This document shows, one piece after another, positions 1 through 64,000 of a stretch of 64,000 bases of DNA. How positions within the stretch are numbered: position 1 is the first letter of the stretch; each line of letters opens with the position of its first letter. Where the stretch lies: NCBI GenBank assembly GCA_002269645.1, contig NIVC01001581.1, forward strand, positions 1 through 64,000. The letters are read 5' to 3'. The notes below the pieces were generated by a model. The model saw nothing but the letters and a program-made list of their open reading frames with translations, searched no databases and had not been told where the DNA came from. This DNA is from Macrostomum lignano (lineage: Eukaryota). Position numbers and translations under genes: made by a program.

Positions 1-777
1 GTTTGTCAAAAGAAAAAGTTGTATTAATTTTTTTCAGAATAAAAAACTTCTTAGAGATTGGTTGGTTGGCACAGTCGTGGGGAGTTCGATGGATGTTGTT
101 GCGCGCCATCTAAAAAGGGAGGTCAGCTCTGTAGAGACGAGATCACAAATAAGTAGAAAAATAATTAAGGCTCAGCAGAAACATCTGTTAGCGCAGTTAT
201 AGTTATTGAAATGATAACACAAAAAAGGTTGTTGTTACTGCGAAAAAGCAACAAAAAATTAAGCAATTACAACATTGAAATTATTTCACACAGCAATTGA
301 ACTGTACAGTTTTGATTAAATATTCTCGCACAGATTTTTAATAAGGCAGATACAGAGAGAATATCTAAATGTGCTATAACCCGGGGCATATAGAATTATT
401 TGTTGCATTGTATTATAGACACTAGAGTACAGTCTGCAGTTTTTTTTAAAGCAAATAATATCATCCACCCACTGCAAAATGGCTAAGCTAAATTATATTC
501 CAATAACTCTTGTTGACAGAAACTATAAACCATTTCCTATTCAATAAGTTATTATCTATAAACAAAAATAAGCAATGCAAAAACAGCCAAAGAAGCGCAA
601 AGCAACTACGAGGCAAGAGCCAAACTAAAAAATAAGGAGAAAATGACAACACTTATAGTTTTATAATTATTTTTAGAGGCAAAAGAACTATTAACATTAG
701 TTGGCAATATAGCGACACATTCGTAACATTTTTGTTTTCAGATTTGAATAGTTTAAAAATATATTGCTTTTTAAATA

Positions 778-1045
778 TGGCTGGTCAATAAGAATCAAGA
801 TTGGGGCAGGGAGTAACTATAACTGACCAATAAGAATCGAGATCTGGGCTAGGGGAGCAGCGTGGTTGGCTGGCCAATAGGAATCGATATCTGGGCTAGG
901 GGAGCAGCGTGGTTGGCTGGCCAATAGGAATCTAGATCTGGGTTAGGGGAGAGGGGTGACTGGCTGGCCAATAGGAATCGAGATCTGGGGTAGGGGAGAG
1001 GGGTGACTGGCTGGCCAATAGGAATCGAGATCTGGGGTAGGGGGC
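778..1045. repeat. ~46-bp tandem repeat, each unit containing CCAAT
   Basis: Units GGCTGGCCAATAGGAATCGAGATCTGGGGTAGGGGAG..., about 5-6 copies. Confidence 0.85.
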
Positions 1046-1323
1046 ACGGGAACCAGATCCAGAAAAGGAACAGAGGCGGCTAACCAAATAACAGACAGAC
1101 CAGCAAAAACCATTTAAAAGTAGACTTTACTGGAAGACCAGTTAGTACAATTCAAATTGCTTCAGCCGCTTAACAATGCCAAAAAATGATGACAGACTAA
1201 TCGTCGACATACATACACCGCCGATGCACATAGACAAACAAAAATTGAAACTTTTAGTGTTAAAAACGTTAAAACTTCGACCAATTTAGTCCACGCGTCT
1301 TCGCTATCTATAACGTTGTTAAT

Positions 1324-1697
<374 letters not shown>

Positions 1698-1867
1698 TTA
1701 AAGTTGATTTGACTGTTTAGAGGAAGATTTTAAATTTAGTTTCAGTTGTGATCAATACAGCCGGGAAGCCCTTATTGCTGAAATGGGGGGTGTATTGGAT
1801 AACAAAACAGTACACATCCTTCTGTCATGAGCAGAATCTAATAGAATAATAAAAAATAAAAAATACT

Positions 1868-2140
1868 TAATTACACCTGCCCAATTGCAAATGTGCAACA
1901 GACAGCTCAGCAGGAGCTATTGCACATCAGAATTTGAAGGCTGCATATGGCTGTTCAGTCCAAGGCCTGGGGGTCGCCACCACAAACCCTTAATTACGAG
2001 TATCCCAGCTAATGCTGGCACCCATTTTATAGCTGGGTGAACTGAAGCAATGCAGAGTTAAGTGTCTTGCTCAAAGACACAAACTACTATAAGTAGGTCA
2101 AGAGTTGAATCCCTAAACTTTTGAAGCTAGGCTACAACCC
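1868..2140 (-). mobile_element. SINE family 1 copy (older) upstream of SMIM14
   Basis: Reverse complement matches the core and 3' region; head degenerate. Confidence 0.8.
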
Positions 2141-2746
2141 ATTTTAGACTACAACCCAAATGCTAAAAGTATAAACATGAGTCTAAAATCAGGATGTGAA
2201 ATTGAAAAACAATTGCCAGCTGGCATCAGTCATAAAGTTAAAAAAAAACAATCATCTTTATTTTACCCTCTATGGCTTGCCAGTATCTATCTATATGTGA
2301 TTGACTTAATAAAAATGGCTCAACCAATTTTCATGAAACTTATACCATTTGATCAGAAATTTTCCTATAATAGTACATTTTTTATAGCCACAATACAAAA
2401 AGGACAAATCCCAGGTCTGACAATAACCCAAGGATTTTGAAACCACTGAATTCCAATTCCAGGAACTATTTTTGCATAGATTCTTAAATTTGAAATTGTG
2501 CTCAAACAAAAAATTGTTAATAGTTAGCAAAAAGGCAAACAAAAAATTGGAGTAAATGCATGTTAAATTAAGATTTGAGGCCTTTGAAACTTATTTCCTC
2601 TCCTCAATCTTCTTGTCCATTTCCTCTTTTTCTTTTTTCTCATCTCTTATCCTTCCTCTCTCTTCTTCTTTTTTCTTTCCTCTCTCTACTCTATACTATT
2701 ATCTCTCCTATCATCTTTCTCCATTCTACTCTTAAATAGTGTTCCG

Positions 2747-3349
2747 CCGTAGCCATAGCTACGGCTACAGGATCCTACGGCAAATATGGTAAAATAGGTG
2801 CCTATGGCAGTTATGGATACACCTACGGTAGCTAGCTGCTCTTATGGCTACAACTATGGAAATATGGTAGTTGCTGTCACATTCTGTAGATTGCCGTAGC
2901 CGTAGTTATTAATGTTAAAAAAAAAAAAAAAAATTAGAAACAGGTAGAGTAAAACAAAGATACTTTCAGTAAACTGTATTATCAACCTAGAAACTTAAAA
3001 AATATACCTAAAAAGTACAATAAAACACTAGCAAACTCTGATTTTTATTAATGTGAAAAAGTTTAGCATTAGTACTTTCAGTAACGATTAAGTACTGTTG
3101 CTCTGAAAAAAAGATGAAATATAATCTTACAAAGGCAATTGAGTGTTTCTTTTATTTTCTAATTTAATTTGCAGTTGTTTTAGCACTAGGTTATCATATT
3201 GATTCAAAATATTCTATGTTTTAGACTTTTGTTAAAAGTAGGGCTACAGCTATGGGAACTATGGGAATATGGTAATTTTGGGGTCCCCACGGCTACGGAA
3301 TATGGAGAATTGGAATAAGCCATAGTTTTGCTTTTGGCTATGGCTACGG
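2747..3349. mobile_element. Possible old MITE with TIR CCGTAGCCATAGC and many CTACGG/CTATGG subterminal motifs
   Basis: 13-bp inverted ends; no TSD confirmed. Confidence 0.4.
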
Positions 3350-3984
3350 TACATGGACCCTCCTTATGGTGGAACACTACTCTTCAATCTTATTTCTCTT
3401 CTCTAATCTATCATCTTTCCTCTTTTCTCTTATATCCTCTTTATTCTCTCTTCTCTTATCTACTCTCTCTTTTCCTTTCTCCTCTTCTTTATGCTCTTTT
3501 GTGTCTCCTCTCTTTTCTTTTCTGATCTAGTCTATCACCTCCTCTCTCTTCTTATCTCTTCTTTTCTCTCATCTCTCTCCTTGTTTAGTTTTTTTCTACT
3601 CTTCTATCTTTTCTTTCAATGCATTTCTTGCCTTTCCTCTGTTGGTTCATATCTAATTTAAAATTAATCAACTATTCTCCTTTAAAATGAGAAAATTACT
3701 TCAAAATTACTGCTAAACTGAATCAAGTTATTGAATTGCTAATCTAGAAATGCCAGAAAAAAATGCTAGAAAAATAATAACATTAGAAAAATATAGAAAA
3801 AATAAAGCAGGAAACGAAAAAGCCAAACCAAATGATTGACCAATTCCAATTTAATATATCTTTAAGGCTTAAAAACTTTTATAATAGACAAAATAATAAA
3901 ACTGACAGATAACCAGATTTTTCATAAATATGAATAGACAAAAAGGTGGCTTCAAAATGTAACAAATGAAATCAGTAATAAATA

Positions 3985-4283
3985 CATACATGCGCAACAG
4001 TCGGCCGAGTCGGCCGATCCAGCCAACCGATTTGGCGGCCAACCAAGAAAGTCGCAAAAATGCCCACCCGAAAAAATAATCAAGTAGTAGTACTAAGTAG
4101 CTGACGAGGCATTTTGGCTTAATAGGACAGTCATAGTTACTTCTGCCGTTTACCCAAAGTTGCGTTAATTTTGCTTTAGGGTTTTTTTTACATGTAAGTC
4201 GCATTTTTGGCCAAAAACTACGTCGCATTTTTGTTAAAACTAAGTCGCATGGCCGACCGAATTTCAGAGGTTGCGCATGTATG
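3985..4283. mobile_element. hAT-type MITE family 1 (TIR CATACATGCGCAAC), copy A, carrying the 28S rRNA-derived cassette (4092-4155, minus)
   Basis: Perfect 14-bp TIRs, perfect 8-bp TSD AATAAATA (3977-84, 4284-91), repeated AAGTCGCA subterminal motifs. Confidence 0.9.
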
Positions 4284-4944
4284 AATAAATATAAGTAATA
4301 GCTTTAAAAATTTAGTTATTTCAATATAGATTAAAGATATAGGCTATTTACCTAAAGTATCTCAGGTAAGTAAGGAAAAAAAGGCCTAACACAATTGATT
4401 TAAATAGTTATATGAGAATATTTCAAAATTTATATTTCTGGTGCTGTTTTCTATTCTATAGAATTTGTTTCTAGCAAAAAATGAGAAATTTATAATTTAG
4501 GAAATAGCATTTAAAAACAAAAATTCTCTGAAGAAATGTAGAAGGGCCTATGTTTATTCCTAGAAAATTAGTATGTTTCCGCGAAATTAAATTCCCGCCA
4601 AAATAACAAGTACTGTATGATTTGTTTTAATTCGTAAATTTGTTTTACTGAATAATATTTTGTTTTAATGATGCGAATAATTTGTTTTAGCTATTCATTT
4701 GTTTTAATGTTAGATACATAAGCCAATGAAACAAGACTCTAACTAGTATAAATACAAGGCCAAAATAAAACGAAACCTCGAACTCGACCTCGACCTTTCG
4801 GGTTCCTAACTCAGTTAACAGGAAATTAAGATTTCTTGGTTCTTCTGAATTAGTCATTTGAAGCAGTATTGCAGACTAAGTTACCGTGTTGGATAGCAAG
4901 AGTGTTTTGCTAGTACAGTGATAGGCAGGGATTGCCAGTAAAGA

Positions 4945-5030
4945 GGATGGAATACCCAGTGTAAAGGGTGGAATACCCAGTAAGAAGGGTGGAATACCCA
5001 GTAAAAAGGGTGGAAATACCCAGTGAAGAA
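4945..5030. repeat. Short ~21-bp tandem repeat
   Basis: GGGTGGAATACCCAGTAA repeated about 4 times. Confidence 0.75.
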
Positions 5031-7559
5031 AGTAAATAGTCCAGGCTGTTGCAGCTAAGCGTGATGCAGCTCTAAGTCGTGAGAGACAGTAATAAAGGAA
5101 GCCGGAAACCCCTCGATCTGAGGTAAATGCCGTGTTTGGACTATAGAATACGAGTTTAGCAGTAGTTAGCAGTGTCTTGCCACTCGGGCACTGAAGCTAC
5201 CAGGGGTAATTCGTAGCAACGATAGCCCATAAAGTATAAAAGTACATGTAAGTGTAAGAATTAAATTCTAGGAAAATAGTAAAAATCCAGTGTAGTTTAG
5301 TGCAACTAGGTAAGAAATTATAAGGCCTATAGCAACTTGGTAATATCTAGTAGAATTAGGGAAGATAGAGGTAACAGGCCTGCTACAACTTGGTGACAAA
5401 ACGGTGGGATTTTGAATAGGCAGAAGGATCCCCTGCAACAACTTGGTGTCAACAGTGGGATATTTTAAATAAGTAAAAGGGCGCTGCAACAGAAATATGA
5501 GGCTACATGATATTTTAGCAAAGTAATATTTTGGCAAATCACAAAAAAATGTTTAGGCAAAGTATTGTAATATTCCAATTAATTAAAAAAATAATATAGG
5601 CTAGACTATACAAAAGAATGATCTCTTGATTACAATATTTTTAATAACCTTTCCCATAAAATTAAGGACCTACAAAAGACAGAATAATTTAGTCAATCTG
5701 TCTTCAAATGCAGAAACAATGCAGAATTCAAATAAATACACTGCACTATTTTTTTGGCTTGAAGCATGCAAATTTGAACTTAGGCCTTAGTAGCTGCAGT
5801 ATTGGCATATAGCTATCTATTTTGAAAATAGCCCCCATTTCAAAAGTAGCAAAAAGGAAACAAAAAGAGTTAAAATAAAAAAGGAAACAGCTCACTCTTA
5901 GGGCCTAGAAATAAAAAAGTAGGCCTAATGATAAAGACAAAGTAACAAAGCAGCAAAATTAACAAATACTATAGAAACAAAATTGAAGAATACAATTGAA
6001 ATTAAAAAAGATCTCAAAAACAGAATGTGCCAAAACATTACTAGTGGAAACGAAACTTCGCCAAAACGTCTCATAGCTAAATGTGAGACTATTTATTTAC
6101 TAGGCCCTATCAGTCTATCACTTCTTGACTTTACATTACAATAAATTATATCAGGCTAGGGGCCTGACAAAGCCGGCTAAAATTACAATCTAATGAAGCA
6201 ATAAAATATATAACATATAACATCTACTGCCAAAGTACAAAAGGTTCCTGGCTTGATGAAACATCACACACATTAAATAACTTACTTCTAATGGACGATC
6301 GCAGTTTTAAGCGAAAATATAACTCAATACAGCTATTTACAAGAAACTTAACTGTTCAAATTTGTGTTTCAAACGTCAACAAGAAAATATTCTTTATTCA
6401 TAATAACTTTTAATATTTGATTAATTTATACTTAAAAAAGTAAACAATAAAGCAAATTTTAGCCTACTATCAATCATAAACTTAAAGTTGTTAGACACAT
6501 ATTGTTTAAGCTGTTATCAGCAACCTCAAAAAGCTGACTAAACTTGCCTATTTTCAATTTACCCGAAACAAGCTTAAACTATAGATTGAATCGATGACGA
6601 TAGCTGACATTTGTGCTCTTTCTAAAAGTTCTTGTCAAGTAAAGCAAGCTAGTGAGCTCTCAAGTTTATATTTACATTGCGCATATTGTTGCGCATTATT
6701 TACAAATGTTTAAATCAATTTCAACTTAACGCGTGCTCGCATGTAATTAACTTAACTTTATCAGCATCAGCAATAATTAATAAACTTCGCATTGGTTTAA
6801 GGAAAATATCATTTATATTAATCCTAAGTTAGTACATGTTGTTTGTACTGAAAACTTAAGAAATTAGCTAAGTTTTTTATAGTTAAATTGAATTGTAATC
6901 ACTTGGTCTAATATATTCATCTGGGACATCTGGCAATTTCTAAAATTGTGTAGATTCTTCAAGATGTAAGTTTTTATTACATTTTGCTTGGTATTTTTGT
7001 CTTTTGAAGTTTTAAAATTTGTGATATTTATTCTTATTAGAAAGATTTTGTGTTTATATAGTAGAGTATGCACTTTGAAATTGCACATCAAAATTGAAAA
7101 TTTTGAGTATAGTTTAGGTAGGGTCTCATAACTACTGATTTTCCTTTTATAAGGCTTAAGCATTATTTAATAGGCCTAAGAGAAATTACATTTTGAAACC
7201 TAAATTGTAGCTTAAAATTAGGCATAAGATACAATTTCCAAAATTTTATACCTTGTCTCTTGTAAAAATAAACCTAATTGACAAAGGAATGTCTAGAGGA
7301 GTGTCTAGAAGATCAATCAAAGGAATGTCCATAATAGGGAGCAATAACAACTAAAGGGCAATATCTTAAACTTAAATTTTCATTGAAAAATATTTTAAAA
7401 ATGATTTTTAACTCTTTGTTAAGTTGTTTTTTTGTAATTTAAAGGTTTTTAAATAGAAAGCTAAATAAACTTTAACATGAATACATTTAATTGCTTATTT
7501 ATTTTATTTAGCAGATCTCTATCAAAAAACTTTTGGTTATTTAGATTCAAAATATTTGA

Positions 7560-8330
7560 TATATTTATTTTTGTATTATTATAAGAAAAGAGAAAAAGTA
7601 AAGAAAAGAAAAGAGAGAAAAAATAATAGAAGAAAGGAAAGAGGAAAAATAAAAGAAAAGAAAAGTGAAATTGGAAATATGAAAGGAAAACAGATGAGAG
7701 AATAAAGAAGAGAGATGTTAGAGTAGAAAGAATAGAAAAAAGAAGAAAGACAGGCAAAAAGAGAGAAGAGAGGGGAAAGATTATAGAGATGAGAGGAAAG
7801 AGAAAAATTGTGAGAGTAGAAAAGATAGACAATGGGAGAAAGCAGTAGAGTAAGGAGAAGAAATAAAAGGGAGAATTGAGAGGACAAGAAAAAGTAAAAA
7901 GAAAGAGAAAAGAAGAAAAGAGAGAAAGTTGAGTAAAGTTGGAAAAATTGAGAGGAGAATACAGCTTAGAGATAAGAGAGAAAAGATGAGACAGGAAAAA
8001 ATAGATAGAAAAAGATTGAGATAAAAAAGAGAAAGTATAGAGATAATAGGAAAAATAAGAAATGAGAGCATAGAAATAGAAAAGAGAGAAGAGAGAAGTG
8101 TTGTGAGAGGAGAATGAAGAGTGAAAAGTGGGGAGAGAAGAAAGTAAAAAGCAAAGGAAAATAAAAAGAGAAGAGAAAGTGGAGAAAAAAGAAAGTAGAG
8201 AACAAAAATTAGAAAGGTGAAAGAAGAGACAAAAGAAGAGGAGAGAGAAAACAAGAAATAGGATTAGGAAAAAAGAGAAGAGAGAGAGAGAGAAAGAGGG
8301 AGAAACAGAAAAGAAGATAAGTTTCTAAGG
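7560..8330. repeat. GA-rich low-complexity tract
   Basis: Almost purely A/G; source of the spurious Phe/Leu/Ser ORFs on the minus strand. Confidence 0.85.
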
Positions 8331-8877
8331 ATCTATCATAGAAAGAAGCAGAGACAAGAGGTCAGAGTTTGCTAATATATGTTTTCAAAAAACATTGCCT
8401 GATATTCTGTGCAATATCCCAGCTAATGAGATCAGTGCTTACTTAAAATATTATTTTTGGACAATTTTTTTCATTTTATTTTTATGTCTATCTTAACTAT
8501 TAACAAGTCTTTTGTTTGAATATGATTTCAGATTTTGAATACATACAGAAATTGTTCCTGGGGACCTGGGATTAGAATTCCACAGGTTCAAAATCTGTGG
8601 GTTTCAATGGCTTGTGCTTGTACAGAAACTAGTTTGTTTCTAGAATTAAAACTCTAAAAAAGGAAAATAATGTTTCAAAATATTTCTTTGGAAACTCCAA
8701 AGTAAAAATACTAAAAGTAGGAGGCCATATAGGAACCTGTGGCCTAACAGGGAACAGGGGGGGGGGGCTTAGCCTTTCTCCCTCCCTAGGGCCCATTAGA
8801 CACCATTCCCAATTGGTTCTAACTAATTTGGTAACAGAGATTGACATGCCATAGTCAAGAAGGTGTCTAGTATACAC

Positions 8878-9156
8878 CCTGATTGCAGCGCATGGGCATT
8901 TTGGCGGACGGCGTCCGGCGCGGATCTAATACAGCGCGGCGCGGCGCGTACGACGAGCAGCGATTAGTACGGCGCGGCGCGGTACTAATTAGATGCCGAG
9001 GCATTTACGCTTGATAAGACAGTCATAGTTACTCCTGCCGTTTACCCAAAACTGCGTTAATTTTGCTTTAGGGTTTCTTTCACAGGTAAGTCATTTCACA
9101 GCGTGGCGCAGGTTGTGTAGGCGTCTGGCGTACTTAAGCCATGCGCTGCAATAGGG
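8878..9156. mobile_element. hAT-type MITE family 2 (TIR CCYKATTGCAGCGCATGG), copy D; 28S cassette 8984-9047, minus
   Basis: 18-bp near-perfect TIRs, perfect 8-bp TSD GTATACAC (8870-77, 9157-64), CGGCGCG subterminal repeats. Confidence 0.9.
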
Positions 9157-10221
9157 GTATACACTAGAGTTTTCTATCCCAAGTATGTCAAAAAATTGGA
9201 AATGTACATAAAAAATTCTATACAAAATGTGCAACCTCGGTTCTTATAATAATGGACCTTTTTTGTTGCAACAATAAAAATTCTTTTTTGCATTGCAACA
9301 TTTGGTAGTTTGCATATGCAATATAACAAAATGAATATTATGTCTATTTCGCATTTATGACAACTTGCCATTGCAGAAAATTTTGATACCTTATTTCTTT
9401 AGAATAATATTATTGCATTTAATTAAGATTTTTGTATTTTGTTGGCACTCCCTTTATCTCTTAACCACAACCTTTTTTCCAAAATATACTATTTTTTACC
9501 AAAATACCAAATAAAGCTAAGTAAATTTTAGGCAAATATTTCTAATAAAGCTAGCATTTTTCTTTGCTATGGGCATTTGACATTTGATATATTAATATGC
9601 TAGGTAGTTATTCAAATACAAAACATTGTTTTTTATAATAAATGTCAATTCAATTATTAATTTAATATTCTTATAGTTATGAAGCCCAATTTTGATAATC
9701 TGAGTTCCTCCAACTAGCTTTAGCTTTAGGTTAGTTAGAACCCTATAAGGCTTCAATTTATATGTATTAAGGATCTTCTTAGTTCAATATTCCTGTCTTA
9801 AAACTACTTGTAATTTAAACTACAGATACTAGAATACCCCTAGAGATTGACCACTATAGTTTATACTCAGCAAAACAGCTTTCTACTTTCAGTTCAATAG
9901 CAATGAAAAATACATAAGCTATTTTATATGAATAAAGGCAGCTGACTTTGATAAGTTTAGAATCATAAGCTTGCAAGTGTAAACAACTTGCCATAATGTA
10001 CATAAGCCACTGACATGAACATGGTAGATTTAGGCTGGAATGACTGATAAATTAATCAAAAACTATAGATACAGATGTCTATAACACTAGAGAAATTAGA
10101 AGAGGCATTTAGAAAAAAAATTAATTGGCTGTCCCACTTACAAGTTACATATTCAACTAGTTCTATAAATCTTTATATGCAAATCTGTTAGATTTCTGAG
10201 TTTTGCTGTTGAACCTATATC

Positions 10222-10432
10222 CATACATGCGCAACCCCCTGATCTACACTGGCCATGCAACTTACTTTTTTTACCAAAAATGCAACTTACCTGTGAAAGA
10301 AACCCTAGAGCAACATTAATACAATTTGGGAAAACGGCAGGAGTAACTATGACTCTCTTATAATTTTTGCGACTTACCCCTGGTCCACCACAATTTACGG
10401 TGGCCAGATTGGCCAGCAGTTGCGCATGTATG
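10222..10432. mobile_element. hAT-type MITE family 1, copy B, internally deleted; 28S cassette half (10328-10360, plus)
   Basis: Perfect 14-bp TIRs and perfect 8-bp TSD CCTATATC (10214-21, 10433-40). Confidence 0.9.
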
Positions 10433-10661
10433 CCTATATCTATCTCACAACTTATTTACTTTTTAAAAACAAGGTATATATTTGTTAGCTTAGTCACTAA
10501 GGCAAAAAATAGATATTTGCCATTTAAAGAATATATTACATAAAATTGTAATTTATGAGTTTATGATTTGTCAGTTCCAATAAATATTGTAATGATCTAA
10601 GTTTAGTTTCATAGTGAAAAGTTTCAATAAGTAAGTATTAATAAGGTTGATTTTTGAGTAT

Positions 10662-16288
<5,627 letters not shown>

Positions 16289-17482
16289 ACTGTGCTTGCT
16301 GACTGTGCAAACAGTTTCTTTATAGAATGACAACAACTGGATATTTATATATGCATACAGGTCTTTTGAGAGATCAATTTGATAATTTATGCTTATACAT
16401 ATGCCTGTCTATTTGTTTATTTTGTAACATAAGCACTTCCGCGCGCGCGCTGCTTTGTTTAAATTGAATTAAATTAACTAATTTAATCTAACAGCAACAA
16501 TAAAAATAATTTGTTCTTAGAATGCATCTGGAACGTGTAAACTAGAAGCTGCAGTAGTCTTGTACATTAATTTCCACACACACATTTCGCTTTAGTTTTT
16601 TATTACCAATATAATTGATATGTACCATGTTTTTATAATATGCTTATTTATTTGCTTTTTAATTTAACTCAAACGTTCAACTCTTGCTGCTCTCTTCTCC
16701 CACCTCTATTTGTATGCGTGTTCCTTTGAACACGTGTTGTTCCGCCTAAATCTCGGTCTGCTAATCTGCTTTTGTTTTAAAGTTTTTTATGCTATACGCA
16801 ATTTAGTTTATTGTGTGCTACGCTGGAGAAATGCAAAACTGCCCGAATTCAGAATTACTCTTTGTTCGACTATTCGCAATCCTTGTTTTTTAATTTTATA
16901 TTTATACTACTTATCATTTTACAATGTAAGTAGTTTATTCGGTTGAAAATGAAATTTCCTTTTAAATTCTGAATTTTGCACATTGCCGGCATGTCTGTAC
17001 ATTGTCGCCTATTCTACTCAATAAAAGTACGCTTTGTCCTTTTACTTCATAAGCGGTCACCCTTCCGTGTTTTCTTAGAAAACCACTTTCTGTTACTTGG
17101 ATCAAATTATATTAAAAGTCTTTACCGGGTTGGCATGGTAGCCAATTTCTTTTTTTGCTGAAATTTCCTAACTTGTCCAGCGGAGTTTTATTATCCTTAT
17201 ATTCTTTTACCCAAACCCCACTACAGTTGGCGTTCTACGGCGGGCGGATTCCTTGCATGCTTTCTATCTATTGTCAATTTTGCTTTTATCGTCGCAAGAA
17301 TGCTTTTTATTCTTCTTTTCTTGCTAACTTTCGATTCAATTAGCCGTTAGAATTTAACCCATTAATGGGCTTTCCTTTGTCCGAATTGCTCGTTTTGCAC
17401 GAAATTGCTGGCCCGCTTAATATGTTGCTACTATTGCTTGTGCTAGGTCGATTTTGGCTTAACAGGAAATTAACTGGGATAT

Positions 17483-18275
17483 CTGTTGATGTACATCTGC
17501 CCCATTATCGATCGGCACCAACCCCAGCCTATCCAATGTACATCTGCCACATTATCGATCGGCTCGGCTCCCACCCCAGCCTACCCAATGTACATCTGCC
17601 CCATTATCGATCGACACCAACCCCAGCCTATCCAATGTACATCTGCCACATTATCGATCGGCTAGGCTCCCACCCCAGCCTACCCAATGTACATCTGCCC
17701 CATTATCGATCGACACCAACCCCAGCCTATCCAATGTACATCTGCCACATTATCGATCGGCTCGGCTCCCACCCCAGCCTACCCAATGTACATCTGCCCC
17801 ATTATCGATCGGCACCAACCCCAGCCTATCCAATGTACATCTGCCACATTATCGATCGGCTCGGCTTCCACCCCAGCCTACCCAATGTACATCTGCCCCA
17901 TTATCGATCGGCACCAACCCCAGCCTATCCAATGTACATCTGCCACATTATCGATCGGCTCGGCCCCCTCCCCAGCCTACCCAATGTTAGATCCCCATTA
18001 TCGATTGGCTCCCACCCCAGCCTTCCCAATATACATCTGCCACATTATCGATCGGCACCAACCCCAGCCTCCCCAATGTACAACTACCCTATTATCGATC
18101 GGCTCCCATACCAGCCTCCCCAATGTACATCTGCCACATTATCGATCGGCACCACCCCCAGCCTCCCCAATGTACATCTACCCCATTATCGATTGGCTCC
18201 CATACCAGCCTCCCCAATGTACATCTGCCACATTATCGATCGGCACCACCCCCAGCCTCCCCAATGTACATCTGC
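17483..18275. repeat. Minisatellite with alternating 47- and 52-bp monomers (99-bp higher-order unit)
   Basis: GTACATCTGCCCCATTATCGATCGGCACCAACCCCAGCCTATCCAAT alternates with GTACATCTGCCACATTATCGATCGGCTCGGCTCCCACCCCAGCCTACCCAAT. Confidence 0.92.
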
Positions 18276-19483
18276 TTTTTTATCTTGGTCTCTTCCCAAA
18301 TACTATTTCCTATTCCTAGAAATAAATGCGAGCTCGCTAATGGTTCAGTTACTACCATGTATACTAGTTTCGAATAAGTAAGTAGTATAATATTTTGTTT
18401 ATTATAAAAAAGCTCCGGTGTGCAGTTCTATAGCAACTAATTGCTTCGAATAGTCAAGTTATATACTACTCATAGTTTGTAGTAAGTATGTACGTTTTTT
18501 AAGCCGCTATGCGTTGAAATATTACTGCTGACTCCAATTGATTGATAGATTCATAGCAAATTTATTAAGTGAATAAGAATGAATTTATATTTTATATTCC
18601 TCTCCCATCTCCGCATGTCTCTAGGTGAACTTTTGATTAATATCTGTTTTACATTGACATTTTTGCCCTTCTAACACCTGCTATTGGCTTTTTATTTATG
18701 CTTTGCGAGCCTTTGCCGAATTTCCGAGGGCATGATTAGAATTTGCTCGATTTAGTAGTACTACAGTCTTTTGTTAATTAAAACGTACAAATCTATTTAT
18801 TTATTTATTAATCTACATAATATACATTTTACTTGTAGAATATTGTTGTTATAGTTAATACCGCTTTTGTTTACCCACTTATTATCATCTATTAATGTAT
18901 TCTTTTATGTTGTCGTTCGTTTTTTAAGCTAAAAAGTTCATCCAACAGTATGCAAATGAAATTATCTATTATAATTTTATTAATATTCGATAAATATAAA
19001 ACTACAGCAGCGCACTTTTAATGCTTTCTTTTTTCTTTTGTGTTTGCAAGTCGTCAGCTGAGTCAGCTGACTATTAAATTTTGTTTTAACTGATGCTGAG
19101 TTCTTTGAGTTCTTAGAATTTTTTTCATTAAATGAATATTCGCTCAATTTTCACCAAGTTTAGCAACATCAAGTGAGTTACTATGGGACAGTGGCTCTAT
19201 CGCATTTTTAATGAGGCAGTAGCCACACTGAGAAAAGGCGGAGATGCGTACAGATCTACTCATTAAGTAAGAGTTTATGCAATGTTAGATACTGGAAAAA
19301 ATATGAGCAGCTCAATGTTTAACTCGAGGTGTCGTTGCTTATATATACAATATAAGATCTATGCAAACAGCTGCAGTAGAAAGATGTGATTCGTAGGCAT
19401 TCTTGCCTCGAGGCATTCTATTCTGGACTACTCATAAAGATCCAGCTTCATAGGTGTAAATACTTTGAAAGGCAAAGGCTGGC

Positions 19484-22400
19484 CTGGCATCGGCAGGCTG
19501 AACGCTAGTGTCGGCGGCGGGCGCCGCCAGCAGCTGGTCGGTGCGCCGAACGTGCCGCCCCTGCTCCGAGTCGACGGTGCTATTTCGGTTGCCAGCACTC
19601 TCGATGACGCCCTCCACCCAGCTCGGCGAATCGCCGGCCCTTGCGCCGACGCTGTAGTCGCGGAAGAGGACGCGGTCACCTGGCTGGAACTCGCGCGCGG
19701 GCCGCCGCTCCTGCAGCAGCCGCTCCTGTCGCTGCTGCACATCGCTGGCCAGCGAAGGCTTCAGGAGATCCAGGCGGCCACGGAGCCGCCGGCCTATGAG
19801 CAGCTGTCTGGGAGCGACACCGCTGACGCTGTGCGGGCCGGGTGTTGCTGTAAGAGGGCAGCAGCCGCTGCAGCCGCGCGTCGAAGTGGACGTTATTGAG
19901 CAGGTGCCGCTTGAGCACCTGGACGAAGCGCTCGGCCTGGCTGTTCGTGGCAGGATGAAACGGCGCCGAGAAGATGTACCGAATGATGCCGTTGGCCTTG
20001 GTAAACTTTGCGAACTCGGCAGAGGCAAATCGAGCCCCGTTGTCGGACACCAACGTGCGAGGGATGCCTTGGCTGTCGCGATGGGGGAGGTCGCCGTGGC
20101 GCTGCGCATCTGTTGCACCTCCGGCCACTTGCTGCGAGCGTCCACCACCACCAGATACACGTAGCCGTTGACGGGCCCGGCGAAGTCGACATGGAGGCGC
20201 TCCCAAGGCTCTGTCGGGAATGGCCACGACTATACCGGTGCCTTAGCCTGGTTAAGCTGGAAGGTGCGGTAGGCCTTGGCCGCAGCTTCCAGATCGCTGT
20301 CGATGCCTGGCCACCAGACATAGCTGCGGGCAAGAGCACGCATCCTGCTGATGCCGGGATGCGCCTGGTGCAGCTCCTGCATCACTCGCTGTCGCAGCGC
20401 CGTCGGTACCACGACCTGGCGCCCCAGAGGACACAGCTCTGGTCGACCAATAGCTCGGACTGTCGGCGGGCGAAGTCGATGAGGTCGGCACTGATGGACT
20501 CACCGGCCTGCAGACAGCGCAGCACGCGGCCCAGCGTTGCGTCCGTCCTGGTGTGCGCGAGACTGCTTGCGCTGTGATGGCAAACCCTGCGCCCTTGTCG
20601 AGCAGGAGCGAGTTGACAGCCGCCTCCTCCTCAAACAGCTGCGGTAGCGGCAGCCGCGAGAGCGAGTCGCAGTTGGCGTGCTTCTCTGTCGGCCGGAACT
20701 CCAGCGAGTAGTCGTAACTCGCCAGGCGGATGGCCCAGCGCTGCATGCGCGCGGCTGCGTGCGCGGGGATGGCCTTGCGCTCGCCCAGCAGACCCAGCAG
20801 CGGCAAGTGGTCGGTGACGATGGTGAACCGGCGGCCGTAGAGGAACTGGTGGAAGCGCTGCAAGCCGAACATGATGGTCAGCGCCTTCTTGTCTATAGCT
20901 GCGAGTAGCCGCGTTGAGCTGCCGTTAGGCTGCGGCTGGCGAAGGCGACCGCGCAGTCCTTGTTGCCGATGCGATGAGTCAGCACGACACCCAAGCCGTA
21001 GGGTGAGGCGTCACACTCCAGGCGTAGAGGCAGGTCCGGGCTGTAGTGCACGAGCACCGGTGACTGAAGTAGCAATTGCTTCGCCTCGTCAAACGCCCGC
21101 TGCTGCGGCTGCTCCCCGGTCCAGCACGTGTTCTTGGCCAGGAGCTGGTGGAGCGGTGCCAGCACGGTGGACAGGTTTGGCAGAAACTTGCAATACTGTG
21201 CCAACATGCCGAGAAACGAGCGCAGCTGGCTGACATCTTTTAGAGCCGGCGCATCCTGGACGGCGGAGACTCGATCAGGCAGCGGACTGAGGCCGTTGGC
21301 GTCGATGCGATGGCCCAGATACTCGACGGAGTCCTTGAAGAACTGGCACTTGTCTTTGTTCAGGCGAAGGCCAGCGCCCTGCAGGCGATGCAGGACTAGG
21401 GCCAGGTTATTTTTGTGCTGCTGCAAGGTGCCGCCCGTGACGAGGATGTCGTCGACGAAGACCTGGACGGCGTCGAGGCCCCCCAGCAGGGTGTCCAGCG
21501 TCCGCTGAAAGATGGCGCTGGCGCTGGTGATGCCGAAAGGCATGCGGTTTAGCTGGAAAAGTCCTCTTGGCGTGTTGATGGTGAGGAAGGCCTTGCTCGG
21601 ACAGGTCCAGCTTGGACCACTTGCAGCCACCGCCGAGCTTGGCGAAGAGGTCCTCGATGCGTGGCAGCGGGTAGTGCTCCGTCTTGCTCGCCGCGTTGTA
21701 AGTGAGTTTGTAGTCAGCGCAGATCCTAACGCTGCCGTCCTTCTTCACCACTGGCACAATGGGTGCCGCCCAGTTGCTGTGCTTGACCGCCTTGATGATT
21801 CCGCTGGCCTCCATGCACTGCAGCTCGGCGTCCACACGTTCCCGCAGCCTTCGGTGACCTGCAACCGGACTTGGCCATGCTGAAATTCTCCCAGGCCGTC
21901 CTCGAAGACAGAGGAGAACTCCTTGATGAGGTCCCCGACGCCGTCGTCTGCAGAGACGGAGTGGACCTGCGCCATGATGCTCGGCCAGTTCAGCCGCAGT
22001 CTGGCCAGCCAGTCGCGCCCAGCAGCGGGGTGTCGCCCTGCGTGACGACAAGCAGAAGGAGCTGCAGCTGCTGACCGTCGAGCTGGAAGGTGACGGACGC
22101 CTGGCCGATGGGGCGAAATCGCTGAAGGTGCGCAGGATAGCTGCGGACGGAGACAGATGCAGCGACGGCAACAGCTTCTACTGCAGGCTCTGCGGGATCA
22201 GAATGACCGCAGATCCAGATAACGAATAACGAATAACGAATCGGCACTGCTGTCCGTTAACCTGCAGCTGCACCGTCGGGCCTGCGTTGCTTCCAGACGG
22301 CTGAACAGCGAAGATTGGCATCTGAGCGGAGTTGCAGCTTGGCCGAGCGGCCAACCTTACGGATGTGGCCAGTCTTGCCACAGGCGTGGCACTTGGCGTC

Positions 22401-22979
22401 CCGCAGCTTGCACTGCTGGCGGCTGTGGACGCCGCCGCAGCTTCCGCAGGCGCCACCTCGTGCGATGACTTTTCTGCAGACTCCAAGGAGAGAATTTTCT
22501 GCTGCAGAGATTTAAAGGTGGGCTTCACCTCCTCCAGCAGTTTCACTCGGAAGGTGTCATTGAGCAGGCCGAAGACAAGCTGGTCTCGGAGCCGCTCCTC
22601 CATAGTGTTGCCAAAGTTGCAATGGGCCGACAAGGCCTTCAGACCGGCGATGAACTCTGCGAAGGTCTCGCCCGGCTGCTGCAGACGACGCTGGAAGCGA
22701 AAGCGGGCTGCCAGCTCAGATGGCTGTGAAGCGTAGTGATTACGCATGACGATCTCCGTTAGCTCATGGAATGACTTGTCTGCCATCTTTTTGGGAAGAC
22801 AGAGGTTGCGCAGCACTGAATAGGCTTCCTCGCCAATTGCTGTGACTCGTGTAGCCACCTTAGCCTCATCCTTCACCTCTGCAGGTGAACTAGTGTTGGA
22901 GTCTCTCCAGATACACGTCGATATCTGTGTTCGCGGAGAGAATTGGGATGCCTTCCAGAGCGGAACTCGTCGTCGCCAT
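19484..22979 (-). pseudogene. Gypsy gag-pol (gag, protease, RT, RNase H, integrase) with stops and frameshifts
   Basis: Fragments in shifting frames: gag (RFRFQRRLQQPGETFAEF..LRDQLVFGL), RT (WAAPIVPV.K.DGSVRICADYK; MPFGITSASAIFQR; VFVDDILV), RNase H (CDASPYGLG; AYQRGYSQL-like), integrase (HVDFAGP; IPRTLVSDNG; PFHPATNSQAERFV). The protease DSG site is overwritten by a TTCGTTA triplication at about 22222-22242. Confidence 0.93.
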
Positions 22980-23017
22980 TGTGATAACTTTGAAAGGCAA
23001 AGGCTGGCTTGTAGCAC

Positions 23018-25061
23018 CACAGATACTATAAACACTAGATAGGCCACTCAGGCTAATTTTCTGGGCAAGTTTTTTATTCTACTTTCTGCTTAGTAGCAAT
23101 GAAAGGAAGCAACAGTATTATTTGCTAAATTAGACAAATCGAGTGACTGTTTTTAAGACATCGTTTTGCTAACGCCATAAACAACTAACTTGTTTTGTGC
23201 AGTAATGGTGTACATTAAGACGCGACAGACAGTGTGCAATGCCGCTATCTTTCAAAGTGGAGGAAGGGGGGTAGTCTGGAATAGGGTTAATATCAGTTTC
23301 GTATAAGGCAGGGTGAGTGGATCGATAATTTAGGCCTACTGGTGGTGGGATAGAAAATAAAGGACTGCACATAGCTAGCCTGGGTTAGGGGTGGGGTGGG
23401 GGTTGAGAGGTTGTGGGTTAGAAAATTTGGGGGTGGCGAATCGTGCTTAAATACAAGCTTATATAGATGAACAGGACAAGAGTCAGAGTTAAAGAAAGTT
23501 CGAGTGCATACTAGCTTTTCTATCTAATCTTGTACTCGAGAAATGTTTTGATTCGAACCACTGCTGTGCTCCCACTTGCACGAGCTTTGTACTAGTGCTA
23601 TTAACATCCGAGAAAGAAAAATCCGTTGCGAATGCATAAATTACCAAAAGATGACACTGGCGAAGCGCTGGCAGCAGCTACTACAGGAGCGTGGATATTG
23701 ATCTTTATAAACAATTAAATCACGGGGCCTCCGTGTGTTCAGCTTGCACTTTATGGACGAGGCCTACTGCTGCCTTACAAAGTGCCACGGATGTGCAAGA
23801 CATCTGTTTTCGCTGGGACGCAATCCCACACCAAGAGTTGATGCTGCCTCGGCTCGTTCAAATAGACCAGCTACCCTCTGTGCAAAGGACTGATAAACGA
23901 TGAAGAGGCAGACGACATGTACCCTCCAGTGCTGGGGCCAATTAGCAATCTATCTGCAGCCGAGCCTGCGACTTGCCTGCTGCCAGTGCTGTGGCAGAGC
24001 AACCTTCGGCTACCAGATTCTGCGCCGAGAACAGCTGTTGCGGCTGAAAGCTCTCACCTCTGCAGCCGATTCGCGGGTTCCAAGCGCTAGAGGCAAAGAT
24101 CAAGCGGCTGCAGCAACGATCCCGAAAGTGACAGGCGAATCAAGCGGCTGCAGCGGCAATCCCGAAAGTGACAGGCGAATCAAGCGGCTGCAGCGGCAAT
24201 CCCGAAAGCGACAGGCAAATCAAGCGGCTGCAGCGGCAATCCCGAAAGCGACAGGCAAATCAAGCGGCTGCAGCGGCAATCCCGAAAGCGACAGGCAAAT
24301 CAAGCGGCTGCAGCGGCAATCCGAAAGCGACAGGCAAATCAAGCGGCTGCAGCGGCAACTCTCGATGGTCAAGGCAAGTGCAGCGCAGTCGTGCATCCAT
24401 GGACTGTGGAGGCGTGGCTAGCGCAGCTTCCAGCGGTCGACTGGGCGGCAGGGCGCTCGCAGTCAGGGGTGCTCTGGTCAAAGGATGTCATCTCATCAGC
24501 AGCTCATTGCAGCTGCACCACAAAAGTCCTGCTGCTTATCGGCTGCCTGTTACGAAACCACTGAGGATTGGCTCCATCGGATACATCCCTGGACCTTGAA
24601 GTGGCGCATTCGCCAGTTTTTTTCATCTGTTGGGCCGTTCTGAATGCTGCCTCTGAACAAGGGCGACTGGCGACCCTGTTCTTCGACAGCACGCTGCGAG
24701 TTTCACAAACAGATGAGCTGATTAAGATGAGAAATCTTTCTATTTTGCTTCACGAATATGGATTATGGAGTATATGATATAGCTCGTATTTGCTAAATAT
24801 ACAATAGTAGACTGCAATAATATAGCCTTCTATGCAATCTAAAGCATTCACAATGTTGCTTTGAATTGTGGAAAGTATAATTATAAGTTTCTTTTTGCAA
24901 AAAATCAATACAATTGCTGCATTGCATTCATCTGTTTTTTTATTTTAAAAAAATATAAATAACGCTAAAATGTTTTTACTACTACTAAGCAGAAAGTAGA
25001 GTAAACTGTCGTGTTGTGAAAATTAGCTGGAGTGGCCTATCTAGTGTTTATAGTATCTGTG
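23018..25061 (+). mobile_element. P-superfamily (Galileo-like) THAP DNA transposon, internally deleted, inserted in the Gypsy 5' LTR
   Basis: TIR CACAGATACTATAAACACTAGATAGGCCACTC at both ends, with looser similarity to about 80 bp. Perfect 7-bp TSD GTAGCAC (23011-17, 25062-68). Broken THAP domain (HCCAPTC, HKLPKD, KRWQQ, VCSAHF, WDAIPT; 23559-23830), coiled-coil repeats, and transposase motifs WSKDVI, SPAAYRL and TLFFD. Confidence 0.88.
24100..24358. repeat. 39-bp tandem repeat inside the P-like element
   Basis: CAAGCGGCTGCAGCGGCAATCCCGAAAG(C/T)GACAGGC(A/G)AAT, about 6 copies. Confidence 0.9.
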
Positions 25062-25657
25062 GTAGCACCTGATAGTTCGCTCTGCAGAACTGAGAATTTC
25101 AGAGAGATATCGGAAAAGATGTGCCCTTCCCAAGCAGAGTGGGAGGCACATTTATAGCAGTATAATTGGGGTGGGTACACCCGAGCTTCGTAGACAGTGG
25201 AGAGATACAGACAATAAGTGAGTTACATGCGGACAGACAGACAGACAGAGACAGACGAGGAACCAGACAGACAATACAGGGATTCAGACAAGGGGGGTGG
25301 GGTGCATACGGAAAACAGGAAAAGTTCACAAAGTCCGTGGCACAAATGCCACAATAGAAATATAAGATCTATCTAAGGTTGCAACTCGCATATATTTTCG
25401 ACGCAACTGGATGAGGATGGTCTAAGTTTGATCCTGCCGCTCCTGACTACATATGATCCTCGGGTTATATTTATCGATAGCGACCATAAACTAAAGAGAT
25501 TTATTGATTTATTAAAATAGAATGATCAAGCTGGCTTATATAGACACTCGACATGAATTGAGCCAGGTTGGTCCATGAATTGAGAATATTATAGTCGGAA
25601 CGCATACACCTGTGGATTCAGCGTGCCCGTCGAGGCGCGCTCTATTCAGCCACAGCG

Positions 25658-28641
25658 ATGCTCGAGCCGCAAGATATTGACACGCTGGCCTCAACACCCA
25701 GAAACAGTGTCTCTGACGGCTGCGCAAGATGTGAGCAACTCGCCGGGCCGATGGGCCATTGCGCCCAGCACACCACAGTCGAAGGCCTGCCAAATTTACT
25801 TACAGCTGGCAGTCTGTGGCGGAAGATAGTGTGGTCAGTGATCCTGCTGATGGCTCTGGCCTGCTGCACTACCCACTTAATCTTGCTAATTATTGACTTC
25901 CACAACAGCGGCGTCGCCTCGACTATGATGCTGAACGAGAACGTGGTTGAATTCCCTGACCTCACAATCTGCGGATTGAAGCCCATCTCCGAGAGCTTCT
26001 TGGCCCAGTCCTTTGAACGCAACTGGACTGACTTGCTTCTTCACTACACGCGTCGCCTGGACGGCTGGTTCAACGATGAGTCCTCTTTGCAGAGAAGAAA
26101 CGAATCTATAACGGACTACATGGAGAGGATGAAGGCTCTGTACTACAAGATGTTTGAGATAGTCAGGCTTGACAAGACTTTCCTTGACTCTTGGCTGAGT
26201 ATGCACTACCAAAGCAGCATATTTAGCTGCAGATTCAAGCGTTTACCCTGCGAACCAAGCAATTTTAGTCTAATCCAGCACCACCATCACTTTGACTGCC
26301 TCACTTTTAGTCCGTCAGAAAGCAACAAGATGGCCGATCATGGGTCTAAATTTAACTCCATCCTGCTCATAAATCTCTTCACTGACAGCAGCATTTTCGA
26401 ATCCCACTATCAGAAACACGCCGCGTATAAAGCATCTTCAAAGACCTACTACGACAAGGGCCTGTCGCTGACCGAGTATCTAACCACCAATCCGGAGGAA
26501 TTCCCGCTTAACCAGATCCTAGCAAATAATGAACAGCCCAATGGAATTAGTGCGATACTGCATCCGAGGAACACCTATCCGTTTAATGGTATGGGCTAAT
26601 AGGTGTTACAGATTATCGAGCATTATACTGTATTCTCTATTATCAACAAGCATTTTTACCTATAGTCAAAGATGGCGTGGCCCTGCCAGCTGGAGTCAAC
26701 AGCTTCGCCCCTTGACTTATCTCGAGGTCGATTTCAAGCGAGTCTGTCAGAGTCTTGCAGGGCCTTGTACTGCAGAGCTGCCTACCTCTATGAGTCGTCT
26801 GGCACGTGTAGCACTGCTTGTTGAGACCATTAGGCTGACGCTCTACTCTCTGCATGATGTATTCTATACCCTCGACTATACGCTCTGTCGAAGATATGTA
26901 CTGTCCAAGATAGTATAGACTATACTGTCTAATTCTACTCTACTCTTCATTATACTGTACTCTACTCTAATCAATACTAACTGCAATCCATAACACTCCA
27001 ACCCGCAGGCTACCAGTCCTACATCATTGCGTCGGGCACCTCAGCCACATTTCGAATATCAACTTTGGAGAAGCACAAGCTGAACTACAAAGGCAGGGAG
27101 CGGTGCTCCGACAAGCCACCTGACGAGGTTGTTTACAGAACGGTGCGTTCGGTCGTCAACGGAACCAGCGAAAGTCGAGCCTTTGTCCGCTCACCTGAAG
27201 ACGATCTGTACACTTGGGCTCAAGCAGAGCTGTTCAAGAAGTGCGGCTGCCGCTCTCACCGGAGCCCCACCGGTGCCAGCTCCTCCAGCCTCTGCTATCA
27301 CGTCCAGCCCGATGAAGACGGCGCCCCTCGACCGACGCTGCCCAAGGAGGCTCTAGACAGGATCCGCTGTCACGACAGATGGTGGTCTAAATTATTGAAC
27401 TCGGCGCCTAATCACGTGACCATGTGGAAACCCTGCCATTCTGTGTCCAGAGAAGTGCAGTTAGAAAGCTTAGACTGGCCCAGTGACGAGGACCTCATGC
27501 CCATTGCTGTATCGTTTATCAAAATGCGCCAGCGGAATGCTCAACACCGGGACGAATACGCGGTACCGAGTTGGAACAGCTCACTGACTGCTCGAACCAC
27601 TTACCTGCGAGATTATTCGGCTGTGCATTCGTTGAGTAGGGACAGCGAGTCCCTGACTAAATTATTGAAAGAAAGCATGCCAAAAGCCGCAATAGCTCTC
27701 AATACCCAGAAGGTCAAGGAAAATGTTGTCAGACTGGTTGTTAGGCTGGAGTCGCCTTACAGCATTGCTTACACGGAGTCCTTTACCTACCAATGGTTTG
27801 AAATCTTGTCAGAGGTAAGTTGTAGGACTAATTACAATGCGGTTAACAGTCCAACTTAAACTAATTGCATCTTCATCACTTTGAGTCTCTAGGAATTTAT
27901 CACTCTGGGAATTTGTCACTCTGGCTCCATGAATCAGGATTGTGTGAATCTGGGTCTATGTGAACCGGGACTATGTGAATCTCTATCTATGTGAATCAGG
28001 ACTGTTTAAATCTTGAATATGGGAGTTGGAGCTGTGCATTTCGTCTATGTGAATCGGGGCTAAGTGAATCTGGGACTAAGTGAATCTGGGACTAAGTGAA
28101 TCTGGGACTAAGTGAATCTGGGACTAAGTGAATCTGGGACTAAGTGAATCTGGGACTATGTGAATCTGGGACTATGTGAATCTGGGACTATGTGAATCTG
28201 GGACTATGTGAATCTGGGACTATGTGAATCTGGGACTATGTGAATCTGGGACTATGTGAATCTGGGACTATGTGAATCTGGGACTATGTGAATCTGGGAC
28301 TATGTGAATCTGGGACTATGTGAATCTGGGACTATGTGAATCTGGGACTATGTGAATCTGGGACTATGTGAATCGGGACTATGTAAATCGGGACTATGTA
28401 AATCGGCCTCTACCCATTCCAGATCGGAGGAATTCTCGGCCTGTGGTTTGGCGTCAGCCTCATCACCGGATTCGAGTTGATCGACCTGATCTGGCTCATA
28501 GCCATCTGGGACAGTCAAGTTGGCCATGTGAAGCGGTCAGATAGGGAGGACGTGAAACAGTTAGAGAAGTTGGGAAGTGCTCTGCAGAACGAGAGGGTTC
28601 CAGAGTTTTTTACCTCCGGCTGTTCGATGTATATCGAATGA
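25658..28641 (+). CDS. DEG/ENaC (amiloride-sensitive sodium channel family) subunit, 3 exons
   Basis: Exons 25658-26588, 27009-27814 and 28423-28641 join in frame at GT-AG sites. Motifs: TT.EG..N followed by TM1 (WRKIVWSVILLMALACC), FPDLTIC, CRF...C, CLTF, GISAILHP, CGC, PC...WP, and TM2 LSEIGGILGLWFGVSLITGFE with the GxS filter. Confidence 0.9.
28040..28405. repeat. 16-bp minisatellite in DEG/ENaC intron 2
   Basis: Unit TGTGAATCTGGGACTA. Confidence 0.95.
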
Positions 28642-29189
28642 TTTGTTTGGAAGTGAAAAAAATATATCTACAAAGATGCTATCATACAAGAAATAGTTTT
28701 ATTAAAAAGTATCCTTCGAAATCAGTAAACTACTTATAGTAACAGAAAAGTGTATTTATAGATTATATTGCATCACCTCTGCAGCTTATAAGATAAAACC
28801 TTAAAATTATTTTTCAAGCGCGAATCAATATAGACATTTGAAATTCGAAATTTGAAAGTGCTTAACATTTTCACATATCCCCGTGATACTACTGTATAAG
28901 TATAGCTTCAAGCACGCAATATTCAAATTTTTCGATGATATTAAATACAAAAATGTCAGCTCCCATTTAATAATCGCAAATTAGTTGATAACATTGTTCC
29001 CTTTCGGTTCGATTAGAGACTAGCAAATTTTTTAATAAATAATCTCTCTTAACTGAGTTAACCAAACTGCATGCTTACAATTGTTTCAGTTAGTGAGTTT
29101 TATAAAGTACTTAGTCAGATACATGTAAATCAATATGAATTGTTAAACCCCAAAACTCCCCCAGTTGCTGAAGATACTAAATCTTCGTT

Positions 29190-30082
29190 ATTCCAAACTG
29201 CCATAGAGCTGCTGCCTCATTATCCAAACTGCCATAGAGCTGCTGCCTCATTATCCAAACTGCCATAGAGCTGCTGCCTCATTATCCAAACTGGCATAGA
29301 GCTGCTGCCTCATTATCCAAACTGGCATAGAGCTGCTGCCTCATTATCCAAACTGCCATAGAGCTGCTGCCTCATTATCCAAACTGCCATAGAGCTACTG
29401 CCTCATTATCCAAACTGGCATAGAGCTGCTGCCTCATTATCCAAACTGGCATAGAGCTGCTGCCTCATTATCCAAACTGGCATAGAGCTGCTGCCTCATT
29501 ATCCAAACTGGCATAGAGCTACTGCCTCATTATCCAAACTGGCATAGAGCTGCTGCCTCATTATCCAAACTGCCATAGAGCTACTGCCTCATTATCCAAA
29601 CTGCCATAGAGCTGCTGCCTCATTATCCAAACTGGCATAGAGCTACTGCCTCATTATCCAAACTGGCATAGAGCTGCTGCCTCATTATCCAAACTGGCAT
29701 AGAGCTGCTGCCTCATTATCCAAACTGGCATAGAGCTGCTGCCTCATTATCCAAACTGCCATAGAGCTGCTGCCTCATTATCCAAACTGCCATAGAGCTA
29801 CTGCCTCATTATCCAAACTGCCATAGAGCTACTGCCTCATTATCCAAACTGGCATAGAGCTGCTGCCTCATTATCCAAACTGCCATAGAGCTGCTGCCTC
29901 ATTATCCAAACTGCCATAGAGCTGCTGCCTCATTATCCAAACTGGCATAGAGCTACTGCCTCATTATCCAAACTGGCATAGAGCTGCTGCCTCATTATCC
30001 AAACTGCCATAGAGCTACTGCCTCATTATCCAAACTGGCATAGAGCTACTGCCTCATTATCCAAACTGCCATAGAGCTACTG
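29190..30082. repeat. 31-bp minisatellite
   Basis: Unit CTG(C/G)CATAGAGCT(G/A)CTGCCTCATTATCCAAA. Confidence 0.95.
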
Positions 30083-30689
30083 TATTTAATACGAATAATA
30101 AAAGGCTTGGTTTAGGATTTAAAAAAGAGTGAATGGAATTCCAAGTGTTAATTTAATTTTTCTTTTTGTTTAAAGTGTCCTTCAGTTAATATTTATGACT
30201 TTTGCCAAGGCTTATATGGCTTATAGGGGCTTTTTCGGCCGTAGGTTGGCTCTGACAGAAGCAGTTAGTGCAGATTAGGCAGATGGGATCATTGGATTAT
30301 ATGGATGGCTAGGGGAAGCCAGCCTGCCAGCCACATGGGAAAGAATTTTAAGTGCCCCAGGCGCCAGAACCATTAGCAATAGGTTTGGACGGATGTGAAG
30401 AGCACCACCCAATGCAGCTGTTGCCCGCCTTCCGTGCGGTTTTGCAAGAACAAAATGTGTCAGTGGAGCGGGGCTTTACAGCGGACTGGTTAACCCAAGT
30501 GCAGTGTAGTTTGGCTCACACGGATTCACAATACAGTTTGATGTTTCGATTTCAAAGTTATCGAGTGCTGTGCACAGCTAGTGAGGAGACAGCAAGCGCT
30601 GAGCAAGCACATGCTCACACGGTGTACAGCGGCCCTGACTATCTAATCAACAGGCATGTACACTGTCTGTGCTATAGGGGTTGGCCTAA

Positions 30690-31860
30690 GGGGCAGACTG
30701 AGAGATAGACAGGGATAGGCAGGGAGAGATAGGGAGACACGGGAGAGATAGAGAGAGACAGGGAGAGACAGGAAAAGAGGGGGAGACAGGGGGAGACAGG
30801 GAGAGACAGGGGGAGACAGGAAGAGGGGGAGACAGGGGGAGACAGGAAGAGGGGGGAGACAGGAAGAGAGGAGGGAGACAGGAAGAGAGGGGAGACAGGG
30901 GGAGACAGGGAGAGACAGGGAGAGACAGGAAGAGGGGGAGACAGGAAGAGAGGGGGAGACAGGGGAGACAGGGAGAGGGGGGAGACAGGAAGAGAGGGGG
31001 AGACAGGAAGAGAGGGGGAGACAGGGAGAGACAGGGGGAGACAGGAAGAGGGGGGAGACAGGAAGAGAGGAGGGAGACAGGAAGAGAGGGGGAGACAGGG
31101 GAGACAGGGAGAGACAGGGAGAGACAGGAAGAGGGGGGAGACAGGAAGAGAGGGGGAGACAGGGGGAGACAGGGAGAGACAGGGAGAGGGGGAGACAGGA
31201 AGAGGGGGAGACAGGAAGAGAGGGGGAGACAGGGAGAGACAGGGGGAGACAGGAAGAGGGGGGAGACAGGAAGAGAGGAGGGAGACAGGAAGAGAGGGGG
31301 AGACAGGGGGAGACAGGGAGAGACAGGGAGAGACAGGAAGAGGGGGAGACAGGAAGAGAGGGGGAGACATGGAGAGACAGGGGGAGACAGGAAGAGGGGG
31401 GAGACAGGAAGAGAGGGGAGACAGGGAGAGACAGGGGGAGACAGGAAGAGAGGGGAGACAGGGGGAGACAGGGAGAACAGGGAGAGGGGGAGACAGGGAG
31501 AGACAGGGGGGAGACAGGAAGAGGGGGAGACAGGAAGAGAGGGGGAGACAGGGAGAGACAGGGGGAGACAGGAAGAGGGGGGAGACAGGAAGAGAGGAGG
31601 GAGACAGGAAGAGAGGGGGAGACAGGGGGAGACAGGGAGAAACAGGGAGAGACAGGAAGAGGGGGGAGACAGGAAGAGAGGGGGAGACAGGGGGAGACAG
31701 GGAGAGACAGGGGGAGACAGGAAGAGGGGGGAGACAGGAAGAGAGGGGAGACAGGGAGAGACAGGGGAGACAGGAAGAGAGGGGAGACAGGGGGAGACAC
31801 AGGGAGAGACAGGGGGAGACAGGAGGAGACAGGGAGAGACAGGGAGAGAGAGACAGAGAG
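30690..31860. repeat. Purine-rich GGGAGACAG-based satellite
   Basis: Direct reading; part of the spurious 800-aa ORF. Confidence 0.93.
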
Positions 31861-31869
31861 AAAGGACCA

Positions 31870-32590
31870 GGAGAGCAGTGAGAGAAGAGAGGGAGAGTCG
31901 GGAGCGGTGTGAGAGCAGTGAGAGAAGAGAGGGAGAGTCGGAGCGGTGTGAGAGCAGTGAGAGAAGAGAGGGAGAGTCGGGAGCGGTGTGAGAGCAGTGA
32001 GAGAAGAGAGGGAGAGTGGGAGCGGTGTGAGAGCAGTGAGAGAAGAGAGGGAGAGTCGGGAGCGGTGTGAGAGCAGTGAGAGAAGAGAGGGAGAGTCGGG
32101 AGCGGTGTGAGAGCAGTGAGAGAAGAGAGGGAGAGTGGGAGCGGTGTGAGAGCAGTGAGAGAAGAGAGGGAGAGTCGGGAGCGGTGTGAGAGCAGTGAGA
32201 GAAGAGAGGGAGAGTGGGAGCGGTGTGAGAGCAGTGAGAGAAGAGAGGGAGAGTCGGGAGCGGTGTGAGAGCAGTGAGAGAAGAGAGGGAGAGTCGGGAG
32301 CGGTGTGAGAGCAGTGAGAGAAGAGAGGGAGAGTGGGAGCGGTGTGAGAGCAGTGAGAGAAGAGAGGGAGAGTGGGAGCGGTGTGAGAGCAGTGAGAGAA
32401 GAGAGGGAGAGTCGGGAGCGGTGTGAGAGCAGTGAGAGAAGAGAGGGAGAGTGGGAGCGGTGTGAGAGCAGTGAGAGAAGAGAGGGAGAGTCGGGAGCGG
32501 TGTGAGAGCAGTGAGAGAAGAGAGGGAGAGTGGGAGCGGTGTGAGAGCAGTGAGAGAAGAGAGGGAGAGTCGGGAGCGGTGTGAGAGCAG
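31870..32590. repeat. ~40-bp purine-rich minisatellite
   Basis: Unit GGGAGCGGTGTGAGAGCAGTGAGAGAAGAGAGGGAGAGT(C). Confidence 0.95.
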
Positions 32591-33054
32591 CAGGTCAGAG
32601 AAGCAAGGAAGTCAGATGGGCAAAGTGCGAACGAGCCGCATCCATCAGTGAGAATTATCAAGAGCGAGAGGGTCAAGCAGAAAAACTGGTTTCGACTTAT
32701 CGTGCTTGTGCAACTGATATGAACTGCGCCTGTAAACATAGGAATTCCCTCCCGTTCTCTTCCATTCCCCCTCCTCCAAAACCCCCATCCTGCCACAGAC
32801 ACAGCAGCATCCGCTCCTCGCAATGATGCCCATTGGCTGCTATGCAAGTCCCTCATCTTCTGGGGCAGGGGTGAGAGAAGGATGACCAGCCATATCAAGG
32901 AGGCCCAGAAACAGGAACTGGAGTGATGACCAACCCTCAAAATTGTTGTCTTATTGAAAACAGTTCTCAAATTTCTAAGGGGGTTATGACCCCTCACATT
33001 TTCTGGGGAGGGGGGGTCTTTACACCGGCACCAATTGCCCCTCAAATTTTCTGG

Positions 33055-33290
33055 GGGTCATCACACCGCCACCTCGCCCCTCAGACTTTCTGGGGGGGGT
33101 CACGACCCCGCTACCACGTCCCTCAGATTTTCTGGGGGGTCACGACCCCGCTACCACGTCCCTCAGATTTTCTTGGGGGGGGGGTCACGACCCCGCTACC
33201 ACGTCCCTCAGATTTTCTGGGAGGTCACGACCCCGCTACCACGTCCCTCAGATTTTCTGGGGGGTCACGACCCCGCTACCACGCTCCTCA
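33055..33290. repeat. ~40-bp tandem repeat
   Basis: GGGGTCACGACCCCGCTACCACGTCCCTCAGATTTTCT, about 5 copies. Confidence 0.88.
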
Positions 33291-33934
33291 AATTTTCTTG
33301 GGTTCTTGGGGAGGGGGGGGGCTCATGACCCCACCATCCCGACCCTCAGATTTTCTCAAAGGAGGGTGTCATATGACCCCTTGGACCCCTGGATTCAGAC
33401 TAGTCTGAAAAAAATGAGTGGCTGGCGTGGTGGTAGGGGGGGGGCTGATTCGCCATTTCAAGTTCAACTTCCAGTTCTCCTTGGTGATATAAGCCGCAGT
33501 CTGGCTGTGGCAGCTGGACCCAGCAAAGTATAAAAATCCCCCCACCCAAGCTAGCACAGAGAGCGGCCAAAGCGGTCGACAGATCTATATATAAACAGGC
33601 CGCTAAGGGAACGACTACGAAGTTAAAGTTTTCTCCCGGCTCTCCGTCTCTGTATGTTTTTTGTGTGTCCCCAGACATCCTGCTTCTTTTTGCTTTTGCG
33701 ACAGGCTCTATGTGTGTGTGCCCCCCCCCCGCGTTGCGACAGGCACTTGGATCGAAGCGACTTCTTTCGTGAAGCACCCAACTTCATCAAGGTTTTTTCT
33801 TTTTATACTGTACCTTCGGCTAATATGTTTTACCTGGCAAAGGAACTCGTATATATAGGACCCTGTTAAAGATTGGCTCGACTTGCCGGCCTATGGTGAA
33901 TAATTCTGTTTGATTTTGCCTTGTGTCTACTATA

Positions 33935-34752
33935 TCCTGTCTCCCTCTCACTGTCTCCCTCTCACTGTCTCCCTCTCACTGTCTCCCTCTCACTGTCTCC
34001 CTCTCACTGTCTCCCTCTCACTGTCTCCCTCTCACTGTCTCCCTCTCACTGTCTCCCTCTCACTGTCTCCCTCTCACTGTCTCCCTCTCATTGTCTCCCT
34101 CTCACTGTTCTCCCTCTCACTGTTTTCCCTCTCACTGTCTCCCTCTCACTGTCTCCCTCTCACTGTCTCCCTCTCACTGTCTCCCTCTCACTGTCTCCCT
34201 CTTGCTGTCTCCCTCTCACTGTCTCCCTCTCACTGTTCTCCCTCTTGCTGTCTCCCTCTCACTGTTCTCCCTCTCACTGTCTCCCTCCCACTGTCTCCCT
34301 CTCACTGTTCTCCCTCTTGCTGTCTCCCTCTCACTGTTCTCCCTCTCACTGTCTCCCTCTCACTGTCTCCCTCTCACTGTCTCCCTCTCACTGTCTCCCT
34401 CTTGCTGTCTCCCTCTCACTGTCTCCCTCTCACTGTCTCCCTCTCACTGTCTCCCTCTCACTGTCTCCCTCTCACTGTCTCCCTCTCACTGTCTCCCTCT
34501 CACTGTTCTCCCTCTCACTGTCTCCCTCTCACTGTTCTCCCTCTCACTGTCTCCCTCTCACTGTTCTCCCTCTTGCTGTCTCCCTCTCACTGTTCTCCCT
34601 CTCACTGTCTCCCTCCCACTGTCTCCCTCTCACTGTTCTCCCTCTCACTGTCTCCCTCTCACTGTCTCCCTCTCACTGTCTCCCTCTCACTGTCTCCCTC
34701 TCACTGTTCTCCCTCTTGCTGTCTCCCTCTCACTGTTCTCCCTCTTGCTGTC
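33935..34752. repeat. 14-bp pyrimidine-rich minisatellite upstream of the clarin-like gene
   Basis: Unit CTGTCTCCCTCTCA. Confidence 0.95.
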
Positions 34753-34938
34753 TTCGTCTTATTTTCACTTTTCCACCTCAGTCTCACTAGTTGCCTATTA
34801 AATTCACTCAGTCTCGCTCAGTTAGAATTACGCAATAACATCAGACTGCTTCAATTTCAAGTTGCAGAATCGTTGGCAAACAGCAGACGCAATCCAGATT
34901 GGCCATTAAAACCGGCAAAAATTATCAGTAAATCAGCA

Positions 34939-37900
34939 ATGCGATTCAACCAAGTAGCCTGGGCAATGTACTGCTCAGCGTCTGTCAGCAATCTGGTCGG
35001 TCACTGCCTGCTCATGGTCATCGGAATTGTGCAGCAGTTCTGCACCGTTGCCATCGGCCTCAATCCAGCCAGCAATATTCGCAGAGCGAACTGGCAGATC
35101 GGCGTGTTCAGCTCTCAGGTGGTGCTGGACATCGCCGACGAGAGAAGCAAACGGGTGCTCATTCCTGGCAGCGCTGTGGTGCATGGTGAGGCTGGAGACT
35201 GATAGGCAGATCTGCAAGGGTGAGGTTGAGAGGGAGAGGGAGAGGAGTGAGAGATTGAGAGATTAGTGATTTGGTGAGGTTGAGAAGGAAAGGGAGAAAG
35301 AGGGGTGAGAGGGATGTGAGAGGGAGAGGGGAGGGTGAGATTGAGAGGGAGAGGTGAGAGGAGAAACGGAGGAATGTGAGTGACAAGGAATGAGACGGGA
35401 AACCGCGAAATTGAGTATAAGAAAGAAAAGAAAAGATCGAGTGAGAGACTCCAAAGCAGGGAGCTTTCAGGGTATAAGTACAGCTGAGCAGGTTGATGAA
35501 GCTGATTTTATTGCACCAGCAATGGCCATATGAAAACTGGTCTGGCTTCGAGTTCCGCCGAGAAATTCCCGGCAAAAAATCTAATAGTCACAAAGTTCCA
35601 CTTGCGGAGTGGGATAGAAAAGTTATTCTCAGTCTGCAGGAAATTCCTGCCTCTTCCCGTTTGATCGGTAGAAGCAACTCCAAGAATACTCCTCTAGGAG
35701 CATTGCTGGCAACTGGTAAAGAACGAATCATATCGCGTACTTTTATTGGGCGACTTCTCGACATAGCAGTAGGAGGTTAAGAGACTGAGTGAAACTTACT
35801 GAATAGAGATTGCAACCTACAGAAACTTACTGAAAAGAGGTTGCAACCTACAGAAACTTACTGAAAAGAGATTGCAACCTACAGAAACTTACTGAAAAGA
35901 GGTTGCAACCTACAGAAACTTACTGAAAAGAGGTTGCAACCTACAGAAACTTACTGAATAGAGATTGCAACCTACAGAAACTTACTGAATAGAGATTGCA
36001 ACCTACAGAAACTAACTGAATAGAGATTGCAACCTACAGAAACTTACTGAATAGAGATTGCAACCTACAGAAACTTACTGAAAAGAGGTTGCAACCTACA
36101 GAAACTTACTGAATAGAGATTGCAACCTACAGAAACTAACTGAATAGAGATTGCAACCTACAGAAACTTACTGAATAGAGATTGCAACCTACAGAAACTT
36201 ACTGAATAGCGACTGCAACCCACAGAAACTTACTGAATAGCGATTGCAACCTACAGAAACTTACTGAATAGCGACTGCAACCCACAGAAACTTACTGAAT
36301 AGCGACTGCAACCCACAGAAACTTACTGAATAGCGACTGCAACCCACAGAAACTTACTGAATAGCGATTGCAACCCACAGAAACTTTCTGAATGGCGATT
36401 GCAACCTACAGAAACTTACTGAATAGCGATTGCAACCTACAGAAACTTACTGAATAGCGATTGCAACCTACAGAAACTTACTGAATAGCGATTGCAACCT
36501 ACAGAAACTGACTGAATAGAGATTGCAACCCACAGAAACTTACTGAATAGAGATTGCAACTAGAGATTGCAACCTACAGAAACTTACTGAAAAGAGGTTG
36601 CAACCCACAGAAACTTACTGAATAGAGATTGCAACTAGAGATTGCAACCTACAGAAACTTACTGAAAAGAGGTTGCAACCCACAGAAACTTACTGAATAG
36701 AGATTGCAACTAGAGATTGCAACCTACAGAAACTTACTGAAAAGAGGTTGCAACCTACAGAAACTTACTGAATAGCGATTGCAACCTACAGAAACTTACT
36801 GAATAGCGATTGCAACCTACAGAAACTTACTGAATAGCGATTGCAACCTACTTAGCTGCAGGGCTGTCCCGGAGGGGACACAGCGGGAAGGCGCGGGCGC
36901 CCATTCCGCTAAGATTTTCCGCTATGATTTCCGCTAAGATGTTCCGCTAATATGATTTCCGCTAAGATTGCAACCTACAGAAACTTACTGAATAGCGATT
37001 GCAACCTACAGAAACTTACTGAATAGCGATTGCAACCTACAGAAACTTACTGAATAGAGATTGCAACCCACAGAAACTTACTGAATAGAGATTGCAACCC
37101 ACAGAAACTTACTGAATAGAGATTGCAACTAGAGATTGCAACCTACAGAAACTTACTGAAAAGAGGTTGCAACCCACAGAAACTTACTGAATAGAGATTG
37201 CAACTAGAGATTGCAACCTACAGAAACTTACTGAAAAGAGGTTGCAACCCACAGAAACTTACTGAAAAGAGGTTGCAACCTACAGAAACTTACTGAATAG
37301 CGATTGCAACCTACAGAAACTTACTGAATTGAGATTGCAACCTACAGAAACTTACTGAAAAGAGGTTGCAACCTACAGAAACTTACTGAATAGCGATTGC
37401 AACCTACAGAAACTTACTGAATTGAGATTGCAACCTACAGAAACTTACTGAAAAGAGGTTGCAACCTACAGAAACCCTGTTTGTCAATCTCCACCAGACC
37501 GAATCGAGTGGCGCACCGCGGCGGTGACCCTGGGCCTGTCGCTGGCCCTGTCCCTCTGCAGTCTGGTCTGCCATCTGGCCGTTGTGCTGTCAACCCGACT
37601 GCGGGTCTCATTTCGCGCAGTGTCAGCTGACGCGGGACTCCAGCTGACCGCCGTGGTGACCCAGATCCTGTGCCTCGCCTCCGGCGAGATCGGCATGAAG
37701 CGCCTGGCAGCTGAACCGGAGAGCCTCAACGCCGCGTTGGAGCAGTTCGCCCGAGCTGGCAGCCCGCTGGGACCCGAGGAGGTCACCGAAGTTGGTCGAG
37801 GCTTCGCATTCTGGTTGCTAGTAGCAACGGTGTTTGTTCATTTAACCAGCCTGCTGTGCGAGATTCCCTACGCCATCCTGCTTGGCGAGCTGTTGCTTAG

Positions 37901-38078
37901 CAACCCAGCGATGGGGAGCTCTACGTTGGACAGAACCGGCTCCAGCGGTCGTCGTGATCCCGAGCTGATGGTGATTGAGAACAGTCCCGCCTATCCCGTG
38001 AGTGCAGTCAAAGACTGGCAGGCCGCTTCTGCAGCCGCAGCCGTCGCCGCCACCGCCTCTGCCACCAGTCGGTTGTGA
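34939..38078 (+). CDS. Clarin-like tetraspan membrane protein (claudin/PMP22-related clan), 2 exons
   Basis: Exons 34939-35185 (donor GTGAG) and 37498-38078 (CAG acceptor) give 275 aa with four hydrophobic segments. WQIGVF resembles clarin YGLF, ILCLASGEIGMKRLAAE resembles ILFASEVKIHHLSE, and GFAFWLLVATVFVHLTSLL resembles SFWVIFFCFFVHFLNGLL. Family call is from remembered motifs, not a search. Confidence 0.7.
35790..37472. repeat. ~30-bp minisatellite filling the clarin-like intron, interrupted at 36852-36965
   Basis: Unit GATTGCAACCTACAGAAACTTACTGAATA(G/C). Confidence 0.95.
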
Positions 38079-38795
38079 AAAATTTTCACTGATCGCTAAT
38101 CTGTCAATAATCGCTGTTAACTACTTATTGAGTAGTCTGGATGACAAGCAGCTGGCAACTATGGTCATATCTGTATAGAATTTACAACATACTTTTAAAT
38201 GCAACAGTTGCGAATGAACTCATAAAGCAATATTTTTTCAGCAGAGAATCGAGCCTCTTTTATCTTTGCAATGTGTCTTAAATCCCTACTAAAGTCGGTA
38301 GACTTGAGCTGGCTACTCATAAGAAACCGTTTGATTTGTAAAACTTGACGATTTTTTTCAAAGATTGAGTGATTTATTAGGCTGAGATTGAATAAATTCG
38401 TATTCGAAATCAAAACTACTTTAGCAGAAATGATTAATTTTTCTATTACTTACGCTGATTTTAAAAAACACTATTTGAACTACCTATAGGAGCGTAGCTA
38501 AAAATTTAACGTACGCTCGTATTTATGCCATTGATCGAAATGTCACTTCACGGTAATGACCTCTGCTTAATGGCCTGATCATTCTCTGGAAGTCCTGTTT
38601 TGACCATAGACAATTCGAAAAATGTAGCCAAATTCGTGGGCCGATCACCGCATCCAGACTCCAAAAAACCAACCCGCCCTTGAAAATTCTTTGTTACCAA
38701 TAAAGCTTGATCAAAGATTGACCCGAATTTACGCATTCTTTATTGTGTCGCTCCATGCGAAATTTATAGTAGTCCTTGTTTGGCATGAGACATGA

Positions 38796-39105
38796 GGGGG
38801 TTGTAGCATATTGAATAGAGCGTTGGACTCGCGACTGAAAGGTCGGGGGTTCGATTCCCGGTCTCACTGGAACAATTTGTGTCCTTGAGCAAGACACTTA
38901 ACTCTGCATTGCTTCAGTTCACTCAGCTGTAAAATGGGTGCCAGCATTAGCTGGGGTAACTGAGGGTGTGTGGCGACCCCCCAGTCCTTGGACTGAACAG
39001 CCGTACGCAGCCTTCAGATGCGCCGCGCAATAGCTGCGGCTGAGCTAGCTGTTACACATCTGCCCATAAGGGCAGGTGTAATCAATTATTATTATTATTA
39101 TTATT
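38796..39105 (+). mobile_element. tRNA-derived SINE family 1 (tRNA head, conserved core, (ATT)n tail)
   Basis: A/B-box head (GGTTCGATTCCC), core GTGTCCTTGAGCAAGACACTT...CAGCTGTAAAATGGGTGCC, 3' hairpin region and (TTA)n tail; four copies in the window. Confidence 0.88.
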
Positions 39106-40321
39106 GGCATGATAACTTTGAAAATTCATTTGATTTACGTTGTTTAAAGTTTAGTTGCAGTAATAAGTCTGCAATTAAAATTTAAAGTTTGCGGAATTAT
39201 ATTGAGTTTATTACTTTTCCTGTGCACAGTATTAGTGCGCTTGTATGTGCTCAGGGAGACAGCGGAATGGTTGCGGATGTATGTCGCGGAAGGCGTTACG
39301 CCTTACGAGTACGAGTGCATGTGCATACGACTACTATATAGGTGATGATAGGTGCTAAATGTGTTATTTAAGACTGGTGAGCTGCACTCGCAGTCAACTG
39401 CGCACTCGTATAAACAAAAACATGTTATGATTTTACCACTTCAACTTCAACAGCGTTCAGTTCCGCTAGGAAAATCAACCCATCAGATTTTCGATACTTT
39501 GTCTTTTTTGAGCTCTACGAGTAAAAAGGCGAAATTACATGAAAGGTTAAAAAACATCGGAGCTCGTCTTCCTGAGGACTGAGCTGCCAGACCCAGCTGC
39601 CAGAAAATACGCAAAAGGATGTCACGCAAACAGAAGCATCGCATGCAACCGTGCTCATGAGCTAAATTATTTTCTTGCCATTATTTCAACAGTCACTTTG
39701 ATTTGAGCAGCGAAATTGGATTTTTTCCAGAAACTTTTGCGACTTCCACCGAGTCACGTTTAAGCCTGTATGATGATTCTGTATTCTATCTGATAGACAC
39801 ACAGGAGTCTTATAATTGAAGTTCAATGATTGAATCGCTGTTATGACTCAAAGTTCAATGATAGAATAACGTGACTAAGTACAGTTGCAGAACATCTAGC
39901 TACATCTAGCTGGTTTCATGGAAAAAATTTCTGGTCGCTTTGCAAAGAAATAATTAAAGTGTATGTTGAGAAACAGAAACTACCTGCAACACAACTCTGT
40001 TTTGAATTTGACGCTGAATAGTGTTGTGAAGAATTTATTTTGCTACCTTATACAATTAAACAAATTCAATCGAAGTCAATTTGGTTGGTTGGTTGGAACA
40101 AAAATCAATTTTTCACCATGATTCACAGAATATACACAGAATGCCGATTCGAGCATTTTTGTTTAAAAAATCGGTGCAAGAATTGAAATCACACCAGCCT
40201 ACTCTTGTTGTGAAGCTTTGATAATTAGGGCTTGAGTTTTTGCCATAGACTATTCTAAGAGCGACTTTTATTCTTTGCTTTCAAATGAAAATGAAGTTCA
40301 GTCCGAGCTTTTCTGCGCAGC

Positions 40322-41440
40322 ATGGCTGGAAAATCCAGACTCCAGTGTGCAGCCTATGGATGCCCAAACTATGCCTACAAGTGCCCTCCGGACACCCGAT
40401 TTCATCGATTTCCGTCAAGCCGCGAGAGGTGAGTAAACTTTTTATGAGGGGTCTTTCAAAAGTTCGTAGAAAAGCCATCTCCCCTTAAACATATGCCCTT
40501 GAAAATTTTCCATTCTCCAAGTTTTCCAAGGAGCAGTCAAGAGCCATTTGACTACGAACTAAGTCTACAACCAAGTCTACGAACTTTTGAAATACCCCTC
40601 GTACAACTGGCATCGCAATTCACACAATTAAAAACATGGCTAAGCTTCAATTCTGGTGCAAATTCAACTTTCAGATGCGAAGACTGGGCCAGACGCATTT
40701 TCCGAGCCGATCTTCTTGGAAAAAGAAATGAAGGCAAATGGAAGTGTGCCGTTGTGCGCAGCCACCATTTTACAGATGAAATGTACTCATGTCCAAGACT
40801 CAGACATGATACATCCACCAGGCTGTCTGACCGTGCGTACCCAAGCCTTCAACTTTACAAGGAAATTCCAGAGCCTCGGCAGCGGCCACCTCCGAAGTGT
40901 CGAGAAACGACTGACTCGGGATCGCACCCAGTCGTGCATGGGGTCGAGAGTGATGTCGGTGTTGCCAGAACTGAAAGCGAAAGTCTTCAAGCTATCAAGC
41001 TATTCAAATCTGAGGAAAAGTGCGAGGAGTGCCAGCAGTCGTTAAAAGGCGATGGCTCGGGAGAGATGCGCTTCCTGCAGCTCAAGAACGGACAGGGCGG
41101 GACTGGAAATCTGATCATTCCCAACAAGGCAGTCATATCTGCAGTCTGTCAGATGGAGCGCACCTTCACGACAACGGACAAAGAGCTGTTCGTTCTGAAG
41201 GACGTGAGCAAACGGCTTCAGGAAAAGTTCTTTCCCATTGTTCTTGCAAATATTCAGACGCACAGCTCGGATCACGGCGAACGCTGTGCTAAGGCAATGG
41301 CCAAGTTGTTTGCCAGACTTCGCCTGCATCACTGGTGCAACAGCCAGAGGACGCTCGCTCAGCTGAGAAAGCGGGGGCGTACGACAGGAATAAAGAGAGC
41401 TGAAGAGAGGAAGAAGCTGATGCGATTAAATGCTGTTTAA
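40322..41440 (+). CDS. Spliced THAP-domain protein fused to the P-transposase C-terminus (catalytic core deleted), about 290 aa
   Basis: Exon 40322-40428 (MAGKSRLQCAAYGCPNY...FHRFP, donor GTGAG) plus exon 40675-41440 (CEDWARRI...VRSHHF...AYPSL; KCEECQQSL...GNLIIPN...ME..F...LFARLRLHHWC). The ORF is open, but the THAP VCSxHF Cys is Arg. Confidence 0.7.
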
Positions 41441-41771
41441 CTGTAGTTTAACTGTGATGCAAATGAATTCTGCTTAGCTGTTGTTTGTTGATGATGCGAA
41501 TGAATTCTGCTTAACTGGAGTTCTTCAGAGTGTTTGGTTTGTTTAGATGATAAAATACGAAAAAAGGATAAAATTTTACATTTGGTCCTCCAAGTAGGAT
41601 CTTTGACTGCCTGCGAGACTTTGCTAAATTATTCTTCGCTAATTTATACTACTGGCCATAGACTTCACAACAAGAGTAGTGCACAAGAATTTTAATTCGG
41701 CTTCATGGAAATTAATCGCTCGATTTGGCATTCCGCGTAAATTCTGTACCATGATTATGACTGGGTTGTCC

Positions 41772-42742
41772 CAGCCACATATTCTATTATAATATAGCAT
41801 TTTGCAGTCCATTTGGGCTACGCGCATAGAATTTAGTCCAAGAAACGTAATGTAACGGAGCTTTTGTCTATGGTAGCAAGGCTGGCACAGCGGCATGTAA
41901 GTTGGTCCAACAAGCATCAGTTTGGTCCATAGCTTCATTTGCAGCTGCTGCGGTGGAGCAAGATCTGCCCCACAATTGTGGACCATGTGCTGGGCAGTCG
42001 AACGAATGCCATTGGCTTGTGATCGAAGCACTGAACAGAGGTGAACACCCAAAGGACATTGCAAAGTTGCTGAATGTAAAAGAGAAGATGCTTTACAGCA
42101 TTCATCAGCGCGTTGAAACCACTGGCGGCAGAGATCGCCTGCGAAAGGGTGGCAATCGCCAAGGCAAGTTGCGAGAGCCTCCGGTCCAACTGCTACTTGA
42201 TGCAATTGAGAAACCCTTTGTTGACATTGCCAACAATGCAGCAGAAGCTGAAGGAACAGTTCCAGTTGGTTATCAAATTTCGACTATCAGTAGAGCTCTA
42301 GAAAAGCGACTAAAAATTGTTGGTAGAGACGCTGACATTCCAACTGTATGCAACAGCCCGCAGAGGCGAGAAGGCAAGAGTTGGCTGAATGGCTCACGAG
42401 CGTTTGGACCAAATTAAATGCCGCAGTGCCAGCCTTGCTACCATAGACAAAAGCTCCATTACATTGGCAACCGCATCTTGGATTAAATCAAGGAGTTCTA
42501 TAATTAGCAAACTGGAGTGGCAATGAGTTTTTTCACTTTTACCTCATTAGGCCAGACTATCATAGACAGAGTCAGACAGAGCCATAGACATTCCGTGCTG
42601 GCTCCTTATCTTATCAATTTGCGTGGCCTCATGAGGTAAAACTCGTTTCCACTCCAGATCGCTAGTTATGGTTAAATTCCATGCGCGTATAGGCCCAAAT
42701 GGGCTGGAAAAAGCCATATTACCTAGAGCTATTTGGTGGCTG
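41772..42742 (+). mobile_element. Tc1/IS630-like non-autonomous element with long inverted arms and the transposase N-terminus only
   Basis: Inverted arms 41772-41910 and 42404-42742 (the right arm is interrupted). The interior encodes an HTH region (VIEALNRGEHPKDIAKLLNV...KGGNR.GKL...STISRAL) with no DDE domain. No TA TSD was confirmed. Confidence 0.65.
42494..42672. mobile_element. Small MITE nested in the right arm of the Tc1-like element
   Basis: Arms CTGGAGTGGCAATGAG...TTACCTCATTAGGCCA and TGGCCTCATGAGGTAAAACTCGTTTCCACTCCAG are reverse complements. TTAAAT occurs on both sides of the interruption. Confidence 0.55.
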
Positions 42743-43297
42743 TCTCCGAGGTTCCGCAAACCCCTGGGGTTTGGGCCACAGACACCAGCTGCGGCTGCTA
42801 ATGCTTGAGAGCAGCTGAAGCTATAGTCTATGGTCTTAACCTCGGCGTTCTCGCTCTGAGTAGCCCATCTAAGGTTACGAGTGTATAAAAAACCTGCGGT
42901 CCCCGCAGTCGATATACCCTAGTAAAAACTATATGCATCGTTGAGAAGCAAATTTTAAATTGGTGGCTAATTAAATTTAGAGGGTTTGATCATTTTCTAT
43001 TTTCCATTTAATATCGAGGAAGATATATCACATTCTATCCATGAAATAAGGCTTGATTGATAACTGATACGGTATTTAAATCGTCAAATGTTCCATTTCT
43101 CAGCAAGCAATCGAATCTCTGAAAAAATTTCTTTGGCCACATTTAAGCTAGCAACCTTCAATCCACAGATCGGTTTTCAAAGGCAAACAATTTCGCATTG
43201 TTGAAGCTGAAATAAAAGAAGCTCATTGAAAATGATGCTAGCAACGTAAAAGGGTAAGGCCTCAAGACAGAGAGAAGGTAGTCGACCAAAAAATTCG

Positions 43298-43586
43298 AGT
43301 GCGCAGCTTAGTGGTCAAAGCGTCGGACTCGCGACTGAAAGGTCGAGGGTTCGATTCTTGACCCACTCGGAACAATTGTGTCCTTGAGCAAGGCACTTCA
43401 CTCCTTCACTCTGCATTGCTTCAGTTCACCCAGCTGTAGAATGGGTGCCAGCAGCATTAGCTGGGGTAATTGAGGGTGTGTGGCGACCCCCCCCCCCCAG
43501 TCCTTGGACTGAACAGCCGTACGCAGCCTTCAGATGCGCCGCGCAATAGCTGCGGCTGAGCTGTCGGCTGCACATCTGGCCATTAT
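43298..43586 (+). mobile_element. SINE family 1 copy
   Basis: Colinear with 38796-39105, tail lost. Confidence 0.85.
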
Positions 43587-44107
43587 AACATGTGTGATGG
43601 GTTATTGTTATGCAATATATTATTTTAGTTCACGCAGTAAATATTATTTAAGTTCATTAGCTACTTTTGCGTTTCATAGTCGTTGTCTTCAAGAACAGCA
43701 GCCCAACCAACAGGACCTTTCTCCTTACAGCTAACTCTGAAGCAACAATCGGCAGAGGAGAAATCGATGCACGTGTGCATAGGTTCAGCAAATTCGCACT
43801 GAACAAGCAGCACCAATTACTCCCGGAGAGCTTGTTCAGCTTAAGCTTTTGTTCTATCGGTGCTTCTTCAAAAGCTGCGTATCCGCGCAGCTGCATGGTC
43901 TTAGGATTTTATTGTTCAACACTTTACCTTAGTTCACCTAGCATGTCCTTTGAACTTTCTGAGAGTTCTGTTACCAAGCTGAAGAGGACCAACAATGAGG
44001 TACCGAGAGGTCTTTTCTGATGCATTGAATCGAACAAGGCCATGAACAAATGGAGCCAATTTCGCTTTAACTCTGTTGCGTTGAGGGTTTAAATTCAATC
44101 AGTCAGT

Positions 44108-44116
44108 TTGTAAGAC

Positions 44117-44175
<59 letters not shown>

Positions 44176-44208
44176 TACTAAGACAGACAGACAGACAGAC
44201 ACAGACAC

Positions 44209-44245
<37 letters not shown>

Positions 44246-44336
44246 TACTAAGACAGACAGACAGACAGACAGACACACAGACAGACAGACAGACAGACAG
44301 ACAGATACTAAGACAGACAGAGAGACAGACAGACAC

Positions 44337-44391
<55 letters not shown>

Positions 44392-44392
44392 C

Positions 44393-44459
<67 letters not shown>

Positions 44460-44460
44460 C

Positions 44461-44526
<66 letters not shown>

Positions 44527-44527
44527 T
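44108..44527. repeat. (AGAC)n microsatellite
   Basis: Direct reading. Confidence 0.97.
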
Positions 44528-44746
44528 ATACACATAACATGCACCGAGACAGAATCACAAGCTCACACTATTTGTATTTGTCTTTCCTTCCATCCTGATT
44601 GGTTTAGAATCCCAAGCCAACAGACGATACCGCAAGAAGAGCACGAGATCGCACTAAAACATAAAAAAAAGTCTGCAACAAAGATGAAGGCGGTAGCTCA
44701 GCTTCCCAGAGATTGAACAGTCTGTATCGCTCAGTGAAACAAAGCC

Positions 44747-46584
44747 ATGTCAGACACAGACAGGCTGACAAATTCCTCAGAGCTGCAGCCGATCCAGTGC
44801 ATGAAAGAGTACACGGACACCTTCAATCAGAGCGACTGGTTCAGCAGCTTGGCACCCTGGATTTACCTGATCGTGTCTATCGCTGGCATCCTGTTAAATG
44901 CCGCAGTGATTTGGCTGTTAGGATTGAATCGAATGCACATGAGTAAAAATCCCAGGATTTTGGTGATCAACCAGTCCAGCATTGATTTAATACTGAACTG
45001 TGTAGCTGGTGCTAAATGGTCAACTGTCTACTTGCCGAATAGAGTGCCAGCTAACCTAATTGGCAGCATTGTCTGTCATATCTGGTACACCCAGAGCGCT
45101 ATGTGGGTGCTGATTAATGCCAGCACCGTAAGTTTATCGGTGTTGTCACTGTTTAACCCCCCTCCCCCCTATAACTCTACTTAAAAATCCTTCAGATACA
45201 AGCAGCCAAGCTGGACGAATGACAGGAACTCAACTTTTGCCACCTCTTTGATGGGGCTTGGATTTGACGCCACCCCTCCCCCCCCCCAAGAGTCAGGGGC
45301 CGCCAACCAATAGACAGGGGCGCCCACCAATACACAGGGGGCCGCCCCTGAGACAGGAGAGACAAGAGACAGGGGCGCCCACCAAGAGACAGGGCGCGCC
45401 TACCAAGACACAGGGACGCCCACCAATAAACAGGGGCGCCCACCAAGAGACAGGGGGCGCCCACCAAGAGACAGGGGGCGCCCACCAAGAGACAGGGGGC
45501 GCCCACCAAGAGACAGGGGGCGCCCACCAAGAGACAGGGGCGCCCACCAATAAACAGGGGCGCCAACCAAGAGACAGAACGCGCTCACCAAGAGACAGGG
45601 CGCGCTCACCAAGACACCAAAAGTTGGCGCTCCTGAGAGCTGCAGCCCCCTCTAATTAGAATTCCAGCGCATGCACGAGGCAATTTCTTCGAAAGCCAAA
45701 AGTAAAACGCCCTCGTTTGTCCGCAGTTCAACCTCCAGCTGATCACCATTGAACGCTACTTGGCCATCGTGAAGCCCATGGTGCGGCGTCAGCTCTGGAA
45801 GGTGAAACTGGCCTGTATCCTGATGTGGTTCCTGGGCGTCGCTCATCAGTGGAAGATTTTCATGGACGTCGGTCGCGGAGGTCGCTACGGGACCTGCTGC
45901 GCACTCACAGGCTTTATCTCTGCATCTGTCGCTCTGTCCTACGGAGTCATCAACTACAGTTTGAAGTTTTTCCTGCCGCTGCTGATCATGTGCTTCTGCT
46001 ACGGCCGCATGATCCTAGTGCTGAGACGCCGTAGCCGGTTCTGCCTGCCGTCGGATGCTCAATCAAAGAAACTGGCCGCATCTCGAGTGCTCATCAAGAC
46101 CTTCATGATCGCTGGAGCAGCCTACGTTTTGTGCTTCGTCACTAATCAAACTAACTACGTTCTGATATCGTTTAACATCATCGCGAACAACTACCAGTCG
46201 TTTTTCTACAACGTGACGCTGTTTTTAGTGAACATCAACGCCGTAGTCAATCCGGTGATCTACGCCACCTTCCTGCCGCGGCTGAGAACAGCTTTCCGTT
46301 TCGAATGTCAAAGGCTTTTCTGCTGTTGCTGTCGCGCTCTGACGAAAAACAATCGCCGATCCTACGAGGACCGCGCCGACGTCGAAGGCTACAAACATTC
46401 CGACAGGAACTGCAAGGATAAAGTTCAAAATACTGGCGACTCGGACGACTCCGCGGGGTACGTCGTAATGCCGAAGCCGCCAGTTCGAGCTACAAAAATT
46501 AATAAAACTAACAACAAACGGAAGGGAAAAGCAACTACACAGGACAGAGGCGGTGGTAGCAACAGCTGCGACACAGTGCTGTAA
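44747..46584 (+). CDS. Rhodopsin-like (class A) orphan GPCR, 2 exons
   Basis: Exons 44747-45127 (donor GTAAGT) and 45727-46584 join in phase 0. Motifs: GILLN in TM1, NQSSIDL in TM2, C at the top of TM3, ITIERYLAIV, FFLPLLIMCFCY in TM5, NAVVNPVIY in TM7, Cys-rich helix 8. Confidence 0.9.
45295..45625. repeat. ~21-bp minisatellite in the GPCR intron
   Basis: Unit GGGGGCGCCCACCAAGAGACA. Confidence 0.92.
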
Positions 46585-46804
46585 AACTGGGACTGACAAA
46601 CTGGTGATTGATTCATTTGTCTAACCTTCAAGACAGAAAATTTCAACGTAATACGATGTGAAGAACAAAATAAATGTGGAACATATATGCCTGTGGCGTA
46701 GCCATTCAGCACAGCAATTAGAGAGCCAGGTGCGCCAGTAGCGGGATTTAGCCTCAGGGGCTTCAGGTGGAGTAGACTTTATATTCTCAGGGTGGAGTAG
46801 AGTT

Positions 46805-47205
46805 TTAACATCAGGGGCTTTAGCACAAGGGACTTTAGCACCGGGGGCTTTAGCACCAGGGGCTTTAGCACAAGGGACTTTAGCATCGGGGCTTTAGCAC
46901 CATAGACTTTAACACCAGGGGCTTTAGCATCAAGGACTTCAGCACCATGGACTTTAGCACCATGGACTTTAACACCAGGGGCTTTAGCATCAAGGGCTTC
47001 AGCAACATGGACTTTAGCACAAGGGACTTTAGCATCGGGGCTTTAGCACCATAGACTTTAGTATCATAGACTTTAGCACCAGGGGCTTTAGCACCATGGA
47101 CTTTAACACCAGGGGCTTTAGCACCAAGGCTTTAGCAGCAGAGGCTTCAGCACCAGGGGCCTTATCTCCCTGGGTGCCAGCAGCACCAGACACTTTAGCA
47201 CCCTT
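46805..47205. repeat. Degenerate GGGCTTTAGCACC repeat
   Basis: Direct reading. Confidence 0.85.
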
Positions 47206-47904
47206 TATAAGGACATGAATTACAAAGCTCTGTGTCCATCACAACCTTTTTTGTTGTCTAACTGTTTCTACTAGGCGTGATTTACGAAACTTATGTGTTC
47301 ACTCGTAGTAGATCCCTAGCTTTATCATAATGCTTATTATTCACATCCATGTTATAATACTCCTATTTTCTGTCAACTTGTTTATCAAACCCATTCTCCT
47401 TGTCTTATGGTGTTATAAAAACTTTTCTGTAACTGTCAGTTTCTTTACCAAAACGTAATAGACTGTTCGTATATTCAAATTACTTACTTATGCGCTGACT
47501 TCTATCGTGTGCAGGACTGTCAGTCTTAACAGACATGTACGTAACAGCTCCAAACAAAAGAAAAATATTTATTCAACAAAAAATTCATTTAGCCTACAAA
47601 ATATTTATCCTTACTATCAAGTGGGATGAATGAAACCTTTTTCTGTGTATTTTTTTTAAAACTGTTTGACTAAAGTGGCAACCCAGATATAATGTAGCTA
47701 TTTATAAGCAAAAAAGATTTGATTAAAACAAAATTTAACCGTTCTAAGTAAAATAATTGGCTCATGAACTTGGTCTCTGCTATGAATGAAGGTTATTTAG
47801 TTAGTTAAGTAAGTTTTAGGAAGGAGTTAAATAGGGAAGTGCATATATAGAGTTAAGAATCTGTTTAGTGCAGAACTTAGAATCATGTGGAGTTGGCTTC
47901 TGGA

Positions 47905-48292
47905 GTGGTGTAGAGTTCAGGGTGGTGTAGACTTGATACTCTCAGGGTGGTGTAGACTTGATACTCTCAGGGTGGTGTACACTTGATACTCTCAGGGTGG
48001 TGTACACTTGATACTCTCAGGGTGGTGTACACTTGATACTCTCAGGGTGGTGTACACTTGATACTCTCAGGGTGGTGTACACTTGATACTCTCAGGGTGG
48101 TGTACACTTGATACTCTCAGGGTGGTGTAGACTTGATACTGTCAGGGTGGAGTAGAGTTGATACTCTCAGGGTGGAGTAGAGTTGATACTCTCAGGGTGG
48201 AGTAGAGTTGATACTCTCAGGGTGGTGTAGAGTTGATACTCTCAGGGTAGTGTAGAGTTGATACTCTCAAGGTGGTGTAGAGTTGATACTCA
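47905..48292. repeat. 25-bp minisatellite between the GPCR and TUG 3' ends
   Basis: Unit CTCAGGGTGGTGTACACTTGATACT; one related monomer at about 46785. Confidence 0.93.
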
Positions 48293-48605
48293 GAGTGATT
48301 TTTGATACTGAAAGTGTGATAGTTGATCCCTAAGGTGGTGGCAGATATTATACGTACTAAGCTATCAACAATTTGCCTGATAAAAATATTATTACTAGGC
48401 TTAATAACTTACGTATTTTAAACGCAGCTTAGCAGTTCACTGGGTAAATAAATACATTAGAAGAGTATATGCGAACGTTTGAAAATCAAAAGCATTCACG
48501 AGACAACAGTAACAAAAGTAAGGTTCAGAATAAAAAAGTTGATTATTTCGAATCATTCCTTTCTCCAAATTCAAGTTTTTTTGCTATTAACAGCAGATAG
48601 TCGCG

Positions 48606-51600
48606 CTATTTCTTGAACCATTTTGGCACAACATTAGCGGCACGTTGAGCGCTGGGTCCAGAAGAACCCGCAGTTGCAGATGAAGCTGCTGATGTACGAT
48701 TCTGTTGCTGTTGTTGTTGCTGTCTAGCATAGATTGGCTCCACTGCTGACTTCATGCTAAAATAAAAAACGGCAATTCAGGTAGTTCGATCTGGTGTTTG
48801 TAACTACTATAGGTCCGAAAATATGCAAACGCTTGACACAAAAATCTTGTTACTTTCTACACTACTCTACTGTCAGTAGAAAAAACAGACTGTTTGCATA
48901 AAAAATCACGTTGAAAAAATCTGAAATATTTTTTACCAGTCAAGAGCGACTTTATCGCAATCAGCACGACTGCTAATTAGTTGTAGAACATCCGGCTTTA
49001 GATACGACTCGCCTGAAATATTGAGTGCATGCAGCGTGAATTATGCTTTGTTAACGACTAATGAGGAGAATTCTATATAAAAATCTCTCGTGTCCTCACC
49101 TTCGGGTAGCGAGTTACGAAATCCGACGTGCACAATTGGCATAGGAACTAAGTCGGCCTGTAAACATTTTTGATAGACTTATGCAAATATTTTTTTCGAA
49201 ATATGAACAGGCTTACAGGTGAAAAAATTCTTACATGAATTAGAAATTGAGCCATATCTGTAATTTCCTTCTTTGGTGGAGTTGTATCTGAAAATTAATT
49301 TTTTAACTTAGGTCAGCAACTGAGGCCCAGCAACTGAGGATCTGGGAGGCTGGCCCAGCAACTGAAGATCTGGGAGGCTGGCCCAGCAACTGAAGATCTG
49401 GGAGGCTCGCCCAGCAACTGAGGATCTGGGAGGCTGACCAAGCAACTGAGGATCTGGGAGGCTGGCCAAGCAACTGAGGATCTGGGAGGGTTGCCAGTAA
49501 CTGAGGATCTGGGAGGGTTGCCAGCAACTGAGGATCTGGGAGGCTGGCCAAGCAACTGAGGATCTGGGAGGCTGGCCCAGCAACTGAGGATCTGGGAGGG
49601 TTGCCAGTAACTGAGGATCTGGGAGGGTTGCCAGTAACTGAGGATCTGGGAGGGTTACCAGCAACTGAGGATCTGGGAGGCTGGCCAAGCAAATGAGGAT
49701 CTGGGAGGGTTGCCAGCAACTGAGGATCTGGGAGGCTGGCCCAGCAACTGAGGATCTGGGAGGCTGACCCAGCAACTGAGGATCTGGGAGGGTTGCCAAA
49801 CCCCAGCTACAGTATCAGTCCCCGCACTCACACAGGTAGAACACCCCAGCAGCCTGAGCACTGTCGCTTAGCAACTGTTCCCGCACAAATTTATACAAAG
49901 TGTAGACAGTCTCTCGTGGTCGAAATGCGGCTTGAACAACTCGCCGATCTGGGAAGAACAGGCGAATAACGGTGTACTCATAGCAGGAGTACAGATCCTC
50001 TCGTTGGCGCTCTCGCTGCTGTCTGGTGAGCAACTGACCGTTGGTTTCTTCCTCACTGCAAATTCATTTATTTCAAGTTAATTATTTAGCACAAAATTAA
50101 AAACACAAAAATGTTTAACTATATTAGTGCAAACCTACACTTTTCGTTTCAAGTCGGCAGCCAATTTGCGTAAATCAGATTCTGTTACGTGGAAAAAACT
50201 TTCGTCTGGTTCCTCTGAAATTGACGTGTATAATTTATATTTAAAGGGATAAGTGCTAGTATTTAGTTTAGTCGGTGTGTCAGACGGTACCAAGATCAGT
50301 GTGTCAGACGGTGCTAAGATCGGTGTGTCAGACGGTGCCAAGATCAGTGTGTCAGACAGTGCTAAGATCAGTGTGTCAGACGGTGCCAAGATCAGTGTGT
50401 CAGACAGTGCCAAGATCTGTGTGTCAGACGGTACTAAGATAGCTGTGTCAGACGGTGCTAAGATCAGTGTGTCAGATGGTGCCAAGATCAGTGTGTCAGA
50501 CAGTGCCAAGATCAGTGTGTCAGACAGTGCTAAGATCAGTGTGTCAGACAGTGCCAAGATCAGTGTGTCAGACAGTGCCAAGATCAGTGTGTCAGACGGT
50601 GCTAAGATCGGTGTGTCAGACGGTGCCAAGATCAGTGTGTCAGAGAGTGCTAAGATCAGTGTGTCAGACAGTGCCAAGATCAGTGTGTCAGACAGTGCTA
50701 AGATCAGTGTGTCAGACAGTGCCAAGATCAGTGTGTCAGACAGTGCCAAGATCAGTGTGTCAGACAGTGACAAGATCAGTGTGTCAGACAGTGCTAAGAT
50801 CAGTGTGTCAGACGGTGCCAAGATCAGTGTGTCAGACAGTGCCAAGATCTGTGTGTCAGACGGTACTAAGATAGCTGTGTCAGACGGTGCTAAGATCAGT
50901 GTGTCAGATGGTGCCAAGATCAGTGTGTCAGACGGTGCCAAGATCAGTGTGTCAGAGAGTGCTAAGAACAGTGTGTCAGACAGTGCTAAGATCAGTGTGT
51001 CAGACAGTGCTAAGATCAGTGTGTCAGACAGTGCCAAGATCAGTGTGTCAGACAGTGCTAAGATCAGTGTGTCAGACAGTGCCAAGATCAGTGTGTCAGA
51101 CAGTGCCAAGATCAGTGTGTCAGACAGTGACAAGATCAGTGTGTCAGACAGTGCCAAGTTCAGTGTGTCAGACGGTGCCAAGATCGCCAGATCGGTGTGT
51201 CAGACGGTGCCAAGATTGATGTACAAGGGACGCCTAAGACTTCTGAAAGTCAAAATACTATAGCATAAAGCAATCCGCAACACCAACCGAGTTCCATCGC
51301 CTGTTCGCCGCCACTCGAAGCCTGATTGGCTGCTGCCGACTCTGCAGCCACAGCCTTGGCAGGCGCCCCGGCCACATAGCCGCACAGTCGCCTATTGCAG
51401 GCAACAAACTCGGCTGGACGAACTTCGGCCAATTCGTTCCTATAGAGATCTTGGCCGGCCGTTTCTTCGGGAAATTTGAACGGTCGGTTTGGTCCATAGA
51501 CAATGACGGCATGCTCCGCCGAGTCTGCGGCTGCGGCGGCCGCTTGCGGCACCGCCATAGATTCGAAATCGGGCATGTTCAGCGCTTCGGCCAGGGTTCT

Positions 51601-54600
51601 CGGCTGGGGGGGGGGTTGAGAAACAAACTTAGCTGAATGTGTATACGCACCAGCGATTGTCTACTTCCGGGTTAATCTGCACCAGCTATTGTCTACTTCC
51701 GGTTAATCTGCACCAGCTATTGTCTACTTCCGGTTAATCTGCACCAGCTATTGTCTACTTCCGGTTAATCTGCATCAGCTATTGTCTACTTTAAAAAATC
51801 TAATTTTCTTATCTATCTAAATAAGCTATAGTTTGATCTATCTGCAGATCAGCTACAGATCTATCTGCAGATCAGCTACAGATCTATCTGCAGATCAGCT
51901 ACAGATCTATCTGCAGATCAGCTACAGATCTATCTGCAGATCAGCTACAGATCTATCTGCAGATCAGCTACAGATCTATCTGCAGACCAGCTACAGATCT
52001 ATCTGCAGATCAGCTACAGATCTATCTGCAGATCAGCTACAGATCTATCTGCAGACCAGCTACAGATCTATCTGCAGATCAGCTACAGATCTATCTGCAG
52101 ATCAGCTACAGATCTATCTGCAGATCAGCTACAGATCTATCTGCAGATCAGCTACAGATCTATCTGCAGATCAGCTACAGATCTATCTGCAGATCAGCTA
52201 CAGATCTATCTGCAGATCAGCTACAGATCTATCTGCAGATCAGCTACAGATCTATCTGCAGATCAGCTACAGATCTATCTGCAGATCAGCTACAGATCTA
52301 TCTGCAGATCAGCTACAGATCTATCTGCAGATTAGAATGGTGTCCACTCTGTGAGCTAAGCTGAAAAACAGTCTTAATAAATTTGATAAGCTAACAAACC
52401 TCTCTGGCCTGATTGGCAGCCGGACGTCTATTCCGCGTTGACTCGTCAGTTTCAGGCCACTTAGGAACCTCGCGAAAAGGACTAAACAAATTAACGGCAT
52501 TGGATTCTGCGGCGATTGCGCCTCTGCTACTACTGCTACTTTCAGTAGTAGGATAGCTAGCCTGGGTGCTAGTAGCAGTAGGCTCAGTAACCGGCTCAGT
52601 GGGTGCACGACTTGGCGGTGGCGGCGGCGCTTGAGCAGCGGACGAAGATGTCGCAGTTTCTGGCGGTTGGACCCGAGCTCGATTCCTGGATTCGGCCAGC
52701 TCAGCAGCGGCTGCCAGTTTCTCGGGCGGCACAGGCCTGTAGAGAAGGCGCAGCAGTGCCGGGGCGCCGCCGGGCGCCAGGCCGATCTGACGCAGGCTGG
52801 TATGGCGCAGCGCCACGGCGCCTGGCACTTCGTGACGCGTGTAAACCAGAACTGGATGCTGGTCGGCTGGCGACTCCGGTGGAATCCAGCTGTGAAAGAC
52901 GGTGCGAAGGCAATTCGCCAGGTTGTGACAAGGGCTGGGGTAAAGCGAATTTCTCAAGTTGCCAAAGATTGAGGTAAAGGGAATTTCTCAAGTTGCCAAG
53001 GGTTGGGGTAAAGGGAATTTCTCAAGTTGCTAAGGATTGGAATAAAGGGAATTTCCCAAGTTTCTAACGGCTGGGGTAAAGGGAATTTCTCAAGTTGCCA
53101 AAGATTGAGGTAAAGGGAATTTCCCAAGTTTCTAACGGCTGGGGTAAAGGGAATTTCTCAAGTTGCCAAGGGTTGGGGTAAAGGGAATTTCTCGAGTTGC
53201 CAAGGGTTGGGGTAAAGGCTCAAAATCCTAAGACTGCCAAAAACCCATAAGTAGATTTTTAATGCCAAGGGACTGAATGGAAGAGGGGAGCAAGATATAT
53301 TGCTAAGGTTACCAAGGCTTTAAGATGACGCTGGCAATGAGTCTTGGAGTGACAAGTGACTATCAACCCAATAATGATTTTCAGTTGCTAGTTATATTTT
53401 CTCAATTCTTGTTAACTTACCTTGGATACTTTGTAGAAAACAATTCAATCATATCCCATAGGCTAGTGTCACAGGATAGAGTCTCAATATGGCGTTGGGC
53501 ACCAAATTGGAGAGCTATGCTCACTGCATCATTGCTTGCAATCCCAGTAGAGGATTTGACATCAGTAACAGCTTTTTTGGTTGGAGCCTCAGATGCTGGG
53601 ACTAATTCCAGTTCAACCAAGCTGGATAAATTCAATAGCCCAACTGGAGTACTTAGATCTGGGTAAGCTTTGTTATGTCTAAAATGATAAGAAAAAAGTT
53701 AAAATAATAAAATTTAATAGGTAAAGTTAGAAATCAAAGTGTATCTTATATCTTATTAATATATTACTTTAAAGAAGCAATGAAGAAAATTTATAATATC
53801 AATATTAATTATCAATTAAAAAAATTAAAGTTAAGCTATACTTACACAATAGACACCATGACATTGTAAGCAATATATTTTGGAAGTATTAGCTATTTTA
53901 GAATGAGAATATCTAGATTCAGAATCTAAGAACTTGCCACTTGCCTCAATGCAGAATATCTACCACAATGTAAGCTGTGACCCTCTAATACTAGTAATGC
54001 TCAGACTAAGAGAGATCCTCCTTTGGAATGAATATATAAATTGAAATAAGGGGTACATGGATAGATACTATAGTTTGGAAGGTGACATGTACATTGTGAT
54101 TTCCCAGCATACAACAAGGGTAGTTGCCACTTTTAGCATATATCAGCATATATCCTAGCATACATAACACAGAGGAAACATTGTATCTATGAAACACTTT
54201 TTTAGTTCCAACATACAAACAAGGTCTCATCAATTTTCTGGCATTAGACCTGGCATACACTAATACACAAATCAAATGATGGGATAGGCCTACATATAGT
54301 GCCATTAAGACTACTCAGGCCAATAAATATACTACCAATTTTACATATTATACTATTAGAATTAAAAGCATATCAATGTATTATCAAGAAAATAAGTGGA
54401 GGAAAGTAAATTTCTATGACAAATTTAAGTGACAGCAGTTGAGATTTAAGTAATCATCTATATCACAACTTTTGCTGACATTTGTTTATTTGTTAAGATA
54501 GTATAATCAGAAAAACATTATAAAACTTGATGACATTAGTATCCAAAATAAGGTCAGCTTTGTTATAACTTTTGGTGTCAGCTATAGGATTGAAGATAGC

Positions 54601-55725
54601 CCTATAACAACTTTTAGTATCTTAGTGCTAAGAAGTGCTAGGATTGTTATGGCACTATAATATAGCCTAGGCCCCATAGTTAGGAAGATAGTCTTATTCA
54701 CAGAAAATTCTAGTGCAAAAAGAGGTTGGATATGTTCCGCACTAGTGCATTCTGGCACAACAGCATGCAAAGGAGAAAAATCTAGCGCAGTACATCATAA
54801 GACAAAAAATGGTACAATTTGGTGCAAGACAAAAACTTCTGACAAGACAATATTTTCTCTAACAGAAAAGTTGCATGTTATTTCTTTTTAGTACAACTTT
54901 TTATTTGCTAGTATATTGATAGATTTTTAATTAATTTATGTTAATATTACATTTTCTATGACAGTTAAATATAAGTTTTACTAGTACTTTTTAAATAGAA
55001 AATTACATATTTTTGCATTTTTTGTTCTGGCACATAGGGCAAGCAAACTTTTTTTGATAGGATTTGTTCCAGCAAACAGTGCAATCAAACTTTTTTATAG
55101 GATTCATTCTGACACAGGTGTGCCATGATCCTGACTATATCATAGGCCTAGTCATATTATTTAATGAATAAATTTTAGCCCAAAAACAGTTTTAGGTCTA
55201 ACCTTCACAAATGTCTATTTAATAGATTTTAATCAGGACAAAATAACATCTTATTAGTATAAACTCCAACAAGTTTTCAAACTTAACTATTAAAAAATTA
55301 CTTGAATTTGAATAGGCCTAAAACTAAAAGTAAAACTAAAAAATATACATTACAAAATAAAAGTAGTATACCTGAAAATATACTCATGAACTGGCATATA
55401 TCCTTTCTCGATGCACACTTTTTCCAGACCCTGAAAAGGAAAAGGGCAGAAATAAATGGCTTTTTGCTAATTGTCACATCATAAAATTAGTATTCTTATA
55501 AATGCTGTTGTAATTTTTTAAGTTAAGTAAATTTTTAAGTTTATTTGAACTCCTAGACCTGGTACTGGTAGTCCCAGTTGAGCTAATCATAATATTTTTA
55601 ATTTATACAATACTTACTTATTACTTCATTTACTTGATACTTACTTGATAAAGTGGGTTCGATTTTGATACTTCCAAACGATATCTATGCTTGTTAGGAA
55701 GAAAAACTGTAAAAATTTGAGACAT
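48606..55725 (-). CDS. ASPSCR1: TUG / UBX domain-containing tether (ASPSCR1/UBXN9), 11 exons
   Basis: Exons (minus strand): 55725-55645, 55430-55372, 53678-53421, 52889-52400, 51603-51288, 50214-50139, 50055-49832, 49287-49235, 49157-49100, 49012-48937, 48756-48606. All are GT-AG and phase-consistent. Protein shows UBL1 (FLPNKHRYRLEV..LYQGLEKVC), VSIALQ...SLWDMI, UBL2 (TSLRQIGL..GG), FKFP, PDESFFHVT..DL, UBX (IRLFFPDRRVVQAAFRPRETV...FV..YTTPPK) and C-terminal VPKWFK. Confidence 0.92.
49312..49798. repeat. 27-28-bp minisatellite in TUG intron 7
   Basis: Unit GCAACTGAGGATCTGGGAGGCTGGCCCA and variants. Confidence 0.93.
50272..51212. repeat. 24-bp minisatellite in TUG intron 5
   Basis: Unit AGATCAGTGTGTCAGACAGTGC(C/T)A; the length is a multiple of 3, so it creates long ORFs. 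Confidence 0.95.
51650..52332. repeat. Two adjacent minisatellites in TUG intron 4 (~31-bp at 51650-51792, 23-bp at 51835-52332)
   Basis: Units GCTATTGTCTACTTCCGGTTAATCTGCACCA and AGATCTATCTGCAGATCAGCTAC. Confidence 0.95.
52925..53218. repeat. ~34-38-bp tandem repeat in TUG intron 3
   Basis: GGGGTAAAGGGAATTTCTCAAGTTGCCAAGGGTT variants. Confidence 0.9.
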
Positions 55726-56504
55726 CCTAAATTGAACTAGCTTAGCCTTGGTCTAATGGTCTATAAGTATAATCAACAAATTTTTAAGGTAAAGTAATAA
55801 TTTGATCCCAAAAAAATTGAAAGTGTAATGTTATTGATGTCCACCGTTTTTAACTTTACAGCAATCGATGCTAAATAAATTTGCAGCACACTGATCAGTT
55901 GATTCCAGCAGCCCTGCTCCTGAGTGCACGGATTTGAAATGAGAACCTACTCGAAAATTGTAAAAGAGTGCCCCTATAGTAAATTCCTAATAATTCTTTA
56001 AGCAGCGTTTAAAAATAATCATGAAACATTCAACGCAACAATATAATAAGTTTGGAGTTTTTTGGTAAATGTGTTATGCACAATAACATTTTTGTTTTAC
56101 TTGTTGACGATAACATTTAAAAGGGATGTTTTATGTACAAGTCGAATATTCATGTTCATATTATAGGCAATAAATTTGGGGGATTCTTTGTAAGGTTGCA
56201 ATATAGCAGGAAGACGAACCCTGATTGCCGATTGATTGTTGCAAGACTTAAGCGGTCATGTATATTATAATCTGTATTTCCTTTTTAAGATTTATAAACC
56301 GGTGCTCTTAGGCCCCTAGTCTTTGTCTTCTGTGACATGCTATCTACTACTAGGCTTATGCCATGGATCAGAGGAAACAAAAATAAGGTATTTTATAAAA
56401 AATGCAAAATAATAAGCAGCTTTAGTCTGGATTTGGTGAGATTGCCAAAAATGATTCAATACAAAATCTAAAATTTAATATGCTTAATATTATAAATTAT
56501 AAGT

Positions 56505-56958
56505 AGGCAGTGCCCGCAGTGCTTATCCCCATGGTACTATAGGAATAATTTTTGTCTTATTCCAACAGTACCGTGGGAATACTTTTCTGCTTATCTGCAT
56601 GGCACACTGATGAGATAGCTGCCCTGTCTTTTACATATGCCATGGGAATAATTTAGTTTAGTACTTATGGTTGAATGCAGTATAACAACATAACAACACA
56701 GCTTCTTAGTATCCTCAATTTAAATTCCCTTTCAATAAGCTATAAACTATTCATGTATAGCATATATATATAGAAGATGGGGCAGCTATCTCGCTAGTGT
56801 GCCGTATGGATAAGCAGAAAATTATTCCCATGGCATATGTAGAAGATAGGGCAGCTATCTTGTTAGTGTGCTATGCAGATAAGTAGAAAATTATTCCCAT
56901 GGTACTGTTGGAATAAGACAAAAATTATTCCTAGGGTACATTAGGGATAAGCACTGCC
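56505..56958. mobile_element. Fold-back MITE with ~130-bp inverted arms
   Basis: GCAGTGCTTATCCC...GGAATAATTTTTGTCTTATTCCAACAGTACC at the left is mirrored by GGTACTGTTGGAATAAGACAAAAATTATTCC...GGGATAAGCACTGCC at the right; an internal arm segment is duplicated. Confidence 0.75.
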
Positions 56959-57497
56959 TTATAAATAAACTAACATGTTTCAATAACAAATGATATTTTT
57001 ACAAAGAATCCCAAGTTTCTAAACTGCTATATAAGTCTAAACAGCTTATTTATTTGAATAAATTAAAGTTTTTTAGTCTATCAATATTAGTACAAGTACT
57101 TTTTATTGCATATATATAAAGCAAAAGTAAAATGCAATTATAGAAATGTATGTCTAGGCCTATAATTAAATAGGCCTACCATTGGTAGATAAACTTAGGC
57201 TATTTATATATTTTGGCAAAAAGTTGATAATACATTAATAGATAAAATGATTAAAGTCTAAAACTTATAGTAACTAGGCCTATATATGAGTATAATATTA
57301 CTAGTATAACTATAAGAAGTGCTTTGAAAGTTTCTAGATATAGTAAGATGGCTTGTTTTAGGGCTTAGATATTTTATTTATTGCCATAAAAATATTTTCT
57401 GAGTTTGTACCTCTAATTTTATTCATAGATGGGTTTGTTGTCTTGAGCTATTAGGATTTTTCAATCATACCCCCATCTAGGAACATACAGCAACCAT

Positions 57498-57785
57498 CCT
57501 GATTGCAGCGCATGGGCATTTTGGCGGACGGCGTCCGGCGCGGATCTAATACGGCGTGGCGCGGCGCGTACGGCGTACGGCGATTAGTACGGCGCGGCGC
57601 GGTACTAATTAGATGCCAAGGCATTTAGGCTTGATAAGACAGTCATAGTTACTCCTGCCGTTTACCCTTTAGGGTTTTGCTTTTGTTAATTTTGCTTTAG
57701 GGTTTCTTTCACAGGTAAGTCATTTCACAGCGTGGCGCAGGTTGTGTAGGCGTCTGGCGTACTTAAGCCATGCGCTGCAATAGGG
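57498..57785. mobile_element. hAT-type MITE family 2, copy E; 28S cassette 57604-57667, minus
   Basis: Nearly identical to 8878-9156, with a perfect 8-bp TSD GCAACCAT (57490-97, 57786-93). Confidence 0.9.
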
Positions 57786-57879
57786 GCAACCATTGTCATA
57801 GAATAGAACTCTCTTGTAAGCATTTTAGACTTAAAGCCATGATTTATTATGACTACAAAATGGGTTTATCACCCTAAGA

Positions 57880-58952
57880 ATTACTAAATTGGCTTCAAAA
57901 CTGTTTTAATACTCTATACTATCGCGAACAATAGTTTTTGATTAGTATGCGGAATTCAGACGTGGTTAGCAGCACCTCCAAGATGAGCCCTGTTGTAGCA
58001 GGCCTACAACCACAGTTACCTAGCAAAACATTAATGAGGCAAAGTGGCTTATCTTGGAGGATCCTTGAATCACCTATTGCCAGCTTGGGGCAAGCCTGGA
58101 GATTAGATTAGAGGCACTTAATGAGATCCTGCACCAACACTTTTGAGTACAAAAGAGGTGTGCCCAGTGAATCCCCCACTGCCTCACTGCTGACCAGAAG
58201 ACTGCCAAGGTGGAGTGGTGCCAGTTCATGCTCACCAAATTCAACAGTGGATACTAGCAGTCTGTTTTTGATATTTTAACAGGTGATAAAACATGGATTT
58301 ACAATTTCAACCCTGAGACAAGGCATCAATCATTGGAGTGGTACTTTCTTAATAAGGATGACCTTTAAAAGAGAAGGCCATCCAATCCAGGAATTCAGGA
58401 AAGAAGATAGTCGCAGCATTCTTTAGCTGCTTAGGCTATATGGCCACAATAGCACTCAAGAGTCAGCAGATAGTGACAACACATTGGTACACCAATGTCT
58501 ATACCAAAAATCCTCAACATATGGGCCAAATGACATCTTGGAACTAGAGTCCATGGTCTTCTGTGGCACCATGACAATGACCCAGCATGCATGGCTACTT
58601 TGATTATTGACTTCGTGATTGATTCTGGAGTAAAATTGCTTCCACAAAAAATTGGCTTATACAAACAATCAATTTCCCTATACAAAAGTTGAGGCTAGTG
58701 TTTATTTAAACAGAATAATTTGCAACAGCAAATTTTCATTGAGTAAAACATGTTTTTTAAGAGGTATAGCAAAAAGAGATACAAAAAACCCATTGTACTG
58801 ATCTTTTTGTCAATCTTCTTGTCAATCTCAACTTTTTTGGCATGTATCTGTCTATGTGCTCAGATGTTTATGAGATTAAAGAATGGTTACATTTAAACGT
58901 TTATTTTAAAAGTTATGAGCCAGTTGCCAAGACTTTTTGCGCACCCTTCGTA
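57880..58952 (+). mobile_element. Degenerate mariner transposon remnant (5' end missing)
   Basis: Translation fragments CAQ*IPHCLT.DQK, ILTGDKTWIYNFNPETRHQSLEW and WHHDN. Right TIR TTTTTGCGCACCCTTCG followed by TA at 58951-52. Confidence 0.82.
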
Positions 58953-59694
58953 CTTTTGGATGTTGCTAACAAATAATCTAGCACTGAGGCATCCCAACTA
59001 ATGGCATAGTGATTTTGAGTCTAGCATTAGTCTTAAAAAGTTGCATTTGAAAGTTTACCTTAATATAAGAGCAAATTAATAAACTTGCCAATTATACAAT
59101 TGGTCATTAGTGCAGACAATTTGTGCTTCCCTTCTCTTCAATCTTCTATATTGTATTGACACAACAATACTAATAATTTTGTTGTCCATATCAACATGGC
59201 AAGCACTATGTCAGATAATTTTATAGTATTCTCTACTTGACCAGAATAATATTTCCTATAAATGAAAGGTTACAACAAAAAATTAGTAATTGTTAACAAT
59301 AGCAAATCCCAACTATAAATGGGTGACTTACATAAGCATCTTTTAGCAGTAGGTTGCTATCCACATGTTTAGCAAAATGCTAAAGCTTTGTGATGGATTT
59401 AGTAGGCAATGACTACAAAAAAGTGCTAATAGCAAGTGCAAATTTGCTTGTGGCATTTGACTTGATAGCCTCCTTGATTGCCAAATAGCACTTTTAAATC
59501 AAGTTTATCTAATCTAAAATATGGATTGGGTGATCAATAATATGGATTAAGTGAGCAATAACAAATGTTTATTTCTTAGCTATTTTCCCAATTAGAATAA
59601 ATGTAGAAAACCTGCAGACATGTAACATAGGGTCTAAAATTGTAGCTAAAAATGTGATGCAACATAGAACATGCTAACTTTTGCACCAAATAGG

Positions 59695-59766
59695 GTGTAG
59701 TACTAATTAGATAATGAGGCATTTAGATTTAATAGGACAGTCATAGTTATTCTTGCTGTTCACCTT
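59695..59766 (-). repeat. Isolated degenerate copy F of the 28S-derived cassette, adjacent and inverted relative to copy C
   Basis: ACTAATTAGATAATGAGGCATTTAGATTTAATAGGACAGTCATAGTTA aligns without gaps to the cassette in copies A, D and E. Confidence 0.75.
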
Positions 59767-59785
59767 AAATTGTACCATATACCAA

Positions 59786-60083
59786 CATACATATGCAACC
59801 TCCAAAATTTGGTTGGCCATGTGACTTAGTTTTAACAAAAAATGCAATGTAGTTTTTGGCCAAAAATGCAACTTACATGTAAAAGAAACCCTAAAGCAAA
59901 ACTAATGCAACTTTGGGTAAATGGCAGGAGTAACTATGACTGTCTTATTAAGGCAAAATGCCTCATTATCTACTTAGTACTACTTTAGTATTTATTTGGG
60001 TGGGCATTTTTGCAACTTACATTGGTTGCCTACCAAATTGGTTGGCCAGATCAGCCAACTTGGCTGACTGTTGCGCATGTACG
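59786..60083. mobile_element. hAT-type MITE family 1, copy C (older); 28S cassette 59915-59978, plus
   Basis: Degenerate TIRs CATACATATGCAAC and GTTGCGCATGTACG; colinear with the reverse complement of copy A; TSD eroded. Confidence 0.8.
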
Positions 60084-60875
60084 CACCACAATACAACCTG
60101 CCTTGACTCTAGCTGCAACACAACACCAGAAAATACCAAAATTGTGATGAATGGTTAGATGCCTTTTGTCTACATATTTCAATATGGGCTATTTTAATAA
60201 TTATACCATATGCTAATTACCAAGACTAAGATTATCTATGATGACTAAAAAGCAAACACCCCATTTTTTTGAACATATGCTAATTTATTAGCATATATAA
60301 ATTATTATAATGGTTGCATATAACAAAACTTTAAAATTAATTAAATTAAAACTTTGATGCTCCTTGTTTTATGAATGGCACTGATATAGATGCAATAATT
60401 GTATAATGAAATAATATTTTAATGTTTTGTTATGTTGCTTTTTAAAGCTTAGTAATATTTTGACAGAACAAGTTTTCTATTAATTTATAGTAAACAGAAA
60501 AAATTGAGTAATACTTCTAAGAAAATGGAGTTCCACTATTACACTTGATAGGGTTGTCCAATGATTGACTCTTGGCTATAATAGGACCAAGAAAGTAGCA
60601 AAAATGGTATTAACTTCAATCTTCAAATCCAATAATAGCATTTTGCCTTAGTGTAATGTTGACTGTGTATAGTCAGGTAGGCAACAAACTTTGCATTAAA
60701 GTTGTTTGATGCATTTTTAAGCATTATGCTATTTACACTTTTCTGCATGTGTGTAACATTCTGATTGGCATTTCTTAGTAGATTGCCTAACTATTTGGTA
60801 ACTGCTGCACTCAAGTGCTTCTGTACAGTTTCTTTTCTGGATAAATAATTTTAACTAATAAAATATCTAGCTACT

Positions 60876-63674
60876 ATGGCGCGAAAGAAGAATATTGCAG
60901 AGGATGAGTCCTCACAGGAGCAGCAGCCACCAACCCAGCATCATCACCAGCACAATACTCATCAGCATCAGTCGAGGCATGCTCAACAGCATCGATCTAA
61001 TAATAGGCATGGTCATAGTCGAAAAAATAATAATTCTTATCTTGAAGATGACTATAATTATCCATCATTTTTAATGCAACTTGAACAGCTGGGATTGGAG
61101 ATTCGCGACATTCCTGGTGAGTTTCATTTTCTAGGAAATTAGGGTTTATTACAGACTTTAAAATGTAAGGCTTCAAGGGTTTTTTAATGGTTCGATTCCG
61201 TGCAGTGACATTTGGGGCTTGTGTGTGCACGAAAATTGGCCAGGCGAGGTTGTTGTGCGGTTCACAGCCATGAGGGCCAACCCCCCAAGGCACAGAGATG
61301 TACATGCCTGACCGATTAGAAAGTCTGGGCCAGTGTACACCCTGTGTGAGCGTGTGTGCGAGTGCGTGTCTGCGTACGAATTATCGAAATAATTCCATTT
61401 ACTTAGTATTTATAGGTTTAAGTATAATAATAATTGATTACACCTGCCCTAATGGCCAGATGTGCAACCGACAGCTCAGCCGCAGCTATTACGCGGCGCA
61501 TCTGAACGCTGCGTACGGCTGTTCAGTCCAAGGACTGGGGGGTCGCCACACACACCCTCAATTACCCCAGCTAATGCTGGCATCCATTTTACAGTTGAGT
61601 GAACCGAAGCAATGCAGAGTTAAGTGTCTTTCTCAAGGACACAAATTGTTCCATGCCAGTGGGATCAGGAATCGAACCCCCGACCTTTAAGTCGTGAGTC
61701 CGACGCTCTAACCACTAGGCTACAACCCCCTACGCTAAAAGTATTTAAGTATAAATACGTTTAGATTCATGCAAAAATGGAATATAAGTTACAAATACTA
61801 TAGAAGGAACCGCATATCCCGCAGGCGACGGTAACTGTTTATTCAGAGCTCTCGGCGATCAGCTCGAAGGCAGCGACGCGTTGCACTTGAAGCATCGAGC
61901 CGACGTGGTCCAGTACATGCTGGCGCACAAAGACGATTTCGCTCCATTCGTAGATGACTCGACAAGTTTTGAAGACTACGTAAGGGAATTGGCCCGTCCC
62001 GGTACTTACGCTGGCAATGACGCTATTGTGGCATTCGCTAGATTGCATAAGCTCAACATAGTTATTCATCAGCTGGCCTCGCCGCCCTGGCAGATTGGCG
62101 GTAGCGGCGCCTCCGGCACTAGCGACAACGCTACAGATAGCGTTGTCATGCCAACCCAGCCTAGTAACAAGCAGTTACACCTGGCCTATCACAATGGCGA
62201 GCATTATTCTAGTATCAGGCGACTAGGTGATAGGTCAGCTACGCCGGCTAATGTGTCAATCAAATTTGATCAGCAAACTGCTTCAATTTCTGGCAACAAT
62301 AAGTCGGCTTTATCAGCGGCCGCCGCTGTTGCCGCTAGCACTTCGTCGATGCCTGAACCGTCCGCGGCCGAGCTTAACACGCTTGTGTCCGAGGTTGTCA
62401 ATCGTACAGGTTGCAACGATGTCGATCTGATTGCTGAATCGCTGCGGGAGTTGCAATTCGACCTTGATGAGACGGCGGCCTACGTCTTTCAGGTGAGGAC
62501 ACACTGACAGATGCTGAGACACACTGACAGATTCTGAGACACACTGATAGATGCTGAGACACACTGACAGATGCTGAGACACACTGACAGATGCTGAGAC
62601 ACACTGACAGATGCTGAGACACACTGACAGATGCTGAGACACACTGACAGATGCTGAGACACACTGACAGATGCTGAGACACACTGACAGATGCTGAGAC
62701 ACACTGACAGATGCTGAGACACACTGACAGATGCTGAGACACACTGACAGATTCTGAGACACACTGATAGATGCTGAGACACACTGACAGATGCTGAGAC
62801 ACACTGACAGATGCTGAGACACACTGACAGATGCTGAGACACACTGATAGATGCTGAGACACACTGACAGATGCTGAGACACACTGACAGATGCTGAGAC
62901 ACACTGACAGATGCTGAGACACACTGACAGATGCTGAGACACACTGACAGATGCTGAGACACACTGACAGATGCTGAGACACACTGACAGATTCTGAGAC
63001 ACACTGACAGATGCTGAGACACACTGACATATTCTGAGACACACTGACAGATGCTGAGACACACTGACAGATGCTGAGACACTGACAGATGCTGAGACAC
63101 ACTGACAGATGCTGAGACACTGACAGATGCTGAGACACACTGACAGATGCTGAGACACACTGACGCAGATGCTGAGACGGATTTTAAAACATACTGAGAC
63201 ATACAATAGAAAGACAGGAAGACACACTAAAATGGACACAAAGTCCTACATTAACATGACATACTAAGGCGTATGCTAAGACACATAAGACTTATGACAC
63301 AGACTTCACTAAGACAGCTACCGAGACACAGACAAACACTAAGATAGACAGTTAATTAATTAATAAAATAAGAATGAAATAAAATAAATTTATTTAATCC
63401 GCAGGTGCTCGAATCTGTAGTTAACGACGAAGCGTCAGTTGGCGCCAATCCGTCCACCCTTGTATTGGAGCAGCAACTGGAGCAACATCAGCTCCAGCAG
63501 CATCGGCAGCGTACTAAACCAACTAAGCGCGAAGCGAAACTATTGAAGAAAGAGCGAGCCACTGAGAGGCACAGGCGCATGCAGCTGCAGTCGGGCGATG
63601 ATGCCGACACAGACGAGACTGGCGCCGCTTCCGCCCTGATGATTCAGGCTGGCTCGCCGTTGCTGCAGCTATGA
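60876..63674 (+). CDS. OTUD3: OTU domain deubiquitinase OTUD3-like, 3 exons
   Basis: Exons 60876-61116, 61825-62492 and 63405-63674. Protein has [28 protein letters not shown] (catalytic Cys), FAPFVDD, PGTYAGNDAIVAFAR..NIVIHQL, LHLAYHNGEHYSSIR (catalytic His), a UBA-like segment and a basic C-terminal tail. Confidence 0.93.
61189..61378 (+). mobile_element. SINE-like family 2 copy in OTUD3 intron 1
   Basis: GGTTCGATTCC head and body shared with 13331-13520. Confidence 0.65.
61424..61730 (-). mobile_element. SINE family 1 copy in OTUD3 intron 1
   Basis: Reverse complement is colinear with 38796-39105, including head and tail. Confidence 0.87.
62499..63180. repeat. 20-bp minisatellite in OTUD3 intron 2
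   Basis: Unit ACACTGACAGATGCTGAGAC, beginning immediately after the donor. Confidence 0.95.
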
Positions 63675-64000
63675 TTTTGGTATTCGCTTCTGGATTGTTT
63701 TTTATTTCAATATTGAAGGGCTGCTTGAACAAGGGACTTCTTAGTGCGCCGGGGTTCCCTGCAACCAACAATTGAAGTGGAAATAATTAATATTTTATTA
63801 CATCTATTCTGTTTACTATAAGTCTTTTCTTTATCACTCTTATAAATCCATTCTTATTTATCTGCATATCTATTCTCCGCCTGTCAATATCCATTCTCAG
63901 TCTCTGGGTTTCTACGAGTATTCTCAGTCTCTAGATATCTCTAGATATTTCTTCTCCGTCTTTAAATATCTATTCTCCGTACTTGACCCCTATTCTCCGT

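Follow-up and report, generated by a model that had tools for sequence, protein, structure and literature searches.

Small non-coding DNA transposons in the 64,000-nucleotide stretch of Macrostomum lignano DNA analysed here (the window, 64 kb) carry a decayed cassette that derives from the 28S rRNA gene. We consider it likely, at a probability of about 70%, that this 28S fragment was captured a single time and has since been hitch-hiking as a passenger in MITEs. The elements are miniature, non-coding cut-and-paste transposons making 8-bp TSDs, and comprise at least two families and a relic. The initial annotation had proposed that one hAT-type family of DNA transposons captured, and is dispersing, a piece of an rRNA functional centre. 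Capture within elements bounded by TIRs and TSDs is upheld by our analysis; the single family, the hAT assignment and the functional centre are abandoned.

Two MITE families and a relic within 64 kb

The first family, F1, is represented by three copies in the window (F1a, F1b and F1c; coordinates of whole elements are given without strand). It is defined by the TIR CATACATGCGCAAC and by a subterminal motif, ATGCGACTTA, present in several copies. F1a, the element from which the initial annotation started, measures 299 bp (3985-4283). The perfect 14-bp TIRs and 8-bp TSD attributed to it are confirmed: CATACATGCGCAAC (3985-3998) and GTTGCGCATGTATG (4270-4283) are complementary at 14/14 positions, and AATAAATA is found on both flanks (3977-3984 and 4284-4291). 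F1b (59786-60083) is an old copy with 86% identity to F1a, two TIR mismatches relative to F1 at one end and one at the other, and a degenerate TSD (TATACCAA on one flank, CACCACAA on the other). F1c (10222-10432) is reduced to 211 bp by an internal deletion; its F1 TIRs are perfect (10222-10235 and 10419-10432), as is its TSD, CCTATATC (10214-10221 and 10433-10440). A solitary 13/14 match to the F1 TIR (CATACATCCGCAAC) lies on the minus strand at 39270-39283 with no partner TIR close by, and is either a chance match or the end of a longer or broken relative.

The second family, F2, has two copies in the window, F2a (8878-9156, 279 bp; termini CCTGATTGCAGCGCATGG and CCATGCGCTGCAATAGGG) and F2b (57498-57785, 288 bp). 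They are 92.7% identical, or about 96-97% in aligned columns. Both possess perfect 8-bp TSDs, GTATACAC for F2a (8870-8877 and 9157-9164) and GCAACCAT for F2b (57490-57497 and 57786-57793). F2 termini extend over 18 bp, 16 of them matching, with a perfect 14-bp core, and the arms are GC-rich, being made of GGCGCGG repeats. The F2a insertion site is itself nearly palindromic (8866-8877 and 9157-9168; reconstructed empty site, TCTAGTATACACTAGA), so that the apparent inverted repeat of this copy reaches 12 bp past the element into the flanks.

The sixth cassette belongs to X (59697-59772, minus strand), a degenerate relic that directly adjoins F1b and, over 76 nt, shows 80-83% identity with the remaining cassettes. 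We looked for TIRs, a TSD and termini of X, and for a continuation of X past the F1b insertion, and recognised none. A possible relationship between the F1 and F2 termini was also considered: they share CATGCGC only, in opposite orientation relative to the tip, and are treated here as unrelated. The single cassette-carrying family initially described is thus replaced by at least two families with unrelated TIRs and arms, plus a relic without ends: the CATACATGCGCAAC TIR bounds the elements of only three of the six cassettes, a second MITE family accounts for two more, and the last has no recognisable ends.

F1 and F2 have the characteristics of MITEs. TIRs are present in both (14 bp in F1, perfect in F1a and F1c; 16/18 at the 18-bp termini of F2), and the TSD has a fixed length, with perfect 8-bp duplications in four of the five bounded copies, F1b being degenerate. 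The elements are short (211-299 bp) and multi-copy (three F1 and two F2 copies in 64 kb), and none of the listed ORFs of at least 130 aa overlaps them.

The label "hAT-type" had been given on TSD length only, and we do not retain it. An 8-bp TSD, as in hAT elements, is indeed observed. However, hAT termini take the form 5'-YARNG, whereas F1 starts with CATAC and F2 with CCTGA (CCCTA at its other end). As regards the hAT target preference nTnnnnAn, of the four sites available, a number too small for a judgement, GTATACAC fits both positions, GCAACCAT fits one, and AATAAATA and CCTATATC fit neither. A Pfam scan of the ten largest non-repetitive ORFs of the window detected an ASC channel, a rhodopsin-type receptor, reverse transcriptase and RNase H, gag and a helix-turn-helix, and no hAT transposase domain; no transposase partner of F1 or F2 was identified in the 64-kb window. 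TSDs of about 8 bp are also produced by P, Merlin, Novosib, Zisupton and some Mutator elements. The elements are therefore termed 8-bp-TSD MITEs, and their superfamily is left unnamed.

The surrounding DNA contains host genes, other mobile elements and many tandem repeats. Host gene exons, all on the plus strand, occur at 11280-12614, 25658-27859, 44747-46584 and 61881-62507; their products are an Ena/VASP-like protein (EVH1 and proline-rich), a member of the amiloride-sensitive sodium-channel family (ASC), a rhodopsin-type receptor and a protein with an OTUD3-like OTU domain. For the EVH1 domain, identities of 72-75% were obtained with proteins from molluscs, insects, spiders, leeches and fish. 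The OTUD3-like ORF reaches at most 43% identity to any match (42% for the best-scoring one, from Daphnia pulicaria). F1c and F2a both lie upstream of the Ena/VASP exon, within a joint range of 0.8-2.4 kb. A tRNA-Arg(CCT) gene (15515-15587, plus strand; Rfam 67.9 bits, also found by ARAGORN) is the only Rfam match of the window above the gathering score. An LTR-retrotransposon remnant occupies about 19400-23050 on the minus strand; it is GC-rich (up to 63%), and its gag-like, reverse transcriptase/RNase H and probable integrase-like ORFs are spread over several frames, the reading frame being broken repeatedly. An ORF at 41902-42417 (plus strand) gives a weak winged helix-turn-helix match (HTH_29, E 8e-6, under the Pfam cut-off) and may be what is left of the N-terminus of a Tc1/mariner-type transposase, one with no relation to these MITEs.

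The density of micro- and minisatellites is unusually high, with 36 TRF rows at a score of at least 300. Arrays are found, among others, at 10666-11275, 12656-13326, 14366-15106, 17489-18275, 29192-32590, 33937-34753, 35791-37475, 44113-44526, 49324-51185, 51835-52332 and 62498-63178. They include (TATC)167, (AGAC)104 and a strongly purine-skewed stretch of about 1.9 kb at 30.7-32.6 kb. Because of these repeats, many of the long "ORFs" of the window are artefacts.

Similarity of the cassettes to domain IV of 28S rRNA

The six cassette sites listed in the initial annotation, and no others, were recovered at the right coordinates, both with a 15-nt core pattern and in a blastn search of the window with the element as query; apart from one cassette shortened to 33 nt, all have their full length. 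The 64-nt cassette of F1a (4092-4155, minus strand) is an exact match to the pattern, the quoted 64-mer, for which 0 matches are expected in shuffles; it agrees with 28S at 51/64 positions without gaps (blastn E 1.6e-11). The corresponding values are 52/64 for F1b (59915-59978, plus strand; E 2e-12), 48/64 for X (64-mer at 59702-59765, minus strand; E 2.6e-8) and 31/33 for F1c (10328-10360, plus strand; E 1.6e-6), which retains the 5' half only. The segment of F2a, the longest and best preserved, covers 71 nt (8977-9047, minus strand) and is 84.7% identical to 28S over 72 columns (E about 1e-13), its 64-mer (8984-9047) giving 53/64 ungapped matches. The F2b segment (57597-57667, minus strand) is likewise 84.7% identical over 72 columns, and the ungapped score of 53/64 reported for its 64-mer (57604-57667) is exact. 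In F2, the likeness extends further 3' (TTAGTACCGCGC, against TTAGTGACGCGC in 28S). The consensus of the five full cassettes matches 28S at 55/64 positions; the best ungapped 28S match in 50 shuffled windows was 37/64.

The 28S string used for these comparisons, that of the initial annotation, proved correct in two papers, in metagenome contigs and in a complete rDNA unit. It is printed as the R2 target oligonucleotide or duplex in bioRxiv 10.1101/2024.11.11.623112 and in PMC13000458. More than 120 metagenome contigs contain an exact copy of a 79-mer of 28S, GGGTAAACGG...GCATGAATGG, and one of them (L079) includes a complete rDNA unit according to Rfam (LSU_rRNA_eukarya, 3033 bits, with SSU and 5.8S). 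We assembled a blastn reference of 40 28S genes from contigs with the 79-mer, 4 kb each and 160 kb in total. Against these real 28S genes, the cassettes of F1a, F1b, F2a and F2b gave significant matches, with E values from 1e-11 to 1e-14. The matches of all six copies fall at the same place of 28S and are collinear.

The Rfam model LSU_rRNA_eukarya (RF02543) aligns 8977-9047 to about model positions 2243-2314 (20-23 bits, E 0.002-0.005). This score lies far under the gathering score of 50 because only about 72 nt of the 3401-position model are present; the 28S-like piece is a fragment and not a copy of the rRNA gene. The 3' half of the consensus, AAATGCCTCGTCATCTAATTAGT, has the eukaryotic nuclear form, and not the bacterial, organellar or archaeal one. 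On these similarities, the cassette derives from the nuclear 28S rRNA gene, namely from the part of domain IV between the 3' strand of helix 68 and helix 71, both included. A search for the cassette variant in the metagenome contigs found it absent. In viral contigs, one pattern gave a chance 19-mer in a phage-like contig (L001), and two other patterns gave no match.

We also considered whether the 28S homology extends upstream of the cassette, where GTGAAAGAAA...TTAACGCAG was likened to GTGAAGAAATTCAACCAAGCGC by MAFFT and some blastn alignments. This extension was rejected: likeness of the approximately 47 nt on the 5' side to upstream 28S is at the level of shuffled sequence (p 0.5-0.95), and the Rfam alignment treats the GTGAAAGAAA...TTAACGCAG part as an unaligned insertion.

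The cassettes could in principle be ordinary rDNA debris, that is, rRNA pseudogene fragments that lie near repeats by chance, or could resemble 28S by chance. rRNA fragments are common in eukaryotic genomes, and a first Rfam scan, of 3900-4400 (F1a, a more diverged copy), gave no LSU match; the match came with the better-preserved F2a. Yet the likeness is far above chance, and end points, derived substitutions and position inside elements bounded by TIRs and TSDs are common to all copies. Besides, no other part of rDNA was found when the window was compared with 771 kb of rDNA loci, the sole other match being the tRNA. As initially claimed, the cassettes sit in TIR- and TSD-bounded non-coding elements and are not loose debris. 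This explanation is almost certainly wrong, being already refuted by the derived changes that the copies share and by their constant place in the elements.

A shared module, its derived changes and its history

F1 and F2 have only an internal module of 111 bp in common (4090-4200 in F1a, minus strand; 8982-9092 in F2a), with 88.3% identity over the 111 bp. The 28S-like piece makes up only 64-72 bp of it, the 3' two-thirds, and the remaining approximately 47 nt lie on the 5' side. Since the module exceeds its 28S part in length, by 47 nt with no likeness to 28S, what the two families have in common is a single composite piece and not the product of independent captures. The edges of the homology between the families are sharp, from about AAATG(CG)ACTTAC to TTAGTAC, and the module holds one copy of the F1 subterminal motif (ATGCGACTTAC).

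Sharp edges and three different sequence contexts would also fit a module that is a small mobile element in its own right, for instance a retroposon made from 28S or a further MITE, and that entered F1, F2 and X in separate insertions. We regard this as quite unlikely: its edges bear no TIRs, TSDs, poly-A or other terminal marks, X has only about 76 nt of it, no free-standing module occurs in the window, and the presence of the F1 subterminal motif inside the module is more in keeping with a fragment of some F1-like element. Nor was support found for a composite ("macrotransposon") that had arisen from two elements on either side of 28S, with no internal TIR remnants beside the cassette.

The 28S-like piece of F2 is followed, right after its 3' end (…CTAATTAGTAC), by a GC spacer and an inverted copy of that end. 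The resulting fold-back palindrome, ATTAGTACGGCGC / GCGCGGTACTAAT (8963-8989, and again at 57583-57609, strandless), has 13-nt arms that are 92% complementary and 1 nt apart. It is the type of scar expected from repair-associated template switching, and may be a repair or hairpin scar of the capture event. A further resemblance was considered and not established. The F1 subterminal repeat (4044-4250) loosely resembles the 3' half of the cassette (4092-4122) minus about 9 nt, and its unit GCCAAAAATGCGACTTAGT (28S sense) could have been a collapsed cassette 3' half or a capture microhomology; single units gave p values of 0.08-0.14, and a hand-made consensus gave p 0.002 against the cassette and 0.23 against true 28S.

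The cassettes share a characteristic set of changes. The five full-length copies all differ from 28S at positions 12, 28, 34-37 and 41 of the 64-mer. Their consensus has nine mismatches to 28S, of which seven are located within positions 34-41, the TTAAGGTAGCC core, where TCTTAAGGTAGCCAAAT of 28S is replaced by TCTTATTAAGCCTAAAT; seven of nine differences would fall in an 8-nt window with P about 2e-5 under random placement. The clustering in the core, together with the shared derived changes, argues for one compound mutation in one ancestor and hence for a single capture. The pattern points to a fragment captured once, in a module that would later have spread to different backbones. At position 28 of the cassette (window position 10355), F1c keeps the C of 28S (GACTCTC) and the other five copies read GACTGTC, which calls for reversal, conversion or a more complex branching.

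The copies are of different ages. CpG observed/expected ratios of 1.30 (F1a), 1.49 (F2a) and 1.36 (F2b) are read as young, that of F1c (0.51) is intermediate, and those of F1b (0.10, CpG lost) and X (0, no CpG left) are old; differences between F1a and F1b are mostly transitions. Divergence of the cassette keeps pace with that of the remaining element, with identities of 88.9 versus 86.4% between F1a and F1b and of 97.2 versus 96.2% between F2a and F2b, a comparison based on two pairs among six cassette copies in one 64-kb window. The base pairs of helices 69 and 71 are not kept, the Rfam alignment showing non-standard pairs in both stems, and two of the changes, G12A and C28G, affect the stem of helix 69. 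In F1c, the 3' half of the cassette has been lost, yet TIRs and TSD are perfect. In this small sample, these features suggest neither RNA-level nor protein-binding constraint on the cassette.

These observations bear on the possibility that the module, or its 28S-like part, is retained for a function, as a DNA-binding decoy or tether for R2-type proteins, as a source of antisense rRNA small RNAs or for the recruitment of nucleolar or ribosomal proteins, the module being a transferable core domain comparable to the central domains of SINE superfamilies. The module recurs in three contexts, two of them MITE families whose ends are unrelated, which could mean that it is favoured, and none of the F1 and F2 copies of the window lacks it. 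In addition, AACGGCAGGAGTAACTATGAC, upstream of the R2 nick, is nearly intact, and the mismatches are non-randomly confined to the cleavage core, which selection against cutting or insertion could explain. Retention for function is nevertheless unlikely, given that the cassette evolves at the pace of the element, that CpG decay runs through it, that helix 69 pairing is broken and that F1c has perfect TIRs and a perfect TSD with only half a cassette. More specifically, the endonuclease decoy suggested in the initial annotation meets the difficulty that TTAAGGTAGCC, which is the cleavage core, is the sole part that is not conserved. With 7/9 of the consensus differences in this core, the site of R2, I-PpoI and Pokey is destroyed in every copy, and a cleavable decoy for any of the three is improbable. 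The proposed rRNA functional centre or protein-binding module fares no better, in view of the non-standard pairs of the helix 69 stem and of a decay at element rate. Binding of an R2-type protein without cleavage is conceivable, the upstream stretch being nearly intact, though we found nothing in its support. A stricter version would hold that the 111-bp module is kept in unrelated MITEs because its rRNA-like part is used, through uncut binding by R2-type readers or through antisense small RNAs, the core having been mutated for immunity to insertion; this we consider very unlikely.

The passenger history that we favour would run as follows. A piece of 28S would have been copied once, at the DNA level, into an ancestral element, possibly by template switching during double-strand-break or gap repair after excision, a process known to create chimeric non-autonomous and Pack-type elements. 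The TTAAGGTAGCC core would have undergone its compound mutation in the same ancestral copy. The same kind of recombination or template switching may then have passed the composite module between MITE families, and the F1-type motif inside the module suggests that this transfer was from an F1-like element to F2. The elements would have been moved in trans by a transposase encoded elsewhere, and the fragment would since then have been without rRNA function or detectable constraint. The 64-kb window showed no F1 or F2 relative that lacks the cassette, so that capture into a pre-existing MITE is reached by inference only.

Relation to other rDNA-derived mobile elements

The initial annotation knew of no such arrangement in cut-and-paste MITEs, and our search of the literature agrees: it brought up neither a cut-and-paste MITE bearing a piece of 28S coding sequence nor the cassette string itself. 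A structural parallel is offered by transduplicating or Pack-type elements, namely Pack-MULEs and the chimeric non-autonomous hAT and CACTA elements that carry host gene fragments. There too, the TIRs of a non-coding element of the cut-and-paste type enclose a piece of a host gene, which is multiplied along with the element and was presumably acquired by template switching or gap repair. In contrast, the piece described here comes from an rRNA gene, is just 64-72 bp long and is common to families with different ends.

A 2024 review (PMC10946416) tabulates the transposon sequences derived from rDNA as Pokey/mPok, 5S-derived SINEs, SINE28, Cassandra and Ajax, and its table includes no cut-and-paste MITE with 28S coding sequence. 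Pokey of Daphnia is a piggyBac-family transposon, with mPok as its MITEs (PMC10946416). Like the elements described here, it is a cut-and-paste transposon with MITE derivatives and rDNA-derived sequence, and its link to rDNA is at the same 28S region. However, Pokey carries intergenic-spacer repeats and not 28S coding sequence, and inserts at a TTAA site of 28S with TTAA duplications. The elements of the window have 8-bp TSDs unrelated to TTAA, are located in AT-rich non-rDNA sequence and carry a mutated 28S TTAA core.

SINE28 of mammals is also a mobile element built of 28S rRNA sequence; it derives from the 28S 3' end, is transcribed by RNA polymerase III, is retroposed and has been re-derived repeatedly (PMC4994717). 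The present elements differ in carrying an internal domain IV fragment (about 2243-2314 of 3401 model positions), TIRs and fixed 8-bp TSDs, in lacking an A-tail and in the single capture proposed for them. Modules derived from 5S rRNA in SINE3, Cassandra and Ajax (PMC10946416) offer a further parallel, as rDNA modules recruited by non-autonomous elements and common to several families. Those modules provide retroelements with a working internal Pol III promoter, whereas no such function is evident for the 28S piece. The coincidence of the fragment with the region used by R2 and Pokey is partly a detection bias, since recognition across species is confined to the most conserved parts of 28S, which are also the parts that site-specific elements target.

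The finding is a modest addition to the known cases of rDNA in transposons, not surprising in principle and with no evidence of a biological role. It has practical consequences for work on this species. Repeat libraries will mask copies of the cassette or label them "rRNA"; the copies can also draw rRNA-derived reads in RNA-seq, small-RNA and rDNA copy-number analyses, and are potential off-targets for R2-based rDNA-directed tools. Pickup of rDNA by mobile elements has been known mainly from retroelements with 5S promoters, from SINE28 and from Pokey with its spacer repeats. The present case shows that DNA transposons, too, can multiply a domain IV fragment of 28S and shuffle it from one MITE family to another, and illustrates cleanly, on a small scale, how non-autonomous elements exchange modules.
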